This document shows, one piece after another, positions 1 through 64,000 of a DNA stretch of 64,000 nucleotides. This DNA comes from Chloroflexota bacterium (GTDB lineage Bacteria > Chloroflexota > Anaerolineae > Aggregatilineales > Phototrophicaceae), in assembly GCA_026707745.1 (NCBI GenBank), contig JAPOWG010000098.1, positions 4,241 through 68,240 of the forward strand. The letters are read 5' to 3'. The position numbers were made by a program, and so were the translations under genes. Each line of letters begins with the position of its first letter. Positions within the stretch are counted from its first letter, which is position 1. Under the pieces are notes generated by a model. That model ran no database searches. It was not told the origin of the DNA and was given only the letters and a program-made list of their open reading frames with translations.

Positions 1-1536
1 GGCCAGCAGTTTGGCGCGCGCGGTGTCTATGCCCATCGCAGTGGCGACATCCTCGTCTTCGCGAATCGCCATCCATTGCCGCCCGGTACGAGAATTGTTC
101 AAGCGAATCGAAACAAACAAGGTGATAAGACATGCGACCAGGACGATATAATATAATTGCTCGGGATTTTTCAATTCTGTGCCGAGAAAGATCGGCTTGG
201 GAATCGCCTGTACGCCCTGCGCGCCTCCGATCAATGGCTTGAGCCAGTCAGAGATCGCCAGCTTCCCGATGATTTCTCCAAAGCCCAGAGTGGCAATCGC
301 CAAATAGTCGCCACGCATTCGCAGTACAGGAACGGCAAAGATAAAGCCGGCAAACATCGCGGCCAGCAGGGCAATCGGAATGACCATCCAGAATGAAAAG
401 GTACCCTTCATCAGACCCAATGGCCCTATGGAGGTCATGACGGCGAGAATGTACGCTCCTACCGCATAGTTGGTCACGTATCCCAGGTCCAACAAGCCGG
501 CCAGGCCGATCGCGATATTGAGCCCAAGCCCCATCAGGACGAATAAGCCAATGGTGACAGCTACGTCGCTGAGCGTGCGGCCAATGAGCCAGGGCAGCAT
601 TAAGAGAAGCGCCACAAAAAGGACTGTTCCAATCATCCCCGTTGTTTGGCGTTGCTGCCCGCCCAGGTTTTGGAATCCTTGACGCGCTCGATCCCCGAAT
701 GCAGCCCACAAATAGCCGATGACAGTGCTGACGACAAGCAAGCCAAGCGCGGCGTTGCCCCGCAATGTATCGCGCCGGAAGAGCTGGTTGAGCGTATCGC
801 GTTCCAGGTTTTCTTGCAGGACCAGCCGAACCGTCTCGCCGAAAGCGCCGACGAGCAAGGTCACTGACAGACCGTAAAACAGGGCGCGGCGCGGCGTTCT
901 TGGTACGTAGTAGCATAACGATCCAAGGAATCCGGCAGCAACCGACGCCAGACTAAAGATAAAAATGCCCCTCATGAGGTCCTTGCGATGATCAAAGGTT
1001 ACGACCTCCACCCAGTCTCGATTGATGTTGACCAAGACCGAGCGCAGTTCGCCTTTGACCTCGAAGATAAGCGCCAGCGAAAACGTCACAATGCCCAAAA
1101 GCACGGCGACCAAGAGCCAACTGCCGATCACCGTTAAGGTCTCCACATTTTGTCGATACAGTCGCCAGGCAATTGCTGTCGCGAGCACAAATGGAGCCAG
1201 GCGCAGAGCCCAATCCAGCAGAAAACGAAACTCATCGGAATTGAAGAGCAGCATTATTGTAGTGGGCAGCGCCGTTAGCAATCCGATAATGATCCCGCCG
1301 CCTAGCACGACGATCGGCGCTTCGCCTGTCATTCCAAGCCGGTTGGCGGCAGTATAGCCAAATATGAATGGCGTAATCAGCAGCACCAATTGTCCCAGGG
1401 TGATGAAATCCCTGACGATTTCGCGTTCATGAAAGGCAGCTATCATGCCGACGGCGCCGGTGAACAGAATCAAGGCGCCCGAAAGCAAGCCCAGGGTGAT
1501 TATGGTTTGCCTTGTCTGCGACCCGCTGAGATCCAT
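1..1536 (-). CDS. livM: branched-chain amino acid ABC transporter permease, LivM-like. The 3' end runs off the window, and the N-terminal membrane extension is unusually long.
   Basis: Absent from the ORF track because there is no stop codon in the window. My own minus-strand translation from the ATG at 1536 reads MDLSGSQTRQTIITLGLLSG... and stays open to position 1. The distal part reads ...LGLNIAIGLAGLLDLGYVTNYAVGAYILAV...LRMRGDYLAIATLGFGEIIGK...NSRTGRQWMAIREDE, typical of LivM. It starts 12 nt after the livH stop. Confidence 0.8.
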   Translation of the reverse strand, partial: MDLSGSQTRQTIITLGLLSGALILFTGAVGMIAAFHEREIVRDFITLGQLVLLITPFIFGYTAANRLGMTGEAPIVVLGGGIIIGLLTALPTTIMLLFNSDEFRFLLDWALRLAPFVLATAIAWRLYRQNVETLTVIGSWLLVAVLLGIVTFSLALIFEVKGELRSVLVNINRDWVEVVTFDHRKDLMRGIFIFSLASVAAGFLGSLCYYVPRTPRRALFYGLSVTLLVGAFGETVRLVLQENLERDTLNQLFRRDTLRGNAALGLLVVSTVIGYLWAAFGDRARQGFQNLGGQQRQTTGMIGTVLFVALLLMLPWLIGRTLSDVAVTIGLFVLMGLGLNIAIGLAGLLDLGYVTNYAVGAYILAVMTSIGPLGLMKGTFSFWMVIPIALLAAMFAGFIFAVPVLRMRGDYLAIATLGFGEIIGKLAISDWLKPLIGGAQGVQAIPKPIFLGTELKNPEQLYYIVLVACLITLFVSIRLNNSRTGRQWMAIREDEDVATAMGIDTARAKLLA

Positions 1537-1548
1537 GCTCGCTACCCC

Positions 1549-2643
1549 CTACGCTTTCTTCTCGGACAGACGCTCGCCGAGAATGCCCTGCGGGCGGAAG
1601 ATCAAAACCAGCACGAGCATGGTGAAGGCAATCACATCCTTAAGTTGATTTGCGCCTGGAATGCCAAGCCCGGCCAGGACCAGATTGGGGCCGATCGCTT
1701 CGATCACGCCAAGGAACAAGCCGCCAAGCATGGCGCCCGGGATATTGCCGATGCCGCCCAGGACAGCCGCGGTAAAGGCTTTGATTCCGGGTATGAAACC
1801 CATGAAGAAATTGACGCCTTGAGGCCGGAACATGCCGTTGATGACGCCGGCCGAGCCGGCCAGGAAACCGCCGACGCCGAAGGTAAACAGAATCACCCAA
1901 TCAATGTCGATACCCATGAGGCGGGCAACTTCTTTGTTTTCCGAGACCGCGCGCATTGCCTTGCCGATACGCGACCGTTCCACCAGCCAATATAAAGCGA
2001 ACATCAACACGAGCGCCGAAATGAAAACAAAGATCTGTACTTTTGGGATGTTGATGGAACCAACTTGAAACACCCCTTGCAGTATTTTGACCTGTGGATA
2101 GGCCTTGAAGCCCGAACCGTAGAGACCACGAAAAGTGTATTGCAAAAAGAAGGAGGCTCCGATCGCAGTGATGAGCGGCACCAGACGCGGGCTGCCGCGC
2201 AGTGGGCGGTAGGCGATGCGCTCCAGCAAGATCGCCACAGTCATCGACACCAAGCCCGCGAACAAGATCATCAGCAATATCGCGAGCACGGGCGACTGAT
2301 TGAGAAAGCCGGTGCGATTGAGGGCCTCGGCGAGGAATACGGTAGAAAAGGCCCCGGCCATAAACACTTCGCCATGCGCGAAGTTGATCATCAGGAGGAT
2401 GCCGTAGACTAGCGTATAGCCCAGCGCTATCAGCGCATAGATGCTGCCTTGAGAAAGGCCCGCAATGAAGAGGTTCACCCATTGAGCGAATGAGATACGA
2501 CCTTCGGACAGCGTGTTCCAGGAGCCGACAACGATCGCAAGCACGATAAGAATGCGCAAGACATCAATGGTGAAGTCGACCCAGGAGAATTCACCAGTTT
2601 TCCATTTGAACATTTGCAACATCGCTTTCTTAAATCGGCCCAA
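1549..2643 (-). CDS. livH: branched-chain amino acid ABC transporter permease LivH-like
   Basis: 364 aa polytopic membrane protein. Motifs such as GLSQGSIYALIALGYTLVYGILLMINFAHGEVFMAGAF are characteristic of LivH-family permeases. It lies directly upstream of livM. Confidence 0.9.
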   Translation of the reverse strand: MGRFKKAMLQMFKWKTGEFSWVDFTIDVLRILIVLAIVVGSWNTLSEGRISFAQWVNLFIAGLSQGSIYALIALGYTLVYGILLMINFAHGEVFMAGAFSTVFLAEALNRTGFLNQSPVLAILLMILFAGLVSMTVAILLERIAYRPLRGSPRLVPLITAIGASFFLQYTFRGLYGSGFKAYPQVKILQGVFQVGSINIPKVQIFVFISALVLMFALYWLVERSRIGKAMRAVSENKEVARLMGIDIDWVILFTFGVGGFLAGSAGVINGMFRPQGVNFFMGFIPGIKAFTAAVLGGIGNIPGAMLGGLFLGVIEAIGPNLVLAGLGIPGANQLKDVIAFTMLVLVLIFRPQGILGERLSEKKA

Positions 2644-2775
2644 CGGAACAGGCTAACAAAGGAAACCTCTGCCAGTCGCGCAATTACGACCTGTTGACCC
2701 GGGACGGGAACAACAGCAAACTGCGGATACAGCCAGTTTACATCATGATGTATCAATTAGCTCGCAAGTTCGAAA

Positions 2776-4038
2776 TCACTCTGACGCGTTTTCCGAAAAA
2801 CTCCAGAACACCGGCGGCGGCCAATTGTCGTCGTAAACCTCCGCCTCGGTGATCTCGAACATCGCCAGCGCGGTGCCCGGTGCGCAGTCCCCCGCGAATG
2901 GAGATTCCTCCTGACAGGTTAGGCTGCCGGTCAAGCCCGGGTAGTTTTCCGTGGCGGCGATGGCATCGCGAATGGCTTGCCTGCCAATGAGAAGGCTGCC
3001 GTCGTCGGAGACCACAGCGACAGTCTCGACCGCATTGAGAAGCAGATTTGTAGCATCGTAGGCGTGGGCATGATAGCCGCTTGGCGGGCTGCTGCCGAAT
3101 TCTTCTTCCCAGCGGACGAGCAACTGCTCGTAGGCGTCCCCGGTCACCAAGGGTCCGGAAACGAAGATTCCGATAGCCGCTTCGCCGGTGTTTTCGGGGA
3201 ATCCCGCGACAAAGCTCGCGCCGCCGCCAATGATGACGGTATCTTCCAACCCGGCGATGTGCTGCATCTGAGCCGCGAAGAAATTGACTTCCGGCTCAAA
3301 CAGGGGCACATAGGCGATATCCGGCTGGTAAACGGCGATTTCCGTCAAGATCGACGCCATATCGGTATCGCCTTTGTTGACAGCGCCCTCGAAGACAACT
3401 TGGCCGCCCAGATCGGCAAAGGTATCGGCGACAACGCGGGCCAGCCCTTCGGTATAGGGATCACCGTCGTGCACGGTTGCCAACTTGCTGGATCCAAGGA
3501 TATGTATCGCGAATTCGGCATTGCGCATGCCCTCGACCAAGCCATTGTGGCTGGTGCGGAAGTAGCCGGGCAGGTGAGAGCCGCCGCTTGCGACATCTTC
3601 GTTGGTCAGGCTGGGAGACGTATTTGAGGGGGCAATCATCACCATGCCGGCGTCGCTGATGATGGGCATGGCGCCTTGCGCCGCGCTTGAGCAGTTCGTG
3701 CCGATAGCGCCGATCATGGTTGGATCCGCAGACAGACGCTGAGCGGCAGCTTGCCCGCCTTCCGCCGAGCAAAGACTGTCTTCTAGCACCAACTCGATCT
3801 CGCGTCCCAGCAACTCGCCATCACGGTCCATGATTGCGAGTTCGACCCCGCCGAGCGAATCATCGCCCAAGTACGTGACCGCGCCCGACTGAACCAGCAT
3901 GGCGCCGATAACGATGGGTTCGTCCTCGGCGACGATGACACAGCCCAAATTGTCCGTACAGGCATCTTGAGCCGCAACCGGATTCAATAAAACGCTGACC
4001 AAGCTGAGCAAAAGAAAGGACGCAATCGTTTTTTTCAT
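2776..4038 (-). CDS. ABC transporter substrate-binding protein, Leu/Ile/Val-binding (type 1 periplasmic binding fold) family
   Basis: Signal-peptide-like N-terminus MKKTIASFLLLSLVSVLLNPVAAQ. The body matches LivK-like proteins (IVIGAMLVQSGAV...GGVELAI...CSSAAQGAMPIISDAGMVMIAPSNTSP). It is adjacent to livHM. Confidence 0.88.
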   Translation of the reverse strand: MKKTIASFLLLSLVSVLLNPVAAQDACTDNLGCVIVAEDEPIVIGAMLVQSGAVTYLGDDSLGGVELAIMDRDGELLGREIELVLEDSLCSAEGGQAAAQRLSADPTMIGAIGTNCSSAAQGAMPIISDAGMVMIAPSNTSPSLTNEDVASGGSHLPGYFRTSHNGLVEGMRNAEFAIHILGSSKLATVHDGDPYTEGLARVVADTFADLGGQVVFEGAVNKGDTDMASILTEIAVYQPDIAYVPLFEPEVNFFAAQMQHIAGLEDTVIIGGGASFVAGFPENTGEAAIGIFVSGPLVTGDAYEQLLVRWEEEFGSSPPSGYHAHAYDATNLLLNAVETVAVVSDDGSLLIGRQAIRDAIAATENYPGLTGSLTCQEESPFAGDCAPGTALAMFEITEAEVYDDNWPPPVFWSFSENASE

Positions 4039-4164
4039 TATTGTTATTCACCTCATTTGAACTGTCGCGATCCCCCTGGTCAATCTGGGAATCGCAAACA
4101 GATACAAGAACCAAGGTATGACGGAAGGGTGACTCGCGCCATTGCAACCGCATACGCGCATCCG

Positions 4165-4200
4165 CCAAAAACAAGCCAGAGAGATGCTGCCCTCTGGCTT
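4165..4200 (-). terminator. rho-independent terminator candidate between the two binding-protein paralogs
   Basis: Plus-strand AAGCCAGAG (4173-4181) and CTCTGGCTT (4192-4200) form a 9-bp stem. On the minus strand the hairpin is followed by GTTTTTGG (plus-strand AAAAA at about 4167-4171). It lies 45 nt downstream of the stop at 4245. Confidence 0.55.
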
Positions 4201-4244
4201 GTTCTTCTAACGAACGCAATCTTTCAGGGTTTGGCGGAGCCTCG

Positions 4245-5510
4245 CTATCCTCCGGATGCCATTGAAGGCGTCCAGACGATCGGCGGTGGCCAGTTGCCTT
4301 CAGCGACTTCGGCCTCAGTGATTGAAAAGACAGCCAAGGCATCACCAGTGGCGCAGTCGCCGGCGTATGGCGACGATGCCTGGCAAGTGAGCGAGCCGGT
4401 CAAACCATCGTAAGCCTCGACCGAGGAAAGCGCGTCGCGCAGCGCCTGCCGGCCAATGACGAGCGTGCCGTCGTCCATCTCTTCGGCGACAGCTTCGACC
4501 GCGTCCATCAACAGATTGGCGCCATCATAAGCATGGGCGTGGAATCCGCTGGGGGGGCCGGCCTCATCAATTTCTTCTTTCCAGGTCGCGATGAAGGCAT
4601 CATAGGCGTCGCCGGAGACATGCGGTCCGGTCATGTAGATGCCAACGGCAGCATCGCCTGTGTTCTGGGCGAAGGTCGCGGAGAAGCTGCCGTCCGCGGT
4701 CATCATCAGGGCTTCTTCCAGGCCCGGCGTGTTCACCAGTTGCGATGCGATAAACTCCGACTCCGGAACAAATACCGGGAAGTAGACGATATCGGGACCG
4801 CTGGCGGCGATCTCGGTCAAGATGGCTGACATGTCGGTATCGCCCTTGCTAACAGCGCCCTGGAAGACCACTTCGCCGTTCAATCCGGCAAAGGTGTTGG
4901 CCATGACCACTGCCAGGCCTTCGGTATAAGGATCGCCGTCATGGATGGTGGCGAGCGAACCGGTTTTCAGCACCTCTACGGCGAAGCGCGCGCCCAAGGC
5001 ACCCTGGAACAGATCATTGTGCGCCGTGCGGAAGTAACCCGGCAAGTAAGTGCCGCCGGCATCGCGGTCGTCGTTGGTCAGGCTTGGCGAGGTGTTGGAG
5101 GGCGAAATCATGAGCATGCCGGCTTCGCTGATAATAGGCAGCGCGCCTTGCGCGGCGCCCGAGCATGTTGTTCCGATGATGCCAACGATGGATTCGTCGG
5201 CGGCCATGCGCTGGGCTGCGGCTTGACCACCCTCAGCCGAGCACAGACTGTCTTCAACAACGAACTCAATATCACGGCCGAGCAGCATACCATCACGGCC
5301 GAGAATCGCCAATTCGACGCCACCCCGCGAGTCTTCACCATAAAAGGAAGTTGCGCCGGAAACCGAAAGCATGGCGCCGATAACGATTGGATCATCTGGT
5401 CCTACCTCGACGCAGCCGAGTGCGTCCATGCAGTGCGCGTCCGCGAGCGCGGGAGCACCGAATGTGAGGAGGAGACCAAATAATGTGAATACGAGAAACA
5501 AGCGTTTCAT
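4245..5510 (-). CDS. ABC transporter substrate-binding protein, Leu/Ile/Val-binding family (paralog of 2776..4038)
   Basis: The ORF track gives 4245..5549. I prefer the internal ATG at 5510 (MKRLFLVFTLFGLLL signal peptide), which is preceded by AGGAGA 9 nt upstream. Long blocks are shared with the downstream paralog (EDSLCSAEGGQAAAQR, PSNTSPSLTN, LTGSLTCQ...AGDCA...ITEAEV...NWPPP). Confidence 0.88.
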   Translation of the reverse strand: MKRLFLVFTLFGLLLTFGAPALADAHCMDALGCVEVGPDDPIVIGAMLSVSGATSFYGEDSRGGVELAILGRDGMLLGRDIEFVVEDSLCSAEGGQAAAQRMAADESIVGIIGTTCSGAAQGALPIISEAGMLMISPSNTSPSLTNDDRDAGGTYLPGYFRTAHNDLFQGALGARFAVEVLKTGSLATIHDGDPYTEGLAVVMANTFAGLNGEVVFQGAVSKGDTDMSAILTEIAASGPDIVYFPVFVPESEFIASQLVNTPGLEEALMMTADGSFSATFAQNTGDAAVGIYMTGPHVSGDAYDAFIATWKEEIDEAGPPSGFHAHAYDGANLLMDAVEAVAEEMDDGTLVIGRQALRDALSSVEAYDGLTGSLTCQASSPYAGDCATGDALAVFSITEAEVAEGNWPPPIVWTPSMASGG

Positions 5511-5656
5511 GTCGTGGAATCTCCTATACAAATGGACATTATCGCGCAAGAGACACGCTATGTTTCATTATACTCAAGGATTACAGCGTTGTATATTCGC
5601 TTTTACAAATTGGGCGCATTTCAGATTATTGGCGATTGACCACCGAGGGGCGCGCG

Positions 5657-5731
5657 GGTCGCGCAGGTCGCGCAGGTCGCGTAGGTCGCGTAGACACTGA
5701 CCGCCGACACTGACCGCCGACACTGACCGTC
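5657..5731. repeat. short tandem arrays: 4 x 9-mer GGTCGCG(C/T)A followed by about 3 x 13-mer GACACTGACCGCC
   Basis: Read directly: ggtcgcgca ggtcgcgca ggtcgcgta ggtcgcgta, then gacactgaccgcc gacactgaccgcc gacactgaccgtc. The same core words (GGTCGCG, TAGACACTGAC, GTCAGGCG) recur at about 9877-9923, 10040-10250, 24046-24064 and 50170-50325. Confidence 0.9.
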
Positions 5732-5866
5732 AGGCGTCCCTACATTTTGCCAGATTTATGTGATATTCGACGTATATTGATATTGGCGCGATTGCCCTGG
5801 TTCATCGCCCCGAAATATTGAAATGCAGCCAGTGTTACAGGCCAATTCGCTGACGTTGAGCGCCTG

Positions 5867-7108
5867 ATGTACAATGGCTGCCACAGCAATCTGGCAAGAG
5901 CAAGTGAAGTCAAATTCAGGGTGGGAAGAGTCGTGAAGCTGTTGGTGGTAGTTTCGTCGCTGGATCTTGCGCAGCCATATAGCGCCACACCCGCTTGGTG
6001 GCAGTTGCTAAAGGGCTTGTACGAACTAGGCGTAGACATCATCGCCACGCCGTACCAGGGCATGCCGGTGGAAAGTTTGTGGTGGCGATGCGAAGACAAT
6101 CCCGCCCGTTGGCAAGGCGAGGCATTTCGTTCTATGCGTGGCTTCGTCCGGCGCTGGAGGCGAGCGAATCCGGGCGAAGCGGTCGGCGAATCCCTGTCGG
6201 ATAGAGCGGTACGTGGCGCAGCGCGCGCATTCATTGCGCCGGTTTGGCGTCGACATCTGGAAGGGATTCTTAAGCGCAATCCCGATATTGATGCCTTGCT
6301 GTTTTTAACGGTACCGCTCAATCACCTGGTGGGCGTACCCCGATATCTCTCGCAGAAGTATGACCTGCCGGTGTTTTACTTTGATGGCGATGTTCCGGCC
6401 AGCTTGCCAAATATGCAGGGATTCGCCTCCGGCTTCCGCATCTACCAGGGGGCGGATGTGAAGGAATATACCGCGTTCATAAGCAACAGCACCGGGGGAG
6501 AGGCGCTCTTGAGGCAACTCGGCGTCGAACGGGTGCATACGGTGTGGTATGGCGCTGATCCCGAAGTCTTCAGCCGGGCGCCAGTTGCAGCGCAAGACAT
6601 TGATGTGCTCTTTTATGGGCACGGTCGCGAATATCGCTCGGAATGGATCGACCAGATGATAAGCGCGCCGTCCCGTCAGCTGACCGACGCACGGTTTGCT
6701 GTGCGCGGGAACAACCTGGGCGATATCGGCGACTGTGAAGCATTGCCATATCTAAGTTTTAGCAAGCTACGGGAATACGTATGCCGCAGCAAGCTCAATC
6801 TTTGCATCACGCGGGACGCGCACGCGAACGTAGCTTGTTCGTCTTCATCGCGCCCGTTTGAGTTGGCTGCGATGAGCGCATGCGTCGTCGCCAACCCCTA
6901 CCTGGGCCTGGAGACCTGGTTCGAGCCGGAGAAAGAGATTATCATTGTCAGTTCCGGCGAAGAGGCGATCGAACGCTATCGATTCTTGCTCGGCCATGAC
7001 AGCGCGCGGGAGTCTATCGGCCGGGCCGCGCGCGAGCGAGTCCTGAAGCAGCACACCTTTCGTCATCGCGCGCGTGAATTGCTTGCGATTGTGCGCCAAT
7101 ACATGTGA
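5867..7108 (+). CDS. CgeB-family / group-1-like glycosyltransferase (uncharacterised)
   Basis: The C-terminal half (LPYLSFSKLREYVCRSKLNLCITR...RPFELAAMSACVVANPY...EIIIVSSGEEAIERYRFLLGHDSARESIGRAARERVLKQHTFRHRA) resembles the CgeB/DUF3880-type glycosyltransferase C-terminus. The true start may be the GTG near 5933 (VKLLVVVSSLD). Confidence 0.55.
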   Translation: MYNGCHSNLARASEVKFRVGRVVKLLVVVSSLDLAQPYSATPAWWQLLKGLYELGVDIIATPYQGMPVESLWWRCEDNPARWQGEAFRSMRGFVRRWRRANPGEAVGESLSDRAVRGAARAFIAPVWRRHLEGILKRNPDIDALLFLTVPLNHLVGVPRYLSQKYDLPVFYFDGDVPASLPNMQGFASGFRIYQGADVKEYTAFISNSTGGEALLRQLGVERVHTVWYGADPEVFSRAPVAAQDIDVLFYGHGREYRSEWIDQMISAPSRQLTDARFAVRGNNLGDIGDCEALPYLSFSKLREYVCRSKLNLCITRDAHANVACSSSSRPFELAAMSACVVANPYLGLETWFEPEKEIIIVSSGEEAIERYRFLLGHDSARESIGRAARERVLKQHTFRHRARELLAIVRQYM

Positions 7109-7145
7109 GTCAGTAGACTTCATCATCCAAATGGGAGAATCAACG

Positions 7146-7988
7146 ATGTCCATAGATATTGGCAAGGCAAGCAGTTTTGTCCATCAGCATGGCACCTTAT
7201 TTGAACGCGCCTTGTTCGACTATCTATTTGCCGGGGGCAGCGGCGAACGAGTACAGGCCATCATCATGTGTTACAAGAATCCCGACGGCGGCTTTGGTCA
7301 CGGCTTCGAGCATGACATCAAAGCGCCGCATTCGCATCCATTAGCGTTGGAGTATCTACTCAGTGTAATGAAACATACGGGCATCGAGCCTGGCGCTATC
7401 CTGGACGGCGTTTCCGACTGGGTCGAGAGCCAGATGGACGAGGCTGGGAATCTGCGCAATCCGCCCGAGACGCGGCACTATCCGCTTGCGCCCTGGTGGC
7501 AGGAAGAGGGCGGCCAAACAATGCCGGATAGTATTGTCGCAAACTTGATACACTTCGATCGCGCCGAAGCTTCCCTGGTAAGGAAGACCGAACGCTGGGT
7601 CGCGGACAGGCATACGCTCGAGAGCATCCGAACTAATGAATGGCTGTTCATGGCGTACCATGCGGTCGATTTCTTTTTCGCAATTGATGAATATCCCGAC
7701 TTGGAGCGGTATCGCGCGGCTACGATCGAAAACGTGCTCGCATGCGCCAAGGCGGCGCCGGCAAGCCAGTACGATTCCTTGTTCGCCTTCGCGCCGACGC
7801 CGGATTCGGCAATCGCGAAAGCGTTGCCCGCCGATTTGCTGGTAAAATACCTTGATGTACTTGAAGGGGCCCAGACGGACGACGGTTGTTGGGTTGATCA
7901 ACATAACTTGCGGCAATGGTGGCCGATGACGACTATCAATGTCTTGCTAGCCTTGGAACGGTATGGTCGGTGGTCAGCGAATCGGTAG
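7146..7988 (+). CDS. hypothetical protein with prenyltransferase / terpene-cyclase-like (alpha-alpha toroid) repeat motifs
   Basis: The ORF track gives 7074..7988. The ATG at 7146 has GGAGA 7 nt upstream. Motifs YKNPDGGFGHGFEHD and QTDDGCWVDQ resemble the xxDGGW/F repeats of this fold. The assignment is tentative. Confidence 0.5.
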   Translation: MSIDIGKASSFVHQHGTLFERALFDYLFAGGSGERVQAIIMCYKNPDGGFGHGFEHDIKAPHSHPLALEYLLSVMKHTGIEPGAILDGVSDWVESQMDEAGNLRNPPETRHYPLAPWWQEEGGQTMPDSIVANLIHFDRAEASLVRKTERWVADRHTLESIRTNEWLFMAYHAVDFFFAIDEYPDLERYRAATIENVLACAKAAPASQYDSLFAFAPTPDSAIAKALPADLLVKYLDVLEGAQTDDGCWVDQHNLRQWWPMTTINVLLALERYGRWSANR

Positions 7989-8033
7989 GAATGAACCGTT
8001 GGCGGCGGACGCCGCGCTATATTCCTAGCTTAT

Positions 8034-8873
8034 TTGAGAGAGGTCGCTTCTGTGGCTATTGATTTCATCATTGAATACGATTGCGTTCCCAAAGTCCACT
8101 TAACTCCTGAAGGAATTCTGGAGCGTATCAAGGAGAAGGAACGCGCCCAAACCGTCATCCAATGGTTTCGAGAAGCCGGCGACGAGCGCCCTCCATCCGA
8201 AATGGGCTTTGAGTTTAGCCGCAGTTCGTTGGACGAACAATCAAGTAGACAACTGATCGTAGTCCAAGATTTACTGGATCACGCCGCCGCTCTGGATGCG
8301 CATGCCCATCATTGCTCTGCTTGTCCCGCGAATCGAAGCGGCTCTCCTTTTGGCTGCATGGGATTTATCCAGTATCCCATTAGCGCGCAAGCAGAAGCCT
8401 GGTTACTGGATCGACTGCCCGTACCTGACGAGCCGCTGGTTTGGCTGCTGTTGAAACAGGGCATACAACGGCTCGGCTACGACGGCTCATTTGTACGGGC
8501 ATTGCGGGAACTCGACAACCAGAACGAAGGTAGCGAGCGGACTTATTTTCTGTCGCCGGAAGCTCCGCAGAGGCGTTTGGGCGAACTTCGTGTTACGGGC
8601 GATCAGGCGCTTGAGATGATTTTTGGCGTTGGAGATCGCATCATACCAAATCATGCGGGCATACTCTTGTTGTTCTTTGACGCGATTGAACGCGACCTGG
8701 AAGCCTCGGAAATCCAGGGGATTTCGTCATTTGACCAGACTATACGCGAAGGATTCAAGTTTGAAATGGAAGCGGTCTCTACGGGACACGAAGGCATTCG
8801 CGAGATCATCTCGTTTTTTCATGCTTTGTATTTGGCTTGGAAACTGGACGTCTCGCTGTATGTGGATGCTTGA
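8034..8873 (+). CDS. hypothetical cytoplasmic protein with HHCSACP...GC motif
   Basis: 279-aa ORF with coding-like composition and no family I recognise. An alternative GTG start at 8052 is preceded by GAGAGG. It ends 15 nt before the next gene. Confidence 0.55.
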   Translation: MREVASVAIDFIIEYDCVPKVHLTPEGILERIKEKERAQTVIQWFREAGDERPPSEMGFEFSRSSLDEQSSRQLIVVQDLLDHAAALDAHAHHCSACPANRSGSPFGCMGFIQYPISAQAEAWLLDRLPVPDEPLVWLLLKQGIQRLGYDGSFVRALRELDNQNEGSERTYFLSPEAPQRRLGELRVTGDQALEMIFGVGDRIIPNHAGILLLFFDAIERDLEASEIQGISSFDQTIREGFKFEMEAVSTGHEGIREIISFFHALYLAWKLDVSLYVDA

Positions 8874-8888
8874 GCCGCTACCGAAGGC

Positions 8889-9494
8889 GTGATGAAGGAT
8901 TCGAAAACTGATATGCCGCAAAGAACTATTGCCTGGATCGATACCGTTCCTGAAGAGCGAGCCAACGGGGAATTGAAGCGCGCATATCGTCGCAGCGCCG
9001 ATCCGGTTTCCGGAAAGGTCGATCACATCATGCAGATTCACAGCTTGAATCCGGCTTCGTTAGTTGATCATCTGCACCTGTACAAGACCTTGATGTACGG
9101 CGATTCGCCCTTGAGTCGCATCCAGCGTGAAATGATCGGCGTGGTCGTGTCCGCCATCAACCGCTGCGAATACTGACTGCTGCACCATGCGAGGAATCTC
9201 CGTCAGTTGACTGGGGATAGAGATTGGACGGCGCAGATTGAGTCTGACTATCGCGGAGCGGATTTGACCCCGGCTGACCGACAGATGCTGGATTACGCGG
9301 CCAAGTTGACGCTCGCGCCCTGGCAAATGACCGAGAAGGATGTCATCGCATTAAGAGAGCTTGGTTTCAGCGATAGGGCGGTTCTGGATATCGCGCAAGT
9401 TGCCGCATATTACGCTTATGTCAATCGAATAGCCGACGGCTTGGGCGTGTCGCTGGAAGCGTATTGGGCGGATGGAAAAGAAGACTACGATTAA
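8889..9494 (+). CDS. AhpD/carboxymuconolactone-decarboxylase-family 'peroxidase-related enzyme' with an in-frame TGA (9174..9176) at the second Cys of the CxxC motif; candidate selenoprotein (C-E-Y-U)
   Basis: ORF-track fragments 8889..9176 and 9207..9494 are in the same frame, separated only by one TGA. The read-through gives ...VVVSAINRCEY[TGA]LLHHARNLRQL..., which fits the family signature S-x-x-N-x-C-x-Y-C-x-x-x-H. The combined length of about 201 aa is normal for this family. The C-terminal half (ADRQMLDYAAKLTLAPWQMTEKDVIALRELGFSDRAVLDIAQVAAYYAYVNRIADGLGV) is also typical. Confidence 0.7.
9198..9216 (+). promoter_or_regulatory. candidate bacterial SECIS-like hairpin downstream of the TGA at 9174
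   Basis: CUCC-GUC[AGUU]GAC-(U)-GGGG. This is a 7-bp stem (one G.U pair), a bulged U at 9212, and an apical loop AGUU containing GU. The stem starts 21 nt after the TGA. An alternative outer pairing is AAUCUC (9195-9200) with GAGAUU (9220-9225). Confidence 0.4.
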
Positions 9495-9500
9495 AAGCGC

Positions 9501-9629
9501 CTATCCCCGCGTGGCGAGCGCCAGCAGAACAAGAATCAACACGATGGTTACAATCGCAAAGACAGCATAAAACTGGGCAAAGCGCTTGCGAGCGTCCGAT
9601 CCTTCCTTGAAAATATCGCTCAGCTTCAT
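9501..9629 (-). CDS. possible small single-pass membrane protein (42 aa)
   Basis: MKLSDIFKEGSDARKRFAQFYAVFAIVTIVLILVLLALATRG has a charged head plus one hydrophobic helix. The RBS is weak, and it is taken from the longer track ORF 9501..9698. Speculative. Confidence 0.25.
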   Translation of the reverse strand: MKLSDIFKEGSDARKRFAQFYAVFAIVTIVLILVLLALATRG

Positions 9630-9720
9630 GATGACCATCCGGCATTTGCTGCAACCATTCCTCAGAATCAGCATAAATCCATTTTTTGCTGTTTGCAAAC
9701 GAAGGAAGTGTATTGAAGTC

Positions 9721-9767
9721 GGTTGAAAATCGTTTTAACCACCGAGGGGCGAGCCGACGGCTCGCCC
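9721..9767. other. two adjacent perfect hairpins in noncoding DNA
   Basis: GGTTGAAA-ATCG-TTTTAACC (9721-9740, 8 bp including one G.U pair) and GGGCGAGCC-GAC-GGCTCGCCC (9747-9767, 9 bp). The linker ACCACCGAGGGGCG also occurs at about 5639-5652, next to the tandem array. Confidence 0.6.
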
Positions 9768-9876
9768 AAAACAGCTTTTCGATAGTTTTGGTATTTTCTT
9801 TCATAGTGCAGTCATTCGCATTACTTTCTTGCAAGTACTGAGGGTACAGAGAAAAACCAACAGAGAAATATATTTT

Positions 9877-9923
9877 GCGGGCGTTTCAGCGGGTCGCGTA
9901 TACACTGACTGTCAAACGCCCGC
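9877..9923. repeat. hairpin-embedded fragment of the GGTCGCG/ACACTGAC repeat family
   Basis: GCGGGCGTTT (9877-9886) pairs with AAACGCCCGC (9914-9923). The loop reads cagcGGGTCGCGTATACACTGACTGTC, matching the family core. Confidence 0.6.
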
Positions 9924-10039
9924 ATACAAAAGGCCAAAGAGCGGGCAGCACGTCGTGCCTCCCCCGACAATGCGGAGCTTTTTTTGCGTGACTTACTTGG
10001 ATTTACTGAGAAAAGCAAGGCTGTACATTTCATCTTCAG

Positions 10040-10250
10040 TGATACAGATTACCCATTTCGGTTGAAATAAAGAACAACAGCCAGCCGACAGCCGGTAGGG
10101 GTGATCTATCAGATCGCCCGACGATAAGAAACTGAATGTGTATCGGGTGACTGGCGGTCCGTGTTAACAGTCGGTGTTTACGCGACCTAAGCGACCCACG
10201 CGACCAACTGTTGCGCGTAGACACCGCAGGCCAGTCGTCCGACCGGATCA
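10040..10250 (-). repeat. long copy of the GGTCGCG/ACACTGAC intergenic repeat family, inverted relative to the copy at about 50170-50325
   Basis: The reverse complement reads ...gtgtctacgcgcaacagttggtcgcgtgggtcgcttaggtcgcgtaaacaccgactg...cagtttcttatcgtcgggcgatct...cccctaccggctgtcggctggctgttgttctttatttcaacc. This aligns by eye with 50170-50325 (gtgtctatgcgcagcggttagtcgcc...cagtttttactcgtcgggcgatct...cccctgccggctgtcaggcggttgtttttctttatttcaacc). Confidence 0.75.
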
Positions 10251-10396
10251 CTGGTATTTTGGGTTAAGGATCTCATGTCGAAGTCTGGCAAAAGTAATTC
10301 AACCGAAAAGGATACACTGACAACGACGGTTGATATTTGTCCAAGGGCAGGGGTAGGGGTTACAATGGCTGCCAAAAGGAATTGGCCCCATACAAT

Positions 10397-11842
10397 ATGA
10401 CCCCAATACCTCGAGGTTACAGCGGATTTCTGCTGGTAGTGAAGAAGGACTGCAATACCTGCCAGTTGATTGAGACCGCCATCGCTGAATTACAGCGATC
10501 GGGCGCGCTGCGTGTGACTTCGCAGGACGATCCGCAGTTCCCGGCGGGAGTCCGTGATGTGAAAGACGATCGCGAACTTGAACAGTCCTATCACTTGAAC
10601 ATCGAAACGGTTCCCACGCTGATCGCATGCCAAGATGGCGTGGAACAGGAACGCCTTGTCGGCTGGTCGCGGGAGGACTGGCGGCGCCTGACTGGTATTC
10701 CCTCGCTGGGCACGGATCTTCCCCAATTCAGTCCAGGTTGTGGTTCCAGGACAGTTGAGCCTGGCATGCTGGATAAGCTGGCTTACAGGTTTGGCGACAC
10801 GGTTCTGCAAGCGCGTCGCATTGATGTAGCCGAGATGGAAGACGTCCATGAACTCATGTACGAGCGCGGCTGGTCCGACGGCTTGCCCCTGGTGCCGCCA
10901 AGCGAAGATCGCGTAATGCGTATGTTGGGCGGGACAAGCCGCGCGCCGGACGAGATAGTGGGAGTGATCCCGCCGGATCAGGCGCTGTGCACTGTGGAGA
11001 AAGTGACCATCAACGCGGTGATGGCGGGCTGCAAACCCGAATATCTTCCGGTTGTCTTGGCTGCGGTGGAAGCAGCTTGCCTCGACGAATTCTGTATGCA
11101 CGGGCTGCTGGCGACGACCTATTTCTCGGGGCCCATCGTCATCGTCAACGGACCGATCATCAACGAGATCGGGCTGAACTGGAGCACTAATGCGCTGGGG
11201 CAGGGAAACCGAGCCAATTCAACTATTGGGCGCGCCTTGCAACTGGTGATCCGAAATGTCGGCGGAGGCAAACCCGGGGGCGTCGATCGCGCGGCGCTAG
11301 GGCAGCCGGGTAAAGTCGGTTTCTGCTTTCCTGAGCGCGAACACGACTCATATTGGGAATCGCTGGCGGTCGAAAGGGGCTTTGCCCCGGAACAATCGAC
11401 GGTGACATTGTTCGCCGGCGACGGCGTCCACGGCATCGCCGATCAAAAGTCTCGCGAGCCAAAGTCCCTGACGCGCAGCCTTGCCATGACCCTGCGAACG
11501 GTCAAGCACGGCAAACTCTTTGGGGACGCCAGCGCGATGCTGATTGTCACGCCGGAGCATATGCGCGTCTTTCGAGAAGCCGGTTGGAGCAAAGCGCGTT
11601 TCCGCGAAGAGCTTGACAAATGTCTGAACTTCGACGGCTCGGAATTGATTCGCGGCGCCTCCCATATCGCCGAGGGCATGCCGGAGTCGTCTGCGGGACG
11701 CCGACTGACAAAGTTCGGGCCCGATGGTCTGTTAATTGTCCACACCGGCGGTTCCGCCGGCATGTGGTCCGCGGTGATTGGCGGCTGGGCCGCAACCGGA
11801 GCAAAAGGCAGTACACCGGTAACAGTGGCGATCAAGTCTTGA
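10397..11842 (+). CDS. thioredoxin-fold (C-N-T-C) domain fused to a ~380-aa uncharacterised domain
   Basis: The N-terminus FLLVVKKDCNTCQL...NIETVPTLIACQDG...VGW has a Trx-like CxxC plus a cis-Pro TVPT motif. The remainder (ERGWSDGLPLVPPSEDRV...INAVMAGCKPEYLPVVLAAVEA...) I cannot assign. The track ORF starts at TTG 10337; ATG 10397 is preferred but uncertain. Confidence 0.7.
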   Translation: MTPIPRGYSGFLLVVKKDCNTCQLIETAIAELQRSGALRVTSQDDPQFPAGVRDVKDDRELEQSYHLNIETVPTLIACQDGVEQERLVGWSREDWRRLTGIPSLGTDLPQFSPGCGSRTVEPGMLDKLAYRFGDTVLQARRIDVAEMEDVHELMYERGWSDGLPLVPPSEDRVMRMLGGTSRAPDEIVGVIPPDQALCTVEKVTINAVMAGCKPEYLPVVLAAVEAACLDEFCMHGLLATTYFSGPIVIVNGPIINEIGLNWSTNALGQGNRANSTIGRALQLVIRNVGGGKPGGVDRAALGQPGKVGFCFPEREHDSYWESLAVERGFAPEQSTVTLFAGDGVHGIADQKSREPKSLTRSLAMTLRTVKHGKLFGDASAMLIVTPEHMRVFREAGWSKARFREELDKCLNFDGSELIRGASHIAEGMPESSAGRRLTKFGPDGLLIVHTGGSAGMWSAVIGGWAATGAKGSTPVTVAIKS

Positions 11843-11870
11843 TGTTGTCTTTAAGTGAAAGGAGCGCAAA

Positions 11871-12386
11871 ATGTCCACCATTCTGGACCCAACAGGAGAA
11901 TTGCAGCCGGCGCGACGAGAGCGATTGCCGCGCCTGCCGGAGTTGGCAGGCAAAACTGTGGGGCTGCTGGATATCTCGAAGCCGCGGGGTGATGTCTTTC
12001 TCGATCGCCTGGAGCAACATCTAGGCGCGGGCGGCATCGCGGTTCGGCGTTACCAAAAGCCGACGTTCACGCGAATAGCGCCCGCCGATCTCAAATTTCA
12101 AATCGCGCGCGACTGCGACGTGGTGATCGAAGCGCTCGCTGATTGAGGATCCTGTACGTCGTGCAGTGTGCATGACATCAGTGATCTGGAATCGCGCGGG
12201 GTACCGGGCGTGTTCATCGCCTCGACCGAGTTTGTTGAAGCGGCGGAAGCGCAAGGGGTCGCCCTCGGCTTCGCGCCGGCGGCGCACTTTGTAGCGCATC
12301 CGATCCAAGATCGAAACGACGACGAGATTCGACTTCTGGCGGATACGGCCTATGAGGAGATTCTAGCGCAGATCGTAGAGAATTGA
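11871..12386 (+). CDS. 'UGSC'-motif protein with an in-frame TGA (12144..12146); candidate selenoprotein (U-G-S-C-T-S-C)
   Basis: Track fragments 11871..12146 and 12168..12386 share one frame across a single TGA. The read-through gives ...DCDVVIEALAD[TGA]GSCTSCSVHDISDLESRGVPGVFIASTEF..., about 171 aa. The [U/C]GSC motif is the one that, as I recall, names the RefSeq product class 'UGSC family (seleno)protein'. Confidence 0.72.
12158..12176 (+). promoter_or_regulatory. candidate bacterial SECIS hairpin downstream of the TGA at 12144
   Basis: GUCGUGC(A)-GUG-(U)GCAUGAC forms a 7-8 bp stem (one G.U pair) with an apical loop containing GU. Exactly 11 nt (12147-12157) separate the TGA from the stem base, which is the spacing known for the E. 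coli fdhF minimal SECIS. Confidence 0.5.
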
Positions 12387-12396
12387 GGGATGTGAA

Positions 12397-13638
12397 TCAC
12401 TGGTACCGGCTGATGACAACAGCGGTATTGTGTCCGCCGAAGCCAAAAGAGTTGCTCAATACGTGGTCGATGGGATGTGATTTGCCGACGTTGGGCGTAT
12501 AGTCGAGATCACAGTCCGGATCGGGCGTTTCGAGATTGATAGTCGGCGGGATGAAATTGTCTTCTATCGACTTGACGGCGAAGATCGCCTCAGTGGCCGC
12601 GGTAGCGCCCAGGATATGGCCTGTCATTGATTTGGTCGAGCTAATGGGAATGTTGTAGGCACCTTCGCCCAGCGCCAGCTTGATGGCCAGGGTTTCGCTC
12701 TTGTCGTTGAGTTGGGTGCCGGTGCCGTGCGCGTTGATATAGTCTATTCCCTCCGGTTCGAGCCGCGCTTCGCGCAGGGCGCGGCGCATAGCTTCCGCTG
12801 CGTCGACGCCGTCGGGATTAGGCGCCGTCACATGAAAGGCGTCCGAGGTGTGACCATAGCCGGTCAACTCGGCGTAGATATGCACACCGCGGTCCAGCGC
12901 GTGATCAAGGTCTTCCAGGATCAGCAAGGCGGCGCCTTCGGCCGCGACGAATCCGTCGCGATTGGCGTCGAAAGGACGCGCCGCTTTGTCGGGAACGTCC
13001 TCGGTATTTGTCAAGACTTTCATATTGTTAAAGCCGCTGATGACCATGGGCATGATGCAGGCTTCACTGCCGCCGGCCACCATCATTTTGGCGCGACCCA
13101 TGCGGATCAGGTCGGCAGCGTCACCCAAGGAATTGTTACTTGTGGCGCAAGCCGCCGTGATATTGTAATTGGGACCTTTCAGCCCGAAGTGCATGGACAC
13201 GCGCGAGCTGATGCCGTCGTGCAGCAAGGCGGGCACGATGACGGGGCTTACGCCGCGGTGGCCTTTGGCTTCGAAGCCCTGCAGCGCCTGCACAACGGTG
13301 ACGATGCCCCCGATGCCAGATCCGACGACGACGCCGACATCGTACATATTGTCGTCGTCGATCGTGATCTCGGCGTCGTTCAGGGCTTCTTCCGCAGCGA
13401 CCAGCGCCAGCATCTGCGCGCGGTCCATGCGGCGCACTTCGCGCCTGCCGAATTTAGCGATCAGATCCAGGTCCTTGACTTCGCCCGCCACACGGTTTTC
13501 AACCAAAGCCGTGTCGAACAAGGTGATCCAGTCGATGCCGGAGTTGCCAGCGCGAATATTCGCCCAGGCGTCGTCGACAGTGTTGCCGCAGGGGCAGACA
13601 AGACCCATTCCAGTGATGACCACACGTTTTTCAGCCAT
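12397..13638 (-). CDS. fabF: beta-ketoacyl-ACP synthase II
   Basis: 413 aa. Contains VVITGMGLVCPCGN..., an active-site context ...ACATS..., and a C-terminal HGTGT...SNSFGFGGHN, all classic KAS II features. Confidence 0.95.
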   Translation of the reverse strand: MAEKRVVITGMGLVCPCGNTVDDAWANIRAGNSGIDWITLFDTALVENRVAGEVKDLDLIAKFGRREVRRMDRAQMLALVAAEEALNDAEITIDDDNMYDVGVVVGSGIGGIVTVVQALQGFEAKGHRGVSPVIVPALLHDGISSRVSMHFGLKGPNYNITAACATSNNSLGDAADLIRMGRAKMMVAGGSEACIMPMVISGFNNMKVLTNTEDVPDKAARPFDANRDGFVAAEGAALLILEDLDHALDRGVHIYAELTGYGHTSDAFHVTAPNPDGVDAAEAMRRALREARLEPEGIDYINAHGTGTQLNDKSETLAIKLALGEGAYNIPISSTKSMTGHILGATAATEAIFAVKSIEDNFIPPTINLETPDPDCDLDYTPNVGKSHPIDHVLSNSFGFGGHNTAVVISRYQ

Positions 13639-13794
13639 GGCCGGGCTTTCTTTTCCGCAAGCTACCTAAGCCGACAGAGATCGTTCTGAGTCCCGATTAT
13701 ACTACCGATAGCACGTACTGCCAGAGAGCGTTGTTTGATTTGCTGTCTCAAACGATTGGGAGGCAAGGGTTGAAGCGTCCTTTACGGGAGGCGG

Positions 13795-14043
13795 CTAGCC
13801 TTGCAGTTCATCGAGCAGAGCCTGCTTGGCGTCTGGGGGGAGTTGATTGTATGGGAGATCCATCAGCGCGCCTTGCAAAGCCCAGAGCATGTTTCGGCTG
13901 ACCGGGAAGCGGGCGCGCAATCGTCTGTAGACCTCTGCCGCGCCCAGCTCTTCAATCTGTGATACAGAATCGATTCCGATGGCGAGCAGCCAGTTGGCCG
14001 AGGTTTCGCCGATATTCTTCAGCTTGAGCAGGTCCTCGCGCAT
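13795..14043 (-). CDS. TfoX/Sxy C-terminal-domain protein
   Basis: 82 aa. LLKLKNIGETSANWLLAIGIDSVSQIEELGAAEVYRRL...LWALQGAL matches the helix-hairpin-helix-like TfoX_C domain pattern. Confidence 0.65.
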   Translation of the reverse strand: MREDLLKLKNIGETSANWLLAIGIDSVSQIEELGAAEVYRRLRARFPVSRNMLWALQGALMDLPYNQLPPDAKQALLDELQG

Positions 14044-14061
14044 GCGTCATTTCTCGCGGGT

Positions 14062-15360
14062 TTAGGCGTTCGCTAAGCTATCGGGCTCGGGTCCAGCGAC
14101 GGCGATCACCATATTCTTCGGATCAAGATAGCCTTGGGCTGCCTTCAGCACATCGTCTTTGCTGATCTGATAGATCATGTCCTTGTATTCCGCCAGATAA
14201 TTGAGCCCCAGGTTGTAGCTTTCCATGGCATGGATATGCGAGGAGATCCCTTCGTTGCTTTCCAGCCGCAGCGGCAGGCGGCCGGTGAAGTAACTTTGAT
14301 TGTCCGCCAGATCCCGGTCCGAAACAGGTTCGCTCACCAGACGCTCAATCTCGGAAAGGATGCTGTCGATGGCCTTTTCGACATTGTCGGGATTGACGCC
14401 GGCGCTGACGATCCAGGGATCGGGACCGTGCCCACCTCCCACATGGCTATAGGCATAATATGCCAGACCCTGTTCTTCTCGAACGCTCTTGCCAATGCGC
14501 CCCATCATGCCGAATTCGCCCAAAACGCTGTTGGCGATTTGAGCGGCCAGGTAGTCCGTCGCTCCGCGGGCGGGCCCCAGGGCGCCCATACTGATATCGC
14601 ATTGCGTCTTCCCGGGTACGAAGACGGTCTGCCGTTCCGTCCCGCTCGGCACGTCCGGGAAACCGGCGCGGGCGACCTCCGATTGCTCGGGATTGCGCCA
14701 GTCGCCCAGGGTCTCGCGGACCATTCGAAGGGCGTCTTCCGTATCGACATCCCCGACAAGCACCAGGATCATGCCGTCGGGACCAACATGACTCGCATGG
14801 AAATCGGACAGATCCGCTTTGGTGATGTTCCCGATTGTACGCTCGTCGCCGTAGGTTCCGTAATGATAGGGATGAGAAGCCGGGTAAAGCGCTTGTCGCA
14901 TGGCTTTGCCGGCGCGGTAGCGCGTGTCGAAGCTGCTGTATTGGAGCCAGGTTAGTCGTTCGCCGCGCAGGCGTTCAAAATGCTCCGATGGAAAAGTGGG
15001 ATAGCGCAGGGCCTCGTTCGCCGTTTCCAAAAGGGGGCGCAGGTCTTCCGCCAAAGCTTTGCCGAATAGACCCAGCTTGTGTATATGCCCGCGCATGCTC
15101 AATTCGGCGCCGATACTCTCCAGGGAGGCGTGAATCTCGTCGAAGTCGCGCTGCTGCGTGCCGGTCAGCAGAGCGCTTGATACCAACGAAGCCAAGCCGC
15201 TACGCTCCGGCGTTTCGTAGATGCTGCCGGCGTGAATGGAGGCGGTGATGTTGACAGACTCGACGGCTCTATTCTCGTACACGAGCAGAACCAGGCCGTT
15301 GTCAAACTCGACGCGATTGATATTGCTTTCGTTGGGTATGCTCGCTGCGTAAGACGACAT
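14062..15360 (-). CDS. M16-family (pitrilysin/insulinase-like) peptidase, probable non-catalytic partner
   Basis: 432 aa with M16 fold blocks but no HxxEH near the N-terminus. It follows the HxxEH-containing paralog after a 2-nt gap. Confidence 0.8.
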   Translation of the reverse strand: MSSYAASIPNESNINRVEFDNGLVLLVYENRAVESVNITASIHAGSIYETPERSGLASLVSSALLTGTQQRDFDEIHASLESIGAELSMRGHIHKLGLFGKALAEDLRPLLETANEALRYPTFPSEHFERLRGERLTWLQYSSFDTRYRAGKAMRQALYPASHPYHYGTYGDERTIGNITKADLSDFHASHVGPDGMILVLVGDVDTEDALRMVRETLGDWRNPEQSEVARAGFPDVPSGTERQTVFVPGKTQCDISMGALGPARGATDYLAAQIANSVLGEFGMMGRIGKSVREEQGLAYYAYSHVGGGHGPDPWIVSAGVNPDNVEKAIDSILSEIERLVSEPVSDRDLADNQSYFTGRLPLRLESNEGISSHIHAMESYNLGLNYLAEYKDMIYQISKDDVLKAAQGYLDPKNMVIAVAGPEPDSLANA

Positions 15361-15362
15361 GG

Positions 15363-16634
15363 TTAGGCCCTCTCCGCCTCGGGATCGGTCGGCTGCAATA
15401 TGCCTACAATACGTCCTTTCGGAACCAGGTAGCGGTTGGCGACCTCCAGGACGTCATCCGCTGAAACGCGGGTTAAGCGATCCAGGTAGCCGTCGAACCA
15501 ATCTTCTTTGTCCAATACGAAGGATTGCGCCAGCCAATAAGCTTGCTCGGTGACGCTTTCGGTGCTGTAAGCGAAGGCCGCTTTGGCCTGTTTGCGCGCT
15601 TTGCTCAATTCTTCCCCGCTTATGCCATGCTCTTGCAATCGGGCGATTTCCCCCAGCAGGACTTCTTCCGCCTCTTCGGGGCTGCGTTCGTCCCTCAAGG
15701 TCACAATGATGCTGTAGAGATAGGGATCAATGGTCGGGACGATCATGGCGCCGACGCCGGCGGCGATCTCGGTTTTCACCAGCGCTTGATACAAGCGGCT
15801 GGTCTTGTTGTCCGAAGCGCCGCCCGATCCGCTCAGGACATTGTCGAGCACTTTGAGCTTGACCCAGTCTTGGTGGGCCGCGTCCGGAATGCGGTGGCAG
15901 ATCTCGTAGAAGGCGGTCTGGCCGGGGCGCTCGACCCATACCCGCCGTTCTCCCTGCTGGGAGGGTTCAGCCCGGACAAAAAGTTGCGGCGCCTCGCGGG
16001 ATTCGATTGAGCCGTAGAAGCTTTCGATCTTCGAGAGCATTGCAGCGCTGTCGAAGGCGCCGACGGCCACGGCCACGGCGTTGGCGGGACAATAGTGACG
16101 GCGATAATGGTCATAGAGATCGTCGCGCGTCATGCTACGCAGGTCGGTTTCGTCGCCGATGATTTCGTGATGATAACCATGGACGCGGAAGGCGGCGCCG
16201 CGCACTTCTTCAGCCAGCCAGAAAGTGGGCTGGTTTTCCAGGCCTTGCCGCTCGGAGATGATGACCGTGCGTTCCGACTCGGTCTCCTCGGGATCAAAGA
16301 TGGCGTTGGCCATGCGGTCGGCTTCCGCCTCCATAGCGATGTCGATCTTGTCGGCGGGCAAGGTCTCGAAGTACATGGTGTAATCCATGAAGGTGAAGGC
16401 GTTCCACTGGCCGCCGGCGCGGTCGATTTCGCGGTCGAGGGCGCCGGCCGGGAAGCGCTCGGTGCCTTTGAACATCATGTGCTCCACCCAGTGTGAGATG
16501 CCGGTTTTGCCGGTGGGTTCGTTGCGGCTGCCGACTTTGTAGCCGATCCACCAGCTGATGATGGGGGCGCTGTGGACTTCTTTGAGGATGACGGTTAAGC
16601 CGTTGGGGAGGGTGTGGCGGGTGGTTTGGGGCAT
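15363..16634 (-). CDS. M16-family zinc peptidase (catalytic subunit)
   Basis: GISHWVEHMMFKGT contains the inverted zinc motif HxxEH. Length and layout are typical for the family. Confidence 0.88.
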   Translation of the reverse strand: MPQTTRHTLPNGLTVILKEVHSAPIISWWIGYKVGSRNEPTGKTGISHWVEHMMFKGTERFPAGALDREIDRAGGQWNAFTFMDYTMYFETLPADKIDIAMEAEADRMANAIFDPEETESERTVIISERQGLENQPTFWLAEEVRGAAFRVHGYHHEIIGDETDLRSMTRDDLYDHYRRHYCPANAVAVAVGAFDSAAMLSKIESFYGSIESREAPQLFVRAEPSQQGERRVWVERPGQTAFYEICHRIPDAAHQDWVKLKVLDNVLSGSGGASDNKTSRLYQALVKTEIAAGVGAMIVPTIDPYLYSIIVTLRDERSPEEAEEVLLGEIARLQEHGISGEELSKARKQAKAAFAYSTESVTEQAYWLAQSFVLDKEDWFDGYLDRLTRVSADDVLEVANRYLVPKGRIVGILQPTDPEAERA

Positions 16635-16712
16635 AGGTCAATCCAAATCGAGTTCGTTAATTTAAGAAATATCCTGAAAACCAAGGAATTGGCGGATTAT
16701 AGCACATGGCTT

Positions 16713-17696
16713 TCACTTACGCAGTTTGCTTTCGGTGATCTTTGCCCCCTCATCCTGAGCGGCTACCCAATCCCCGACAGCCGCGACAGCGCGGTGCATG
16801 CCATAGGTCGGGCGGGCATGGCCCAGGCTCGTCATCTTCACGATATATTCCTCCGGCTTGTCGCGCGGGGAGAGCGAAATCATCGTGTGCTGGTCAATCG
16901 TGGGTTCCTGGATTACGACCTCAAACACGGCCGTGTCGCGGCGGGGGTCGGCATAGGCGCGCAGCAGGGCGATGTGAATATCGCCGTGTCGGCTCCGGTT
17001 CGTTTCAAAGCGCTGAACGAGGGTCTCGGCATCAAGCGGTGAATACAAGAATAGGTGCGGCATTTCCAACTCCTTGATGATCCCACGATGGGCTAGCGGC
17101 GTCGCGTTGCGCTTGTAAAGGAAAAAGTAGGCGCGACGGCCCTCGCGAGTGGCTTTGGCTTCGTATTTGCTGTGGAAGCGCCCGGGCAAGTCGCGCGCCC
17201 AGGGCGTCTCCAGGGCACTGCTGAGCCCGACGCAGTCCGACAAGATCTCATGCGTCAGTTCGGCGTAGGCGAGGATGTCAGTCGCGAGCAGCAGCGTGCC
17301 GCCCGATGCAAGACGGCTGATGAGCAGGTCGACGGTCTCGCGCTTGATGAGTCGGCGGCGGCTGTGTTTCTTTTTGAACCAGGGATCGGGAAAGTTGATA
17401 TGAAACTCGCTGACGGACTCGGGCGGCAGCAGGTGCGCCAGAGCCGTTTCCGCCGTCGAATGAATGGGACGGACGTTCCGCAGCCCAAGCTGGCTGATCT
17501 TGCGCTCGGCTTTGTCCATAGCCTGGCTGGAGATCTCCAGACCGATGACATTGGCGTCGGGGCGCGTCCGCGCCAGGTTTACCAGATAATCGCCATTGCC
17601 GAAGCCGATTTCTACCAGGAGCAGATCCCGCTCAGGAAACAAGCTGGTGAAATCCAGGGGCCAACTAACGTTCAGATAGTTTAGTTTTCGGGGCAT
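16713..17696 (-). CDS. trmB: tRNA (guanine46-N7)-methyltransferase with a ~110-aa C-terminal extension
   Basis: LLVEIGFGNGDYLV (SAM-binding site) and INFPDPWFKKKHSRRRL are TrmB signatures. At 327 aa it is longer than the usual ~210-240 aa. Confidence 0.85.
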   Translation of the reverse strand: MPRKLNYLNVSWPLDFTSLFPERDLLLVEIGFGNGDYLVNLARTRPDANVIGLEISSQAMDKAERKISQLGLRNVRPIHSTAETALAHLLPPESVSEFHINFPDPWFKKKHSRRRLIKRETVDLLISRLASGGTLLLATDILAYAELTHEILSDCVGLSSALETPWARDLPGRFHSKYEAKATREGRRAYFFLYKRNATPLAHRGIIKELEMPHLFLYSPLDAETLVQRFETNRSRHGDIHIALLRAYADPRRDTAVFEVVIQEPTIDQHTMISLSPRDKPEEYIVKMTSLGHARPTYGMHRAVAAVGDWVAAQDEGAKITESKLRK

Positions 17697-17787
17697 CTAT
17701 CTATCATTTGGGGGCGGGAACTGGACTCGGTGAATCCAAGTTAGTCATGCATAAATGTGATCTGTCCACCACAACCTCTCCCCCCGG

Positions 17788-17820
17788 CGCCCTCTCCATT
17801 GCAATGGAGAGGGGGAGCGC
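17788..17820. other. GC-rich perfect palindrome / hairpin in the trmB-MFS intergenic region
   Basis: CCCTCTCCATTG|CAATGGAGAGGG (17790-17813) has 12-nt arms, flanked by GCGC...GCGC. No U-tract follows on either strand. Confidence 0.5.
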
Positions 17821-17926
17821 TAATAACGGGATTTGGATTAGATCCAGAAGTCTCGCTACAAATGCGGTTGTTTCTCATTATTTTCTTGGTACTACTTCTA
17901 GCTTTCAAGAAACAGAACAGGATGTC

Positions 17927-19171
17927 TCAGGACGGCGCGACGACGGGATGCTTTCGTTTCAAAGTTTCCGGAACAAAAAACAGAAAAATGCTGGCGGCCG
18001 CCAGCCCGGAACCGGCGATGACCCAGACCGCTGAGCTCAACACAAGGATATCGGCGATGGCGCCGACGACGAGCGGCGCGCCGGTATGCCCCAGGTCGCC
18101 GATCAAGCGCCAGAGTCCGAGGAACTCTCCGCGCGACTGTATTGGCGAAAGGTCGGAGCCGAGGGTCATCATGGATCCCGCGCCCAGACCATTGCCGACG
18201 CCGATCATGAGGGCTGCGAAGAGCAAGCCGCCAAAGGTCGAGGTCAGCGGAATCAGCGCCATACCAAGGGCCTGAATAGCGAAGCAGGGTACGATGGCGA
18301 ACTTGCGTCCGAAGCGATCCATCAACCAACCCGCCACGACAAACAAGCTGAAATCGACAGCGACTGACAGGCTGACGATCAGCCCGATCTGGTCAACGGC
18401 GAGACCCAGCATTTCGGCAGCGAACAAGGGGATGATCACCGTCCGGCCGGCGCGAATCATCTGCGCGAAAACTTGAGCCGTGCCCGCCGACGCCAGCACG
18501 CGATAGTTGCTCTGTAGCACGGTCAAAACGGGCAACTGGTGACCGTGCGAGTCGCTGGCAGCGTCCGAATCTTCCGCGCGATTCCGTGTATAAAGCGCGA
18601 CGCAAAGCACGCCGACCGCGGTTACCGCGCCACAAAAGAGGAAGCCGAAACGCAAGCCCAGCAGAATGGCGACGATGCCGCCGACCGCGGGACCCAGAAA
18701 GCCGCCCAGGCGATGCGTTCCGCCATACATGGAGATAGCCTTGCCGCGCTGTTCCAGTTTGACGTTGTCAGTGATGTAAACGTGCGCCGATACGGTATAC
18801 ATCGCGCGACCGAAACCGGCGACTAGGCGCAGCAAGAAGACTACCCAAACTGATTGCGAGATGAAGAGCAGGGTGACGGAAACCATCGTCAGCGCCATGC
18901 CCATCATCATCACCTGTTTGTTGCCAAATCGCCGTTGCAGCATGCCGGTGGGCACGTCAGCGACCAGCGTTCCCAGACCTTCTCCGGCCAGTATCAGCCC
19001 GATCAAGCCATAACCGATTTCAAAACTGGTGGCATAGAGTGGCAATATGGGCACGAGCAGCCCGTTGCCCAGGGTGATCATCAGCGCCGGCAGGTAGAAA
19101 GGCAGGACCAGGGTCCAGAGTCCGGATAGGCGCTTTGGGCGCTGTTTGAGTTTGCCAGTCGGTGTAGGCAT
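17927..19171 (-). CDS. MFS transporter
   Basis: 414 aa with about 12 predicted hydrophobic segments and an MFS-like loop motif (GMLQRRFGNKQVMM). Confidence 0.85.
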   Translation of the reverse strand: MPTPTGKLKQRPKRLSGLWTLVLPFYLPALMITLGNGLLVPILPLYATSFEIGYGLIGLILAGEGLGTLVADVPTGMLQRRFGNKQVMMMGMALTMVSVTLLFISQSVWVVFLLRLVAGFGRAMYTVSAHVYITDNVKLEQRGKAISMYGGTHRLGGFLGPAVGGIVAILLGLRFGFLFCGAVTAVGVLCVALYTRNRAEDSDAASDSHGHQLPVLTVLQSNYRVLASAGTAQVFAQMIRAGRTVIIPLFAAEMLGLAVDQIGLIVSLSVAVDFSLFVVAGWLMDRFGRKFAIVPCFAIQALGMALIPLTSTFGGLLFAALMIGVGNGLGAGSMMTLGSDLSPIQSRGEFLGLWRLIGDLGHTGAPLVVGAIADILVLSSAVWVIAGSGLAAASIFLFFVPETLKRKHPVVAPS

Positions 19172-19209
19172 TGAGATAGTTTAGCGCGTACGTGCCGAAT
19201 GTGAAGTGT

Positions 19210-20406
19210 TCAGTGGCCGCTATGCTCGCGTATGACGCGGGCAAGAATTTCGATCGCGCGGAGGATGGTGGATTCGTCCGACATGGTGAAGTTGAGGCGC
19301 ATGGTGCCCAGTCCCGCCTGCTGATCGATGAAAAAGTACTTGCCCGGGACAAATGCCACTTTTTGATCGACCGCTTTCCAATAGATCTCCTCGGCATCAA
19401 GTCCGTCGGGACCGTCGATCCAGATGAACATGCCGCCCTCCGGTTTCGTCCAGCGATAGCCCTCCGGCATGAACTGGTCCATGGCGGCGAGCATGGCTTC
19501 CTGGCGCGGTCGGTAGAGGTCGATGATTTTTGGCAATTGCCGGTCCAGGTAGCCGCCGCGGATGTACTCGGTAGCCAAGGCCTGAGCATAGGTATTGGTA
19601 TGCAGATCCGCTCCCTGTTTGGCGATGCGCATCCAGTGATGGATCGCCTTGGGCGCAATGCAAAAGCCGAGGCGTAGCCCGGGCGCAAAGACTTTGGAGA
19701 CCGTGCTGACATAGACAGTATTTTCTGGGGCGAAGGTGAAAAATGGCGCGATAGGCTGGCCGCGGTAACGCAGATCGCTGTAGGGATCGTCTTCGATGAC
19801 AAGCGCCTCGAATCGCTTGACGATCTCCGCCACTTCTCGACGCCTGCTCGCGCTGAGTGTGCGACCGGTGGGGTTTTGAAATGTAGAAACAAGATAAATG
19901 AATTTCACCGAGCGCTTTTCCAGGAGTTTGACAAGTGATTCGGGGATGATGCCCTCGTCATCGGTGTCTATATTTACGTATTTCGGTTCGTAGGCGTTGA
20001 AGGCGGTGATCGCGCCCAGGTAACTGGGGGATTCCAGCGCGACGACGTCGCCAGGGCTGATCAGTACTTTGGCAAGAGTGTCCAGGACGCTTTGCGAGCC
20101 GTTGAAGACCAAAATGTCTGCGGCACTGGCCTCCACTTGTTTGCCTGATAGATAGTCCACCAGCGCTTCTCGAAAGGGCGTGAAGCCTTCCGTCAGATCG
20201 TATTGCAGCGCGGCCGCGCCGTAGCGATCGAGCACGGTTTCGTTGATCCGGTACAGGTCTTCTAGGGGGAAACTTTGCGGAGCGGGTATTCCCCCGGCCA
20301 AGGAAATCATGCCGGGTTGGGAAACGACCGCGAGGATCTCGCGGATGGCGTTGCTCTGCATACTCAAGGTGCGTTGGCTAAGCAATCTTTGGAAATCGTT
20401 TGACAT
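19210..20406 (-). CDS. PLP-dependent aminotransferase, class I/II fold (2-aminoadipate/aromatic aminotransferase-like)
   Basis: SNAIREILAVVSQPGMISLAGGIPAPQSFP and STVSKVFAPGLRLGF (PLP lysine context). The track ORF extends to 20511, but the ATG at 20406 (MSNDFQRLL) gives a normal length. Confidence 0.85.
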   Translation of the reverse strand: MSNDFQRLLSQRTLSMQSNAIREILAVVSQPGMISLAGGIPAPQSFPLEDLYRINETVLDRYGAAALQYDLTEGFTPFREALVDYLSGKQVEASAADILVFNGSQSVLDTLAKVLISPGDVVALESPSYLGAITAFNAYEPKYVNIDTDDEGIIPESLVKLLEKRSVKFIYLVSTFQNPTGRTLSASRRREVAEIVKRFEALVIEDDPYSDLRYRGQPIAPFFTFAPENTVYVSTVSKVFAPGLRLGFCIAPKAIHHWMRIAKQGADLHTNTYAQALATEYIRGGYLDRQLPKIIDLYRPRQEAMLAAMDQFMPEGYRWTKPEGGMFIWIDGPDGLDAEEIYWKAVDQKVAFVPGKYFFIDQQAGLGTMRLNFTMSDESTILRAIEILARVIREHSGH

Positions 20407-20479
20407 GGGGCTTTGAACCTTAGACAAAAAACCGACGCAAGAGCGGTCGGCTCGTCTGACAATTGATATGGAGCGTAAT

Positions 20480-21649
20480 TCAACCCAGGTAATCGCGCAG
20501 GTTATGCGCAAGCTGCGGATGACGAAGGCGGCGCAGCGCTTCCTTTTCCAGTTGACGGATGCGTTCGCGGCTCAAACCGAATTTGTTGGCGATCTCTTCC
20601 AGGGTATGTGGTTCTCCACCGCCAAGCCCGAATCGCAAGCGCAGAATATGACTTTGGCGCGGCGTCAATTCTGCCAGCACTTCGTCTATGGTTTCTTCGA
20701 GCAGGTTTTGCGTGGCGGAATCCACTGGGCTTATGGTTTCCTGGTCTTCGATAAAGTCGCCAAATTCGCTGTCGCCGTCGTCGCCAACTGGCCGTTCCAG
20801 GGCGATGGCGTGCTGGCTAGCATCCAGCATAGCACGAACTGCTTCGGCCGCAACTTCCATCGCGACCGCGATTTCTTCGGCGGTTGGACGCCGGCCCAGG
20901 GTCTGTTCCAGGTCTTGAGCGGCCCGGTACATTTGGCGGATGCGTTCGGTCATATGCAGAGGAATACGGATCGTGCGCGTTTTTTGCGCCAGGGCGCGGG
21001 TGATGGCCTGACGGATCCACCAAGTGGCGTAAGTGCTAAATCGATTGCCACGGGAGTAGTCGTATTTGTCAACCGCCCGCATCAAGCCAACATTGCCTTC
21101 CTGGATCAGATCGGGGAAGGGTAGGCCTTGGCCCATATAACGTTTGGCGATGCTCACTACCAGACGTGTATTGGCGCGTCCCAAGTGTTCACGGGCGCAT
21201 TGCCCGTCGAAAACAAGTCGACGCAAATGACGGCGCCAACGGTCAGTCTTTTCCAGGACATCGGGCTGTTCAAGCCTGTGGCGCGCCTTTAGCCCACGCT
21301 CAATGCGTTTCGCCAGGTCGATTTCGTCGGCAGCGGTGAGCAGCGGTTCTTGCGCCATCTGACGAAAATAAAGTCCGACGGGGTCGTCGGACGATATTGC
21401 GCTGATATCCGCTACTGCCGAATCTCGGGGGGAGTCGCGGTTTTCGTAGTCCTGCTCGATAAGCTCTATGATGTGTTTCGACCGGGGAGCGTCGCTGTCT
21501 CGTCTAAGTTCTATTCCAAGCTCGTTCAACTCGAACAAGATATTTCGCAAAGCGACGCGGTCGTCTCCATCATCATCAAGCGCTTCAACAATCTGTTCAT
21601 AAGTCAAATAACCGCGTTTGTCCGCCAACTCGACCAGTACTTGTATCAC
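20480..21649 (-). CDS. sigA: RNA polymerase sigma-70 family factor, primary-like (RpoD/SigA)
   Basis: Region 2 reads DLIQEGNVGLMRAVDKYDYSRGNRFSTYATWWIRQAITRA. Region 4 reads TLEEIANKFGLSRERIRQLEKEALRRLR. GTG start at 21649. Confidence 0.9.
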   Translation of the reverse strand: MIQVLVELADKRGYLTYEQIVEALDDDGDDRVALRNILFELNELGIELRRDSDAPRSKHIIELIEQDYENRDSPRDSAVADISAISSDDPVGLYFRQMAQEPLLTAADEIDLAKRIERGLKARHRLEQPDVLEKTDRWRRHLRRLVFDGQCAREHLGRANTRLVVSIAKRYMGQGLPFPDLIQEGNVGLMRAVDKYDYSRGNRFSTYATWWIRQAITRALAQKTRTIRIPLHMTERIRQMYRAAQDLEQTLGRRPTAEEIAVAMEVAAEAVRAMLDASQHAIALERPVGDDGDSEFGDFIEDQETISPVDSATQNLLEETIDEVLAELTPRQSHILRLRFGLGGGEPHTLEEIANKFGLSRERIRQLEKEALRRLRHPQLAHNLRDYLG

Positions 21650-21809
21650 GATGAAACCTCTACCTGTGTATAGGTGAATAAGCTTAGTATGTCTATTTGA
21701 CTGTAAATGTGCGGATGGATCTAAATCCTATTTTGTAGGAAGTGTCAATGGAATGTCAATTGACAGTTTCTAACAAAAAAACATACCCGCCGGCTGTCGG
21801 ATTTTGACA

Positions 21810-21896
21810 GCCGCTCGGCGGCAGCGAATTTGGGCTACCGCGCTCACACAAAAGAATAAACCTGCTCGGCTACCGCAAAATCGCGGTCTATTAGAA
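21810..21896 (+). repeat. intergenic repeat family 1, subtype A copy
   Basis: GCCGCTCGGCGGCAGCGAATTTGGGCTACCGCGCTCACACAAAAGAATAAACCTGCTCGGCTACCGCAAAATCGCGGTCTATTAG. It is near-identical to the copies at 56154 and 58931. Confidence 0.85.
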
Positions 21897-22008
21897 ACGA
21901 AGGTCAAGCGCGCGAAGACAGGGCATATCACTGGCTGATTTGTCCTTGATTAGAATTCCATTAAACCCAACGACTTAATCGTTTGATAGGGGCGGAAACG
22001 AGATTGGG

Positions 22009-23253
22009 CTAGCGAGAAAGCACCCTGTTGACGATGCCAAACCAGAATGGCGCGCCTTGCGCCGCGGCAATGACGGTAGCAGCAATACCCAATAGTTTGC
22101 CAAGCAATAGCAAGGGCCAACCGTCTGGATTGTTTTCGGGCAAGTAATTCCACAAATTGTTAGGGTTGCCGCGCGCCGGATGATCGGAGGAATAGATGCT
22201 GAGATCTTCCGCGAACCAACCGATGGGCAGGCGCAGATTCTGGATATCTTGCAGCCTGTTGGCCAGTTCCGCCCCCGTCCCGATGACATCTTCGGCATCG
22301 CTATCGGTTTGTGCCTGGTTTGCAGTAAAGCCTTGGCCCCCTTCTACCGCGTCATTGACCTCGGTTTGCAATTGTCCGCTTTGTACCGAGAAATTCACTT
22401 CGCTGCTGATTTGCTCGCGTCTGATTGGATCTTCCCACAGGGTGCGGGCGATATGCAAGGTGTCAATATTGACTGACAGCGCGATAAGCAGCGCTACGAC
22501 GACGGACAAGGTCTTCATTTTTGCCGCGTAACTGGAGCTGGCGCGCGCCATCGCGCTATTGAACCAGTTTTCCAGGTTGGCACGGACCTCATCCACGGAC
22601 TGCGCGCTGGCCATGACCGCCGACAGCGCGCTTCTGAAATAGGGATTGTCATTCTGGAGCACGCCTGCCATCACAGAGGCGTCATTTGTGGGTTGTAGAC
22701 CCAGTTGACCAATTTGATCGTCGATCTGATTCAAGACATCGGCAAGCGCGCTGCGGACCTGCCTATGTTGAACAAATCGCAGCGATTGCCGCAACTCCGT
22801 CGTGCCTTGGCCCGTGCTCATGACGCGGTTGACCATGAGGCGCAGCCCGCGCCGTTCGGGACCGGCTGGCATTCCGTCAATGATATTGAGCAAGTCGCCG
22901 AACATTTGCTGGTCGGATTCAACTTTCACCGTCTTCAATACGACATCTACAAAGGTCGCCGGTTCAATCCAGTCGACCGTGCCTATCGGACCGCTGGCTA
23001 TTTTCTGCGCTTCCATCTCGGTGATACGCTGGTTCGGCATCACCGGATCCGCCTTGACAAGCTGGATGAGCGGATGGGTATACACTTTGGCGCGCATCAC
23101 CGGGTCCTGTATGATCCCATCCAGGGTATTGCGGAGATTTCGCGATCGTAATCGCGTAGCCCTCGACAACAGAGAGTTAGTCTCCGTTACCAGAATGCTC
23201 AGCAAGATATACACGAAGATCATGCCGACGATGACTTCAACAATTGCAGCCAA
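22009..23253 (-). CDS. hypothetical membrane protein (terminal TM helices, large soluble middle)
   Basis: 414 aa. N-terminus MAAIVEVIVGMIFVYILLSILV and C-terminus LLLLGKLLGIAATVIAAAQGAPFWF are hydrophobic. No family recognised. Confidence 0.6.
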   Translation of the reverse strand: MAAIVEVIVGMIFVYILLSILVTETNSLLSRATRLRSRNLRNTLDGIIQDPVMRAKVYTHPLIQLVKADPVMPNQRITEMEAQKIASGPIGTVDWIEPATFVDVVLKTVKVESDQQMFGDLLNIIDGMPAGPERRGLRLMVNRVMSTGQGTTELRQSLRFVQHRQVRSALADVLNQIDDQIGQLGLQPTNDASVMAGVLQNDNPYFRSALSAVMASAQSVDEVRANLENWFNSAMARASSSYAAKMKTLSVVVALLIALSVNIDTLHIARTLWEDPIRREQISSEVNFSVQSGQLQTEVNDAVEGGQGFTANQAQTDSDAEDVIGTGAELANRLQDIQNLRLPIGWFAEDLSIYSSDHPARGNPNNLWNYLPENNPDGWPLLLLGKLLGIAATVIAAAQGAPFWFGIVNRVLSR

Positions 23254-23340
23254 GCGCGATCCCTTTCGCTGCCGCAGGGTAAGTTTTAGAACATATGTCA
23301 GATTGGAATTTAGTATAGCGCAAGCCTAATTCACCGCAAG

Positions 23341-23964
23341 CTAGAGGTTGATGCTTGCGACAGTGGGGGTGCGCGTGGGAACGGGCGCGATCACGTATTT
23401 CGTGCTTGTCGCCTGTTGTAATGCGGGCATGGCGGTTGATGTGTCGCTCGGGGTAAAGCTCGCGGTTGGCGTAAGGGACGGGGTCGCTGTAGGGGTACGA
23501 GTTGGCGTGTCGGTTGGATAGAGCGCGCGTATGATGTCTTCGTGCATATAGACCGGTTCGAGGCGGCGCGTCAAGGTATTTTTGTCTAGGACATACCATT
23601 CGGAATTGGGCTGCTTGGCGATCACGCAGACGGTCTCGCCTTCTTTGATTGCCTCCACAATTCGACTGTCTGTGGATGGGGACGCGCGAACGATGGCGCT
23701 ACGTACGATGACGACGAATTCCTGGCAGGGTGGTACCGGCGTATAAGTGGGTAAGGGGGTCGGCGCAAGGTACTGAAGTTCCACGATTCTGACGGCGGTA
23801 GCGGTAGTCCGTTCAATGGCCTGTCGTGTTGACTCGACAACGGTAAGGCCGCTGGACATAAAACTACGCAGGCCAATCCACAAGTAATAGAGCCCAAAAA
23901 CGATGGCAATGCCAAGCAAAATCACAAACCAGGATGGCGGTCCTGCGCGTCGGCCGTAAGCCAC
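23341..23964 (-). CDS. membrane-anchored SH3b-like domain protein with a Pro/Thr-rich tail
   Basis: N-terminal TM WFVILLGIAIVFGLYYLWIGL. An SH3_3-like segment VIVRSAIVRASPSTDSRIVEAIKEGETVCVIAKQPNSEWYVL. Tail PTDTPTRTPTATPSLTPTASFTP. Confidence 0.6.
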   Translation of the reverse strand: MAYGRRAGPPSWFVILLGIAIVFGLYYLWIGLRSFMSSGLTVVESTRQAIERTTATAVRIVELQYLAPTPLPTYTPVPPCQEFVVIVRSAIVRASPSTDSRIVEAIKEGETVCVIAKQPNSEWYVLDKNTLTRRLEPVYMHEDIIRALYPTDTPTRTPTATPSLTPTASFTPSDTSTAMPALQQATSTKYVIAPVPTRTPTVASINL

Positions 23965-24191
23965 GATATCCTCTGAAACAATTTGATCTTACGTTAGTCG
24001 ATAAATTGCGCGGCGCAAGCGAGCGTTGAGAAGTCGTCGGATTACGGGCGGTCAGGCGTCCGCCAGCTAGTCAAAAATCGGGTATTGGAGGCGAGGGAGG
24101 GCCAAGCAGCCGCACTGCGGGAACCTGGACAAGTCCCTTCTCATATCGCTTGCATCGTGCATAATAACGGTTTGATTTCGAGGAAGCGCGC

Positions 24192-25094
24192 ATGTGTATA
24201 GGTCGTAGTCTGCGGACTGTCTGTGTCATTGTCGCCCTGCCCCTATTCATATTCTCAACGCAAGGTCAGCAGAGGCAGACGTTGACGATTTATGCAGCTA
24301 CGTCTTTGACCGATGCCTTTGAAGAATTGGCGGCAGTATTCCTTGAGAATCATCCCGAGACGGATATCGTTTTCAACTTCGCCAGTTCATCAAAACTAGC
24401 TGCTCAGTTGCTGGCGGGGGCGCCGGCGGACATCTTTGCCAGCGCCAACAGTTCGCAAATGGATCTGGTCGTTGCGGACGGGCGAATCAGTGAAGGCGCT
24501 GTACAGTCCTTCGCCACGAATCGGCTGGTGCTGATTGCGCCCGCTGACAACCCGGCGGAAATTTCCGGCATTGAAGATCTCGGCAGCAAGACGCTATTGC
24601 TTGTGTTGGCGGTGACCGGCACGCCCATTCGAGACTACACAAACGCCATGTTCGCTTCGCATAACGATGAATACGGAGACGACTTTGCCAAACGAGCGCT
24701 GGGGAATCTCGTTTCCGAAGAAAGCAATGTTCGGCAAGTCGTGGCGCGCATTGCCCTGGGCGAAGCGGATGCGGGCATCGTCTACCAGACGGACGTGACG
24801 GACGAAGTTCGCGACGATGTGATCAGGTTTCCCATTGAAGACCGCCACAATCAGATAGCGTCTTATCCAGTTGCGGCCCTGGACGACACTGCTATACCGG
24901 AGCTTTCCGAAGCGTTTATTGTTTTTCTGAGATCTGATGATGGTCAATCGATTCTGGGCGCTTTCGGATTCTGTTCGCCGTCAAGAGAGGCGGACGAGAC
25001 CACAACCGAGCCCACGGCGGAAACGGGACAAGACAAGCCCATAGTAGTCGAAACGGAAGTAGCGCCTTGTGAAGGTCTGGAAGCTGAAAGCTGA
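24192..25094 (+). CDS. modA: molybdate ABC transporter substrate-binding protein
   Basis: LTIYAATSLTDAFEELAAVF...DIFASAN...GEADAGIVYQTDV is the ModA pattern. GAGGAA sits 5 nt upstream of the ATG. Confidence 0.85.
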   Translation: MCIGRSLRTVCVIVALPLFIFSTQGQQRQTLTIYAATSLTDAFEELAAVFLENHPETDIVFNFASSSKLAAQLLAGAPADIFASANSSQMDLVVADGRISEGAVQSFATNRLVLIAPADNPAEISGIEDLGSKTLLLVLAVTGTPIRDYTNAMFASHNDEYGDDFAKRALGNLVSEESNVRQVVARIALGEADAGIVYQTDVTDEVRDDVIRFPIEDRHNQIASYPVAALDDTAIPELSEAFIVFLRSDDGQSILGAFGFCSPSREADETTTEPTAETGQDKPIVVETEVAPCEGLEAES

Positions 25095-25872
25095 CAAGCT
25101 GCTGCTCGTTGCAGTCAGCGCGTTTGCGTTCCTTTTATTGGCTATCCCGATATTCGTGCTTGTCGTCAGCGGCCTAGGCTCGCGCGCATGGGAGGGATTG
25201 CCGGAATCGTCCTCAATACTGACGGCGACCCTGCTGAGCTTTGCCTCGACGCTGGCCGTCGTTTGTCTGGCGGCGCTATTGGGAACACCGCTGGCATATG
25301 TGCTATCTCGCTTTGAATTCAGAGGCAAACGCATAGTAAGCCTGTTCATCGAATTGCCAATTGTTATGCCGCCCGCGGTGGCAGGATTGGCGCTTCTCAT
25401 AACCTTCGGTCGACGCGGATTTATCGGCGCCTGGCTTGCCGATGCCGGCATCGTCATTCCGTTTACGATACTGGCGGTGATCATCGCGCAGTTTTTCATT
25501 TCCGCGCCTTTTTATATTCGCTCGGCACAGGTCGGTTTTTCCAGCGTTTCGGCTGAGGTGGAAGATGCCGCCCGCGTGGATGGCGCATATGGCTGGCAGA
25601 TGTTCTGGTACATAACCTTGCCGATTGCATGGAGGGCATTAGCGTCAGGAATGATACTGTGCTGGGCGCGCGCCGTGGGGGAATTCGGCGCTACCATTCT
25701 CTTTGCCGGCAATTTACAGGGCCGGACGCAGACGATGCCTCTGCTGGTCTATAGCGTTTTTGAGCGCGACATCAGCGCGGCGATTTGGACCGGACTCATC
25801 CTGATTGTACTGGCGCTGGTCGCCCTGTTTGTGTCGCAATGGTTCGCGGCCACGCAAGACCGGCTCGACTAG
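25069..25872 (+). CDS. modB: molybdate ABC transporter permease
   Basis: The EAA-loop region VEDAARVDGAYGWQMFWYITLPIAWRAL and overall similarity match ModB/CysTW-type permeases. It overlaps modA by 26 nt. Confidence 0.85.
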   Translation: MKVWKLKADKLLLVAVSAFAFLLLAIPIFVLVVSGLGSRAWEGLPESSSILTATLLSFASTLAVVCLAALLGTPLAYVLSRFEFRGKRIVSLFIELPIVMPPAVAGLALLITFGRRGFIGAWLADAGIVIPFTILAVIIAQFFISAPFYIRSAQVGFSSVSAEVEDAARVDGAYGWQMFWYITLPIAWRALASGMILCWARAVGEFGATILFAGNLQGRTQTMPLLVYSVFERDISAAIWTGLILIVLALVALFVSQWFAATQDRLD

Positions 25873-25965
25873 CGCAGGTAAAGTTGGCGAGTAGGACATG
25901 CTATTCCCGCGTTTCTGCCCGCAGTTGGGCTTGACCTGAAAGACATGTTCAATCATAGTTAGCGC

Positions 25966-26298
25966 ATGAGCATTGATCTCGTGAACTTCGCCAAAGCGCT
26001 TAGTGACGACACGCGCCAGGAGATTTGCCTCCAGTTGTGCTGCGTATGGCTTAGTGTCAGCGATTTGGTGGATGTGCTTGGCGGCAAGGTAAAACAGCCG
26101 ACGGTGAGCCATCACCTAAAATGCCTGGAAGAAGCAGGATTGGTGCATATACGGCAAAAGGGCCGGCAACGATTCTACACGTTGAATCAAGAGCAATTGA
26201 CCGTGTGCTGCGGGTCTTTGATCAGCAGATTCGCGCCGGATTTCGCGGTACAGCATGATTTTGCCCAGCAACCGCCAGCCGCAAGACACGATACCTGA
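25966..26298 (+). CDS. arsR: ArsR/SmtB-family metalloregulator
   Basis: LSDDTRQEICLQLCC...VSDLVDVLGGKVKQPTVSHHLKCLEEAGLV is a winged helix with the ArsR signature and a CC metal site. Confidence 0.85.
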   Translation: MSIDLVNFAKALSDDTRQEICLQLCCVWLSVSDLVDVLGGKVKQPTVSHHLKCLEEAGLVHIRQKGRQRFYTLNQEQLTVCCGSLISRFAPDFAVQHDFAQQPPAARHDT

Positions 26299-26317
26299 TC
26301 GCGGGCGACTGAATTAG

Positions 26318-26749
26318 ATGAGTCTCTCGACGCAAAAACTCAAGGTTCTGATTCTGTGCACGGCGAATTCAGCGCGTTCACAGATGGCGGAAGGCTTGCT
26401 GCGAGAATTGGCAACGGACCGTGCGGATGTTTACAGCGCCGGCGCGAAGCCATCACGTGTCAATCCCTACGCCATTGCGGCGATGCGGGAGCGCGGAATT
26501 GATATTTCCGGCCAATCTTCGGATCACCTCAGCAAGTACCTGGCAAGGGAATTCGATTACGTCATCACCGTATGCGATAAGGCGGCCGAGACCTGTCCGG
26601 TCTTCCCGGGAGGGGCTGCCCGCATCCACTGGAGTTTCCCGGATCCGGCCGCAGTCAGCGGGGAAGACGACGACGTGCTGCGCTCGTTCATCAAGGTACG
26701 TGATGGCTTGGAACGTCGGCTCGGGGAATGGTTTTCATCGCTAGGCTAG
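26318..26749 (+). CDS. arsC: arsenate reductase, LMW-PTPase (thioredoxin-coupled) type
   Basis: VLILCTANSARSQMAEG P-loop (CX5R). A downstream Cys pair context (VCDKAAETCP) is also present. Confidence 0.85.
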   Translation: MSLSTQKLKVLILCTANSARSQMAEGLLRELATDRADVYSAGAKPSRVNPYAIAAMRERGIDISGQSSDHLSKYLAREFDYVITVCDKAAETCPVFPGGAARIHWSFPDPAAVSGEDDDVLRSFIKVRDGLERRLGEWFSSLG

Positions 26750-28014
26750 CGTGTATCAGTGGGCTCACGAGGGCTATCCAGGCTATTTTCTACAGGGCGG
26801 GTGGCTTCAGAGATCGCCGCGTTCGGCGATGGGAGGTTTGGCGCGGCGTTCAACCCTTTCAGCCGCCGTTCGGCGCTGATAGCGCTGCGCCTGGCGGCGC
26901 CAAATTCCGGATTCAATTGCAGCGCGTAGCGGAAGTCCGAGAGAGCTTCGTTCCACAAGCGCAATTGCTGCCTGGCCAAGCCCCGATTGTAAAAAGCCTC
27001 GTAGCGGTTGGCTTCAAGGTGGATCGATTGCTCGAAATCCGCGAGAGCTGAGCGGTAATCCTGGAGACGATAGCTGGCGCCGCCTCTCAGGTTATAGAGT
27101 TCGGCGCTATTTGGGAGCAGTTGGATCGCCTTGGTGCATTCGTCGCGCATGGCAACCCACTGGCCGAGTTGGGCATGGACCAGAGCAAGCAAGCGATAGC
27201 ATTTGAATTGATCCGGCTCGAGCCGCAGCGAGGTCTCAAGATCGCTGACGGCTTTTTCCGGTTCGCTGCGGTGAAAATAGCGCGCCGCCCCGCGGTTGTA
27301 GTAGGCAAGCGCGGAATCGGGACTCAAGCGAATGATGGATGTATAGGTCTCGATGGCCTGGGAAAAGATGCGCTCTGACATTTGCAGCTCGCCGAGCTGG
27401 AATAGCGTCGCGATGTCCGCGTCGAGCTCTTCGGTATCGTGGTCAAGCGCGAGCGAATCGAGGCGCTGCATCACGGACCAAAGCGTACCGGGAAAGGGCG
27501 TGCGACTGGTCAATTCGGCGATGCCAAGCGCGCTCGACAAACCCACGATCTCTTCCAGCTTTGGCGGCATACGACCGGCTAGCACTTGCTCTTCCAAAAC
27601 GAGCGGTTTGCCTCGGACATCAATCACGACTCTTACGAAGCAAGTCTCATCTTCTTTGCCTTGGGGCGGAATACGCTGAACGCCGGTCTTGAATCGAAAT
27701 GGCGGCTCCAGCAGAATGTCGTAGCCATGTCCCGTAATCGACAGCGCCTTATCGTCCATTCGCAATCGGACAATACGTTGCCTCTTGCTCAGTCTCCAGG
27801 CGCCCCAAACCAGCAACGTGAGAACGAGAACAGGTACCAACAGCAGCGCTTGCTGTTTAGCAATAGCCACGATGAGCGCGGCGATGCAGATAGCGAGAAT
27901 TGGCTTCAATGGCATTCCGCGCCGATTGATATCCCTTGTGAGCAGGAAGCCGCCTTCAATAGTGGCAGACGGTGGGCTGGGATCGCTTTGCATGACGTGA
28001 CACTTTGTTTGCAT
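26746..28014 (-). CDS. membrane-anchored TPR-repeat protein
   Basis: TM helices ILAICIAALIVAIAKQQALLLVPVLVLTLLVWGAW are followed by several TPR-like units (AYYNRGAARYF..., LYNLRGGASYRLQDYRSALADFEQSI..., AFYNRGLARQQL...). It overlaps the arsC stop by 4 nt, in convergent orientation. Confidence 0.7.
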   Translation of the reverse strand: MQTKCHVMQSDPSPPSATIEGGFLLTRDINRRGMPLKPILAICIAALIVAIAKQQALLLVPVLVLTLLVWGAWRLSKRQRIVRLRMDDKALSITGHGYDILLEPPFRFKTGVQRIPPQGKEDETCFVRVVIDVRGKPLVLEEQVLAGRMPPKLEEIVGLSSALGIAELTSRTPFPGTLWSVMQRLDSLALDHDTEELDADIATLFQLGELQMSERIFSQAIETYTSIIRLSPDSALAYYNRGAARYFHRSEPEKAVSDLETSLRLEPDQFKCYRLLALVHAQLGQWVAMRDECTKAIQLLPNSAELYNLRGGASYRLQDYRSALADFEQSIHLEANRYEAFYNRGLARQQLRLWNEALSDFRYALQLNPEFGAARRSAISAERRLKGLNAAPNLPSPNAAISEATRPVENSLDSPREPTDTR

Positions 28015-28017
28015 TCA

Positions 28018-28100
28018 CCTGCTATTGTACGCCGACGGATCTTGCGGACAATTCGAACAGCGCTGTAGCCCGAATTCGCCGGTTACGCGCCGAGCGGCTG
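28018..28100 (-). repeat. intergenic repeat family 1, the single inverted copy
   Basis: The reverse complement reads CAGCCGCTCGGCGCGTAACCGGCGAATTCGGGCTACAGCGCT.... This matches the 5' half of the other copies (compare 36766 and 21810). Confidence 0.7.
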
Positions 28101-28107
28101 TTTGAAC

Positions 28108-29409
28108 CTAGTTGACGAGCCCCTTTTCCGCGGCGCTGATCTTGATCACCAGCGGATTGGGCCATTTTTGATTATTGTAAAGCCGCTGTGTCCGGCAATA
28201 GGAAATCTCGAGGACGCGATCATGTTGTGTCCAGCGCGCCGACGGGTTAACCTCCGGGCGGTATTCGAGCACCCGCCCGGACTGCCCTAATACTTCGATA
28301 TCCGTCTGTTCTGTGGCGCGCACACTCCTCAGGTATATCGTCCGCCATTCACCCAGATCCAGCGCGGGTCCCCTATCAAATGCGTAAACGATCCCTTCAG
28401 CTTCATTCCAAGTGTAAAATACAGGGTCTTCGCGAGTGATATGCCAGGGACGAACTTTCCGAATGGACTCGCCGTTCACGAAATTCCAGAGGCCGATTTC
28501 ACGAACGCGATTATCCATGTGGCGCGGTAGCAATCCGTCCGCATCGGGACCGCCCACCGCCAATAATAGCGCCCCGCCGCGGGAACGAATGTCGATCAGC
28601 AGTTCGATCAGTTCTCGGCCGGTCTTCAGGCGGTCGTTGCCCGCCTTGTATTGCCATTGTGTGCCTATCGTGTAGTGCGCTTCAAAGGGACCGCGAAGGT
28701 CTTCGCGGCGTTCTTGCTCTGGCGTGACAATGCCGCCTCTGGTGATCATAAGGTCCGGGCGCAGGCGCCAACTGTATTCTACAAGGGAGCGTGTCGCATC
28801 GCGGTATCCGTCAAAACAGAGTATATCCGGCTCGTACCTTTCCAGCAGTTCGCGGATCTGCGCCTTATCGTATGCAAGAAGCTCGGGATTATGCTCGGGA
28901 TTGGCGTAATCCAGGGCGCGCGCCGGAATTTTGCCACGCCCCCATTGGAACCAGGCGTCGTCGGGAGAAAAGTACATGCCAACCGCCAGGTCATTTTCTC
29001 GAAGCGCCGTCACATATTCGCCGACGATATCCCTGCCGAAGGGCGTATTCATGACATTGAAGTCGGTCGTGGCCGTGTTCCACATGCAGAAACCATTGTG
29101 ATTCTTGGCCGCAATTGTCACATAGTCGAAACCGCAGAGCTTCGCCAGCCTGGCGTACCAACGCGCGTCGAAGTCTCTCGGATCAAAAAACGCGGGCAGC
29201 TGCGTGAAATAGTGTCTCAAGTAGTCGCGGGAGGCGCCGATGGTCGAATGGGCGTTGACCATGCCGAAGACCGCGTCAACGGTCCAATACAGGTACATGC
29301 CTATCGCCATATCCTGATACCAGGCAAGGCGCTCGGGGCGATTGGTCAACTTGGTGTAAACGCCTTGAGAAGCGCGATCTTGTTCTCTGTCCAAAGATTG
29401 GCTCATCAC
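28108..29409 (-). CDS. alpha-L-fucosidase (GH29)
   Basis: MAIGMYLYWT..., YVTIAAKNHNGFCMWNTATTDFNVMNTPFGRDIVGEY and MYFSPDDAW are GH29-like blocks. No signal peptide. Confidence 0.8.
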   Translation of the reverse strand: MMSQSLDREQDRASQGVYTKLTNRPERLAWYQDMAIGMYLYWTVDAVFGMVNAHSTIGASRDYLRHYFTQLPAFFDPRDFDARWYARLAKLCGFDYVTIAAKNHNGFCMWNTATTDFNVMNTPFGRDIVGEYVTALRENDLAVGMYFSPDDAWFQWGRGKIPARALDYANPEHNPELLAYDKAQIRELLERYEPDILCFDGYRDATRSLVEYSWRLRPDLMITRGGIVTPEQERREDLRGPFEAHYTIGTQWQYKAGNDRLKTGRELIELLIDIRSRGGALLLAVGGPDADGLLPRHMDNRVREIGLWNFVNGESIRKVRPWHITREDPVFYTWNEAEGIVYAFDRGPALDLGEWRTIYLRSVRATEQTDIEVLGQSGRVLEYRPEVNPSARWTQHDRVLEISYCRTQRLYNNQKWPNPLVIKISAAEKGLVN

Positions 29410-29483
29410 TGCGCTCGCTTTGGGATCAGTTGGGCGGGGCTTTTGATATTGTAACCAAGCTGACCGCGGGAATACGAATGTTG

Positions 29484-29611
29484 TCCGATGTTGGCGCAGG
29501 GCAATCGCTTCGAATCAAAATTCCGCCGAGCGGTTACATTGGCGTGATTTTAGGGGACGAATGGCGAAAATTGATTTTGAAGTGATTACTCTGTATCCGA
29601 CGTTGGCGCAG
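29484..29611. promoter_or_regulatory. pair of 16-nt direct repeats in the divergent fucosidase/GH2 control region (candidate operator sites)
   Basis: TCCGATGTTGGCGCAG (29484-29499) and TCCGACGTTGGCGCAG (29596-29611) match at 15 of 16 positions and lie 112 nt apart. They sit inside the 287-nt divergent intergenic region. Confidence 0.35.
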
Positions 29612-29696
29612 TGTGCGTTGGGAGTCGTTATAAGGTATCTTATCCAGAGACAATGCTCGAAATCTCGATTGGTAGATATCAATTTAGGAGCAGAAA

Positions 29697-32273
29697 ATGA
29701 ATCATGACTCTAGAAACTCGGATTCCGACCAGACAGAGCGCCTTGCACTTAAGTCATTAGATGAGATTGAGCGCGAGGAATTTGCGCCTCGGTACACGCC
29801 CTGGGATGATGAAGCGGAATTGGTAGCCTTGGACGATTCGCCTGTTGCCCATCCGCAAGGGATAGAAGTTCTGTCACTTGACGGCCCCTGGCAGTTGGCG
29901 GAAGGCGGCAAACTTGCTGATCGGCTCGGCGGACAGTGGAGCGATGCAATCCCGGCAAATGTTCCCGGCAGCGTGCATACGGCATTGGTTGAGGCTGGCA
30001 TCATTCCCGATCCAACATTTGGGCTTAACCAGGCAATTGCGCGCCAGGAGAGCTTCAAGACCTGGTGGATGCGCTGTGAATTCCAACGCCCGGCTAACCT
30101 CAGAGGTGATGCGCTCATGTTTGAGGGCGTCGCTAACCGCTGCACAGTCTGGCTCAACGGAAAGATGCTGGGGGGCCACGAGGGCATGTTCGGCGGTCCC
30201 GACTTTGATATCGCCGGACTCCTGGGGGAGGACAATACGCTGGTCGTTCGGCTCGAACCCATACCGTTCGAATCGTGGAATCCCAGCGGCACCAACCCGG
30301 ACAACAACGGGAGTTGGATGGGTACGGTGGTATTCAACAACGTCTACGGATGGCACTATTCGAATTTGCCCTCGCTGGGCATTTGGCGGTCGGTGTCGAT
30401 ACGGGACAAGCCGCCAGTGCGACTGGAGCATCCATTTGCCAAAACGGTAGATGCTCAAGCCGGGATTGTTGAGCTCGCGCTTCAGTTTATCGGTAAGTCC
30501 GACCGATGGTCGGGAACGCTTTCCGGCAGCGTCGAACCGGAAGACTTCGCTGGGACGCAATACAGTTTCGTAATCCCGGTCGAGTCTGACACGGGCGAGT
30601 TAAAGAAGTCTTTGCGATTCGGGGTACCCGATCCCAAATTATGGTGGCCGGTTGACATGGGAGATCAAAATCTCTATCGGGTCACCTTGTCATTTTTGCC
30701 TGACGGTGGTGGAGAGGCGGACGTTCATTCCTTCACGCTTGGATTGCGTACGATTGCGATGGCGCCCCTGCCACCGGGACCGCAGCCGGATCTGTACAAT
30801 TGGACCTTCCTCATCAACGGCGAGCCAATGTTCATCAAGGGCAGCAATTGGTGCACGCTTGATCCGCTGATGGATTTTCGCCGGGAACGTTATGAGCGAT
30901 TCATCAAGCTGGCGGCCATGCAGCACATACAGATGCTGCGCCCCTGGGGAAGCGGCATGCCGGAAACCGACGATTTCTACGATCTTTGCGACCGCTACGG
31001 CATCTTGGTGATGCAAGAGTGGCCAACGGCCTGGAACAGCCACGTAACGCAGCCATACGGCATGCTGGAAGAGACCGTGCAACGCAATACCCTGCGCATG
31101 CGCAATCATCCCTCGCTGGCGATGTACGGCGCCGGCAACGAATCGGGTCAGCCTTTCGGACCGGCAATCGACATGATGGGCCGCTTAAGCATTGAACTGG
31201 ATGATACGCGACCCTATCACCGCGCAGAGCCCTGGGGTGGAAGCCTGCACAATTACAACTGTTATTGGCAACGCCAGCACCTTGATCACAACCTGAATAT
31301 GACTTCGATCTTTTTCGGCGAATTCGGCTTGGCCTGCAGCCCGGTCTATGAATCCGTGCAACGCTACCTGCCGGAAGACGAGGTGAACCTGTGGCCGCCG
31401 CGCGAGGACGGCGCTTTTGCCTACCATACGGCCGTCTTCAACAAGTACGAAGGCGTTTCTCGTTTGATGCAATATGCAAACTATTTTGTGCCGGAAGATT
31501 GTACAGCAGAAGACTACACCGTCGGTTCTCAATTGTCGCAGGCGGTGGGCATTCGGCATACGCTGGAGCGCGCGCGTTGCCGCTGGCCAGAGAGCACGGG
31601 CGCCCTCTATTACAAGTTGACGGACAATTATCCGGCGGCGTCATGGGCCTGCGTTGACTGGTATGGCGCGCCAAAAATCGGCCACTACTTTTTCCAGGAC
31701 GCCTTTGCCCCTCTGCATGCCTGTGTGCTGTTCAACAGCCTGAACAACATGGGAACACCTTTGGACTTGCCGGTCTATCTCTTGGATGACGCGTCCGAAC
31801 TGGCAAATGCTTCGTGGCAAGTGCTTGTCCGAGCCTATAACGGGGGATTGCAGTTGATTAAGAGCGCGGGCTTTGAGGGTCGGGGCCCCGTGACAAGTCC
31901 GCATGCGCTCGGCGATTTCAGCTTGAGTTACGAGCAGACGGATACAGTCCCGCTATTTGTGGTAGCGGAAGTGTGGAAAGACAAGACGCTCGCGGATCGC
32001 ACCTTCTATTTCGTCAATTACGAGGCGGTAAAGGGCAGCCTGTTTAACCTGCCGCAGAGCGCCTTGCGTCTGGAGGTTGATGGGAGCAAGGCCATCGTCT
32101 CCAACACGAGCTCGCTGCCCGCGGTGGCCGTCCATGTCTCGCGGCCCGGGCATCTCGATATCTTTGAAGTATCCGACAATTACTTTTGGCTGGATGCCGG
32201 CGAAAGCGCAACGCTTGAGGTCAATAGCGCTAATGGGCTGACAGTTGGAGCGTGGAATGCAAGCGCGCGATAG
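29697..32273 (+). CDS. glycoside hydrolase family 2 protein (beta-mannosidase / exo-beta-glucosaminidase-like)
   Basis: 858 aa. VPGSVHTAL...IPDP, WLNG..LG.H.GMF, acid/base context GAGNESG, and nucleophile context FFGEFGL. No signal peptide. AGGAG lies 8 nt upstream of the ATG. Confidence 0.82.
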   Translation: MNHDSRNSDSDQTERLALKSLDEIEREEFAPRYTPWDDEAELVALDDSPVAHPQGIEVLSLDGPWQLAEGGKLADRLGGQWSDAIPANVPGSVHTALVEAGIIPDPTFGLNQAIARQESFKTWWMRCEFQRPANLRGDALMFEGVANRCTVWLNGKMLGGHEGMFGGPDFDIAGLLGEDNTLVVRLEPIPFESWNPSGTNPDNNGSWMGTVVFNNVYGWHYSNLPSLGIWRSVSIRDKPPVRLEHPFAKTVDAQAGIVELALQFIGKSDRWSGTLSGSVEPEDFAGTQYSFVIPVESDTGELKKSLRFGVPDPKLWWPVDMGDQNLYRVTLSFLPDGGGEADVHSFTLGLRTIAMAPLPPGPQPDLYNWTFLINGEPMFIKGSNWCTLDPLMDFRRERYERFIKLAAMQHIQMLRPWGSGMPETDDFYDLCDRYGILVMQEWPTAWNSHVTQPYGMLEETVQRNTLRMRNHPSLAMYGAGNESGQPFGPAIDMMGRLSIELDDTRPYHRAEPWGGSLHNYNCYWQRQHLDHNLNMTSIFFGEFGLACSPVYESVQRYLPEDEVNLWPPREDGAFAYHTAVFNKYEGVSRLMQYANYFVPEDCTAEDYTVGSQLSQAVGIRHTLERARCRWPESTGALYYKLTDNYPAASWACVDWYGAPKIGHYFFQDAFAPLHACVLFNSLNNMGTPLDLPVYLLDDASELANASWQVLVRAYNGGLQLIKSAGFEGRGPVTSPHALGDFSLSYEQTDTVPLFVVAEVWKDKTLADRTFYFVNYEAVKGSLFNLPQSALRLEVDGSKAIVSNTSSLPAVAVHVSRPGHLDIFEVSDNYFWLDAGESATLEVNSANGLTVGAWNASAR

Positions 32274-32347
32274 CCGGGCTAATCCGGAACGCTTAGCAAT
32301 TCAGCAGGAAATTGGCACCGCGCGACACAGGCGTCATTGACCGGAAA

Positions 32348-32382
32348 AAGAGGAGGGCTGGGGATTCCCCAGCCCTCCTCTT
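32348..32382. terminator. strong bidirectional terminator hairpin between the convergent GH2 and binding-protein genes
   Basis: GAGGAGGGCTGGGG-ATT-CCCCAGCCCTCCTC (about 14 bp perfect). It is flanked by AAAAA on the left, which gives a U-tract for the minus-strand transcript, and by TT on the right. Confidence 0.75.
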
Positions 32383-32410
32383 GACTGTCTTGGTTACCGC
32401 GCGCCCTTAG

Positions 32411-34288
32411 TTAGCAGTCAGGCATCATGTAGATCAACTTGTGGCTCGACCAGGATCCGTGATGGAAAGGACCATCGGGCACGTTCCCGATGCAATTTGA
32501 CCACATGTGGACGATACCCGGACTCTCTACATGGGTGAAGAAAGGCACGTTGTCGTAGAGCCAGGCGTCGCGGGCGGCGGAGGCGGCGATGAAGCCCTCG
32601 CTGCCGGGCGGGTGGCTCACCAGATCTTCGTGGATGGCGTATAGTTCCATGATCCAATCCGGCGGTTCCTCGCCCGTTTCGTTATCCGCATACCATTGTC
32701 CCCATAGCGGGCCCCAATTGTAGTTCGGTATGTAATCCGGGAAGGTGTGCGCGGCGAAGAGCGGCGCCGTATTCCAATTGATCCCCGCTTGCATCTCGTT
32801 TGAGGCGCGGCGTTCGCCGAGCAAGGCGCTATCGATATTGCGGAAGTCGGCGTTGATGCCGACATCGTCCAGGTAATCCACGAAGAAGGGAGCGGGGTCG
32901 GAATAATCGCCCCCGCCGGCGCCAACTTCGATCATGATCGAGAAGGGCTGGCCGCTCGGCGACAGGCGATAGCCATCGGCATCGCGTTCGGTCATGCCCA
33001 TCTCATCAAGCAGCGCGTTAGCGGCGTCGACATCGTAGTCGCTGGGCGCGATTGTCGGCAGACTGGCTTGGCCAAAGTAGATGGCATTGATCAGGTCTTC
33101 ACTGTCAATCGCCAGCATCACCGCATTGCGGAAGCGTTTGTCCCAAGTGACTTCGCGCCATGTCGGGTCATCAAAGGTGAGATTGATGTGGAACATGCGC
33201 GAGTCTTTATTGGGATAGACGTGGGTGATGTAGTTGCCGTTCTCCTCGTTTTCGATGAAAAGCGGCAAGTTCGCCAGACTAGTTGTCCAGAAGTAGTGGA
33301 CGTCGCCGGCGAACATCATCAATTCGGCGGTTTCCATGATCCCCCATTGATTGATGACGGCGCGGCGTCCATCGAGATAGGGCAGTTGATTGCCATCGGC
33401 ATCGACGGCGAAGTAATAGGGATTGCGCTGGGTCACCACTTCTTCTTCCGGACCTTCGACGCGGACCCAGGGGCCCAATTGCGGGAAGCCGATGGCCGCC
33501 AGGCTGTTCTCCGACCAGCCGCTGACATCCTTCTGGTTGAAGTGTTCAAACCAGCCGGCCAGGCCGCCTTCTTCGACCGCAGCGGCGATTTCATCGGCAT
33601 CGCCAAATTCGGTATGGTATTGAGCCAGGAAGTGTTTGGGCTTGATGATGTCGAGGTAGCCAGTACCCAGGCTCACCAAACTGGCGGCAAAACCAGGATA
33701 GGGTCCGTCGAATACGAACTTGAAGGTGGTATCGTCCACGATCTCGAGCGTTGCCGGCGCGCCGGTGGGCACGTTGCCGCTGCGCAAATAGGTTGGTACC
33801 GAGGGGCGCAATTCCTCATTGCTGATCACGTCTTCGTAGGCGAAGCGCACGTCCTCAGTTGTGACGGGCGCGCCATCGGACCATTTGTGCCCGGCGCGCA
33901 GCTTGAAGGTGTATTCGCTGGCATCGTCGCTGATGGTGAATTCTTCAATGACATTTGGCGCCAGCGTGTTGTCATCACGGTTCTGCGTATTGAAGAGCGT
34001 TTCTTTCATGACCACGTTGTTTTGCCAGGTCATGAGGAGCTCGCCACCGTAGACGCCGATTTCCGGCACGACGAATGACTCGGGCAGCAGGACGCCACTA
34101 GACAGAACCAGCGGGTTATCCGGCAAACGGTCGCAGACGCCGGGCAAGTCGCCGGCGGCGACCATCTCCGCCAGCATAGGCGCTTCGTTGTACATACAGT
34201 CCTGCGCAGCGCCGGAGAGCGCGCCTGGCCCGACGACCATTGCGCAGGCAATCAAAAGTAGTATCAATTTACGGAAAGAGATTGACAT
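32411..34288 (-). CDS. ABC transporter substrate-binding protein, family 5 (Opp/Dpp-type; probably oligosaccharide-binding here)
   Basis: The ATG at 34288 (MSISFRKLILLLIACAMVVGPGALSGAAQ) is preceded by AAGGAGAAG. About 625 aa with family-5 SBP features. The track ORF extends to 34351. Confidence 0.85.
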   Translation of the reverse strand: MSISFRKLILLLIACAMVVGPGALSGAAQDCMYNEAPMLAEMVAAGDLPGVCDRLPDNPLVLSSGVLLPESFVVPEIGVYGGELLMTWQNNVVMKETLFNTQNRDDNTLAPNVIEEFTISDDASEYTFKLRAGHKWSDGAPVTTEDVRFAYEDVISNEELRPSVPTYLRSGNVPTGAPATLEIVDDTTFKFVFDGPYPGFAASLVSLGTGYLDIIKPKHFLAQYHTEFGDADEIAAAVEEGGLAGWFEHFNQKDVSGWSENSLAAIGFPQLGPWVRVEGPEEEVVTQRNPYYFAVDADGNQLPYLDGRRAVINQWGIMETAELMMFAGDVHYFWTTSLANLPLFIENEENGNYITHVYPNKDSRMFHINLTFDDPTWREVTWDKRFRNAVMLAIDSEDLINAIYFGQASLPTIAPSDYDVDAANALLDEMGMTERDADGYRLSPSGQPFSIMIEVGAGGGDYSDPAPFFVDYLDDVGINADFRNIDSALLGERRASNEMQAGINWNTAPLFAAHTFPDYIPNYNWGPLWGQWYADNETGEEPPDWIMELYAIHEDLVSHPPGSEGFIAASAARDAWLYDNVPFFTHVESPGIVHMWSNCIGNVPDGPFHHGSWSSHKLIYMMPDC

Positions 34289-34435
34289 TTTCTTCTCCTT
34301 TAACGGAAATTCTGCACACTCAAAAAAAAGGATGCTACAGTCAGCCCACAAATGTGCCTTTGCAGGTCATGTGTGCTATTATCCTTAATGAGACGCTGCA
34401 AGTCAAATTGTTTAACAGCTTGGTGGTTCAGTTTA

Positions 34436-34534
34436 GCCGCTCGGCGGCGGGGAAAAGGTCACGGGAATGTCTCGCTCACGCAAAATCGTAAGCCGTTTCG
34501 TCGCATGAGCGACGCGGTTTGCGTAAAGAGGAGC
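34436..34534 (+). repeat. intergenic repeat family 1, subtype B copy
   Basis: GCCGCTCGGCGGCGGGGAAAAGGTCACGGGAATGTCTCGCTCACGCAAAATCGTAAGCCGTTTCGTCGCATGAGCGACGCGGTTTGCGTAAAGAGGAGC. Confidence 0.85.
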
Positions 34535-34564
34535 GCAAGGCGAGCCATCAGCCGGGAGAAATAA

Positions 34565-35569
34565 ATGCTTTACATAATTGTGCGCCGGATTTTTATTCTT
34601 ATTCCTATGCTGGTCCTGCTGTCGATGATCTCTTTCATCATTATCCAGCTCCCCCCCGGCGACTATCTGAGCAGCTATGTTTTGAGACTGGAAAGTCAAG
34701 GTCTGATCGTTGACGAAGCCGAGATTGCACGCCTCGAACAGCGTTACGGCTTGGGCCAGCCGCTGACCACACAGTATTTCCGCTGGATGCGCAACTTCAT
34801 CGTCAATGGCGATCTGGGAAGGTCCTTTGGATCCTACGGCAGCAGCTACGACAACAAGCCGGTTTCCGACATCATTATGGAGCGGCTGCCGGCGACGATG
34901 ATCATTTCGATCGTTTCGACGATCGTCGTCTGGGCGATCGCTATCCCCATCGGCATTTATTCGGCCACGCATCAGTATTCACTCATGGATTATCTGTCGA
35001 TCTTCATCGGCTTTATCGGCTTGGCTATCCCCAATTTTCTCTTCGCAATCATCATCATGTGGATCGTCTTCGCGCAGACCGGCCATGCCGTCACTGGCTT
35101 GTTTTCACTGGAATACCGCCACGCGCCCTGGTCGATCGCCAAGATCATTGACATGTTGAAGAATGTCTGGGTGCCGGTGCTGGTGCTGGCCACGGCGGGA
35201 ACGGCGGGCTTGATCCGCGTGATGCGCGCCAATTTGCTGGACGAACTGAACAAGCAATATGTGGTCACGGCGCGGGCGAAGGGCTTGAGCGAAAGGCGGC
35301 TGCTGTGGAAATATCCGGTGCGCATCGCCTTCAATCCCATCTTCAGCACGATTGGCTGGCTGCTGCCGGCGATGGTCGGCGGGGAAGCCCTGGTGTCCAT
35401 TATTCTCAACTTGCAGACCATCGGACCCGTGCTGCTGACAGCTGTCTTGCGACAGGATATGTATCTGGCGGGCAGCATCATTATGATCCTCAGCGCCTTG
35501 ACGCTGATCGGAACGCTGATTTCCGATATTGCGTTAGTCTGGCTTGATCCGCGGATTCGTTATGACTGA
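34565..35569 (+). CDS. ABC transporter permease (OppB/DppB-like)
   Basis: MLYIIVRRIFILIPMLVLLSMISFIIIQLPPGDY... and the EAA-like region YVVTARAKGLSERRLLWKYPVRIAFNP. Confidence 0.9.
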   Translation: MLYIIVRRIFILIPMLVLLSMISFIIIQLPPGDYLSSYVLRLESQGLIVDEAEIARLEQRYGLGQPLTTQYFRWMRNFIVNGDLGRSFGSYGSSYDNKPVSDIIMERLPATMIISIVSTIVVWAIAIPIGIYSATHQYSLMDYLSIFIGFIGLAIPNFLFAIIIMWIVFAQTGHAVTGLFSLEYRHAPWSIAKIIDMLKNVWVPVLVLATAGTAGLIRVMRANLLDELNKQYVVTARAKGLSERRLLWKYPVRIAFNPIFSTIGWLLPAMVGGEALVSIILNLQTIGPVLLTAVLRQDMYLAGSIIMILSALTLIGTLISDIALVWLDPRIRYD

Positions 35570-35612
35570 GGCCTTGTGAGCCGATTGTCAAAGAAGAGTA
35601 TTGAGTTAAGGA

Positions 35613-36755
35613 ATGGAAGTACCAGAAAAGAGCAGTGCGCTTTCGCCAGAACGCTTATCCCGCGAAAAGAGGGACGACTCCATCGAGTATATGTCGCGCG
35701 GGAAGCTGATCTGGCGTCGTTTCTGGCGGCATCGGCTGGCTCGGCTGGGCCTGCCGGTACTATTTGCGCTGTACATGATGGCGATATTCTCTGATTTCAT
35801 CGCGCCTTACCGGCCCTATACGCGCCTGAAGGGTTTCAAGGACGCGCCGCCGAGCGTCATCCACTTTGGGGTAGGAGAAAACAGGTTTCAGCCCTATGTC
35901 TACGCGCGCAAACGCAGCTTCCATCCCAAGACATTTCGCGAGATATACACCGAAGAGGAAGACAAGAAGTACCCCATTCACTTTTTCGTTCGCGGCGAAA
36001 CCTACGAGATACTGGGCTTGTTCAAGCTTGATCTACATCTCTTCGGCGTCGACGAGGGCGCCAATATCACGCTCTTCGGCACGGATTCGGTGAGTCGTGA
36101 TTTGTTCTCGCGCACGGTCATCGGGGCACTCGTTTCGCTTTTTGTGGGCTTGGGCGGCGTCGCCATCAGCTTCATATTCGGCTGTCTCATCGGCGGCATC
36201 TCCGGCTATGTAGGCGGCATCCTTGACGAAGTCATTCAGCGCATCATCGACTTGCTTATCGCCATCCCGACCTTGCCGCTTTGGATGGTGCTCTCGGCTG
36301 CGATCCCACGAGAGTGGCCGGTCGCGCATACGTATTTTGCCATCACGATCGTGTTGTCGATTGTGGGCTGGACGGGCTTGGCCCGCGTCGTGCGCGGCAA
36401 GCTGCTTTCGCTGCGAGATCTGGATTTCGTTGTCGCGTCCAGGCTGGCGGGCGGCTCCGACCTGTATATTATAACGCGCCATTTGCTGCCGAATTTCGCC
36501 AGTCACCTGATTGTGACTTTGACGCTGGCGATTCCCGGCATGATTCTTGGCGAAACGGCGCTGAGCTTCATTGGGATCGGCATGCAGGAGCCGGGTGTCA
36601 GCTGGGGTGTGCTGCTACAAGATACGATGAATTTCGGGGCGCTGGTACATCAGCCCTGGAAGCTCATTCCCGGCGTCTTCATCATTGTAACGATCCTGAT
36701 GTTCAACTTTGTGGGCGATGGCCTGCGCGACGCGGCCGATCCTTACTCGCTTTGA
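35613..36755 (+). CDS. ABC transporter permease (OppC/DppC-like)
   Basis: LFGTDSVSRDLFSRTVIGALVSL... and DFVVASRLAGGSDLYIITRHLLPN are OppC-type blocks. The start codon is uncertain. Confidence 0.88.
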   Translation: MEVPEKSSALSPERLSREKRDDSIEYMSRGKLIWRRFWRHRLARLGLPVLFALYMMAIFSDFIAPYRPYTRLKGFKDAPPSVIHFGVGENRFQPYVYARKRSFHPKTFREIYTEEEDKKYPIHFFVRGETYEILGLFKLDLHLFGVDEGANITLFGTDSVSRDLFSRTVIGALVSLFVGLGGVAISFIFGCLIGGISGYVGGILDEVIQRIIDLLIAIPTLPLWMVLSAAIPREWPVAHTYFAITIVLSIVGWTGLARVVRGKLLSLRDLDFVVASRLAGGSDLYIITRHLLPNFASHLIVTLTLAIPGMILGETALSFIGIGMQEPGVSWGVLLQDTMNFGALVHQPWKLIPGVFIIVTILMFNFVGDGLRDAADPYSL

Positions 36756-36765
36756 AACTGATGCA

Positions 36766-36869
36766 GCCGCTCGGCGCGTAACCGGCGAAAAGGTCACAGG
36801 AATGTCGCACTCACGCAAAATTGTAAGCCTTCTCGTCGCATGAGCGACGCGGTTTACATAAACAGGAGC
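36766..36869 (+). repeat. intergenic repeat family 1, subtype B copy; its 3' end supplies the AGGAG in front of the GH2 start codon
   Basis: GCCGCTCGGCGCGTAACCGGCGAAAAGGTCACAGGAATGTCGCACTCACGCAAAATTGTAAGCCTTCTCGTCGCATGAGCGACGCGGTTTACATAAACAGGAGC, followed by acgcaATG (36875). Confidence 0.85.
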
Positions 36870-36874
36870 ACGCA

Positions 36875-39421
36875 ATGGGTGAATTGAAAAGCCTGGACCA
36901 GGTTGACCGCGAATTATTCGGACCCGCTCCGTCTCCAGTCAGTGGTCAAGCCGATATGGTTGAGCTTTCACCCGGCAACTTCGGGGATTCAAACGGTCCT
37001 TTGCGCCTGTCTCTCGATGGCGAGTGGCTGATGGCGGAAGGCGGGAGGGAGGAGCAGCGACTTTCTGGGCTTTGGAAAGATGCCATCCCCGCCCTTGTGC
37101 CCGGCAGTGTGCATACCGCCTTGCTCGCGGCGGGCAGGATACCGGATCCCTATGTCGGCAGGAATGACGAGATCGCCAAGAAAGAGAGCTTCAAGACCTG
37201 GTGGCTCATGCGCCGCTTCGAGCGGCCCGCGGAAGTCGCAAATGCGCGGCTTGTCTTTGGCGGGATCTGCGATTCATGCTCGGTTTGGTTGAATGGCGAG
37301 AAGCTGGGCGATCACAAAGGGATGTTTGCCGGGCTGAACTTTGATGTTTCCTCCTGTCTTGCTGAGGGCGAAAACACGATCGTCGTTCGGCTTGATCCGG
37401 TGCCGGTTCGCATCAGCAGCGGCGAACCCAATGACTTTTTCCTCGGGATGAATGTTGGTTGGCTGGATACAGCTATCATCAACAACATCTATGGCTGGCA
37501 CTACATCGATTTGCCCACGCTGGGGATTTGGCGTCCCGTAAGTCTGCGAGAGCAGCCCGAAGTAGCCATAGAAGATCCCTTTGTCGCGACGATGGATGCC
37601 GGCGCCGGGGTCGTCCGGCTTCACACATCGCTGAAAAGCGGCGGCGCCAGCTTATCGGGTAGTCTACGGGGTACGATTGAACCGGAAAACTTCGAGGGAA
37701 ATGCCTACCAATTCAATTACCAGGTGGAAGCGACCGGAAGCAGGCAATCCGTTCTGCTCGAGATGAGGATCCCGGAAGCCAGACAGTGGTGGCCTGTCGA
37801 TTATGGCCAGCCCAATCTATACCGTATGAGGCTGACGTTTGTCTCGGGGGGCAAGGCGCTTGACTGCAGGGACTTCACTTTCGGTATCCGCACCGTTGAA
37901 ATGGCGCCTCTTCCCGATGGGCCCGACCCGGAATTGTACAATTGGACATTCGTCGTCAACGGAAAGCCGATTTTCGTCAAAGGCGCAAATTGGTGCACGT
38001 TGGATGCCTTGCTGCGGTTTGACCGCGAGCGGTACGAGCGTTTCTTGCATTTGGCGCGCGATTCGCACATGCAGTTGCTGCGGGCTTGGGGCAGCGGGAT
38101 GCCGGAAACGGACGAATTTTATGATGTGGCGGACCGCTGCGGCATAATGATTTTGCAAGAGTGGCCCACCGCCTGGAACAGCCACCGCATTCAGCCCTAC
38201 GACATCCTGGAAGAAACGGTGCGCCACAATACCATTCGCCTGCGCAATCATCCTTCGCTGGTGATGTGGGGCGGGGGCAACGAATCAGGCGAGCCCTTTG
38301 GCGAGGCGATCGACATGATGGGCCGAGTAAGTTACGAACTCGACGGCAGCCGCGCTTTCCACCGTGGCGAACCTTGGGGCGGCAGCATTCACAGCTACCA
38401 CGTTTTTTGGCAGCGTCAGCCGCTCTCTTACAATTTCACGCTTTCCGCGCCTTTCATCGGCGAATTCGGCTTGGCATCGGCGCCCAACTACGAGAGCGTC
38501 GAACGCTATTTGCCCGCCGACGAACTGGACGTTTGGCCACCGGCGAGCGACAGCGGGTTTACCCATCATATGCCGGTCTTCAATCTTAAAGCCGAGCAGG
38601 CGATTATGTCGCAGTACGTGGCTGATTTCGTATCGAACGATTCGCTGAAGAACTTCATCCTCGGCATGCAAATGGCGCAAGCAACCGGCATGCGGCATAC
38701 GCTCGAGCTGGCGCGAACGCGCTGGCCGGAAGCGACCGGCGTCTGCTATTACAAGCTGACCGATAACAATCCCGCCGCCTCTTGGGCGACGGTAGACTGG
38801 TACGGCGTTCCCAAGATTGCGTATCACATCTTGCGCCAGGCCTACCGTCCGCTGCATACCTGCGTTTTGTTCAACAGATTGTCATTCGTCGGGGTGCCCG
38901 CGACCTTCCCGGTTTACCTGTTGGACGACAGAGGCGCTCTTGGCTCGACGGACTGGGAAGTACGGGTCCGCGCCTTCGGCAGTGATTTGCATTTGCTGGA
39001 ACAACAGACATACGCAGGTTTTGCTTCGGGCGAACCTGTCCGTCGCCTGGGCGACTTTAGCCTGGACGCGGACCAAACCTGGAATCGCCCTTTGTTTATC
39101 GTTGCAGAGATCCTTACGGCTGAGGGGCTGCGCGATCGTGTCTTTTATTGGCTGAATTATGCGTCCATTCAAGGATGCCTGTTTGACTCGCCGCGGACTC
39201 AGCTTAGCCTTGGACGAGACGATCACGGTCATTTGACAATCAGCAATGCGGGAGGCAAGCCCGCGGTCGGCGTCCACTTTGTCTGTCCCGAATGCTCTGA
39301 CGAATTCAGTTGTGAAGACAGCTACTTCTGGCTTGATCCCGGGGAAGAGCGAAAAATCTTGACGAGCCACCGGGCTGGCGTACGGGTCGCTGCCTGGAAT
39401 GCGGATGAAACGGGACAGTAA
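36875..39421 (+). CDS. glycoside hydrolase family 2 protein, paralog of 29697..32273
   Basis: 848 aa and collinear with the first GH2. By eye, clearly more than half of the positions are identical in the blocks I compared (for example VPGSVHTALL, ESFKTWW, GIWRPVS, LYNWTF..NG.P.F.KG.NWCTLD, WGSGMPETDEFYD, GGGNESG, FIGEFGL). Confidence 0.82.
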   Translation: MGELKSLDQVDRELFGPAPSPVSGQADMVELSPGNFGDSNGPLRLSLDGEWLMAEGGREEQRLSGLWKDAIPALVPGSVHTALLAAGRIPDPYVGRNDEIAKKESFKTWWLMRRFERPAEVANARLVFGGICDSCSVWLNGEKLGDHKGMFAGLNFDVSSCLAEGENTIVVRLDPVPVRISSGEPNDFFLGMNVGWLDTAIINNIYGWHYIDLPTLGIWRPVSLREQPEVAIEDPFVATMDAGAGVVRLHTSLKSGGASLSGSLRGTIEPENFEGNAYQFNYQVEATGSRQSVLLEMRIPEARQWWPVDYGQPNLYRMRLTFVSGGKALDCRDFTFGIRTVEMAPLPDGPDPELYNWTFVVNGKPIFVKGANWCTLDALLRFDRERYERFLHLARDSHMQLLRAWGSGMPETDEFYDVADRCGIMILQEWPTAWNSHRIQPYDILEETVRHNTIRLRNHPSLVMWGGGNESGEPFGEAIDMMGRVSYELDGSRAFHRGEPWGGSIHSYHVFWQRQPLSYNFTLSAPFIGEFGLASAPNYESVERYLPADELDVWPPASDSGFTHHMPVFNLKAEQAIMSQYVADFVSNDSLKNFILGMQMAQATGMRHTLELARTRWPEATGVCYYKLTDNNPAASWATVDWYGVPKIAYHILRQAYRPLHTCVLFNRLSFVGVPATFPVYLLDDRGALGSTDWEVRVRAFGSDLHLLEQQTYAGFASGEPVRRLGDFSLDADQTWNRPLFIVAEILTAEGLRDRVFYWLNYASIQGCLFDSPRTQLSLGRDDHGHLTISNAGGKPAVGVHFVCPECSDEFSCEDSYFWLDPGEERKILTSHRAGVRVAAWNADETGQ

Positions 39422-40458
39422 TGGGCGACTCAACTGGCGCGCGGAAGCAGGCGCAATCGATCATTGATGTGGATAACTTGAGTGTGCACTTTCATGTTGA
39501 CGAAGGCACGCTTAAGGCGGTTGATCGCGTAAGCTTCTCAATCGCCGAGCGGCAGATGTTCGGCCTTATCGGGGAAAGCGGCTGTGGCAAGACCGTGACA
39601 GCGCAGTCATTGATGCGCCTGGTTCCAACGCCGGGAGAGATTGTCGGCGGCAGCATCAATTTTTTCGGCGAGTTGGGCGGTGAAACAGATCTGGTGCAAC
39701 TCGACAAATCAGGTTCGGAGATACGCGCAATTCGCGGCAACGAGATCGCGATGGTCTTCCAAGAGCCGATGTCCAGCTTGTCGCCAATCCACAGTATCGG
39801 CAATCAACTAATGGAAGCGGTGAGGCTGCATGTCACGCGTAACAAGCGGGAAGCCTATGAGATCGCATTGGAAATGCTCGATCTGGTCGGGATCCCCAAT
39901 CCTATTCAACGCATGGGGGAATACCCGCACCATTTTTCAGGTGGCATGCGCCAGCGAGTCATGATCGCCATGGCGCTTTCCTGCCGGCCGCGGCTGTTAA
40001 TCGCTGACGAACCAACGACCGCGCTAGACGTTACAGTGCAAGCGCAGATCCTCGATTTGATCGCGCAATCACAGGCGCAATTCAATATGGCTGTGCTTTA
40101 CATTACGCACGATTTGGGGATCATCGCGGAGATATGCGACAAAGTGGCGGTGATGTATTTGGGACAGATCGTCGAACATGGTTCGGTGCGAGACATCTTT
40201 CACAACCCTCTGCATCCCTATACACGCCGTTTGTTGGCGTCGACACCGCGCATTGGGCAGCGGACGTCTCGCTTGCAGACGATTGAAGGGACTGTGCCGA
40301 CGCCAATTGATTTACCCATTGCCTGCGGCTTTTGCGCGCGCTGTCCGGATCGCATAGACGGATCTTGTGATGTTGCCATGCCGGCGCTGGTGGAAATTGA
40401 AGACAATCACTTCGCGCGCTGTTTTCTGCATGACGAGCGACAGGAAGCCATGCTATGA
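39421..40458 (+). CDS. ABC transporter ATP-binding protein (OppD/DppD-like)
   Basis: Walker A GESGCGKT, signature FSGGMRQRV, Walker [13 protein letters not shown], and a C-terminal Cys-rich Opp-type tail. The start overlaps the GH2 stop (TAATG). Confidence 0.9.
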
Positions 40459-41483
40459 GCGCTCAGCCCATCTTAAAGGTGGAGGGACTGAAGAAATACT
40501 TCCCGGTAGAAAAGGGCTTCCTCCGACGTGTTGTCGGTCAAGTAAAGGCGGTCGACGATGTTAATTTGGAGATCGCTGCCGGCGAGACCCTTGGACTGGT
40601 AGGCGAGTCCGGCTCCGGGAAGACGACGGTTGGCCGCTGCATCTTGCGCGCGCTCAAACCGACGCAAGGTTCCATTCAATTTCAGATCGCTGAGAATCGG
40701 ATCGTCGACATGGCGCAGTTGAGCGACAGAGAATTGCGCGCCGTCCGACCACAGGCCAATATGATCTTCCAGGATCCTTTCTATTCGTTGGATCCACGCT
40801 GGACTATTCTGGATATTGTAGGTGAACCGCTTAAACTGGCAAATTTGGCAAAGGGCAAAGAACTCGAAGATCGTGTGGCGTATTTGATGGAGGTTGTCGG
40901 CCTCGAGGCCAAGCACCTAAGGCGCTATCCGCACGCATTCAGTGGCGGGCAGCGTCAGCGCATCGGTGTGGCCAGGGCGCTTGCGACCAATCCCCGCCTT
41001 ATTGTTGCGGACGAGCCGGTTTCTGCGCTTGACGTGTCGACACAGGCGCAGATACTCAATTTACTGCAGGATTTACAGCGAGAATTTGCTCTGTCCTATC
41101 TGTTTATCGCTCATGACCTGAGTGTTGTCGAACACATATCAGACAGAGTGGCGGTGATGTACGTGGGCAAGATAGTCGAGGTTGCCAAACGCGATCAACT
41201 GTTTTTCTTCCCGAAACATCCCTATACCGAAGCGTTGCTGTCCGCTGTGCCGACCCCCGATCCTGATGTCGAGAAGGAACGCATCATTCTGCCTGGCGAA
41301 ATCGCCAATCCGGCTGACCCGCCCTCAGGCTGCTATTTCCATCCGCGCTGCCGCTATGTAAAGGCCATCTGCCGCGACGAAGAACCGCCCTTGCGTGAGG
41401 TGTCCCCGGGACAATGGACGTCTTGTCATTTCGCGGAGGAACTCAGCTTGGCTGGCGCTCCACAACAGCCGCACGGCGCGTAA
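40455..41483 (+). CDS. ABC transporter ATP-binding protein (OppF/DppF-like)
   Basis: Walker [10 protein letters not shown], signature FSGGQRQRI, Walker [13 protein letters not shown]. It overlaps the previous gene by 4 nt. Confidence 0.9.
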
Positions 41484-41562
41484 CCGGCGAAAAGGACATC
41501 CGCACTCACAGAAAATAATGAACCTTCCGCCCGCCTGGACAAGTCGGTTTACGGTATAGAAG
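41468..41562 (+). repeat. intergenic repeat family 1, degenerate subtype B copy overlapping the last codons and stop of the oppF-like gene
   Basis: GCCGCACGGCGCGTAACCGGCGAAAAGGACATCCGCACTCACAGAAAATAATGAACC...GTCGGTTTACGG. The TAA stop (41481-41483) lies inside the GCGCGTAACCGGCG block. Confidence 0.65.
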
Positions 41563-41632
41563 AACTAAGCACAGCGCGCGCCGAGACGACACCGCTTTTG
41601 GAAGTTCGTTGGTCCCTGGGACTGGAGTGGTG

Positions 41633-41674
41633 GCCGAAAACAAGACGAGGGTGGCGAAGATTCGAGCCACCCTC
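41633..41674 (-). terminator. rho-independent terminator of icd
   Basis: GAGGGTGGC (41647-41655) pairs with GCCACCCTC (41666-41674). On the minus strand the hairpin is followed by CGUCUUGUUUUCGG. It begins 13 nt after the icd stop. Confidence 0.6.
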
Positions 41675-41687
41675 AGCACTAGTCAGA

Positions 41688-42944
41688 TTAGACGATATCC
41701 ATATTCTCGATGATGCGCGTCGCGAATTCGCTCGTGGCAACCTTGGTGGCATTCTCCATTTGGCGGGCGAAATCATAAGTGACATAACGCTGGTCGATCG
41801 TCTTTTCATAGGCTTTGGTTATCAACGCAGCCGCCTCAAACCAGTTCAGATGTTCCAACATCATTACGCCACTGAAGAGCAGCGAACCCGGATTGACCAT
41901 ATCTTTGTTGGTGTATTTCGGCGCGGTGCCGTGGGTGGCCTCGAACAGGGCGATCTCGTCGCCGATATTGGCGCCGGGAGCGATGCCGACGCCACCGACC
42001 TCGGCCGCCAGCGCGTCACTAAGGTAGTCTCCGTTGAGATTGGTCGTGGCGATGACATCGTGCTCGCGGGGGCGCAAGAGCATCTTCTGGAACATGATAT
42101 CGGCAATGGTGTCCTGGATCAAAATTTTGCCGTCGGGCACCTGCCCATTGTGTTTGTCGGCGACTTCGTCCCAGGAGATTGTTTCTTGCGGGAATTCCTC
42201 GCGCGCTAGCTCGTAGCCCCACTTTTGAAATGCGCCTTCCGTGAACTTCTGGATATTGCCTTTGTGAACCAGTGTTACGCTGCTGCGGCGGCGCTCGATG
42301 GCGTATTGAATAGCAGCGCGAATCAAGCGTTTGCTGCCGAAGGGACTGATCGGCTTAATGCCTAGACCCGCATTGGGGAAAAAGTTTGTGGCGCCCAATT
42401 CGTTCTTGAGAAAATCCGCTAACTTCTTGTTCTCCTCAGAGCCGGATTCGTATTCGATACCCGCGTAGGTATCTTCGGTATTCTCGCGAAAGATGACCAC
42501 ATCGACGTCTTCCGGATGTCTTAATGGACTGGGTACGCCATTGAACCAACGTACCGGGCGCACGCAACTATATAGGTCCAATACCTGGCGCAAGGTGACG
42601 TTTAGACTACGAAAACCACCTCCGACCGGCGTCGTTAAAGGACCCTTGATGCCGATCTTGTATTCGCGAAAAGCATCGAAGGTCTCTTCTGGCATGTAAT
42701 TCCCGCCGTAGACGCCGGCCGCTTTCTCGCCGGCATACACTTCCATCCAGGAGACTGCTTTGCTGCCACTGTATGCTTTGTTAACTGCAGCGTCCCAGAT
42801 GCGTTTGCTGGCGGTCATGATGTCGTAACCGATGCCGTCACCTTCAATGAACAGCAGAATCGGGTTGTCCGGAACATTCATTCTGCCATTGGAGAATGTG
42901 ATCTTGTCGCCGGTGGCTGGCGCAGATATTCGCTCGTAAGCCAT
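41688..42944 (-). CDS. icd: NADP-dependent isocitrate dehydrogenase
   Basis: 418 aa. [10 protein letters not shown]-type motif ([13 protein letters not shown]), [30 protein letters not shown] and [11 protein letters not shown]. Confidence 0.95.
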
Positions 42945-43342
42945 CTTTCAATGGTCTCCTTTTCGTTTTGGCTCGATCAGTCTAATCGCGCGATTATATC
43001 ACAGAATGAGAGCGCTTGAATCGGTCTGTTGGGTCCAAGTGCGCCAATGCCACTTTGCCAGGGCCGTCGGCAACATTTCGCTATCACTTTAGTGCGCGCG
43101 CTCGGACGGATCATTGTGTGTAGAGCAGCTTTTGCAGAAGGTCGCGATAACGGGCTTCAGCTAGAAAACCAAATCAGTGGTAAAACAGATGGATACTATC
43201 CACCAATGGATTGAAAGTGTTGCAAGTAGGTGTCATTGTCAATCAGACCTGAGATACCTTGACGAAATCGCCCTTTGTTTATTCACGCCGCAAGAGCATA
43301 ATCTTGCATAGAATTCACTCGCTTGATCCGAGGCCAAGATAG

Positions 43343-44278
43343 ATGCATATCGTCTTGCTTTGTGCGACAAATCGCGGATTTCGCTTTGCCGAAACACTGT
43401 TTGATATTGGGCAAGGTCATCGCTTCACTGTCTTCAGTTTCCAAGAGACGCCTTGGGAACCACGGTATTTCGCCGAGATCAAGCGGCTGGTGCTTGAACG
43501 CGGTCATGAGTTCAATGAAGCGCGAAACGTTGCGCAATCAAAGTGGGGCAGCTTTTGGGCAAATGATGCGGTCGACTTGGTTTTCATCGTAAGCTGGCGA
43601 TACATGGTGCCGGCATGCGTTTTGCAGCGGGCCCGTCTAGGCGCATATGTGTTTCACGACTCGCTTTTGCCCAAATACCGCGGCTTTGCGCCCACCCTTT
43701 GGGCAATTAGAAACGGCGAAAAGGAATTAGGCGTTACGCTTTTCCAAGCTGCGGAAGACTTTGACGCGGGCGACATAGTTGATCAGCGCCCGGTTGCGAT
43801 TGGCGCCTGCGATTCTGTCGCCGACGTGATGAAGCGCGTAACGGGCACCTACCTAGATATCGTTAGAGACAATTTTTCCAGCCTTCTTAGCGGAAACTTT
43901 GCGACAAGGCCGCAAAACCACGAAGAGGCCACATATACATGTAAATGGACGCCAGAGGACGGTCTGATTGATTGGAACGATACCTCACAGGCAGTCTTCG
44001 ACCTGATCCGCGCGACTAGCAGGCCATATCCCGGCGCATTCACATATCTGAACAATCGAAAACTTACGGTTTGGTCGGCTGAACTGCCGGCTTCGCCGCG
44101 TCAGTATGTCTCCTCAGCGCCGGGTCGTGTGGTTGAGATAAGGCACGATGTTGGAAGTCTGGTATTGACGGGTGAAGGGTGCATTCTGCTAAAGGCAGTC
44201 CAGTTTGAGGGTAAGCCGGTCATGAACGCATCCGAGGCGCTCAATTCGCTTTCGCAGACGCTCGGCAAAAGGTATTAA
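43343..44278 (+). CDS. formyltransferase (Fmt/ArnA-N-terminal-like), probably a sugar N-formyltransferase
   Basis: The SWRYMVP...VFHDSLLPKYRGFAPTLWAIRNGEKELGVTLFQAAEDFDAGDIV pattern (HxSLLPxxRG, D) defines the formyl-transfer domain. A C-terminal Fmt-like OB domain is present. Confidence 0.8.
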   Translation: MHIVLLCATNRGFRFAETLFDIGQGHRFTVFSFQETPWEPRYFAEIKRLVLERGHEFNEARNVAQSKWGSFWANDAVDLVFIVSWRYMVPACVLQRARLGAYVFHDSLLPKYRGFAPTLWAIRNGEKELGVTLFQAAEDFDAGDIVDQRPVAIGACDSVADVMKRVTGTYLDIVRDNFSSLLSGNFATRPQNHEEATYTCKWTPEDGLIDWNDTSQAVFDLIRATSRPYPGAFTYLNNRKLTVWSAELPASPRQYVSSAPGRVVEIRHDVGSLVLTGEGCILLKAVQFEGKPVMNASEALNSLSQTLGKRY

Positions 44279-45222
44279 TGATGCCTTCTGTATCTGTGGT
44301 GATTCCAGTCTTTCTCAGCGAAAAGAGCATTGCTTTGGTTGTTCGGCAGTTAGCCGAGGCGCTTCCACAGATCACTAATTGCTATGAAGTTATATTGGTT
44401 GAAGACAATGGAGATGATGGAAGTTGGCTGGAAATAGAGTCTTTGGCGGGAGAATTCGAATGGGTGCGCGGTTTTAGGCTGATGCGGAATTACGGGCAAC
44501 ACAGCGCGCTGCTGTGTGGCATCCGCGCGGCGAATTTCGAGACTATTGTGACGATGGACGACGACCTGCAGCATCCGGTTGACAAAGTCCCGAGCTTAAT
44601 TGAGTTACTGAGCGAAGGCTACGACGTCGTATACGGGACGCCGCAACGACAGCGGCACAGTCTATTGCGTAATCTGGCTTCTATTCTAACCAAGTGGGTT
44701 TTGCAAGGAGCGATGGGCGCGGAGACCGCGCGAAGCATTAGCGCTTTCCGCGCATTCCGTACCGGCTTGCGCGAGTCGTTTGCCAACTACGACGGTCCCT
44801 TGGTCAATATCGACGTCTTGTTGACTTGGGGAACAACGCGTTTCACAGCTATTCCAACGCCTCATGCTCCAAGAACATTAGGCAAATCGAACTACTCGTT
44901 TGGCAAACTTTTCACGCATACGTTCAACTTGGTGACCGGCTTCAGCACCCTTCCCTTGCGTTTTGCCAGCGCGATAGGCTTGCTCTTGACCCTATTTGGA
45001 CTCATAATCCTCACATATATATTGCTGAGTCAGATTCTGACTTTCCAGTTTGAGGTGCCCGGCTTCACGTTTGTAGTCTCGCTGATTTCGGTTTTTGCCG
45101 GGGCGCAGATGTTTACCTTGGGTATCATCGGTGAATACCTGGCGCGAATGCACTTGCGCATCATGGACAAACCGGCGTACATAGTTCGACAGTCAACGGA
45201 AGACAAGGAGTCCCTTCAATAG
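44278..45222 (+). CDS. family-2 glycosyltransferase, ArnC / polyprenyl-phosphate sugar transferase-like
   Basis: VSVVIPVF..E....V...L, EVILVEDNGDDGS, NYGQHSALLCGI, MDDDLQHP, plus two C-terminal TM helices. The start overlaps the previous stop (TAATG). Confidence 0.85.
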   Translation: MMPSVSVVIPVFLSEKSIALVVRQLAEALPQITNCYEVILVEDNGDDGSWLEIESLAGEFEWVRGFRLMRNYGQHSALLCGIRAANFETIVTMDDDLQHPVDKVPSLIELLSEGYDVVYGTPQRQRHSLLRNLASILTKWVLQGAMGAETARSISAFRAFRTGLRESFANYDGPLVNIDVLLTWGTTRFTAIPTPHAPRTLGKSNYSFGKLFTHTFNLVTGFSTLPLRFASAIGLLLTLFGLIILTYILLSQILTFQFEVPGFTFVVSLISVFAGAQMFTLGIIGEYLARMHLRIMDKPAYIVRQSTEDKESLQ

Positions 45223-45974
45223 TGGAAAACCAACTTGTCAGATTCTTACCTTGGGATACAAATCACTTCGGACATCGCATCGGTCGCGCCAACATCCGCC
45301 GCCTGGACGAAGCGTCCTGGCAACTGCTGCGGGATGCCTGCAAGCAGATGGAAATAGATTGTCTGTACTTTCTTGCCGATGCCGGAGACTTGTCGTCAAT
45401 AAATGAATTGCAGCGCCACGGCTTCATCTTCGTTGATGTTCGCGTCACTATAGAACGAACAGTCCCGGACGCGGAGACTCCGCCATCTCGGCGCTCTATT
45501 GGGGACGCAATCCTTCGACCGTCCCGTGTTGACGATGTAGAGACCTTGGCGGCGATCGCTCGCGACAGCTTTACGGTGACCCGGTTTTTCGCCGATCCCT
45601 TTCTGGACAATGAAAAAGTCTCTGCTATGTACCAGATCTGGATTACCAAGAGTGTTACCACGGACTTTGCTGATCGGGTGATAGTGGCGGAAGTCAATCG
45701 AGAAAGCGTCGGTTTCGTAACTTGTCACCTGGACAGACATTTGCATGAGGGGAAGATAGCTCTGGCCGCTCTGGCGGCGTCAGCGCGGGGAAAGGGCTAT
45801 TCGGGGGCGATGATACAGCATGCTTTAGAGTGGTTTCGAGACCAAGGAATGGAGCGCGTAAATGTTCCAACCCAGGGCAGCAATATCTCAGCGCAACGGA
45901 TGTATCAGCGTCGCGGCTTCGTGACTCGGTCGACAGAGTTGTGGTTCCACAAATGGTTCCGGACTATGCCGTGA
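45222..45974 (+). CDS. GNAT N-acetyltransferase, WecD (dTDP-fucosamine acetyltransferase)-like
   Basis: The N-terminus LPWDTNHFGHRIGR... resembles WecD. The C-terminal GNAT core reads ...RGKGYSGAMIQHALEWFRDQGMERV...NISAQRMYQRRGF. The GTG start overlaps the previous TAG. Confidence 0.7.
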   Translation: MENQLVRFLPWDTNHFGHRIGRANIRRLDEASWQLLRDACKQMEIDCLYFLADAGDLSSINELQRHGFIFVDVRVTIERTVPDAETPPSRRSIGDAILRPSRVDDVETLAAIARDSFTVTRFFADPFLDNEKVSAMYQIWITKSVTTDFADRVIVAEVNRESVGFVTCHLDRHLHEGKIALAALAASARGKGYSGAMIQHALEWFRDQGMERVNVPTQGSNISAQRMYQRRGFVTRSTELWFHKWFRTMP

Positions 45975-46071
45975 GCGCTCGGCGGCAGCGAAAAGGTCAC
46001 AGGAATGTCCCGCTAACGCAAAATTGTAAGCCGTCTCGTCGCTTGAACGACGCGGTTTACATAAACAGAGC
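45975..46071 (+). repeat. intergenic repeat family 1, subtype B copy, starting immediately after the stop codon at 45972-45974
   Basis: GCGCTCGGCGGCAGCGAAAAGGTCACAGGAATGTCCCGCTAACGCAAAATTGTAAGCCGTCTCGTCGCTTGAACGACGCGGTTTACATAAACAGAGC. Confidence 0.85.
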
Positions 46072-46108
46072 ACTCAGTCGTTTGGGAAACTGAAGAATTG
46101 GCAGATCT

Positions 46109-47254
46109 ATGTCAGATTACCGCATCCCCTTCAATAAGCCGACTCATCTTGGTCACGAATCGGAATACATTGCGGAGAGTCTCTCTTTGTCGCATATATC
46201 GGGCGACGGGGCATATTCGCAAAAATGTCATTCCTATCTTGAGCAACACCTCGGGGTGGCGCGCGCCTTGTTAACAACATCGTGTACGCACGCGCTGGAA
46301 ATGTCCGCTTTCTTGTTGGACATTGAGCCGGGCGATGAAGTCATAGTGCCGTCTTTCACGTTCGTTTCCAGCATCAACGCGTTTGTGCTGCGGGGCGCGG
46401 TGCCGGTCTTTGCCGATATTCGGCCGGATACGCTGAATATCGATGAAACACAGCTCTCGAGCTTGATATCCGCCCGTACACGCGCCATCGTTCTTGTGCA
46501 CTATGCCGGTGTTGCCTGCGAAATGGACGAGATCATGGCGATAGCGCGCAAAAATGGCATAGCTGTCGTCGAGGATAACGCTCACGCATTGTTCGCGCGC
46601 TACAAAGGACGGTATCTAGGCACCTTTGGCGAGTTGGCCACGCAGAGTTTCCACGAGACCAAGAACTTCACATGCGGAGAGGGTGGGGCTCTGCTTATCA
46701 ACGATCATGAGATGATCGACAGAGCCGAGATAATCCGCGAGAAAGGCACCAATCGCAGCCGGTTTTTCCGTGGACAGATAGACAAATACACTTGGGTTGA
46801 CGTCGGCTCGAGCTACTTGCCCTCGGACTTGCTAGCCGCTCATCTATGGGCGCAGTTGGAACTGGCCGAACAAGTGCAGGCGCGGCGAAGGGATATATGG
46901 GAGTACTATCAGTTGCATCTGGAGGAATGGGCGGCTACGCACGGTGTCGGGCTGCCGACGATTCCCCCTCACGTCGAACAAGCCTACCACATGTATTACC
47001 TGATATTGCCGTCGTTAGAGTGTCGAACGGCGCTGATAAACCACCTCAAGAGCCGGAGCATTCTCAGCGTGTTCCATTATCTTCCGCTCCATTTGTCGGA
47101 CATGGGCAAACAGTTTGAGGGTAAAGAGGGCGACTGTCCAGTGACCGAAGATATCGCCGACAGATTGCTTCGATTGCCCTTCTACCATTCGCTGACGCGT
47201 GACGAACAAGATGAAGTTCTCGCGGGGCTGTTCGCCTTTGAAGAATGGGAATAG
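46109..47254 (+). CDS. wecE: dTDP-4-amino-4,6-dideoxyhexose aminotransferase (WecE/DegT/DnrJ/EryC1 family)
   Basis: IPFNKPTHLGHESEYIAE..., SCTHALEMSAFLLDIEPGDEVIVPSFTFVSS, and the PLP-lysine context SFHETKNFTCGEGG, which is very WecE-like. Confidence 0.88.
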   Translation: MSDYRIPFNKPTHLGHESEYIAESLSLSHISGDGAYSQKCHSYLEQHLGVARALLTTSCTHALEMSAFLLDIEPGDEVIVPSFTFVSSINAFVLRGAVPVFADIRPDTLNIDETQLSSLISARTRAIVLVHYAGVACEMDEIMAIARKNGIAVVEDNAHALFARYKGRYLGTFGELATQSFHETKNFTCGEGGALLINDHEMIDRAEIIREKGTNRSRFFRGQIDKYTWVDVGSSYLPSDLLAAHLWAQLELAEQVQARRRDIWEYYQLHLEEWAATHGVGLPTIPPHVEQAYHMYYLILPSLECRTALINHLKSRSILSVFHYLPLHLSDMGKQFEGKEGDCPVTEDIADRLLRLPFYHSLTRDEQDEVLAGLFAFEEWE

Positions 47255-47555
47255 CAGTTTCATTTGCTTGCCGCGGCCATGCGCAATGGAGTCGGTTCAC
47301 GAAGTAATCGCAAATTTGCCTCTTCATCCCCGCGTTGTAGAAGTCGGCAATGTGTGGAATAATACTTTGGCGTTTGCGCAAGCGTCCCAGTCCAGGACCT
47401 GATCATGCCTAGTCGAGAGGCATGTGCATGTAGAATCTATAGCTAGCATGGCTATCGGAGGCAAGCATCGAGAGAAACATCCGCATAAGCAGGTAATTCA
47501 GCCTAACCCGCAACGGTAATCGTTGTCGGGCGTTTGTATTTGGAGAGAACCCCAC

Positions 47556-49214
47556 ATGGCTACAGAACCAATCTTCAAAATCACTCCCATTGGAGGTTTG
47601 GGAGAAATCGGCAAGAATATGACCTTGTTCGAAATGGACGGGGACGGATTCCTGATCGATTGCGGTATTATGTTCCCGGCGAACGATATGCATGGCGTCG
47701 ACTATATCATCCCTGATTTTCGCTGGCTTGAAGAGCGCGATGACATCGTATTGCACGGCTGCTGCTTCACACACGGGCACGAAGATCATATCGGCGCCGT
47801 CCAGCATTTGGTGCAGTCTTTTCCCGATTTGCCCCTTTTTGCCACGCCCTTGACCAGGGGATTGCTGCAAGTCAAACTCAAAAACGCGCGTTTGCTAAAG
47901 GAAACCGATCTGCGCTCGTTTGACGCGGGCGACGATCTACGTATCGGGCCTTTCAAATTGCATAGCTTTCACGTTTGCCACAGCATACCTGATTGTGTCG
48001 GCTTCGGCATCGAGACACCGCTCGGTATGGTCGTACATACGGGAGACTACAAATTTGACAACACGCCGGTTCATGGCCGGAAGACGGATTACGCCCGTCT
48101 TGCCAGCTTCGCTCGCAAAGGTGTAACGCTATTGTTAGCGGATAGCACCAACGCCGACAAATCCGGATGGACAGAGTCGGAAGCGGTGATTGGGATGGCC
48201 CTCGACCGGGTATTCCGCAATGCCACAGGAAGAATCATGGTTGCGACCTTCGCTTCGTTGATCTCGCGCGTGCAGCAGGTCGTCAATGCCGCGCGAATTC
48301 ATAAAAGGAAAGTCTGCATAACCGGGTATACCATGTCGGAATACGCCAAGATCGCCCGCAAGCTCGGTTATCTCGACGCTGACGGCGATATTCTGGTTGA
48401 CATCGGCCGGGCGCAAACTTTGCCGCCGCATAAAGTCGTTTTCATGGTCACCGGCTCGCAAGGCGAACCGTCTGCCGTCCTTGGCAAACTGGCGGCCGGG
48501 CGTCATCGCCAACTGGATATTCGCGAGGGCGATACGATTATCCTGTCGTCTCATCCGATTCCAGGCAATGAAGAAATGGTGTATCGCACCATCAATCGAC
48601 TGATCGAGCGCGGCGCCGACGTCATCTATGACGCGATCGAAGCGGTACACGTATCGGGTCACGCCTGCCAGGAGGAGATGCTTCTGATGTTGAATCTGAC
48701 GCAGCCGAAGTACTTGGTCCCCGTACATGGCGAGATCCGCCACTTGCATCTTCACGCGAAATTGGCTCGCGAGAACGGTATCGCCCCGGACAACGTGATT
48801 ACCATCGAAAATGGTACCACGATTGAGTTGTCCAAAAGCGGAGTCGCAATCGGTGAGCGGATGCCGGGCGGATATGTGTTCGTCGACGGAAGCGGAGTGG
48901 GCGATGTGGGCCCCGCCGTCATTCGTGACCGGGAGATACTGGCACGCGATGGCTTCATGCTGGTAAGCATCAATATCGACCAAGCCACAGGAAAACTCAT
49001 TGACGAGCCGAGGATCATTTCACGCGGCTTCGTATATCTCAAAGATGCCGAGGACTTTTTGGAGCAAATTCGCGAGAATGTGGCGGAAGTTGTCAACGGC
49101 AGTCACAATGTCAACGGGAATCGAAGGCATCTGGTCGAAGATAGTCTGGGAAAGCTGATCTACAGCGAAACTAAGCGCCGCCCCATGATTTTCAGCATTG
49201 TGAACGAGATCTAG
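47556..49214 (+). CDS. rnj: ribonuclease J (beta-CASP metallo-beta-lactamase)
   Basis: ITPIGGLGEIGKNMT..., motif HGHEDHIGA, beta-CASP blocks, and VHVSGHA. The ATG at 47556 follows GGAGAG. The track ORF starts 33 nt earlier. Confidence 0.9.
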   Translation: MATEPIFKITPIGGLGEIGKNMTLFEMDGDGFLIDCGIMFPANDMHGVDYIIPDFRWLEERDDIVLHGCCFTHGHEDHIGAVQHLVQSFPDLPLFATPLTRGLLQVKLKNARLLKETDLRSFDAGDDLRIGPFKLHSFHVCHSIPDCVGFGIETPLGMVVHTGDYKFDNTPVHGRKTDYARLASFARKGVTLLLADSTNADKSGWTESEAVIGMALDRVFRNATGRIMVATFASLISRVQQVVNAARIHKRKVCITGYTMSEYAKIARKLGYLDADGDILVDIGRAQTLPPHKVVFMVTGSQGEPSAVLGKLAAGRHRQLDIREGDTIILSSHPIPGNEEMVYRTINRLIERGADVIYDAIEAVHVSGHACQEEMLLMLNLTQPKYLVPVHGEIRHLHLHAKLARENGIAPDNVITIENGTTIELSKSGVAIGERMPGGYVFVDGSGVGDVGPAVIRDREILARDGFMLVSINIDQATGKLIDEPRIISRGFVYLKDAEDFLEQIRENVAEVVNGSHNVNGNRRHLVEDSLGKLIYSETKRRPMIFSIVNEI

Positions 49215-49389
49215 GACATCCCTCAGTCTCTTATTTGACAAATCCTCTTGCTCATACAAGGAGAAGGCTTGTTGTTTTGTGTGAGCGCGGCAGATCGACA
49301 AACTGACGCGCTGAAGGATCCCGATGCAACCAACCAACCTGAGCGCCGTATTCGACGAGTAGCAGACAGATTCTGGAGAGCGCTCACCT

Positions 49390-50079
49390 ATGCCACAGCC
49401 GGTAATAAGAGCTAGCAACATCACGCGAAATCTTAAATTGGGCAGCCACCTCGTCCATGCGCTGCGCGGGGTCAATTTGGAGATACTCCCTAAAGAAATG
49501 GTGGGTATCATTGGGCCATCGGGAAGTGGCAAGAGCACGCTTCTGGGAATCATCGGCGGCTTGGACAGCCCGACTGACGGCAAGATCGAAATAGATGGCG
49601 TCGACATCACGCGGATGAGCGAGAATCAACTGACGGACATTCGAAACCGCAAGATCGGCTTTATCTTTCAGTTCTTCAACCTGATCCCCACTTTGACCGC
49701 GCTGGAGAACGTCGCGTTGCCAATTGAATTCGCCCAGGTACCCCGGCACAAACCCAATCGCCGCGCAATGGAGTTGCTCGAAATGCTTGGCCTGGGTGAC
49801 CGGTATCATCATCGGCCGAACGAGCTCAGCGGTGGCCAGCAGCAGCGAGTGGCCATAGCCAGAGCCCTGGCAAACGCCCCGCCGATATTGCTGGCGGACG
49901 AACCTACGGGCAATCTGGATACAGTTTCCGGGGACACCGTGATGGAAGCCTTAAACACGATACGCGATGAGAAGGGGACCACGGTGGTTCTGGTCACGCA
50001 TGATCGCTCCCTGGCGTCACAGATGGATCGCGTGTTGACGCTTGTCGACGGTGTCATAGTGGACGATGCGCCCGGGTAG
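49390..50079 (+). CDS. ABC transporter ATP-binding protein, MacB/LolD/FtsE-like, with no cognate permease adjacent
   Basis: GPSGSGKSTLL, LSGGQQQRVAIARAL, LLADEPTGNLD, and VTHD. The flanking genes are rnj and a phosphoribosyltransferase. Confidence 0.85.
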   Translation: MPQPVIRASNITRNLKLGSHLVHALRGVNLEILPKEMVGIIGPSGSGKSTLLGIIGGLDSPTDGKIEIDGVDITRMSENQLTDIRNRKIGFIFQFFNLIPTLTALENVALPIEFAQVPRHKPNRRAMELLEMLGLGDRYHHRPNELSGGQQQRVAIARALANAPPILLADEPTGNLDTVSGDTVMEALNTIRDEKGTTVVLVTHDRSLASQMDRVLTLVDGVIVDDAPG

Positions 50080-50169
50080 AGTATCCTTTTCGGTTGAAAT
50101 ACTCTTAGCAGGTCCTCGATATGAGATCCTAAACCCAAAATACAAACGTTCTGGTAGAGGCGACTGCGT

Positions 50170-50325
50170 TGCTGTGTCTATGCGCAGCGGTTAGTCGCCC
50201 GCTACTCATCCAGTTTTTACTCGTCGGGCGATCTATCGGGTCGTGTAGACACTGACCTTCGATCGCCCCTGCCGGCTGTCAGGCGGTTGTTTTTCTTTAT
50301 TTCAACCAACTTCGATACACTACCC
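50170..50325 (+). repeat. long copy of the GGTCGCG/ACACTGAC intergenic repeat family
   Basis: See the feature at 10040..10250. It contains GGGTCGTGTAGACACTGACC and CCGGCTGTCAGGCGG cores. Confidence 0.75.
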
Positions 50326-50409
50326 TGTCAGATCGGCGGTTTTCCATGATTACCGCCGCAAGATATAATCTATGGTAGCGAAGTAGGTTCGCCAGCAAAA
50401 GGAATCGCC

Positions 50410-50961
50410 ATGTCCTCAGAAGTCCATCGTGTAGAAGTTGCCGGTATCAAGCGCGATCTGCGTTTGATGGAAATCAAACCCGGTGTCAGGATTGCCATCC
50501 TAAATATATTGGGTGATACCGAATTCGTGAATGCGGTGAGCAAGGCGCTCGCTGAACGGCTGGCGGACAAGCCCATTGACTATCTGGTCACGGCCGAGGC
50601 AAAGTCCATTCCGCTTGCTCACGCGCTCAGCACCGAGATGAATCTGCCCTATGTCGTCTTGCGCAAGACACATAAACCTTATATGGGCGATGCCTTGCAA
50701 AGCGAAACCTTGAGCATCACGACCGGTAAGCCTCAAACGCTATATCTGGATGAAAAAGACCGCAAACTGGTTTCTGGCAAGCGAATCGCCTTGTTGGATG
50801 ATGTGATTTCGACGGGCAGTACGCTGCAGGGCATGCGCCTTATCATAAACAAAGCCGGCGCCGAAATCGTGGCCGAAGCGGCTATCTTCACTGAAGGCGA
50901 TCGCGCGCAGTGGTACGACATTGTCGCTCTTGGCCACTTGCCGGTCTGGGTTGATGATTAG
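50410..50961 (+). CDS. purine/adenine phosphoribosyltransferase-family protein
   Basis: PRPP-binding motif RIALLDDVISTGSTL, with an Apt-like overall layout. Confidence 0.78.
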   Translation: MSSEVHRVEVAGIKRDLRLMEIKPGVRIAILNILGDTEFVNAVSKALAERLADKPIDYLVTAEAKSIPLAHALSTEMNLPYVVLRKTHKPYMGDALQSETLSITTGKPQTLYLDEKDRKLVSGKRIALLDDVISTGSTLQGMRLIINKAGAEIVAEAAIFTEGDRAQWYDIVALGHLPVWVDD

Positions 50962-51030
50962 GCCTAACGTTTTTCCAACAGACTGGATACAATAGCGGCA
51001 GAGATCGCTATATTACGCGGAAGAGTTGCA

Positions 51031-51615
51031 GTGTCATCGCTGTCCTCGTCGAAATTGACCATCGTCCTTTACTTGGTTGTCATCATCTTCATGGCTTTTG
51101 GTGGGACTATGTTGTACTTGTCCCGGCCCGAGCCGACAACAATTACGATTAATCCACCGCTCCCAACAGGGACCAATGCTCCTACCGCGACTCCGGGACC
51201 GATTCTCGTGTACGTGACCGGGGCTGTCAAACTGCCGGAATCTACTCATGAACTGCCTTTTGGCAGCCGAGTCCAAGACGCGATCGCGGCTGCCGGCGGC
51301 TTCGCGGAATCGGCGAACAAGACATTGGTAAATCTAGCCGGTATCTTGCGCGATGGCGATCAAATCCATGTGCCCTCGGTCGATGAACATGGCTTGACCT
51401 TGCCAACACCATCGGGCGGCGAATTACTGCGCATCAACACGGCGAGCGAAAACGAGTTGCTAGCGTTGCCGGGTGTCGGACCGGCGCTGGCACGACGGAT
51501 CGTAGCGTATCGCGACGAGATAGGCCGTATTGATAGTTTTGCCGAATTGGACAAGATCTCGGGCATCGGTGAAGCCACCATCGCCAAATGGCAGGATTTG
51601 ATCGCATTTGACTAG
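51031..51615 (+). CDS. comEA: ComEA-family DNA-binding/uptake protein
   Basis: N-terminal TM, an SLBB-like middle (VYVTGAVKLPESTHELPFGSRVQDAIAAAGG), and a C-terminal tandem helix-hairpin-helix (INTASENELLALPGVGPALARRIVAYR...LDKISGIGEATIAK). GTG start. Confidence 0.8.
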   Translation: MSSLSSSKLTIVLYLVVIIFMAFGGTMLYLSRPEPTTITINPPLPTGTNAPTATPGPILVYVTGAVKLPESTHELPFGSRVQDAIAAAGGFAESANKTLVNLAGILRDGDQIHVPSVDEHGLTLPTPSGGELLRINTASENELLALPGVGPALARRIVAYRDEIGRIDSFAELDKISGIGEATIAKWQDLIAFD

Positions 51616-52697
51616 CGGATGCGCGCACCCGTCGTAGCTTCGAAAAAAAGCGCGCGGGACCAGTCCAAGCGACAATAGACAGTCTCGCCGGGGGAAAAAG
51701 ATTGGTCGAGCGGCACCTGAATCTGCCAACGGCGCTTGCGTAACCAGACCTCGAGCAAGTTGAACTTTTCGGCATAATAGGGTGTGACACGGTCAACAGT
51801 CGCGGGTATACCGGTCGCTTTTTCACAGATGAGAATATGATCCGGTCGGATGCCGACGATGACTTCGCAGCCGTTTGGGCGGTGCTGCGGCAGTCGCGCT
51901 CGTCCCATGTAGCTGCCATCCCATTCGCCTTCGCTGACGACTCCCCAAAACTTATTAATCGTCGGCGTGCCCAGGAACTCCGCCACAAACAAACTGTTCG
52001 GATTCTCTTGCAAGCGTTCGTAAGGACCTGCTTGAATAATCCGTCCGGCATCCATGACAACGATACGGTCAGCGACGCTCATCGCTTCTACTTGATCGTG
52101 CGTGACATATACAAGCGTGACGTTAAACTCTTGTATCAGGCGCTTTAGCTCGACCCGGGCTTGCCCACGAAACTTGGCGTCCAGGTTCGCGAAGGGCTCG
52201 TCGAAGAGCAGCAATTCCAGATCGCGCGCAAATGCGCGGGCGATAGACACCCGCTGCTTCTCGCCACCGGAAAGATTCCTGGGGAATCTGCCCATCAAAC
52301 TCTCGATATCGACCCCGGTTATTTTAGAAACAGTTTCGACGTGAGCTGGCACTTCATCTTCGCGATCGCGCAATCGCAAGAAAAAACCCACAGTCCTGCG
52401 GCTTTCCCAGTGCGGGATCAACACATAGTTCTGGAATACCATACCGATTCCGCGCTCTTCAATGGGAATCGCGTCAAGCGGCACATCGTTGTAGTAGATT
52501 TCGCCCGAGTCGGGGTGGTCCAAGCCGGCAATTAGGCGTAGCAGGGTCGTCTTGCCGCAGCCTGACGGACCCAGCAGGACTACAGCTTCACCGTTCTCCA
52601 CGCGCAGATTGAAGTCCTTAATGGCCAGGACGGGCGTCAGTTTGCGGCTCTTGTCGTAAAAGGTCTTGCTCACGTTCTTGAGCGTGATCGTTCTCAT
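51612..52697 (-). CDS. sugar-type ABC transporter ATP-binding protein (MalK/UgpC/MsiK-like), orphan
   Basis: GPSGCGKTTLLR, LSGGEKQRVSIARA, LLFDEPFANLD, and a C-terminal TOBE-like region. The ATG at 52697 (MRTITLKNV) is preferred over the track start at 52790. Confidence 0.88.
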   Translation of the reverse strand: MRTITLKNVSKTFYDKSRKLTPVLAIKDFNLRVENGEAVVLLGPSGCGKTTLLRLIAGLDHPDSGEIYYNDVPLDAIPIEERGIGMVFQNYVLIPHWESRRTVGFFLRLRDREDEVPAHVETVSKITGVDIESLMGRFPRNLSGGEKQRVSIARAFARDLELLLFDEPFANLDAKFRGQARVELKRLIQEFNVTLVYVTHDQVEAMSVADRIVVMDAGRIIQAGPYERLQENPNSLFVAEFLGTPTINKFWGVVSEGEWDGSYMGRARLPQHRPNGCEVIVGIRPDHILICEKATGIPATVDRVTPYYAEKFNLLEVWLRKRRWQIQVPLDQSFSPGETVYCRLDWSRALFFEATTGARIR

Positions 52698-52869
52698 TCG
52701 TTCTTGCCTGGCCTCAGACTCTCCTGAATAGCATAACACAAGCGACTCGACAGGCCGAAGCAGCCGGGAATCGTGAAAGCCGAACATCATAGCTTACCTG
52801 GGCTTGCTTGCTGTATAATGAACTTCGTGTCACGCGCACGCGTGGATGTTGAGATAATGGAGCTGGACT

Positions 52870-53832
52870 TTGAAGCAAACGATTCAACCGGATCTGATAC
52901 CGGTGACCACTGCCGAGGAATGGCAGCCTGATCCCAAGAGCCCGCGGCGCCGTCCGCCTTGGATACGCGTCCGAGCGCCGAGCGGCGAGACCTATGAGCA
53001 GGTGCGCGCGCTGATGCGGGGCAAGACCTTGCACACAGTCTGTGAAGAAGCGCAGTGCCCGAATCTCGGCGAGTGCTGGGGCCGCGGCACGGCGACATTC
53101 TTGATGATGGGAGACACCTGCACGCGCAGTTGCGGGTTCTGCGACATTAAGACGGGATTGCCGCAACCGCTGGATTGGGGCGAGCCTAATCGTGTGGCGG
53201 AAAGCGTGCGCGCGATGGGACTTCAGCATGTGGTGATCACCAGCGTTAACCGCGATGACCGTCCAGATGGCGGCGCGCCTTTGTTCGCCATGGTCATCCG
53301 TAGAATCCGGCAATTGCAACCGGGCTGCTCGATTGAGGTTTTGATTCCTGACTTCAAGGGCAGTGAAGTGGCCTTGAAAATCGTCATGGACGCGCAACCG
53401 GAAATACTCAACCACAACGTTGAAACTGTACCCCGCTTATTCAAAAAAGTGCAGCCGCAAGACAAATACGAGTGGGCGCTTGCCACCTTGAAAAACGCCA
53501 AGGCAATGGACCCGCTTGTGTTAACAAAAAGCGGAATCATGCTTGGTCTGGGCGAGTCCTTGGCCGAAGTGCGAGAGACGATGCAAGATTTGGCGAATAT
53601 TGGGGTGGATATCTTGACCGTCGGGCAATACCTGCAGCCGAGCAAGCAACATCTTCCTATCGAGCGTTATTATACGCCTCTGGAATTCGACCAGTTGCGG
53701 GACGCCGGGCTGGAAATGGGCTTCAAATGGGTCGAAAGCGGTCCCTTGGTACGTAGCAGTTACCGGGCGGAGCGGCAAGTGCGAGAGCTGTCACGCCTGG
53801 ATCATTTCCGGCTACGTGAATCCAGCGGCTAA
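52870..53832 (+). CDS. lipA: lipoyl synthase
   Basis: [13 protein letters not shown] and the radical-SAM motif [13 protein letters not shown] start as given by the track. Confidence 0.93.
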
Positions 53833-53833
53833 T

Positions 53834-53877
53834 GGGCTGGGTTCGCAGGTCCTGATTATTTGACCTGCGCATAGCCC
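53834..53877 (+). terminator. hairpin after lipA (possible terminator; no clear U-tract)
   Basis: CGCAGGTC (53844-53851) pairs with GACCTGCG (53862-53869). The stem is extended by GGGCT (53834-53838) pairing with AGCCC (53873-53877). Confidence 0.35.
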
Positions 53878-53943
53878 GGCATTGCGGTCCTTAGCTACAG
53901 CAGTTATAGTTTTACTACGCAAAGTAAGGTATGAGGTGTTGCC

Positions 53944-54534
53944 ATGAGCGCGTTTTTCGCGGGCCGCCGCGGCCAGCCGGATGCCGAATCGCAAGAAGCA
54001 GTGACTGTATTGCCTGTGGGTCAGCCAGTCGGCTTCGACACAGTCATCGGATCAAATAGTGAGACCGAAGGCAGTTTTACCAGTTCGGGCAATGTACGCA
54101 TGGACGGCAAATTCACCGGTACGCTCGAGATTGAAGGCAACATTTTGGTTGGAGAATCGGCCGATATCCGAGCCGATATCAACGCGCGCAATATCTCCAT
54201 CGCCGGCACTGTCCGCGGAAACGTGGCGGGGAACAAGGTGCAACTGTTGCGTACCGGGCGCATATGGGGGGACATCAGCGCATCGGCGCTGACCACGGAA
54301 GAAGGGGCCTTTATCGACGGCAAGATCACGATGATGGGTCACTCAGCGACGCAGCCGCCGACTGATGAGGACCTGATTGATCAGGAAGACTTGGTCAGAG
54401 TGCTGGACGATTCCAGCGCGAACCTGGACGATGACGGCAATGAATTGATTGAAGAAGCGGAAATCATCTCGAGCGATGATGAAACCGCTGTCATTGATAG
54501 AGTTGACGAGACAAACGACGAAACCAAAGACTAG
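53944..54534 (+). CDS. bactofilin-family cytoskeletal protein with an acidic C-terminal tail
   Basis: The beta-helical repeat pattern G.F.G.L.IEGNILVGESADIRADINARNISIAGTVRGNV.GNKVQLLRTGRIWGDI...L..EEGAFIDG is typical of bactofilins. Confidence 0.8.
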   Translation: MSAFFAGRRGQPDAESQEAVTVLPVGQPVGFDTVIGSNSETEGSFTSSGNVRMDGKFTGTLEIEGNILVGESADIRADINARNISIAGTVRGNVAGNKVQLLRTGRIWGDISASALTTEEGAFIDGKITMMGHSATQPPTDEDLIDQEDLVRVLDDSSANLDDDGNELIEEAEIISSDDETAVIDRVDETNDETKD

Positions 54535-54618
54535 CTGGGGATTTGTTAAACGAGTCTTCGCTTGTTAAATCCATGCGGAGCGACCCGCCGGCCCTTGCAT
54601 GGCGCCGTAACCGTAAGA

Positions 54619-55389
54619 TCAGATAGCGCTTGAAGTCATCCCTCCATCCACAACAAAGACGCCGCCCGAGGTGAAATCCGAAGCTGGGGACGCCAGGTAG
54701 AGCGCAAGTCCGGAAATATCGGACGGTTGCCCGATCCGTCCCGCCGGTGTTTGCGCGATCACCCCGCGCAGCAGATCGTCATTGTCCCAAATCGCGCGCG
54801 CGAACTTCGTCTTGATCAGCCCGGGCGCCAAAGCGTTCACTTGTATATTGTCGGCACCCAGTTCAACGGCCAGGGTCTTCGTCAGGCTGATTATGCCCGC
54901 CTTTGTGATGCTGTATATGCCTTGATATCGTCCCGGATTTATGCCGACAATAGAGGCAATATTGATGATTTTCCCGCCACCACCCGCTCGCATGTGCCGA
55001 ACAGCAGCCCCCGTTAGCCATACATTGCCCATGAGATTGACCTCTATCGTCTTGCGCCAATAGCTGTCGTCCGCCTCGAGAATGCTGCCGAAATGAGGAT
55101 TGGTCGCTGCGTTGTTCACCAGGATATCGAGCTTGCCGAAGCGCTTGATCGTTTCACTGACCAGGGCGTTCAGGGCTGCTTTGTCGCCATTATGCGCTGC
55201 GATGGCGGCAGCGATACCACCCGTCGTACGAATCGATTCCGCCGCCTCATCAAGCGCCTCCTGCTTGCGACTGGCAAGCACAACTTTTGCGCCGGCATCG
55301 GCAAAGGTCTCCGCAATGGAGCGGCCGATTCCACGGGACGCGCCCGTCACGACCGCAACCTTGCCGGTGAGATCAAACTGTTCGCTCAT
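54619..55389 (-). CDS. SDR-family oxidoreductase (FabG-like)
   Basis: TGASRGIG cofactor motif, NNAA, and the catalytic YSITKAG (YxxxK). Confidence 0.9.
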   Translation of the reverse strand: MSEQFDLTGKVAVVTGASRGIGRSIAETFADAGAKVVLASRKQEALDEAAESIRTTGGIAAAIAAHNGDKAALNALVSETIKRFGKLDILVNNAATNPHFGSILEADDSYWRKTIEVNLMGNVWLTGAAVRHMRAGGGGKIINIASIVGINPGRYQGIYSITKAGIISLTKTLAVELGADNIQVNALAPGLIKTKFARAIWDNDDLLRGVIAQTPAGRIGQPSDISGLALYLASPASDFTSGGVFVVDGGMTSSAI

Positions 55390-55453
55390 GTCTTGAGCCT
55401 CCGATTTCGCCGTCCTGCCGAGACATGTCTCAGCACAGCTCGGTCTGCGCCCA

Positions 55454-56131
55454 TCAACGCAGGTGGCGCGGGATGGCGCCTAGGACATGTAAGCCGAGCT
55501 TTTGCAGGTCGTCTTTATGGTGAATCCGCAAATCAAGGTATTCGGCCAAATATGCCAGCACGAGACCGATAAACAAACCTAGCCCCAAACGCAGGATTGG
55601 CGCTACACGGTTCGTCAAGGGCGGCGGCGCCGGAGTGATTACGGGCTGGTCGAGAATGGTGACTTGCGCGGGCTGGCCACCGAGTTGCGGGAAGTATGTC
55701 TGGTTGCGACTGCCCAAGACAGCCATGGCGGCCTCGGCAATCCTTTGCAGCGATTCGGCGGAACTATGGCCGAGGTAAATGACGCCAATGCTGCGCGCGT
55801 TGTCGGCAGCGATGCCCAAGCGCGCCATATCGATTGCAGGGTCGGCGAGCCATTCGGCGATTTCATCCCGAAAGCTGCCGCTGCGCACCCAATCGCTAAA
55901 GGCATTGACCGTCAATTCAGACGCCAGCCAGACATCCTGATAGTCGCCGTCACGTTGAGGCAGGATCAGTTCCTGCGCCGCGCTATACCTTATCTGCGCG
56001 CTGAAGCCCGCGGCGCTAGTAGCGGGCTCCCCGATCAAACCGACGATCACAAGCGCCCCGCTGAGCGCTACCGGCGCAGCAACCAGCCACCAACGGCGAA
56101 AAAGCACACGTGCCAGAATTGTCAGTTCCAT
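55454..56131 (-). CDS. Wzz / chain-length-determinant-like membrane protein
   Basis: N-terminus LFRRWWLVAAPVALSGALVIVGLI, a periplasm-type middle, and a C-terminal TM LGLGLFIGLVLAYLAEYLD. It is in a polysaccharide gene context. Confidence 0.6.
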   Translation of the reverse strand: MELTILARVLFRRWWLVAAPVALSGALVIVGLIGEPATSAAGFSAQIRYSAAQELILPQRDGDYQDVWLASELTVNAFSDWVRSGSFRDEIAEWLADPAIDMARLGIAADNARSIGVIYLGHSSAESLQRIAEAAMAVLGSRNQTYFPQLGGQPAQVTILDQPVITPAPPPLTNRVAPILRLGLGLFIGLVLAYLAEYLDLRIHHKDDLQKLGLHVLGAIPRHLR

Positions 56132-56153
56132 GCGATTTCCCTCCCATCTTCAA

Positions 56154-56238
56154 GCCGCTCGGCGGCAGCGAATTTGGGCTATCGTACTCACACAATATAA
56201 CAAACCTGCTCGGCTACCGCAGATCGCAGTTTATTAAA
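56154..56238 (+). repeat. intergenic repeat family 1, subtype A copy
   Basis: GCCGCTCGGCGGCAGCGAATTTGGGCTATCGTACTCACACAATATAACAAACCTGCTCGGCTACCGCAGATCGCAGTTTATTAAAG. Its end overlaps the stop of the GT4 gene (56234-56236). Confidence 0.85.
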
Positions 56239-57367
56239 GAATAGGATCTTGCCAGGTGAAATCCTTGCCATTCTGATGCGCATGCCAGGCTTGCTCAACA
56301 AATGCAGTGATTTTCCGGGAAAAGACGCCCGTATCAAATTTGAGCGCATGCCGACGAATCTTCGCCGGGTCGTAAGCGCCGGCGTCAAATCGCGCCATGA
56401 CGGACTTCAGGCTGTGTACGTTCATGCTATCGAAAACTTCGCCGGTGAGGCCGGGCAAGACCGTATCGAGCGCGCCGCCGCCTTTGAAGGCGATGACGGG
56501 GCGCCCGGCGGATTGCGCTTGCACAGTGGTGATTCCAAAATCTTCCAGACCGGGGAACAGAAACGCTCGGCAGCGGGACATCAGCCGGGGCAGATCCTTG
56601 TCGGGCACGTATCCTAGAAACTCGACGTTGTCGCTAGCCAAGGACTTGAGCCGTTCCAGATCGCGCCCGCGACCGGCGATCTTCAAGGGTAGGCCCAATT
56701 CGCTCGCTGCCTGTATCGCGAGATCAATGCGCTTGTAGGGTATCAAGCGAGACACTACCAAAAAGTAATCTTCGATTTCCTTTTCAAGGGCGGGTTGAAA
56801 GCGCGAGGTATCCACCGGCGGGAAGATGATGCTCGATTCGCGGTCATAAAAGGTCTTGATACGCCGCTTTATCGCGCTGCTGATGGCAATGAAATGCGAA
56901 ACGCGTTGCGCAGCTGCATAGTCCCAGCGACGCATCAGCTTGACGAGTGGCCGAATCAGTATCTCTGTTGGCTTGCCCAATCCCTCGCCTGCAAGGTAGT
57001 TGTCGAGTTGCCAGACGTAGCGCGTGGGGGCGAGGCAATAGCAGATATGCACGGTGGAGGCATCGAACTGCAGGCCGTGACAGAAGCCGCTTTTGTTGCT
57101 CAGCACCACATCAAATTCCTTTAAATGCAGCCCGTTCCAGGCTAAAGGATACAAGGGCAAATAAGGTTGATGTCGACGATGAATAATGGGCAGATTATCG
57201 ATCCATAGCGCACGGATATCCCATTGTCGATAGCGTTCCGGCATTTGATCTGGCGCGAAGATACTGGTGAAAATTGGGCTTTGGGGATATTTGTGGACCA
57301 AAACCTCGAGTACGTCTTCCGCGCCGCCGATTTGATTCAACCAGTCGTGAACAAGCGCAATCTTCAA
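56234..57367 (-). CDS. family-4 (GT-B, group 1) glycosyltransferase
   Basis: MKIALVHDWL...GGAE N-terminus. The C-terminal half contains the E..G....EA...G.PVIA-type motif (EDFGITTVQAQSAGRPVIAF). Confidence 0.85.
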   Translation of the reverse strand: MKIALVHDWLNQIGGAEDVLEVLVHKYPQSPIFTSIFAPDQMPERYRQWDIRALWIDNLPIIHRRHQPYLPLYPLAWNGLHLKEFDVVLSNKSGFCHGLQFDASTVHICYCLAPTRYVWQLDNYLAGEGLGKPTEILIRPLVKLMRRWDYAAAQRVSHFIAISSAIKRRIKTFYDRESSIIFPPVDTSRFQPALEKEIEDYFLVVSRLIPYKRIDLAIQAASELGLPLKIAGRGRDLERLKSLASDNVEFLGYVPDKDLPRLMSRCRAFLFPGLEDFGITTVQAQSAGRPVIAFKGGGALDTVLPGLTGEVFDSMNVHSLKSVMARFDAGAYDPAKIRRHALKFDTGVFSRKITAFVEQAWHAHQNGKDFTWQDPIL

Positions 57368-57447
57368 GCCGAACTCCAGTTAATCTGCGCCAGATAATAC
57401 CATAGGTTTGGGACGTGGGTCATCAATAGAAGTTGACTCTATGCAGT

Positions 57448-58113
57448 TCAGGCACTCAACAGATTGCGCACAGGCTTGAAGGTGGCGCGGTGGTATTCGC
57501 AGGGGCCATGACGGTCCAGGGCATTGAGGTGCGCTCTCGTGCCATATCCTTTGTTTTGCGCGAAACCGTATTCCGGATAGCGATCTTCCAGCTCGTTCAT
57601 GTATTTGTCGCGCCAGACCTTGGCGATGATACTGGCGCAAGCGATGCTCAGCGAGAGTTTGTCGCCTTTGACTATGCTGCATACCGGGTAATCTTGTTGT
57701 TCCGGCCAGGGCAAATAGTCGAGAAACAAACAGTCCGGCGTGACGGGACGCCGTTCAAGCGCATTACAAAGCGCGCGCCGCATGGCGAGCTTGGTGGCGC
57801 TTATGATGCCGGAGACGTCAATCTCTTGCGCGCTGCTATGACCGATACCCCAGGTAATGGCGATTTCCTTGATAATGGCGTCCGCCACCAGGCGCTGCAT
57901 GGCATTCATCTCTTTGCTGTCGCGGGCTCCTTTCAGGACTTTGGAGAGGTCGTCTCGATGCAGGGGCAGGGCCACGGCCCCTGCCGCTACTGGACCGGCC
58001 AGTGGACCTCGGCCAGCTTCGTCCATGCCCATGATGACTCGGCATCCAGCCGCAAAATACTCGTTCTCGAATCGCAGGCTGGCAGTCTTGGGCGTCCTAG
58101 TCTCTCTTTTCAT
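57448..58113 (-). CDS. rnhB: ribonuclease HII
   Basis: GMDEAGRGPLAGPV, ...DSK..., and ASIIAKVWRD...YGFAQNKGYGT..H. The ATG at 58113 (MKRETR) is preferred; the track ORF runs to 58290 across the upstream gene. Confidence 0.9.
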   Translation of the reverse strand: MKRETRTPKTASLRFENEYFAAGCRVIMGMDEAGRGPLAGPVAAGAVALPLHRDDLSKVLKGARDSKEMNAMQRLVADAIIKEIAITWGIGHSSAQEIDVSGIISATKLAMRRALCNALERRPVTPDCLFLDYLPWPEQQDYPVCSIVKGDKLSLSIACASIIAKVWRDKYMNELEDRYPEYGFAQNKGYGTRAHLNALDRHGPCEYHRATFKPVRNLLSA

Positions 58114-58843
58114 AGTCTCCACGACGCCAGTTCTGCCGTATTTCCCAGATTTCGCGCAGCATGTTGATTGAGTCATCCCATAGCCGCATGGTCGAATAGG
58201 GATCGTAGTACCAGGTGATCGGCACCTCTTTGATCTTGTATCCGCGGCGTTTGGCAATATAGAGCAGCTCGACGTCAAAGCCGATGCCATTCATTTTCTG
58301 AACGCCGAAAAGATCAATGGCCGCGGAACGGCTAAACATCTTGAATCCGCATTGCGTATCCTCAAAATCGTCAAGCGCGGCCAGCTTGATAATCCAGTTG
58401 TTTATTCTGCCGATCATGTGTCGATATTCAGGTTCATCCACGCGCTGCGCGCCCGGCGCCTCCCGGCTGGCGATTATCAAGTCGAATCCGTCGCTTGCCG
58501 GTGGCAGGAAGCCGGCGATATCCTCGATGCGCATAGACAGATCAGCGTCGCAAATAAAGCGCCATTCGCCGTTTGCCGCTAGCATCCCCTGTTTGACGGC
58601 CAGGCCTTTGCCTCGCATATTATCAGGCGACTGTATAACACAGATATGGCTGGAGGCGTCCGCAAATTCCTTGGCTACTTCAAAAGTACGGTCTTTACTC
58701 CCATTTTCAACGATGATGACCTCGAAGGCGTAGTCCTGCTGCCGCAAGTACGCATTGATCTGTGCCAGACTGGCGGGCAAGCGAGTCTCTTCGTTATGCG
58801 CCGGTATCACTATGCTTAGGAACGGCGAAGCTTGCTGGCTCAA
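58097..58843 (-). CDS. family-2 glycosyltransferase (polyprenyl/dolichyl-phosphate hexosyltransferase-like)
   Basis: LSIVIPAHNEE, EVIIVENGSKDRT, and DADLS motifs. TTG start per the track. Its 3' end overlaps the rnhB start by 17 nt. Confidence 0.82.
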   Translation of the reverse strand: MSQQASPFLSIVIPAHNEETRLPASLAQINAYLRQQDYAFEVIIVENGSKDRTFEVAKEFADASSHICVIQSPDNMRGKGLAVKQGMLAANGEWRFICDADLSMRIEDIAGFLPPASDGFDLIIASREAPGAQRVDEPEYRHMIGRINNWIIKLAALDDFEDTQCGFKMFSRSAAIDLFGVQKMNGIGFDVELLYIAKRRGYKIKEVPITWYYDPYSTMRLWDDSINMLREIWEIRQNWRRGDYEKRD

Positions 58844-58930
58844 AAAAACAGACTCCTGAATGCAGCTATGATGGTGTCCAAAAAGGCTCTGACTTATGAT
58901 ACGTCTATTTCAAGAAATGTACATGGAACA

Positions 58931-59018
58931 GCCGCTCGGCGGCGGCGAATTTGGGCTATCGCGCTCACACAAAATAATAGACTTGCTCGGCTATCGCAAA
59001 TCGTGGTTTATCAAATAA
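58931..59018 (+). repeat. intergenic repeat family 1, subtype A copy
   Basis: GCCGCTCGGCGGCGGCGAATTTGGGCTATCGCGCTCACACAAAATAATAGACTTGCTCGGCTATCGCAAATCGTGGTTTATCAAATAAG. Confidence 0.85.
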
Positions 59019-59053
59019 GAGTGCCAGGACGCACGCGCCAGGCTCTCGACCCT

Positions 59054-60007
59054 TCACTTTGGCGGGCTCAGAATGCTGTCAATGTATGTGTCGGGTACCA
59101 CCTTGCTCCTCTGAATCTGTCTTCGTTTGCGCATGGCGCTGCCGACTGTAAGCAAACCGCGAACCGTGCCGCGAAGCCTTGCCCGTGCTTCGGCGCCGCG
59201 CCAGGCTCGCAAGGCTTGCCAGGCCAGGGAGGCTTGCCGCTTGAGGATTCGGGGGGCATACTTGCGAATCAAAGCGCCGGGCATGTTTTTGACCAGGACC
59301 CAAATGCTGTTGCGCCCGTCGTAGTAGCTTGCGGTTACGCCGCCGCCACTGGCGGAGAGGTGATGATAGACTACGGCGGAAGGTACATACAGCGCTTTGT
59401 AGCCGGACAGTTGCGCGCGCCAGGCTAAATCTATGTCTTCCAGCAAGAAAAAGAAATCGTCGTCTAGCAGGCCAATATCGTCAAGCATTGACTTTCGATA
59501 GGCCGCGGCGCCGCCGCAGGCGCCGAAGACATATTCGGCGCGATCATACTGACCGGCGTCCCTTTCCCATGCGCCGCGGTTGCCAGCGCTTCCATCAGTT
59601 CCGAAGGTGTCGCCCGCGGTGTGAAAATGATCGCGTTTGTCAAAAAGCAGCATTTTGCTGGCTACCATTCCTATTTCCTGATCGCTGCAAAATCCCTCGA
59701 CAATTTCCTCTACCCAGTTGACATCCACTTCCGTGTCATTGTTGAGCAAAGCGATGATATTACCGCTGGCAGCTTGCATGCCGATATTGCAAGCGCCGGT
59801 GAATCCACGATTCTCTGGCAAAGTGATCAACTGGACCTGTGGAAAGCTTTCGCGTATGAGGGCCTGCGAGCCATCATCGGATGCGTTGTCCACCACAATA
59901 ATCTCAATGTCACTATACGTTTGCTGTTGCAGGGAATTGAGGCAGGCGGCAAGGAAGCGGCGTCCATTCCAATTGGGAATCACCACTGAAAGCCTGCCTT
60001 GACTCAT
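59054..60007 (-). CDS. family-2 glycosyltransferase (rhamnosyltransferase-like)
   Basis: LSVVIPNWNG, IIVVDNASDDGS, NRGFTGACN, NNDTEV, and EDIDLAWR motifs. Confidence 0.85.
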   Translation of the reverse strand: MSQGRLSVVIPNWNGRRFLAACLNSLQQQTYSDIEIIVVDNASDDGSQALIRESFPQVQLITLPENRGFTGACNIGMQAASGNIIALLNNDTEVDVNWVEEIVEGFCSDQEIGMVASKMLLFDKRDHFHTAGDTFGTDGSAGNRGAWERDAGQYDRAEYVFGACGGAAAYRKSMLDDIGLLDDDFFFLLEDIDLAWRAQLSGYKALYVPSAVVYHHLSASGGGVTASYYDGRNSIWVLVKNMPGALIRKYAPRILKRQASLAWQALRAWRGAEARARLRGTVRGLLTVGSAMRKRRQIQRSKVVPDTYIDSILSPPK

Positions 60008-60879
60008 AAACAGAAGCCCTCGGCCTTTAGAAAGGCGTCAACGCCTTCCTGCCATGGCCGCAGGTTTATCGCCAGGCTACTCGCTTCTATGTTCTCCAAT
60101 GCTGTGTACTCAGGCGGCAGCGACGGGCGCTGCCACTGCTGCCGGGTGATGCGCTCAATGGGACTGTCGCAGAAACCCGCGCTATCCAAAATATAGCGAG
60201 CGAACTGCCAGCGCGAAACGGCTCCTTGATTTACCAGATGATACGTGCCGAATCGCTCGGTCTCGATCAAGCGGGCAATCGCCTCGGCCAGGTCGTTAGT
60301 ATAGGTCGGGTTGGCAATTTCATTGGTGACGACCCGCAGCGGCTCGCCCGCCTTTGCGGCAGCCAGGATGGCTTGAATGAAATTGCCTCCGCCATGCGCG
60401 AACAACCAGGCAGTGCGCACAATGTAGTGGCGCGGGTTGATTTGCAGCAAGGCGCGCTCTCCGTACCATTTGCTATAGCCGTATGCGTTCTGTGGATTCG
60501 GTGAATCGTACTCGCGATAGGGATGCTTGCGCATGCCGTCGAAGACTTCGTTTGTGCTCACGTACAGCATGGGGATGTCAGCAATTGCGCAGCAAGCGGC
60601 CAGATTGTGAGTGCCCACACCGTTAATGCGGAGCGCCCGCGCGGGATCAAGCGCGCAGCCATTAACATCGGTCCAGGCCGCAGTATGCAATACGATGGTC
60701 GGGGCTAAAGCGTTGACAAGGCTGCAACAGGCGTCATAGTCCTCGATATCCAGGAAATGCTCGACATCGCCAATGACATCTGCGCCGACGGCCTCGTGTT
60801 TCCCGTGCAATTGCTTGATTAACCGCGACCCAAGTTTACCCGCCGCGCCGCTGATTAAAATTCTCATCTGATTCGGCAC
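60004..60879 (-). CDS. rmlD: dTDP-4-dehydrorhamnose reductase
   Basis: ILISGAAGKLG Rossmann motif, STNEVFDG, and YGYSKWYGE (YxxxK), with typical length. It overlaps the downstream GT2 by 4 nt. Confidence 0.88.
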   Translation of the reverse strand: MPNQMRILISGAAGKLGSRLIKQLHGKHEAVGADVIGDVEHFLDIEDYDACCSLVNALAPTIVLHTAAWTDVNGCALDPARALRINGVGTHNLAACCAIADIPMLYVSTNEVFDGMRKHPYREYDSPNPQNAYGYSKWYGERALLQINPRHYIVRTAWLFAHGGGNFIQAILAAAKAGEPLRVVTNEIANPTYTNDLAEAIARLIETERFGTYHLVNQGAVSRWQFARYILDSAGFCDSPIERITRQQWQRPSLPPEYTALENIEASSLAINLRPWQEGVDAFLKAEGFCL

Positions 60880-60906
60880 TATCCATGCTCAGGATTCATT
60901 CTAACC

Positions 60907-61686
60907 TCAGCGGAAACTTGCGACTAGCCGATTATCGCTCAGGTCAAATCCTGCGAAACTGAAGACCCCGCCGCTGGACTCCACCTGCAACTGTTTTACG
61001 ATTTGCGCGATCGAAGCCTCAATATGTCGGATGCGGTTGCCAAGCGCATTGGCGGGCAGCTCATATCGCAGGCCTCCGAGCGAAACACTGTCGATCTCCA
61101 GAACGTCGCCTTTATCTACCGCCACATGAATTTCGATTGCTTGCCAGACGTTGATCAAATCAAGAAAGGCCTCGCCCGAGATCGTGATGAGTCCGTCGGC
61201 GGCGCTGATTTTCGCTCGTCTTATTGGGCTTCCATGGTCCTCACAGAACCCGGTAAATTGCAGGCAGAGCTTTAGCATGTCCGTATCTCGGAACACGATT
61301 TGAAGAACGCGGGCTCCCAAGGCATCATCCCCGACAGTGACCTCAAGATCTGTGCCCGGGAGCAGATCAAACCGACCGAAATCCCTCGTGATGAATGTGA
61401 CAGGCGAACCTTTGGCCGCGTTAGCCAAAGTAGCGATCGCCTGCTCGGTGACTGGCGCATCTGTTTGGCGAATAGGTTCAAAACCAGTGACTCGCAACAG
61501 GATAGTTGGTAATGCCGGGCTTAGCAGGACGATGGCGACCAAGACGAGACTGACTAGTCCCGCCGCAATCAAGACTATTCCGCAGGTTCGGGAACCGTAT
61601 CTCTTGTTGGAACGTTTTTGGATTTGCAATGATGTACCCGCGCGATAGACGCTAGGGAAGCTTAGCAGCGGCGAGGCGCTCGGCAT
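60907..61686 (-). CDS. hypothetical membrane-anchored protein
   Basis: One TM (CGIVLIAAGLVSLVLVAIVLL) and a soluble C-terminal domain of unknown family. The annotated start overlaps the rmlB 3' end by 35 nt, so the true start may be internal. Confidence 0.5.
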   Translation of the reverse strand: MPSASPLLSFPSVYRAGTSLQIQKRSNKRYGSRTCGIVLIAAGLVSLVLVAIVLLSPALPTILLRVTGFEPIRQTDAPVTEQAIATLANAAKGSPVTFITRDFGRFDLLPGTDLEVTVGDDALGARVLQIVFRDTDMLKLCLQFTGFCEDHGSPIRRAKISAADGLITISGEAFLDLINVWQAIEIHVAVDKGDVLEIDSVSLGGLRYELPANALGNRIRHIEASIAQIVKQLQVESSGGVFSFAGFDLSDNRLVASFR

Positions 61687-62680
61687 ATTGCCGCTTGTAA
61701 TAGTCGAGATAGGCGCCAGTTTTGATCTTTCGCCACCACCATTCGTTTTCCAGGTACCAGCGCACCGTCGCTTCTATACCGGTCTCAAAGTCGTACTGCC
61801 GGGTCCAGCCTAATTGGCGGGCCTTACCCGCGCTCATCGCATAGCGACGATCGTGTCCTTCACGGTCCGGCACGTGTTTGATCAGTGACTGCGGTTTACC
61901 CAGCAACTCCAGAATGCGCTTGGTGACATCAATGTTGAATCGCTGGTTCTCACCTGCGAGATTATAGACCTCGCCCGATTTGCCATGATGTAGAAGGTAG
62001 TCGACGCCAAAAGCGTGGTCGTCGACGTAGAGCCAGTCACGTATCTGCTTCCCATCGCCATAGAGGGGCAAAGGCTTGTCGTCAATCGCTTCTGTCGTGA
62101 AAAACGGGATCAGTTTTTCGGGGTACTGATAGGGACCATAGGTATTGCTGCCGCGCGTGACAACAGTGTCCATTCCGTAAGTCACATTATAGGCGCGGAC
62201 CATCAGTTCGCCCCCGGCTTTGCTGGCCGCATAGGGGCTATTGGGCAGAAATCGATCGTCTTCCGAGGACTGACCCAGATCAATATCACCGTATACTTCA
62301 TCTGTTGAGACATGACAGAAGCGACCGATCCCGTGTTTGCGCCCCTCGTCCAGGAGAATATAAGCGCCGACCACATCAGTGTGAACAAAGGCGTCGGGGT
62401 CCAGAATACTGCGATCTACGTGGCTCTCGGCGGCGAAGTTTACGATCGTATCGATGTTGTAGGCGTTCAGTACTGACTTAATCCTTTCTCGATCGGCAAT
62501 GTCACCACGTTCGAAGTGGTAGTTTTCTTCGTCGCTGACGGAAAGCAGATTGTCTAAATTGCCGGCATAGGTCAGTTTGTCGTAGCAAATGACACGATAG
62601 TCAGGATAGGCTTCGACCATGTGGCGGACGAAGGCGCTGCCGATGAACCCGGCGCCACCTGTGACCAGGATATTCTTCAT
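61652..62680 (-). CDS. rmlB: dTDP-glucose 4,6-dehydratase
   Basis: ILVTGGAGFIGS, VSTDEVYG, and YAASKAGGE (YxxxK), with typical length and C-terminus. Confidence 0.95.
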   Translation of the reverse strand: MKNILVTGGAGFIGSAFVRHMVEAYPDYRVICYDKLTYAGNLDNLLSVSDEENYHFERGDIADRERIKSVLNAYNIDTIVNFAAESHVDRSILDPDAFVHTDVVGAYILLDEGRKHGIGRFCHVSTDEVYGDIDLGQSSEDDRFLPNSPYAASKAGGELMVRAYNVTYGMDTVVTRGSNTYGPYQYPEKLIPFFTTEAIDDKPLPLYGDGKQIRDWLYVDDHAFGVDYLLHHGKSGEVYNLAGENQRFNIDVTKRILELLGKPQSLIKHVPDREGHDRRYAMSAGKARQLGWTRQYDFETGIEATVRWYLENEWWWRKIKTGAYLDYYKRQYAERLAAAKLP

Positions 62681-63501
62681 TTTTGAGCCGCCTTTTCTCC
62701 AAGCACGAATTCTTCCAAGGCAACCGCAACGCCGTCTTCATCATTGCTCGGAACGATGACATCCGCTACATCCTTTAGCATCTGGGTCGCGTTGCCCATG
62801 GCAACGCCGATGCCGACGGCTTGCAGCATCTCGGTGTCGTTTTCTCCATCGCCGACAGCCAAGGCCCTGGAGGGGTCAATGCCGAGTTCTTCCAGCAATG
62901 TTCTGACTGCCTGTCCCTTGGATGTATTCGGGGGCAGCACTTCAATCATGCCATCTACATTGGCGCGCGTCACATGTACGGCGCCATCGAGCCGCGCGTC
63001 AATCGCCCGTCGGAGCGTCGTGACCCCGTTTTCCTCGCCGTAGAGAACAACCTTGTTGATATCAAAGGTATCCAGGAGTTCGGGCCAATCGGCAATTGTT
63101 TCCACATGCGGCTCGCCATATTCGGTCAATTTGGCCGCGAAGTCATCGACGCGAAGGGCGAAACAGCGGTTGCCACTATAAGCCAGCGCGCCGAATCCGA
63201 ATTCTTCTCCCAGCGAAATGACACGCGAGACTGATTCCTTGGCCATGACGATCCGTGTACGAACGCTTCCATCAGCATTGTAGGTAATGAGTCCCTGCAT
63301 ATAGATGCCCGGCGAGTTTATACCAAGCGAGTCGATCAAGTCTTCGGCCGACTGACGCGTCTTGCCAGTTGCCAATACCACTTCCACTCCCTGTCGCTGT
63401 GCGGATTCAATGGCGGATCGATTGCGAACGCTCAGCGCATGTCGGCTGTTTAGCAGGGTGCCGTCCAGGTCGAGTGCGACAAGCTTTATCTCGTTGTTCA
63501 T
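62677..63501 (-). CDS. Cof-type HAD-IIB family hydrolase (sugar phosphatase-like)
   Basis: The ATG at 63501 (MNNEIKLVALDLDGTLL) is preceded by GAGGA. The C-terminus reads GDGENDTEM...GVAMGNA. The track ORF extends to 63609 over a repeat element. Confidence 0.85.
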   Translation of the reverse strand: MNNEIKLVALDLDGTLLNSRHALSVRNRSAIESAQRQGVEVVLATGKTRQSAEDLIDSLGINSPGIYMQGLITYNADGSVRTRIVMAKESVSRVISLGEEFGFGALAYSGNRCFALRVDDFAAKLTEYGEPHVETIADWPELLDTFDINKVVLYGEENGVTTLRRAIDARLDGAVHVTRANVDGMIEVLPPNTSKGQAVRTLLEELGIDPSRALAVGDGENDTEMLQAVGIGVAMGNATQMLKDVADVIVPSNDEDGVAVALEEFVLGEKAAQK

Positions 63502-63534
63502 AGAGGATTCCTCTGTCCGTTTCTGAATGTGCCG

Positions 63535-63630
63535 GCCGCTCGGCGCGTAGCCGGCGACAAGGTTTGCCTCGCTCACACAACATAATGAACTTTCTTGTTG
63601 CTTGAGCAACGCGGACTATAAAAAAGAGGG
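63535..63630 (+). repeat. intergenic repeat family 1, divergent subtype B-like copy
   Basis: GCCGCTCGGCGCGTAGCCGGCGACAAGGTTTGCCTCGCTCACACAACATAATGAACTTTCTTGTTGCTTGAGCAACGCGGACTATAAAAAAGAGGG. It ends at the stop codon of the gene at 63631. Confidence 0.8.
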
Positions 63631-64000
63631 CTAGACCCAAAGCGTGCCGTGATCGCCCAGGTTCATTTTGATGCCGCTCGGCTTGCCGTCGCTTCGTTTG
63701 ACGGCGGCATTGCGTCCGATGAGACTGTCGCGCAGCGTTTGATCAATGTCGATGACGCGGCTGTTTTCCAGGATAATGCTACGTTCGATCTGGCAGTTTC
63801 GTATTTCACAGTGGTGGTATATGCTGGTGAAGGGACCGATGAAGCTGTTTTCAATGACCGTGCCTTTGCCCAGGATAGTCGGACCTCGCACGATACTGTT
63901 AACGATTCTAGCTCCGTCTTGTACGGTCACGCGCGAGTCTACGCTCGAGTCACTGTCAATCTCGGCGGACGCGGCAATAGTCGGACAAATCTCTTCCAGG
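63631..64000 (-). CDS. rmlA: C-terminal left-handed beta-helix part of a long-form glucose-1-phosphate thymidylyl/nucleotidyl-transferase (RmlA-like); the 5' end lies outside the window
   Basis: Hexapeptide-repeat sequence ...IVNSIVRGPTILGKGTVIENSFIGPFTSIYHHCEIRNCQIERSIILENSRVI... The frame stays open upstream of the track start (63930) to the window edge (...LEEICPTIAASAEIDSDSSVDSR-VTVQDG). Context with rmlB and rmlD supports the call. Confidence 0.7.
   Translation of the reverse strand, partial: LEEICPTIAASAEIDSDSSVDSRVTVQDGARIVNSIVRGPTILGKGTVIENSFIGPFTSIYHHCEIRNCQIERSIILENSRVIDIDQTLRDSLIGRNAAVKRSDGKPSGIKMNLGDHGTLWV

What the first reader, a model, noticed from the sequence alone, without database searches (positions are those of the whole stretch)
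8889..12386. Compact redox cluster: two in-frame-TGA (candidate selenocysteine) genes flanking a thioredoxin-fold fusion protein
Three co-directional genes lie within 3.5 kb. They carry the motifs C-x-x-[TGA] (AhpD/CMD-like, 8889..9494), C-x-x-C (Trx-fold fusion, 10397..11842) and [TGA]-x-x-C-x-x-C (UGSC-type, 11871..12386). In both split genes the stop is TGA and sits exactly where a redox cysteine is expected. The downstream fragment continues in the same frame, and a GU-loop hairpin follows the TGA. Two such coincidences 3 kb apart are hard to explain by sequencing error or decay. The combination of a CxxU protein, a UxxC protein and a thioredoxin module resembles the logic of clostridial glycine/proline reductases (selenoprotein A CxxU, selenoprotein B UxxC, thioredoxin donor). 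However, none of the three proteins looks like GrdA, GrdB, GrdE or PrdA to me, and the ~380-aa domain is unassigned. This could therefore be an uncharacterised selenium-dependent reductase or peroxidase system. Standard gene callers would fragment it into four ORFs, as the ORF track does. The functional analogy is inference only.
Basis: partly seen in the sequence, partly recalled or inferred. Interest (0 to 1): 0.85.

Follow-up and report, generated by a model that had tools for sequence, protein, structure and literature searches.

The report
Two selenoprotein genes, one conserved partner
Both in-frame TGA codons are genuine selenocysteine sites in two already-known selenoprotein families, and one of them (UGSC, function unknown since about 2005) proves to be a distant relative of the selenium subunit of glycine/proline reductases, almost always paired with the unannotated ~350-residue domain encoded next to it.

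Summary
TGA 9174-9176 interrupts an AhpD-like/CMD gene (TIGR01926), and TGA 12144-12146 interrupts a UGSC-family gene (NF041046/PF24696). In related Chloroflexota genomes the TGA is kept in 45/45 and 54/54 orthologues. The reading frame continues, Cys occupies the column in homologues, and synonymous sites are frozen in a hairpin downstream of each TGA. Both families have been known selenoproteins since 2005-2008.

The "three-gene system" is only partly supported. The AhpD-like gene is a separate transcription unit and is missing in some relatives that keep the other two genes. It is absent from all distant loci, and its adjacency sits inside a ~12-kb syntenic block.

The real unit is the middle gene plus UGSC. 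The C-terminal ~350 residues of the middle protein form a large unannotated family with no Pfam, NCBIfam or PDB match. A UGSC gene lay next to 7 of 8 distant members, a partner gene preceded 2 of 2 Cys-type UGSC genes, and UGSC-partner fusions exist.

The UGSC homologue model has a flavodoxin-like fold. UGSC shows profile-level homology to the Sec-bearing module of GrdB/PrdB. The partner is unrelated to GrdE/PrdA.

Most likely this is an uncharacterised Sec-dependent reductase with a built-in thioredoxin-like reductant. The substrate is unknown.

The parts
8889..9494 (+). AhpD-like / CMD-fold 'peroxidase-related' selenoprotein gene (201 codons; the start may be ATG 8892). Motif C-E-Y-U-L-L-H-H.
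   Evidence: NCBIfam TIGR01926 scores 146.9 bits against a cutoff of 81.8, and Pfam CMD PF02627 also hits. It aligns to PDB 3c1l at E 4.5e-32, with the TGA column on the second Cys of C-Y-Y-C. Orthologues lie upstream of the middle gene in 45/58 related loci.
9174..9176 (+). Selenocysteine codon (TGA) of the AhpD-like gene.
   Evidence: TGA in 46/46 sequences, with the frame conserved downstream.
9196..9218 (+). Candidate SECIS hairpin of the AhpD-like gene (AUCUCCGUC-AGUU-GAC-U-GGGGAU). The apical loop lies 31 nt after the UGA.
   Evidence: Fold. Codons +8..+11 (Leu, Arg, Gln, Leu) use one codon in 45-46/46 genomes, while flanking conserved residues vary synonymously.
9501..9629 (-). Conserved 42-codon ORF (MKLSDIFKEGSDARKRFAQFYAVFAIVTIVLILVLLALATRG), a predicted tail-anchored membrane peptide. 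It lies between the AhpD-like gene and the middle gene on the opposite strand.
   Evidence: tblastn hits in about 50 of 58 related loci at the same position. No Pfam hit.
10337..10366 (+). Promoter-like site TTGTCC-N18-TACAAT, 30 nt upstream of the middle gene.
   Evidence: Consensus scan. The block is conserved in L001, L003, L005 and L037, whereas the sequence upstream of it is not.
10397..10726 (+). Thioredoxin-fold module of the middle protein (residues 1-110), with C19-x-x-C22 at 10451-10462.
   Evidence: AlphaFold2 pLDDT 91.1. Foldseek gives Trx/ResA/DsbE/CcmG hits at probability 1.0. Both Cys are kept in 38/38 fused homologues.
10739..10741 (+). Linker cysteine C115 in the motif P-G-C-G-S.
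   Evidence: Cys in 39/39 homologues that carry an N-terminal Trx-like or TlpA/Prx-like module.
10799..11842 (+). Unannotated ~350-residue 'UGSC-partner' domain (residues ~135-481). Motifs: DGLP, NAVMAGC (C212 at 11030-11032), NGP, GNRANxTIGRA, PGK..FC (C310).
   Evidence: There were 5874 clusters at 50% identity with E<=1e-3 for the full-length query, and most listed matches cover this domain. No Pfam or NCBIfam family, no PDB sequence relative and no Foldseek hit below E 1e-3. 38 invariant columns. C212 is kept in 56/57 and C310 in 54/57.
11871..12386 (+). UGSC-family selenoprotein gene (171 codons), motif U-G-S-C-T-S-C. It starts 28 nt after the middle gene and has a strong Shine-Dalgarno sequence (AAAGGAG).
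   Evidence: NF041046 scores 147.9 bits against a cutoff of 125, and PF24696 gives 4.9e-40. It lies immediately downstream of the middle gene in 54/58 loci. The model of a 62%-identical Cys homologue is flavodoxin-like. Homology to the GrdB/PrdB Sec module has hhalign probability 92.8% and P 3.9e-7.
12144..12146 (+). Selenocysteine codon (TGA) of the UGSC gene.
   Evidence: TGA in 55/55 clade sequences and in 7 distant loci from other lineages. Full-length database homologues have Cys there in 11 of 14.
12158..12176 (+). Candidate SECIS hairpin of the UGSC gene (GUCGUGCA-GUG-UGCAUGAC). The apical loop lies 19 nt after the UGA.
   Evidence: Fold. Codons +4..+10 are frozen. The 6-bp core is kept across phyla with 93% of cells paired, a G:C/G:U change at one pair and one compensatory change.

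Best explanation
The region holds two genuine selenoprotein genes from known families. They belong to two separate units.

Unit A (AhpD-like gene). The AhpD-like CxxU gene, possibly co-transcribed with the two unannotated genes upstream of it, encodes a CMD-fold thiol/selenol oxidoreductase. It is a neighbour by clade-wide synteny.

Unit B (middle gene plus UGSC gene). This is a two-gene operon that encodes one enzyme system.
- The ~350-residue C-terminal domain of the middle protein is the conserved obligate partner. It is probably the substrate-binding or catalytic subunit.
- UGSC is a flavodoxin-like protein homologous to the Sec-bearing module of GrdB/PrdB. It supplies the UxxCxxC selenol/thiol centre that attacks the substrate or an enzyme-bound intermediate. 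The product of that attack is a selenenyl-sulfide.
- The fused thioredoxin-like CxxC module, with the linker Cys115, re-reduces that selenenyl-sulfide. Cellular thioredoxin reductase would be the ultimate electron source.

Shown here:
- Sec decoding at both TGAs.
- The pairing of UGSC with the partner domain.
- The domain architectures.
- The folds of the Trx module and of a UGSC homologue.
- UGSC-GrdB/PrdB homology at profile level.

Inferred: the direction of electron flow, the catalytic role of the partner domain, and the reductase chemistry. The substrate is unknown.
For: Sec decoding:
- TGA is kept in 46/46 and 55/55 sequences, with conserved downstream frames.
- Synonymous sites are frozen only in the hairpins.
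- Cys occupies the column in homologues.
- TGA is the commonest normal stop in the window.
- The family models pass their curated cut-offs, and the literature lists both families as selenoproteins.

Pairing of UGSC with the partner domain:
- A UGSC gene lies directly downstream of the middle gene in 54/58 Chloroflexota/Acidimicrobiales loci.
- A split UGSC gene lies next to 7 of 8 distant partner-domain genes. These are stand-alone or TlpA/Prx-fused forms in Tectimicrobiota, Binatia and others, with otherwise unrelated neighbours.
- 2 of 2 Cys-type UGSC genes overlap by 4 nt a 49-52% identical orthologue of the middle gene.
- Fusion proteins of UGSC (Cys form, DCGSCTSW) with the partner domain exist. 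A 2008 paper noted a 'UGSC/Unknown_1 fusion'.

The minimal set is the partner domain plus UGSC. Trx-like or TlpA/Prx-like CxxC modules are optional N-terminal additions and always come with the linker Cys.

The partner domain looks like an enzyme. It has 38 invariant columns, including D161, N206, C212, N251, R272, N274 and E313, at pairwise identities down to 37%.

UGSC versus GrdB/PrdB:
- The motif U-G-[ST]-C-x-x-[CT]...[IL]E..G[IV]P...PHP is shared with real GrdB/F/H and PrdB sequences.
- hhalign gives probability 92.8%, P 3.9e-7 and score 51.6. One hundred column shuffles gave mean 14.2, sd 3.4 and maximum 32.1.
- Reciprocal HMMER hits score 14-27 bits.
Against: - No selA, selB, selD or tRNA-Sec lies in the 64-kb window or in about 750 kb of related loci, so the decoding machinery was not seen directly.
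- No Rfam family matches the hairpins.
- Covariation in the UGSC hairpin is weak.
- UGSC does not hit Pfam GRDB (PF07355) even at E<=10. The homology covers only about 80-100 residues, and the GrdB/PrdB profile was built from 7 sequences.
- The partner domain shows no similarity to GrdE/GrdG/GrdI/PrdA/PrdD/PrdE (P>=0.25) or to GrdB (P 0.03-0.18). It has no structural neighbour in the PDB, so nothing indicates its chemistry.
- No model coordinates were available, so the distance between Sec and Cys212 could not be measured.
- One distant partner gene (L067) and two Caldilineaceae loci (L054, L058) have no UGSC gene within reach.
- Neighbouring genes in distant loci point to no single pathway.
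Confidence: 0.6

Rival explanations
1. All three genes form one selenium-dependent reductase or peroxidase system. The AhpD-like CxxU protein plays the role of selenoprotein A, UGSC plays selenoprotein B, and the Trx module is the electron donor.
For: The three genes are co-directional and adjacent in 45 of 58 related genomes, and both TGAs are kept in all of them. The CxxU and UxxC(xxC) motifs parallel GrdA and GrdB. UGSC is homologous to the GrdB/PrdB Sec module.
Against: - The whole ~12-kb block (binding protein, glycosyltransferase, two unknown genes, fabF, TfoX_C, two M16 peptidases) is equally conserved in the clade. Adjacency there is therefore not independent evidence.
- The AhpD-like gene is missing in L002 and L008-L010, where the same flanks and the middle+UGSC pair persist.
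- None of the ten distant loci has a CMD gene nearby.
- An opposite-strand ORF and a conserved promoter-like site separate it from the pair.
- The protein has the AhpD/CMD fold and no shown relation to GrdA.
Confidence: 0.12
2. The middle gene and UGSC form an antioxidant or thiol-repair relay rather than a small-molecule reductase. On this reading the partner domain is a redox-sensitive enzyme whose Cys212/Cys310 is kept reduced by UGSC and the fused Trx/Prx-like module. Alternatively, the set reduces peroxides or protein disulfides.
For: The N-terminal modules are Trx-like or AhpC/TSA-Redoxin (TlpA/ResA-like) CxxC domains. The partner domain keeps two near-invariant Cys. The hosts appear to be largely aerobic marine, sponge-associated and soil bacteria (record titles; abundance in surface-ocean samples), where oxidative stress is relevant. 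An AhpD-like selenoprotein lies nearby in this clade.
Against: UGSC's only detectable relatives are the catalytic Sec modules of substrate reductases, not peroxidases. A protein that was merely a redox client would not be expected to be fused to its reductant in three different ways, or to be obligately paired with it across phyla. The 38 invariant polar, Gly and Pro columns suggest a defined active site.
Confidence: 0.22
3. The TGAs are real stops, sequencing errors or decay. The four ORFs would then be separate small proteins or pseudogene fragments.
For: Single-sequence hairpin energies are not significant. No Sec machinery was seen in the window. Most database entries are fragments.
Against: TGA occupies the same column in 46/46 and 55/55 independent assemblies at 65-93% protein identity. 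The downstream frame is conserved, with no alternative start. Cys sits in that column in homologues and in solved structures. Synonymous sites are frozen in the hairpins. NCBI's own annotation calls the Binatia UGSC orthologue as a single 176-aa CDS across the same span that another gene caller split into two ORFs.
Confidence: 0.02

Closest known systems
UGSC family (seleno)protein (NCBIfam NF041046, Pfam PF24696), the 'UGSC-containing protein' of Zhang & Gladyshev
   Same: The window protein is a member. It scores 147.9 bits against a cutoff of 125, has the U-G-S-C motif, and Sec forms far outnumber Cys forms. That matches 255 Sec against 21 Cys sequences in the GOS ocean survey.
   Different: Nothing distinguishes this copy. 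New relative to the literature I could read:
- The model of a 62%-identical Cys homologue is flavodoxin-like, not the 'Trx-like fold' suggested in 2008.
- UGSC is related to GrdB/PrdB.
- It has an almost obligate partner gene.
The papers read here still list the family's function as unknown or largely uncharacterised.
Selenoprotein B of glycine/sarcosine/betaine reductases (GrdB/GrdF/GrdH) and PrdB of D-proline reductase (Pfam PF07355)
   Same: The motif is the same (UxxCxxC in GrdB; U-G-T-C in both). Sec sits in the same position, after a beta-strand and at the start of a helix in the UGSC model. The following IE..G[IV]P strand and PHP motif are also shared. hhalign gives probability 92.8% and P 3.9e-7, with reciprocal HMMER hits. 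Like GrdB/PrdB, UGSC works with a second, larger protein encoded next to it.
   Different: - UGSC is 171 aa against 242-440 aa, and lacks the N-terminal part of GrdB/PrdB.
- It does not reach Pfam GRDB even at E<=10.
- Its partner is unrelated to the pyruvoyl proproteins GrdE/G/I and PrdA.
- No GrdA, GrdC/D or PrdC was seen nearby.
- The hosts appear to be mainly aerobic Chloroflexota and other non-clostridial phyla, not amino-acid-fermenting anaerobes.
AhpD-like 1 selenoprotein (COG2128/YciW-type, TIGR01926 'peroxidase-related enzyme'); solved Cys homologues 3c1l, 2pfx, 6k40
   Same: Member: 146.9 bits against a cutoff of 81.8. The CxxU-x-x-H motif is present, with Sec on the second Cys of the CxxC of the solved homologues. 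It is one of the most abundant marine selenoprotein families.
   Different: Nothing notable. In these genomes it sits beside, but is not demonstrably part of, the UGSC module.
'UGSC/Unknown_1' fusion noted in the GOS selenoproteome paper (PMC2398784, Fig. S1A)
   Same: Fusions of a UGSC domain with the partner domain exist (P0211, P0237, P0244, P0261). This is most probably the same 'Unknown_1' domain.
   Different: The figure is held only as an image, so identity could not be checked. The paper reports a fusion in a few aquatic organisms. It does not report a general gene pair, the Trx/Prx-fused architectures or the size of the family. A 2026 review's list of selenoprotein operons does not include it.
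Thioredoxin / TlpA-ResA-DsbE type thiol-disulfide oxidoreductases
   Same: Residues 1-110 of the middle protein have the Trx fold with CxxC (Foldseek probability 1.0). Other family members carry AhpC/TSA-Redoxin modules in the same place.
   Different: No Trx-type Pfam model reaches its threshold (best is Glrx-like at 16.7 against 26). The module is permanently fused to the partner domain through a linker with an invariant extra Cys.

Membership tests
UGSC family (NF041046 / PF24696) | Whole-protein score above the curated cut-off | tested here: met
   NF041046 scores 147.9 bits against 125. PF24696 scores 137.9 bits against 25.
UGSC family (NF041046 / PF24696) | U/C-G-S-C motif with Sec or Cys at the first position | tested here: met
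   The window reads D-TGA-G-S-C-T-S-C. TGA is present in 55/55 clade sequences, and Cys in 11 of 14 full-length database homologues.
AhpD-like / peroxidase-related enzyme (TIGR01926; CMD PF02627) | Score above the cut-off, and a CxxC(U)xxH active-site motif in the CMD core | tested here: met
   146.9 bits against 81.8. C-E-Y-U-L-L-H-H aligns to C-Y-Y-C-L-T-A-H of PDB 3c1l.
Bacterial selenoprotein (Sec decoding) | In-frame UGA conserved among orthologues, with Cys in non-Sec homologues | tested here: met
Bacterial selenoprotein (Sec decoding) | SECIS stem-loop shortly downstream of the UGA, under RNA-level constraint | tested here: met
   The hairpin apical loops lie 31 and 19 nt after the UGA. 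Synonymous sites are frozen only there. The core is kept across phyla. Covariation itself is weak, and no Rfam model applies.
Bacterial selenoprotein (Sec decoding) | selA, selB, selC (tRNA-Sec) and selD present in the genome | not testable with these tools
   None found in the 64-kb window or in 60 related loci for tRNA-Sec.
GrdB/PrdB selenoprotein B family (PF07355) | Match to the family model | tested here: not met
   No PF07355 hit for five UGSC proteins at E<=10.
GrdB/PrdB selenoprotein B family (PF07355) | Sec in a U-G-T-C(-x-x-C) motif within the conserved C-terminal module | tested here: met
   Motif and flanks are shared with real GrdB/F/H and PrdB sequences. hhalign gives probability 92.8% and P 3.9e-7 over 82 columns, against a shuffle maximum score of 32 versus 51.6. 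HMMER is reciprocal. This indicates superfamily-level relatedness, not membership.
GrdB/PrdB selenoprotein B family (PF07355) | Partnered with a pyruvoyl proprotein (GrdE/GrdG/GrdI or PrdA) | tested here: not met
   The adjacent partner domain shows no similarity to GrdG, GrdI, PrdA, PrdD or PrdE (hhalign P>=0.25).
Glycine reductase complex | GrdA (CxxU selenoprotein A) and GrdC/GrdD present | tested here: inconclusive
   Only ten ORFs flanking the region were scanned. None was one of these, and no hit to a glycine-reductase model appeared among the AhpD-like protein's NCBIfam matches. The CxxU protein here is an AhpD/CMD-fold protein. The rest of the window and the genome were not annotated.
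Thioredoxin-fold oxidoreductase (N-terminal module of the middle protein) | Trx fold with CxxC at the start of helix 1 | tested here: met
   Foldseek gives probability 1.0 to Trx, ResA, DsbE and CcmG (TM normalised to target 0.5-0.69). CxxC is kept in 38/38. Sequence models stay below threshold.

The most novel reading that the evidence does not exclude
UGSC and its partner domain form a previously unrecognised, widespread two-component selenoenzyme. The partner family has thousands of 50%-identity clusters. It is found in Chloroflexota, Binatia, Tectimicrobiota, Acidimicrobiia and Proteobacteria, many of them marine or sponge-associated.

The Sec module descends from the same ancestor as the B selenoproteins of the clostridial glycine and proline reductases. 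It is married to a non-homologous substrate subunit that has no solved structural relative.

If so, this is a new class of Sec-dependent reductase, apparently working in largely aerobic bacteria on an unknown substrate, possibly a small nitrogen or sulfur compound. It would explain why UGSC is one of the most abundant selenoproteins in the ocean.
Probability: 0.35. Interest if true: 0.8.

Novelty: new variant of a known kind. Interest (0 to 1): 0.58.

Why it matters
UGSC has been listed among the most abundant prokaryotic selenoprotein families in ocean metagenomes since 2005-2008, and the papers read here still describe its function as unknown or largely uncharacterised.

Three results turn this catalogue entry into a testable enzyme hypothesis:
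- UGSC has an almost obligate partner.
- That partner belongs to a very large family with no Pfam, NCBIfam or PDB match.
- UGSC is related to the catalytic Sec module of GrdB/PrdB.

The experiment that follows is to co-express the two proteins and look for dithiol-dependent reductive cleavage.

The work also shows a practical annotation problem. Most public UGSC entries are ~94-aa fragments. The partner is named only after its N-terminal redox module ('thioredoxin family protein', 'peroxiredoxin', 'TlpA disulfide reductase').

The two selenoprotein genes in this window are, in themselves, ordinary members of known families.

Tried and rejected
- Rfam: no family matched either hairpin at gathering or permissive thresholds.
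- Sec machinery: no tRNA-Sec in the window or in 60 related loci. No SelD/SelA/SelB signal in the window, using motif scans and tblastn with an E. coli SelD sequence recalled from memory.
- Other split genes: a scan for further TGA-split ORF pairs in the window gave only noise apart from these two.
- Partner domain: nothing from Pfam or NCBIfam scans of this protein and of distant members, PDB sequence and profile searches, or Foldseek. The only Foldseek hits were class-I fumarate hydratase at probability 0.2-0.5 and TM 0.2, which I do not trust.
- Partner as a GrdE/PrdA relative: rejected, because hhalign against real GrdG, GrdI, PrdA, PrdD and PrdE gave P>=0.25.
- UGSC as a thioredoxin fold (2008 suggestion): rejected by the model and Foldseek.
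- UGSC against solved structures by sequence: nothing. PrdB itself has no solved relative, so a fold-level comparison with PrdB was impossible.
- Global TGA reassignment: rejected, because TGA is the commonest normal stop.
- The 488-491-aa gene after UGSC in L063/L065 as a second partner-domain copy: rejected.
- Literature: searches for a described UGSC operon or sponge/Chloroflexota selenoproteome found nothing specific.

Full report
**What is in the sequence**

- Gene 1 (8889/8892..9494) is one 201-codon frame interrupted by TGA at 9174-9176, in the context RCEY-TGA-LLHH.
- Gene 2 (10397..11842) encodes 481 residues with C19-N-T-C22.
- Gene 3 (11871..12386) is one 171-codon frame interrupted by TGA at 12144-12146, in the context EALAD-TGA-GSCTSC.

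A hairpin follows each TGA: 9196-9218 with loop AGUU, and 12158-12176 with an 8-bp stem and loop GUG. Neither fold is significant on its own (z about -1.2).

TGA is also the commonest ordinary stop in the window (19 of 41 long ORFs). The codon is therefore not reassigned genome-wide.

**Family assignment**

With Cys substituted for the stop, gene 1 scores 146.9 bits on TIGR01926 'peroxidase-related enzyme' (cutoff 81.8) and hits Pfam CMD. Gene 3 scores 147.9 bits on NF041046 'UGSC family (seleno)protein' (cutoff 125) and hits PF24696.

Gene 1 aligns to the solved Cys homologue 3c1l at E 4.5e-32, with the TGA column on the second Cys of C-Y-Y-C.

Both are catalogued selenoprotein families. 'AhpD-like 1' (CxxU) had 299 Sec and 902 Cys sequences in the GOS ocean survey. 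'UGSC-containing' had 255 Sec and 21 Cys sequences there (PMC2398784). Both appear in a 2026 review (PMC13188914). UGSC was described in 2007 as 'a selenoprotein of unknown function'.

**Are the TGAs decoded?**

A scan of one genome per species with the middle protein returned 58 loci. All are Chloroflexota (Anaerolineae, Aggregatilineales/Phototrophicaceae, Caldilineaceae; judging by isolate names, many may be sponge-associated MAGs) except one Acidimicrobiales locus.
- tblastn found the AhpD-like gene upstream in 45 loci and the UGSC gene immediately downstream in 54.
- The codon in the Sec column is TGA in 46/46 and 55/55 sequences, window included. Protein identity falls to about 65% and the downstream frame is intact.
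- Codon-by-codon, conserved residues around the sites vary synonymously (0.3-2 bits), except in the hairpins. AhpD codons +8..+11 (Leu, Arg, Gln, Leu) are CTC CGT CAG TTG in 45-46 of 46. UGSC codons +4..+10 are ACG TCG TGC AGT GTG CAY GAC in 52-55 of 55, and the single variable base switches G:C to G:U.
- The six-pair core of the UGSC hairpin persists in seven distant loci from other lineages, several in other phyla, and includes one compensatory change.
- Formal covariation is weak, with 27 of 500 shuffles as high. The support is RNA-level conservation rather than covariation.
- Of 14 full-length UGSC database homologues, 11 have Cys in the column and two have W, which probably reflects TGA translated as Trp. 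About 105 of the 120 best hits are ~94-aa fragments ending at the TGA.

I could not see the Sec machinery. There is no tRNA-Sec or sel gene in the window or in the related loci, and the rest of the genome is out of reach. Rfam has no applicable model.

**Is it one three-gene system?**

Evidence against including the AhpD-like gene:
- The 903 bp between genes 1 and 2 hold a conserved 42-codon ORF on the opposite strand (9501-9629). It is a tail-anchored membrane peptide found in about 50 of 58 loci.
- In this window only, the gap also holds about 640 bp of dispersed repeat.
- A conserved promoter-like TTGTCC-N18-TACAAT sits directly upstream of the middle gene.
- The entire ~12-kb block is syntenic in 32-52 of the 58 loci, depending on the gene. 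It comprises a binding protein, a glycosyltransferase, two unknown genes, the AhpD-like gene, the small ORF, the middle gene, UGSC, fabF, TfoX_C and two M16 peptidases. Adjacency within this clade therefore says little.
- L002 and L008-L010 keep the flanks and the middle+UGSC pair but lack the AhpD-like gene.
- None of ten distant loci has a CMD gene nearby.

The AhpD-like gene starts 15 nt after the unannotated gene 8034-8873. It may belong to that transcription unit instead.

**The real unit: middle gene plus UGSC**

The C-terminal ~350 residues of the middle protein define a very large family.
- An exhaustive search with the full-length protein found 5874 clusters at 50% identity with E<=1e-3, and most listed matches cover this domain.
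- The family has no Pfam or NCBIfam model and no PDB relative by sequence or profile.
- Its architectures are stand-alone (~350 aa), tandem duplicate, Trx-like+domain (as here), AhpC/TSA-Redoxin (TlpA/ResA-like)+domain, and UGSC (Cys form, 'DCGSCTSW')+domain.
- The UGSC+domain fusion is most probably the 'UGSC/Unknown_1 fusion' mentioned in 2008. The figure is unreadable here.

Neighbourhood look-ups support the pairing.
- Eight distant members were examined, in Tectimicrobiota, Binatia, a 9-Mb genome and others. A split UGSC gene was adjacent in seven, among otherwise unrelated neighbours.
- Starting from two Cys-type UGSC genes, each overlaps by 4 nt a 49-52% identical orthologue of the middle gene.

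The minimal set is therefore the partner domain plus UGSC. The Trx/Prx-type CxxC module is an optional N-terminal addition. It always comes with an invariant linker Cys (P-G-C-G-S; 39/39).

The partner domain has 38 invariant columns at identities down to 37%. They include D161, N206, C212 (56/57), N251, R272, N274 and E313, and C310 is near-invariant. This pattern is typical of an enzyme.

**Structures**

The AlphaFold2 model of the middle protein is confident (pLDDT 91.1). Residues 1-110 match thioredoxins, ResA, DsbE and CcmG at Foldseek probability 1.0. The partner domain has no PDB match below E 1e-3. Its only hits are class-I fumarate hydratase at probability 0.2-0.5 and TM 0.2, which I disregard.

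A 62%-identical Cys homologue of UGSC models at pLDDT 90.9 as five beta-alpha units. It matches flavodoxin, lumazine synthase, MttC and CheY-like domains (E from 7e-5). The Sec position lies at the end of strand 3 and the start of helix 3. This is not the thioredoxin-like fold suggested in 2008.

**Relation to glycine/proline reductase**

GrdB carries UxxCxxC, and UGSC reads U-G-S-C-T-S-C. I fetched real GrdB/GrdF/GrdH and PrdB genes from plasmid and chromid records:
- GrdB reads ...ILTST-U-GTCTRCGATMVKEIERAGIPVVH...IPHPLGNP.
- PrdB reads ...TAG-U-GTCHRTAVIVQRAIEEAGIPTII.
- UGSC reads ...EALAD-U-GSCTSCSVHDISDLESRGVPGVF...VAHPIQDR.

An 83-sequence UGSC profile against a 7-sequence GrdB/PrdB profile gives hhalign probability 92.8%, P 3.9e-7 and score 51.6 over 82 columns. 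One hundred column shuffles gave mean 14.2, sd 3.4 and maximum 32.1. The reversed alignment scored 23. HMMER finds the match in both directions at 14-27 bits.

Pfam GRDB itself does not hit UGSC. UGSC is therefore a distant, stand-alone relative of the Sec module, not a member of that family.

The partner domain shows no similarity to GrdG, GrdI, PrdA, PrdD or PrdE (P>=0.25), nor to GrdB (P 0.03-0.18). PrdB has no solved structure, so fold comparison was not possible.

**Mechanism proposed**

By analogy with the B components of the clostridial reductases, and given the architectures, I propose three steps.
1. The partner domain binds the substrate.
2. The UGSC selenolate attacks, and its neighbouring Cys resolves the adduct to a selenenyl-sulfide.
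3. The fused Trx-like CxxC, with Cys115, regenerates the selenol.

Shown: Sec decoding, the pairing, the architectures, the folds and the profile-level homology. Inferred: the electron path, the catalytic role of the partner, and the chemistry. The substrate is unknown.

The main rival is a thiol-repair or antioxidant relay.

**Verdict**

The two selenoprotein genes are ordinary members of known families. The three-gene system is not supported. The UGSC-partner module and its link to GrdB/PrdB form a worthwhile and testable lead on the function of one of the ocean's most abundant selenoprotein families.

Noticed in passing
window 9501-9629 (- strand): A conserved 42-codon ORF (MKLSDIFKEGSDARKRFAQFYAVFAIVTIVLILVLLALATRG) encodes a probable tail-anchored membrane peptide. 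It lies between the AhpD-like gene and the middle gene in about 50 of 58 related genomes. It has no family hit.
   Followed up: partly
window 9700-10340; also 50078-50307 (-) and 5666-5718 (-): About 640 bp of intergenic sequence (GC 48% against 56% for the window) is absent from the closest relatives L001 and L037. Pieces of it recur elsewhere in the window and in intergenic parts of L001, L005, L020 and L022. It looks like a dispersed short repeat or MITE-like element. L003 and L005 carry different insertions at the same spot.
   Followed up: partly
window 7074-7988 and 8034-8873 (+): Two conserved genes (304 and 279 aa) have no Pfam or NCBIfam hit. The second has a Cys/His-rich stretch (HHCSACPAN...GSPFGCMGF) and ends 15 nt before the AhpD-like start, so it may be co-transcribed with it. 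Both are syntenic in 45-49 of 58 related loci.
   Followed up: partly
window 4245-16634: The whole block is syntenic across the Aggregatilineales/Phototrophicaceae-type Chloroflexota genomes. It comprises a periplasmic binding protein, a glycosyltransferase, the genes above, fabF (12397-13638, -), TfoX_C (13795-14043, -) and two M16 peptidases. The closest relative is WTGF01000053.1 (L001), with a 93% identical middle protein.
   Followed up: yes
L063 7812-9278; L065 6487-7962; L066 8580-9986: In distant loci a 488-491-aa protein with no Pfam hit follows UGSC twice. It is unrelated to the partner domain. In one locus an SBP56 (selenium-binding protein / methanethiol oxidase family) gene follows UGSC. 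These could be further components or substrate hints.
   Followed up: partly
P0390, P0394 (database UGSC homologues): Two 'full-length' public UGSC proteins have Trp in the Sec column. This most likely comes from TGA translated as Trp (as in genetic code 4) by a gene caller, and is an annotation artefact worth flagging. A third (P0392) has Arg.
   Followed up: no
P0201, P0174, P0202 (700-741 aa): Some proteins carry two tandem copies of the partner domain and no redox module.
   Followed up: no

Follow-up and report, generated by a model that had tools for sequence, protein, structure and literature searches.

An in-frame TGA divides an AhpD-like gene of a Chloroflexota bacterium into two open reading frames, and the question raised by the locus is whether this codon ends a protein or is read as selenocysteine (Sec) within a longer one. 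The gene lies on the forward strand of a 64-kb stretch of contig JAPOWG010000098.1, referred to below as the window. Our answer is that 8892-9494 is in all likelihood one intact selenoprotein gene, encoding an AhpD-like thiol/selenol oxidoreductase in which the TGA would specify Sec at the active site. We take it to be a genuine selenoprotein gene because the UGA falls in the column of the second cysteine of the family motif, is kept in 87 loci, separates two halves under equal purifying selection and is followed by a conserved hairpin. The locus joins a family on record since 2005, and the family, its motif and the recoding mechanism are already established; the sole mildly unusual aspect of the locus is the displaced position of the hairpin.

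Reading frame, family and active site

Read directly in the window, positions 9159-9188 (+) are AAC CGC TGC GAA TAC TGA CTG CTG CAC CAT, which bears out the string N-R-C-E-Y-*-L-L-H-H given by an earlier annotation made from the letters alone (the sequence-only reading). The two 95-aa ORFs, 8889..9176 and 9207..9494, have a common frame, and the translation of 8889-9494 comprises 201 codons with that single internal stop (...INRCEY*LLHHARNLRQLTGD...). The frame has no further stops or frameshifts beyond the TGA. The two fragments had been proposed to make up one protein of about 201 aa, and this is indeed what their shared frame, the 201 codons and the single TIGR01926 domain spanning them indicate. 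The positions of the gene and of the other features discussed below are collected in Table 1. The start codon preferred there, ATG 8892, is common to the related loci L004-L007; on the source scaffold, the public annotation starts at the ATG at 8913. On that scaffold (ENA, ROBB21-1_SAMN13943206_METAG-scaffold_131, 90.9 kb) the public calls split the AhpD-like locus into ORFs of 87 aa and 76 aa, the mis-annotation as two fragments that the sequence-only reading had anticipated, and separate fragment entries of the gene are present in public protein collections.

A hypothetical gene upstream (8034-8873) ends in a TGA (8871-8873) that lies in the frame of the AhpD-like gene, 15 nt 5' of the GTG at 8889; we have treated it as an ordinary stop. 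The pair formed by this gene and 8889-9494 is kept in L004-L007 at about equal spacing.

Table 1. Positions in the window of the AhpD-like gene, the UGSC-family gene and their predicted elements.
Feature	Position	Strand	Basis or remark
AhpD-like (TIGR01926) predicted selenoprotein, full CDS, ~200 aa including one Sec	8892..9494	+	TIGR01926, Pfam CMD, PDB relatives
Alternative starts of the AhpD-like CDS	GTG 8889, ATG 8913	+	stop TAA 9492-9494
In-frame TGA, predicted selenocysteine U96 (numbered from 8889)	9174..9176	+	column of the second Cys in CxxC
Active-site segment C93-E-Y95-U96-L-L-H99-H100	9165..9188	+	CxxU; conserved His four residues past Sec
E81 codon of the AhpD-like gene	9129-9131	+	completes the AhpD proton-relay set
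Candidate bacterial SECIS, AUCUCCGUC[AGUU]GAC(U)GGGGAU	9196..9218	+	fold, bSECIS model, clade conservation
Core stem of the candidate SECIS	9198-9204 with 9209-9216	+	loop 9205-9208; bulged U 9212
UGSC-family predicted selenoprotein gene	11871-12387	+	NF041046, PF24696; TGA 12144-12146
UGSC SECIS-type hairpin, GUCGUGCA[GUG]UGCAUGAC	12158-12176	+	8 bp; GU-containing loop 19 nt past UGA

Profile searches were carried out with the fused protein, its internal stop replaced by Cys. The best-supported assignment is the NCBIfam family TIGR01926, 'peroxidase-related enzyme' (146.9 bits for a cut-off of 81.8; residues 16-187 on profile positions 2-173 of 178), accompanied by matches to Pfam CMD (PF02627; 2.7e-12, 46.9 bits, cut-off 23) and to the core domain TIGR00778 (39.9 bits versus a cut-off of 27.8). 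The sequence-only reading had named the same family, an AhpD/CMD 'peroxidase-related enzyme', and these scores agree with it.

Other candidate families were considered and set aside. The score against canonical AhpD of the Mycobacterium tuberculosis type (TIGR00777) is 22.3 bits, compared with a cut-off of 191.95, and the window protein is hence not an orthologue of that enzyme. AhpD_rel_CFYUT (NF041238) scores 61.3 bits versus a cut-off of 175; the window protein has 201 aa and a CEYUL motif, not CFYUT in about 357 aa. The sestrin family (PF04636, PA26) reaches 44.7 bits, above the Pfam cut-off of 29.4, but only over profile positions 19-142 of 445. The simplest cause of this partial match is presumably shared AhpD-type ancestry.

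The family profile also retrieves PDB relatives: 3c1l, 2pfx and 6k40 with E values of 1e-42 to 1e-44, the range being 1e-35 to 1e-44 when 2oyo and 2prr are included. Full-length homologues in the PDB, with E ~1e-44, suffice to establish the fold. The motif N-x-C-x-Y-C-L-x-x-H of the PDB chains (N-H-C-Y-Y-C-L or N-K-C-F-Y-C-L in individual entries) aligns residue for residue with N-R-C-E-Y-U-L-L-H-H in the window protein. Moreover, in the alignment with Cys homologues (A1), N91, C93, Y95 and H100, together with E81, are invariant, and the TGA column is occupied by Cys. Two further points of the sequence-only reading are thereby corroborated, namely the family signature N-x-C-x-Y-C-x-x-x-H and the placement of the TGA on the second Cys of CxxC, as seen in the Cys homologues, 3c1l and 2pfx. 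The solved TIGR01926-type proteins (Mlr4105, PDB entry 3c1l; 2pfx; 2oyo; 2prr; and AhpD, PDB entry 6k40) resemble the window protein over its full length and all have Cys at the second position, where the window protein would have Sec; for most of these structures the depositors' label is 'uncharacterized' or 'putative'.

The spacing of E81, C93, Y95, U96 and H100 is identical to that of the proton relays of M. tuberculosis AhpD (MtAhpD; Glu118, Cys130, His132, Cys133 and His137) and of PA0269 (Glu36, Cys48, Tyr50, Cys51 and His55) (PMC3141380). MtAhpD (Rv2429), the AhpC-reducing alkylhydroperoxidase, thus shares with the window protein the CMD/AhpD core fold family and the relay spacing E...C-x-[H/Y]-C-x-x-x-H; it differs in having His between its redox residues and Cys as the second of them, whereas the window protein has Tyr and, as predicted, Sec. 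This Sec would sit where MtAhpD has Cys133, which makes the mixed disulfide with Cys61 of AhpC.

From these comparisons the following mechanism can be proposed. The hairpin 3' of the UGA would recruit SelB and Sec-tRNA(Sec) to the ribosome paused at this codon, Sec would be inserted and translation would run on to the TAA, giving a product of some 200 aa whose active site comprises C93-x-x-U96...H100 plus E81. In MtAhpD the second Cys, Cys133, is exposed and forms a disulfide with Cys61 of AhpC, while Cys130 is partly buried (PMC6626918); on account of this disulfide we would assign the nucleophilic attack to Sec96 and the subsequent resolution of the selenenylsulfide to Cys93. The assignment of the two roles is made by analogy only, and in the AhpD of Burkholderia thailandensis the first Cys matters more. 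By the same analogy, the protein would contribute to oxidative-stress defence as a reductase or peroxidase that is faster and of lower pKa. Among the genes annotated around the AhpD-like gene we saw no partner of the AhpC or lipoamide-system type.

AhpD-like selenoproteins with a CxxU motif, to which the sequence-only reading had referred, are documented. The Sargasso Sea study of 2005, the earliest description of the family, assigned 27 sequences to COG2128 (PMC1088965), the GOS selenoproteome of 2008 counted 299 sequences of 'AhpD-like 1', the fourth family by sequence count (PMC2398784), and a 2026 review lists both 'AhpD-like protein, TIGR01926, CxxU' and 'UGSC-containing protein, NF041046' (PMC13188914). 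The window protein shares with this COG2128/TIGR01926 family the same HMM, the same length and CxxU with Sec at the second Cys, as well as the pattern of Sec and Cys homologues and a coding-region SECIS hairpin directly 3' of the UGA. The differences concern the host, a Chloroflexota MAG (scaffold ROBB21-1_SAMN13943206_METAG) rather than marine plankton, and the hairpin, whose loop is mostly 16-18 nt past the UGA in the family and 28 nt past it in the window, where H-A-R-N-L replaces H-G-x-G-L. AhpD_rel_CFYUT, called 'hypothetical protein 1' in the Sargasso Sea study, likewise combines CxxU with a distantly related AhpD-type domain, but is a separate family with a 357-position profile.

The candidate SECIS hairpin and its position in the family

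The core hairpin CUCCGUC[AGUU]GAC(U)GGGG (9198-9216) begins 21 nt past the TGA; in its extended form it spans 9196-9218, and it belongs to the MFE fold. The model for bacterial SECIS elements (bSECIS; PMC13188914) specifies a loop of 3-9 nt with a G in its first two positions, a stem of 4-16 bp, a distance from UGA to loop of 16-37 nt and an MFE of -7.5 kcal/mol or lower. With its 4-nt loop AGUU, a G at loop position 2, a stem of 7-9 bp, a spacing of 28 nt and -9.0 kcal/mol, the hairpin agrees with the model on all four of its criteria. The sequence-only reading had pointed to this hairpin with its bulged U, 21 nt past the TGA; it is present, fits the bSECIS model and is kept in the clade of the window sequence. 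The folding check proposed at the same time gave a mixed result: the hairpin appears in the MFE fold at -9.0 kcal/mol, but its stability is no better than that of shuffled or recoded sequences. Compared with dinucleotide shuffles of the single sequence, it is not above chance (z = -0.6), and its MFE is no better than that of synonymous recodings (p=0.39). By itself the hairpin is weak evidence, because 33% of the synonymous recodings contain a compliant hairpin somewhere, and we did not count its stability alone as evidence.

We may therefore ask which local structure would serve as the SECIS. One possibility, which we consider unlikely, is that the gene encodes a selenoprotein but uses a structure other than the AGUU hairpin, either the hairpin at 9200-9231 (-9.2 kcal/mol, GGGA loop, 37 nt past the UGA) or a weak proximal hairpin. 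The former is a compliant alternative of equal energy that single-sequence statistics cannot tell from the AGUU hairpin, and most family members rely on a proximal one whose loop lies 16-18 nt past the UGA. Comparison within the clade argues the other way. The best compliant hairpin lies at exactly 28 nt in all six clade relatives, including the divergent L001 and L002, and only the AGUU hairpin recurs in this manner; RNAalifold recovers it from the seven clade sequences; and just 7% of the synonymous recodings place a compliant hairpin at its position. The proximal window of the clade, on the other hand, is nearly unstructured (-2.9 kcal/mol, compared with -7.75 kcal/mol in the other members).

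Several further features bear on the AGUU hairpin itself. In the clade, 87% of its cells are paired, compared with 31-54% in controls with the partner slid. Variation is confined to the bulge (U/C), one change from U-G to U-A and the outermost pairs. The clade shows minimal covariation, limited to a single compensatory pair. L001 has a perfect CUUCGUC[AGUU]GACGAAG despite a GD-to-KL change in the peptide. Finally, synonymous variability among the seven clade sequences is lowest just 3' of the TGA (0.50-0.55, compared with 0.82 overall). We regard the AGUU hairpin (9196-9218) as the probable functional SECIS of the gene.

Its position sets the clade apart. The common hairpin of the family, ACGGAG-loop-CUCCGU, covers the codons for H-G-x-G-L-R and has its loop 16-18 nt past the UGA in 55 of 88 sequences. 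This proximal helix is 80% paired, versus at most 55% in slid controls, and shows compensatory changes at three pairs (84 distinct sequences). In the window's clade the codons of the usual 5' arm specify H-A-R-N-L-R in place of H-G-x-G-L-R, and the AGUU hairpin lies about 10 nt further downstream than the hairpin of most family members. The folding energies of the two regions are reciprocal: in the clade the MFE is -2.9 kcal/mol for the proximal region and -9.1 kcal/mol for the distal one, compared with -7.75 and -3.3 kcal/mol, respectively, in the 78 other family members. The segment CUCCGU, the 3' arm of the common form, serves as the 5' arm in the window's clade. This suggests a scenario in which the SECIS moved within one selenoprotein family: as H-G-x-G changed to H-A-R-N, CUCCGU would have re-paired forward with GAC(U)GGGG, bringing the loop to 28 nt. 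We judge such a move to be about as likely as not.

A Cys form of the gene, L089 (GCA_975271335.1, contig CDHVFE010000116.1, 541-585), has TGT at the Sec column within the motif CRYCIVQHGEGL. It contains a SECIS-like hairpin, CGUCCAGCACGGCGAA[GGUC]UUCGCCGCUGGACG, of -22.4 kcal/mol, with its loop 18 nt past the TGT codon, which may be a 'fossil' SECIS left after a recent Sec-to-Cys conversion. A comparison of hairpin energies between Sec and Cys forms of the gene told little, as it included only five Cys forms, of which four have chance hairpins between -5.8 and -8.4 kcal/mol and one has a very strong, SECIS-like hairpin.

The TGA codon in related loci

We assembled 92 related loci from a scan of species-representative genomes, from contigs with database fragments and from a profile-based metagenome scan. 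The latter contributed 80 loci once alignment A1 was used as the query; with a single protein as the query, the metagenome scan returned nothing. TGA occupies the Sec column in 87 of the 92 loci, and TGC or TGT in the remaining five. Four loci from Chloroflexota/Anaerolineae MAGs, at 89-91% identity, all have TGA in the same codon and keep the gene order on both sides of the AhpD-like gene, and two independent contigs at 66-75% identity, with database fragments of distant relatives, have it too. Compared with L004-L007, dN/dS is 0.12-0.20 for the part downstream of the TGA and 0.14-0.16 for the part upstream. The downstream half is thus under selection equal to that on the upstream half, which argues that the second half is translated and contradicts the objection foreseen in the sequence-only reading, that the second fragment might not be conserved. 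In addition, the catalytic His100 is encoded 3' of the TGA and is invariant.

Could the TGA be read through by means other than Sec? Genetic code 4 or 25 would give Trp or Gly, and near-cognate read-through would give Trp or Cys; we consider this very improbable. Database homologues (P0001-P0020) do display W at the Sec column, but this W results from translating TGA under code 4, and the gene call concerned also overruns the true TGA stop. In the window, TGA is the commonest ordinary stop, ending 23 of 48 long ORFs, which excludes a genetic code with TGA as a sense codon. The column holds the catalytic Cys in homologues, as expected of a Sec/Cys pair, and the adjoining UGSC gene, described below, shares the property of an in-frame TGA.

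The database entries deserve a separate comment. Many of those in question (P0001-P0020, and L003 at 175-750) were called with code 4 on short AT-rich marine contigs; in these calls the Sec codon becomes Trp (C-H-Y-W), and the overrun of the true TGA produces a false C-terminal extension. One metagenome homologue, L063, reads AAA TGT GAG TAA TGA at 1235-1240, with TAA as the conserved Tyr codon, and is probably a pseudogene or a sequencing error.

It is just as improbable that the locus encodes two separate small proteins, an N-terminal one of 87-95 aa ending at the TGA and a C-terminal one starting at TTG 9207. This TTG does open a 95-aa ORF, and both fragments stand as database entries; other database matches are N-terminal fragments ending in ...C-E-Y or C-terminal fragments starting one to several codons past the TGA. 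The relatives, however, have no conserved start at this place, and the spread in the latter starts reflects the choices of the gene callers. Moreover, the stretch of ten codons from the TGA to 9207 (LLHHARNLRQ) is conserved in the family and includes the codon for the catalytic His100, and the single TIGR01926 domain and the PDB chains need both halves. Finally, an ordinary Cys AhpD-like gene might have been broken by a nonsense mutation, making it a pseudogene, or its TGC or TGT might have been miscalled in sequencing or assembly. This would suit the two fragments given by public gene callers, but with the same TGA in 87 independently assembled loci from many samples, a frame otherwise intact and downstream dN/dS values like those upstream, we regard this very improbable explanation as effectively refuted.

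A second selenoprotein gene and its surroundings

A second TGA-interrupted gene starts 2.4 kb downstream of the AhpD-like gene. Its ORF (11871..12146) ends with ...EALAD-TGA-GSCTSC, which gives the motif U-G-S-C-T-S-C when the TGA is read as Sec. Joined to 12387, the gene matches NF041046, 'UGSC family (seleno)protein', with 147.9 bits (cut-off 125), and also PF24696. Its TGA at 12144 is kept in L005-L007. The strong hairpin that follows (Table 1) has the form of a textbook canonical bSECIS. The N-terminal fragment of this protein has been deposited as NCBI MCY4072945.1, 'hypothetical protein [Chloroflexi bacterium]'. A codon-usage scan for more TGA-interrupted genes in the window was noisy, antisense frames scoring as high as real genes; only the UGSC gene was recovered convincingly, and the AhpD-like gene itself was not flagged.

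The Sec machinery was sought in the same region. No selA, selB or selD was found among the 51 ORFs of the window with NCBIfam, nor in the approximately 10 kb past its 3' end; ARAGORN found no tRNA, tRNA-Sec included, in the 64-kb window, tRNA-Sec was likewise not found in those 10 kb, and Rfam at gathering thresholds gave no match over the whole window. The probable Sec trait of this genome is deduced solely from its two selenoprotein genes.

The neighbouring genes at 7074-7988, 8034-8873 and 10337-11842 gave nothing significant in Pfam, NCBIfam or PDB and therefore offer no functional context. The last of these (+) encodes a 501-aa protein and immediately precedes the UGSC gene. At its N-terminus the protein has a C-N-T-C motif and a sub-threshold glutaredoxin/thioredoxin-like match (E 0.01). 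Its gene adjoins the UGSC gene in L005-L007, where it is also close to the AhpD-like gene, as it is in the more distant L002; the protein may be a redox partner. Between the AhpD-like gene and this gene, an intergenic segment of about 615 bp (~9705-10322) is missing from the otherwise collinear L005 and L007. Imperfect inverted repeats of 21 nt mark its edges (9707-9727 and 10298-10318, with 76% complementarity), and palindromes occur inside it, for example GGGCGAGCCG/CGGCTCGCCC (9747-9767). Its appearance is that of a small non-autonomous, MITE-like insertion.

What, then, does the locus contribute? If the SECIS did shift, the window's clade would be a concrete case of SECIS turnover through arm re-use under coding constraint, and the Cys form L089 with its 'fossil' hairpin would represent the other end of one process. 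The displaced SECIS would in this sense be a modest addition to knowledge of drift in coding-region RNA signals. The main value of the finding lies in annotation. The AhpD-like gene stands publicly as two meaningless fragments and the UGSC gene as a truncated 'hypothetical protein'; joining each split pair yields two predicted redox selenoproteins, in a Chloroflexota lineage that very probably decodes UGA as selenocysteine.

Follow-up and report, generated by a model that had tools for sequence, protein, structure and literature searches.

At positions 11871 to 12386 of a 64-kb stretch of Chloroflexota DNA (hereafter the window, meaning the whole 64,000 nucleotides analysed), an open reading frame on the forward strand is interrupted by a TGA codon. 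Does the locus encode a short protein that ends at this codon, or a single longer protein in which the codon is read as selenocysteine (Sec), and what might such a protein do?

The reading frame belongs to the UGSC family

Read from the sequence, the frame opens with an ATG at 11871 and contains GAT-TGA at 12141-12146, directly followed by GGA TCC TGT ACG TCG TGC, which encodes G-S-C-T-S-C. Between the internal TGA and the terminal TGA at 12384-12386, 79 codons are open. The coordinates of all the features are collected in Table 1.

Membership of the UGSC family was taken to mean that a curated whole-protein cut-off is reached by a match covering both sides of the TGA. Model NF041046 ("UGSC family (seleno)protein") gave 147.9 bits against a cut-off of 125 over residues 27-167, and PF24696 gave 137.9 bits against a cut-off of 25 over residues 3-168; in both cases, the TGA lay inside the match. 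In addition to these scores, the conserved column of the gene carries the [U/C]-G-S-C motif, and a SECIS-type hairpin lies 3' of the UGA. The preliminary description of this DNA had recognized a UGSC-motif gene, had counted 80 codons in frame after the TGA and had proposed a search of the read-through protein against family models and a comparison with Cys-containing orthologues. The identification was borne out by both comparisons, since the cut-offs of the UGSC models were passed across both halves and the homologues are either truncated or, for the most part, cysteine at the TGA column; the codon count had to be corrected by one.

The 'UGSC-containing protein' goes back to Zhang and Gladyshev (PMC1976440, PMC2398784) and figures in the literature as a functionally uncharacterized selenoprotein family (PMC1976440, PMC2398784, PMC13188914). 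The family has been described bioinformatically since 2007-2008, and the gene at 11871-12386 is a new, ordinary and genuine member of it. It shares with the other members a length of about 170 aa, the D-U-G-S-C-T-S-C motif and the TGA at the Sec column, and the SECIS-type hairpin is common to it and 72 other distinct sequences. No difference of substance was found; the fold call alone departs from the literature, in which the fold is given as thioredoxin-like. Its identity to the copy in a metagenome-assembled genome of the Phototrophicaceae (Chloroflexota) is 88%. When the PDB was searched by sequence with the UGSC profile, the sole match, a chance one, paired 'CGSCTSC' with a TET3 zinc-finger peptide.

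The best 80 genomic homologues, used for the comparisons below, come from Chloroflexota, Acidimicrobiia, Marinobacter/Halopseudomonas, Myxococcota, Alphaproteobacteria and others. Cultured carriers include Halopseudomonas oceani DSM 100277, Marinobacter lacisalsi CECT 7297 and Marinobacter daqiaonensis CGMCC 1.9167.

Table 1. Position of the UGSC gene, its RNA elements and its upstream partner in the window.
Feature	Position	Strand	Remarks
Partner gene, 481 aa	10397..11842	+	Residue 21 (ATG) of the mechanical ORF 10337-11842 used as start
Partner N-terminal thioredoxin-like domain with C-N-T-C	about 10397-10741	+	AF2 model and weak thioredoxin matches
Partner C-terminal domain of ~360 aa	10754-11839	+	No Pfam or PDB match
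Shine-Dalgarno-like AGGAG	11860..11864	+	6 nt 5' of the UGSC gene ATG; read from the sequence
UGSC-family selenoprotein gene	11871..12386	+	171 codons plus stop, Sec at codon 92; NF041046 and PF24696 matches
In-frame UGA, predicted Sec codon, motif D-U-G-S-C-T-S-C	12144..12146	+	Column comparison with homologues
Upper SECIS hairpin GUCGUGCA-GUG-UGCAUGAC	12158..12176	+	Folding, conservation and covariation
Possible lower helix around the hairpin	12147..12187	+	12147-12154 pairing with 12179-12187 in the MFE structure

A SECIS-type hairpin follows the UGA

The gap between the UGA and the hairpin stem is exactly 11 nt (12147-12157), and the apical loop lies 19 nt from the UGA. The 19-mer folds with an energy of -9.1 kcal/mol and can be read in two ways, either as 8 bp closed by a GUG loop or as 7 bp closed by the loop AGUGU. 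It is devoid of the bulged U present in the upper stem of the E. coli fdhF element. According to the published consensus, bacterial SECIS elements have an apical loop of 3-9 nt with a G within its first two positions, an upper stem of 4-16 bp, an MFE of at most -7.5 kcal/mol and a UGA-loop spacing of 16-37 nt (PMC13188914). All these constraints, which are those of the bSECISearch model, are satisfied here. Like the consensus element of Zhang and Gladyshev and the minimal SECIS of E. coli fdhF, the structure is a coding-region stem-loop located directly after the UGA, and its loop A-G-U-G-U follows the pattern N1-G-[G/U]-N-N2, in which N1 and N2 are paired. A SECIS-like hairpin with an 11-nt spacing and GU in its loop had been pointed out in the preliminary description; it agrees with all four published constraints, and its conservation is accompanied by covariation.

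Taken alone, the local fold stands out only moderately (12140-12200: -23.2 kcal/mol, z = -2.3, with 2 of 200 shuffled sequences folding as well), and the comparative evidence is much stronger. Almost all homologues have the hairpin in an unchanged register, 96.2% of the cells being paired. Three of the eight pairs show changes on both sides and another three are invariant. Pair 18-30 occurs as G-C, G-U or A-U and pair 21-27 changes from C-G to U-A, in both cases without a single unpaired cell. At the codon level, TCA is found only with CAT, and TGT goes with ACA where TGC goes with GTG. The covariation score was 0.180, compared with 0.138 in shuffled alignments (none of 500 reached 0.180); the slid controls did not exceed 0.10.

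Since the stem overlaps the strongly conserved codons S-C-S-V-H-D, part of the hairpin conservation arises from constraint on the protein. It could be argued that the gene does encode a selenoprotein while the hairpin is a mere by-product of these codons, the true recoding signal being elsewhere or of a different kind. The construction of the stem from the codons of a nearly invariant T-S-C-S-V-H-D, the three pairs that never vary, the modest z value of the fold and the persistence of the hairpin in L084, a close Cys-type gene, all go in this direction. However, the synonymous and substituted positions change in a compensatory manner, the geometry fits the published consensus, and the distant Cys-type genes have lost the stem (0.0 kcal/mol) despite keeping G-S-C-T-S-C. 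The by-product explanation is consequently unlikely, although it is the most serious of the alternatives considered in this work. Scoring with a covariance model, also proposed beforehand, separated the gene from the distant Cys-type genes in the same manner (75.5 bits versus 23-28 bits), the former value being partly obtained by construction as the gene itself was included in the model alignment.

Assignment of the lower helix is tentative. The three pairs adjoining the upper helix are paired in 79.9% of the cells across homologues; one pair displays double changes, yet 39 of 73 cells are unpaired at this same pair, and the register is poorly conserved. Nothing relevant was returned by Rfam, either for the whole window at the gathering threshold or for 8800-12500 at E <= 10; this collection is not known to contain a general bacterial SECIS model. 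The assignment of the upper hairpin to the bacterial SECIS elements on the basis of its geometry is strongly supported, and a Chloroflexota SelB is predicted to bind it.

The UGSC gene is paired with a thioredoxin-domain gene

In the window, the UGSC gene is flanked by the gene of a thioredoxin-domain protein, its partner, and by that of a FabF-like ketoacyl synthase. In 78 of the 80 UGSC loci, the gene directly upstream, in the same orientation, is a homologue of the partner gene; partner homologues also occur 5' of Cys-type UGSC genes, with a 4-nt stop/start overlap. The UGSC gene and the gene of the thioredoxin-domain protein are therefore a conserved two-gene unit. No third conserved neighbour was detected across the 80 loci, where synteny is otherwise lineage-specific (for instance, a MutY-like gene in 28 loci). 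The other window neighbours (AhpD-like, FabF-like and glycosyltransferase genes) stand beside UGSC in just 2-4 of the 80 loci and are not conserved.

The partner has more than 8000 database relatives of about 481 aa, two of which are named 'thioredoxin family protein' by NCBI. Its two domains are joined by a linker with an invariant P-G-C-G-S. The AF2 model is confident for residues 1-115 only, which adopt a thioredoxin-like fold; for residues 116-481, the pLDDT is below 50, probably because the alignment (>=69% identity) was too shallow. With the partner profile, the PDB matches were thioredoxins only, all on the N-terminal domain. The C-terminal domain contains invariant Asp, Cys, Asn and Arg residues; it had no match in Pfam or NCBIfam, even at E <= 10, and a broader profile of this domain found nothing in the PDB. 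Invariant Cys residues of the partner occur in an A-G-C and in a C-x-A-E motif. Among the representative clusters, of which more than 5000 are available, this C-terminal domain is fused to UGSC in six and to AhpC/TSA-redoxin domains in seven others. A UGSC/Unknown_1 fusion is depicted in Figure S1A of PMC2398784; Unknown_1 may correspond to the C-terminal domain of the partner.

The predicted fold of the UGSC protein is not that of a thioredoxin

A Cys homologue with 62% identity was modelled in place of the read-through protein. The AF2 model (pLDDT 90.7) consists of five consecutive beta-alpha units. The Foldseek top 50 in the PDB comprised flavodoxin, CheY-like receiver, B12-binding and dipicolinate synthase B domains, and no thioredoxin. 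The UGSC protein is thus predicted to be a five-stranded flavodoxin/Rossmann-like alpha/beta domain, in which U-G-S-C would lie where strand 3 ends and helix 3 begins. In its five beta-alpha units, predicted to run parallel, the model resembles the three-layer alpha/beta domains of this type, and Foldseek gives E = 3e-4 to 1e-3 with a probability of ~1.0. It differs from them in several respects: the TM-scores do not exceed 0.4-0.5, a motif for binding flavin or B12 is not apparent, and conservation centres on the U-G-S-C-T-S-C loop.

Membership of the thioredoxin fold was rejected on the basis of this predicted topology and of the Foldseek matches. A thioredoxin-fold thiol oxidoreductase acting alone would be in line with the thioredoxin-like fold stated in PMC2398784 and with the U-x-x-C motif, typical of thioredoxin-fold selenoproteins. 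Apart from the topology, a solo role is hard to reconcile with the near-universal adjacent partner and with the fusions, and this explanation is quite improbable.

The UGA is very probably read as selenocysteine

A TGA is present at the Sec column in 80 of the 80 best genomic homologues. Among the 14 full-length database homologues, this column is occupied by Cys in 11, W in two and R in one; most of the other database entries are proteins of about 94 aa, ending just before the Sec column. The assignment of the UGA at codon 92 to a Cys/Sec column, with conserved coding sequence 3' of it, is strongly supported. Selenocysteine is very probably inserted at this codon, aided by the conserved RNA hairpin.

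If the TGA were a true stop, the locus would be a pseudogene or else a gene of 91 aa, with the sequence beyond it non-coding or translated separately. Gene callers routinely end at this position, as illustrated by the N-terminal halves that make up most database entries, and the window shows no Sec machinery: selA, selB, selD and tRNA(Sec) were not found in a scan covering all but several of its smaller ORFs, and a tRNA scan of the 64 kb detected no tRNA, hence no selC. Against this, the 79 codons following the TGA are conserved at the protein level in all 80 loci and across phyla, the two family models cover the downstream half, and the full-length homologues have Cys at the column. In a pseudogene, neither the TGA nor the openness of the frame after it would have been kept in distant lineages. 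A true stop is for these reasons very improbable. The least probable of all the alternatives is that the TGA stands for another amino acid (e.g. Trp or Gly, under an alternative code) or for a sequencing error of TGC/TGT: W and R do occur at the column, probably through gene calling under a different code or as real variants, but TGA terminates the UGSC gene as well as the partner gene and is accordingly an ordinary stop in this organism, Cys predominates in the full-length homologues, and 80 independent assemblies carry the TGA with a conserved SECIS-like hairpin after it.

An AhpD-like gene (8889-9494), situated 2.4 kb upstream of the UGSC gene, has an in-frame TGA where Sec is known to occur, within a CxxU motif. 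When the window was scanned for genes with an in-frame TGA and Cys, Ser or Thr nearby, the only credible ones were the UGSC and AhpD-like genes. As a second selenoprotein gene, the latter provides indirect support for the use of Sec in this genome.

Because gene callers would normally yield a 91-aa fragment, which has been the fate of most database relatives, the correct annotation of the locus is a single 171-aa selenoprotein. The same correction is needed for the AhpD-like gene.

A local resemblance to selenoprotein B

A likeness of the Sec region to that of GrdB/PrdB had been suggested from the outset. As a claim of membership of the selenoprotein B family (GrdB/GrdF/PrdB), it does not hold. 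The NCBIfam models GrdB (TIGR01917) and GrdF (NF040794) gave only 13.1 bits (cut-off 602) and 13.0 bits (cut-off 800), with E about 0.03, and PF07355 (Pfam GRDB) had no match, even at E <= 10. Furthermore, the UGSC protein has 171 aa compared with about 240-430 aa, and its partner is a thioredoxin-domain protein with an additional unclassified domain, not a pyruvoyl proprotein of the PrdA/GrdE type. UGSC hosts are mostly aerobic environmental bacteria, not amino-acid-fermenting anaerobes.

The likeness stands only as a weak, local similarity. The weak GrdB/GrdF matches align exactly residues 78-119 with model positions 333-377. The profile was also compared by hhalign with 17 marine PrdB-like/GrdB sequences (PMC2398784, Dataset S1), U being set to C on both sides. 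The comparison with the marine PrdB-like sequences gave a score of 29.3 over 97 columns (pairwise E = 5.4e-4, probability 30%), with the Sec column falling on the Sec column. The reversed template scored 12.2; column-shuffled templates, a lenient null, had a mean of 11.1 (sd 2.4, maximum 19.0), and none of 150 reached 29.3. At the sequence level, the Sec-bearing strand-U-x-x-C-helix unit thus appears to share a weak but non-random, local resemblance with selenoprotein B. In both, U-x-x-C directly follows a hydrophobic beta-strand, preceded by an acidic residue and V-D, and is followed by a helix, then by E-x-x-G-[IV]-P-x-V and a further strand. Both are also taken to act together with a second, substrate-handling protein. 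A thioredoxin-type reductant serves the Grd/Prd reductases and would serve UGSC as well. A literature search found no paper on a solved proline reductase structure.

Proposed role of the UGSC protein and its partner

The best explanation, which we hold to be highly likely, is that the locus encodes a 171-residue UGSC selenoprotein, the UGA of which is decoded via the SECIS-type hairpin and which would serve as a redox subunit for the upstream partner. In the proposed mechanism, the stem-loop would bring in SelB together with its Sec-tRNA(Sec), and the UGA would be read as Sec. Sec92 and Cys95 of the U-x-x-C motif would then form a redox-active selenol/thiol pair, cycling through a selenenylsulfide. 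The UGSC protein would be a redox subunit dedicated to the protein encoded directly upstream, whose 360-aa C-terminal domain may be the catalytic or substrate-binding part and whose thioredoxin-like CxxC domain may relay electrons to or from the UGSC centre. By analogy, such a division of labour would resemble that of the selenoprotein-B-type reductases.

A broader proposal, possible rather than probable, is that UGSC and its partner constitute a widespread two-component Se-dependent oxidoreductase of aerobic marine and soil bacteria. UGSC would be a minimal, distant relative of the GrdB/PrdB Sec module, the unclassified domain would handle the substrate, and tethered thioredoxin or peroxiredoxin-like domains would recycle the selenenylsulfide.

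Several handles are available to find the substrate: the near-obligate thioredoxin-domain partner, the fusions of UGSC, thioredoxin-like and peroxiredoxin-like domains to one and the same unclassified domain, the non-thioredoxin fold and the weak link to selenoprotein B. If the two-component reading is true, 'selenoprotein-B-type' reductive chemistry would extend well beyond the amino-acid-fermenting anaerobes.

Membership of the UGSC family and the in-frame UGA

In order to score the read-through product of the UGSC gene against family models, U was set to C. The protein matched NCBIfam NF041046 'UGSC family (seleno)protein' at 147.9 bits (cut-off 125; residues 27-167) and Pfam PF24696 'UGSC family' at 137.9 bits (residues 3-168). 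Both matches run across the internal TGA, and the two halves of the gene thus belong to one family model. After this TGA, G-S-C-T-S-C-S-V-H-D... continues in frame for 79 codons; the preliminary description was right about the open frame and had counted 80.

Among 5.8 billion proteins searched, 3133 relatives were detected. Lengths were taken from the 120 that were listed: 14 have full length (171-182 aa), and the other 106 have about 94-115 aa. The six short relatives that were aligned all finish at ...A-L-A-D, which is the expected output of a gene caller at a Sec codon. In the 14 full-length relatives, the Sec column is occupied by Cys (11), Trp (2) or Arg (1). For the Trp entries of this alignment (A1), P0001 and P0005, the gene caller used by the depositor probably applied genetic code 4 or 25 to TGA; the Arg codon of P0003 is possibly CGA.

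When one genome per species was scanned, at least 599 loci were found, the best 80 of which were analyzed. These 80 belong to Chloroflexota, Acidimicrobiia and other Actinomycetota, Marinobacter, Halopseudomonas, other Gammaproteobacteria, Alphaproteobacteria, Myxococcota, Hydrogenedentota and others, the top homologue coming from a Phototrophicaceae MAG (88% identity). All of them carry TGA at the Sec column and continue in frame with G-S-C-T-[ST]-C. An alternative genetic code was ruled out as the explanation of the internal TGA, because TGA is an ordinary stop in the window, where it terminates both the UGSC gene and the gene directly upstream (the partner gene). The position of the UGA at a Cys/Sec column and the coding of one 171-aa protein of the UGSC family are strongly supported. 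The UGSC-motif selenoprotein gene was correctly recognized in the preliminary description, whose main interpretation is supported; the gene adds a new member to a selenoprotein family that had been catalogued before.

Features of the UGSC locus in window coordinates
Feature	Position	Strand	Remark
ORF closely upstream of AhpD-like gene	7074-7988	+	304 aa
ORF closely upstream of AhpD-like gene	8034-8873	+	279 aa; motifs H-H-C-S-A-C-P and G-C-M-G
AhpD-like selenoprotein gene	8889-9494, TGA 9174-9176	+	in-frame TGA in I-N-R-C-E-Y-U-L-L-H-H
Partner gene	ORF 10337-11842; start 10397 according to homologues	+	481 aa; directly upstream of UGSC gene
Partner C-terminal domain	10754-11839	+	about 350-360 residues; large family
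AGGAG ahead of UGSC-gene ATG	11860-11864	+	sequence read directly
UGSC gene ORF	11871 (ATG) to 12384-12386 (TGA)	+	sequence read directly
Internal in-frame TGA of UGSC gene	12144-12146	+	after ...I-E-A-L-A-D
Possible lower helix	12147-12154 with 12179-12187	+	MFE structure; register poorly conserved
Hairpin GUCGUGCA-GUG-UGCAUGAC	12158-12176	+	exactly 11 nt past TGA; sequence read directly
FabF-like beta-ketoacyl synthase gene	12397-13638	-	converges on UGSC gene; stop codons 10 nt apart

The probable recoding hairpin

The SECIS-like hairpin that had been read in the sequence, with its 11-nt spacing and a GU in the loop, proved to be conserved with covariation and to agree with the published consensus for bacterial SECIS elements in each of its four constraints (PMC13188914). 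It has an apical loop GUG (or A-GUG-U), an 8-bp stem and 19 nt from UGA to loop, the 19-mer having a folding energy of -9.1 kcal/mol; A-GUG-U fits the loop pattern N1-G-[G/U]-N-N2 quoted in PMC13188914. Folding of nucleotides 12140-12200 gave -23.2 kcal/mol (z = -2.3, with 2 of 200 shuffles equally good), which is moderate on its own. The hairpin region had no match in Rfam.

The covariation analysis used 60-nt segments that begin with the TGA, from the window and from each of the 80 loci; these comprise 73 distinct sequences in a gap-free alignment. In the upper helix (columns 15-22 with 26-33), 96.2% of the cells are paired and both sides vary in three of the eight pairs. Pair 18-30 is G-C in 41 sequences, G-U in 25 and A-U in 7, and pair 21-27 is C-G in 68 and U-A in 5, neither being ever unpaired; pair 15-33 is G-C in 63 and A-U in 3. 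The covariation score of the whole tested structure (upper helix and three lower pairs) was 0.180, against 0.138 ± 0.006 after shuffling (0/500 reached 0.180) and at most 0.103 with slid partners. The paired changes affect codon positions that are either synonymous or substituted: TCA is always accompanied by CAT, and TGC-AGT-GTG gives way to TGT-TGT-ACA. Conservation of the protein does not by itself account for such changes.

A covariance model trained on the 73 sequences, the window's own included, found a single site in the window at 75.5 bits, compared with 23-28 bits for distant Cys-type genes. Two distant Cys-type genes keep G-S-C-T-S-C and form no stem in that register (0.0 kcal/mol). 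Locus L084 (1228-1288 of a JGI metagenome contig), which encodes the database protein P0002, is Cys-type with TGT for TGA and S-V-H-D, and its product is 62% identical to the window protein; it keeps the full hairpin (65.4 bits with the covariance model) and resembles either a gene recently converted from Sec to Cys or a Sec gene in a variant sequence. Support is strong for a SECIS-type hairpin that is conserved and canonically spaced from the UGA.

An AhpD-like gene with an in-frame UGA

The TGA of the AhpD-like gene stands where AhpD-like selenoproteins have the U of CxxU. When U was replaced by C, its product matched TIGR01926 'peroxidase-related enzyme' at 146.9 bits (cut-off 81.8), the match crossing the TGA. 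This gene gives indirect support to Sec decoding in the host. A systematic scan of the window found no other credible in-frame-TGA gene; the 64 kb hold no tRNA gene, and no resemblance to selA, selB or selD was seen among the larger ORFs scanned. Gene callers would cut the AhpD-like gene into two ORFs of about 95 aa each. About 20 nt past its TGA begins a possible SECIS stem-loop (AUCUCCGUC-AGUU-GAC.GGGGAU), in a region that folds no better than shuffles (z = -0.48). The two ORFs closely upstream are without Pfam or NCBIfam match and are conserved beside UGSC in just 3-4 of the 80 loci.

The partner gene and its C-terminal domain

A partner homologue is found at the same position and strand in 78 of the 80 loci, across which there is no third conserved neighbour. 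It also lies upstream of Cys-type UGSC genes, where the end of the partner gene and the beginning of the UGSC gene share 4 nt. The near-obligate genomic pairing of the UGSC gene with a Trx-domain partner gene is strongly supported.

Over 8000 relatives of the partner, with about 481 aa, are present in the databases; among those listed, two are named 'thioredoxin family protein' and none has a precomputed Pfam domain. Its N-terminal 115 residues or so gave weak thioredoxin matches and were modelled as a confident Trx-like domain with an invariant C-x-x-C, here C-N-T-C. For the C-terminal domain (about 360 residues), there was no Pfam, NCBIfam or PDB match, and AF2 with a shallow alignment gave no fold. 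An exhaustive HMMER search with this domain recovered 5538 representative clusters at E <= 1e-3, including stand-alone proteins of about 350 aa and proteins of about 710 aa, perhaps duplicated forms, with two or three matched stretches. Six clusters (P0369, P0351, P0379, P0343, P0315 and P0380) bear an N-terminal UGSC domain (PF24696 89-159 bits), mostly Cys-type (C/G/A-D-C-G-S-C-T-[SA]-W), seven bear an N-terminal AhpC/TSA-redoxin domain, and fusions to Trx-like domains also occur. A fusion of UGSC to a domain named Unknown_1 was reported for some sequences in the GOS paper (PMC2398784), and the UGSC fusions found here are probably this 'UGSC/Unknown_1' form.

Adjacency and gene fusion are classic evidence that UGSC and the partner C-terminal domain work together. 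Since the domain is repeatedly tethered to Trx-like, Prx-like or UGSC modules, its associations point to thiol/selenol redox chemistry. Among 30 diverse members, three motifs hold the invariant residues: an Asp and a Pro of G-W-x-D-G-L-P-V-V-P-P-T, A-G-C within A-V-M-A-G-C, and Gly, Asn, Gly and Arg in and around R-A-N-A-T-I-G-R-A. One Glu, one Trp and a further Cys (x-C-x-A-E) are almost invariant.

Predicted fold and relation to selenoprotein B

The UGSC family was taken as Trx-like in 2008 (PMC2398784). P0002 was modelled from a 34-sequence alignment (mean pLDDT 90.7, pTM 0.85) as five consecutive beta-alpha units, with the Cys/Sec where strand 3 ends and helix 3 starts. Foldseek matched this model in the PDB to flavodoxin, flavodiiron flavodoxin domains, CheY-like receivers, B12-binding domains and dipicolinate synthase B (E = 3e-4 to 1e-3, TM 0.4-0.5), thioredoxin being absent from the top 50. 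From the five units and these matches, the predicted fold therefore looks flavodoxin/Rossmann-like rather than Trx-like.

A resemblance to GrdB/PrdB had also been suggested, and it holds for the Sec region, not for family membership. Selenoprotein B family membership failed on score, length and gene context; Pfam GRDB (PF07355) gave no match even at E <= 10. At the same threshold, NCBIfam gave weak matches, both on the Sec region, to GrdF sarcosine reductase NF040794 (E = 0.029, about 13 bits, cut-off 800; residues 80-119 on model positions 339-377 of 435) and to glycine reductase selenoprotein B TIGR01917 (E = 0.034, about 13 bits, cut-off 602; residues 78-119 on 333-373 of 431). Marine PrdB-like and GrdB sequences, U included, were taken from Dataset S1 of PMC2398784. 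One of them reads D-D-V-D-V-V-L-L-V-P-N-U-P-V-C-H-Q-T-V-S-L-V-A-R-H-L-E-A-N-K-I-P-T-V-I-A-G-S, and the window counterpart is R-D-C-D-V-V-I-E-A-L-A-D-U-G-S-C-T-S-C-S-V-H-D-I-S-D-L-E-S-R-G-V-P-G-V-F-I-A-S-T. When the UGSC alignment was compared with 17 such sequences by hhalign, Sec fell on Sec (P = 0.007 for the first alignment). Addition of the UGSC domains of the fusion proteins gave a score of 29.3 (pairwise E = 5.4e-4, probability 30%, 97 columns), against a mean of 11.1 (sd 2.4, maximum 19.0) for 150 column-shuffled templates, a lenient null, and 12.2 for the reversed template; U had been set to C on both sides. The likeness, local and weak, is real and not random, and suggests a strand-UxxC-helix-strand module, shared or convergent. 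In the U-x-x-C-x-x-C arrangement that had been likened to GrdB/PrdB, U-x-x-C is common to both, whereas the second Cys is a UGSC feature, H, T or N following U-x-x-C in those marine PrdB-like sequences that were inspected.

Proposed mechanism and significance

In the mechanism that we propose, SelB on the hairpin would bring Sec-tRNA(Sec) to UGA-92. Where helix 3 has its N-terminus, Sec92 and Cys95 would cycle between selenol/thiol and selenenylsulfide, and Cys98 may serve as a third redox or metal ligand. The UGSC protein would dock on the partner's C-terminal domain, which may carry out substrate chemistry via its invariant Cys, Asp, Asn and Arg, and the Trx-like CxxC domain would serve as an electron relay that links UGSC to the cellular thiol pool. 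This division of labour would be that of glycine and proline reductases.

The Olavius symbiont study (PMC1976440) counted the 'UGSC-containing protein' among selenoproteins of unknown function, and recent reviews link UGSC to NF041046 and call the functions of such families uncharacterised (PMC13188914, PMC9312934). The fold, the conserved partner with its fusion variants, the weak selenoprotein B link and the neighbouring AhpD-like selenoprotein are added observations, and constitute useful leads to the function of a family known since 2007.
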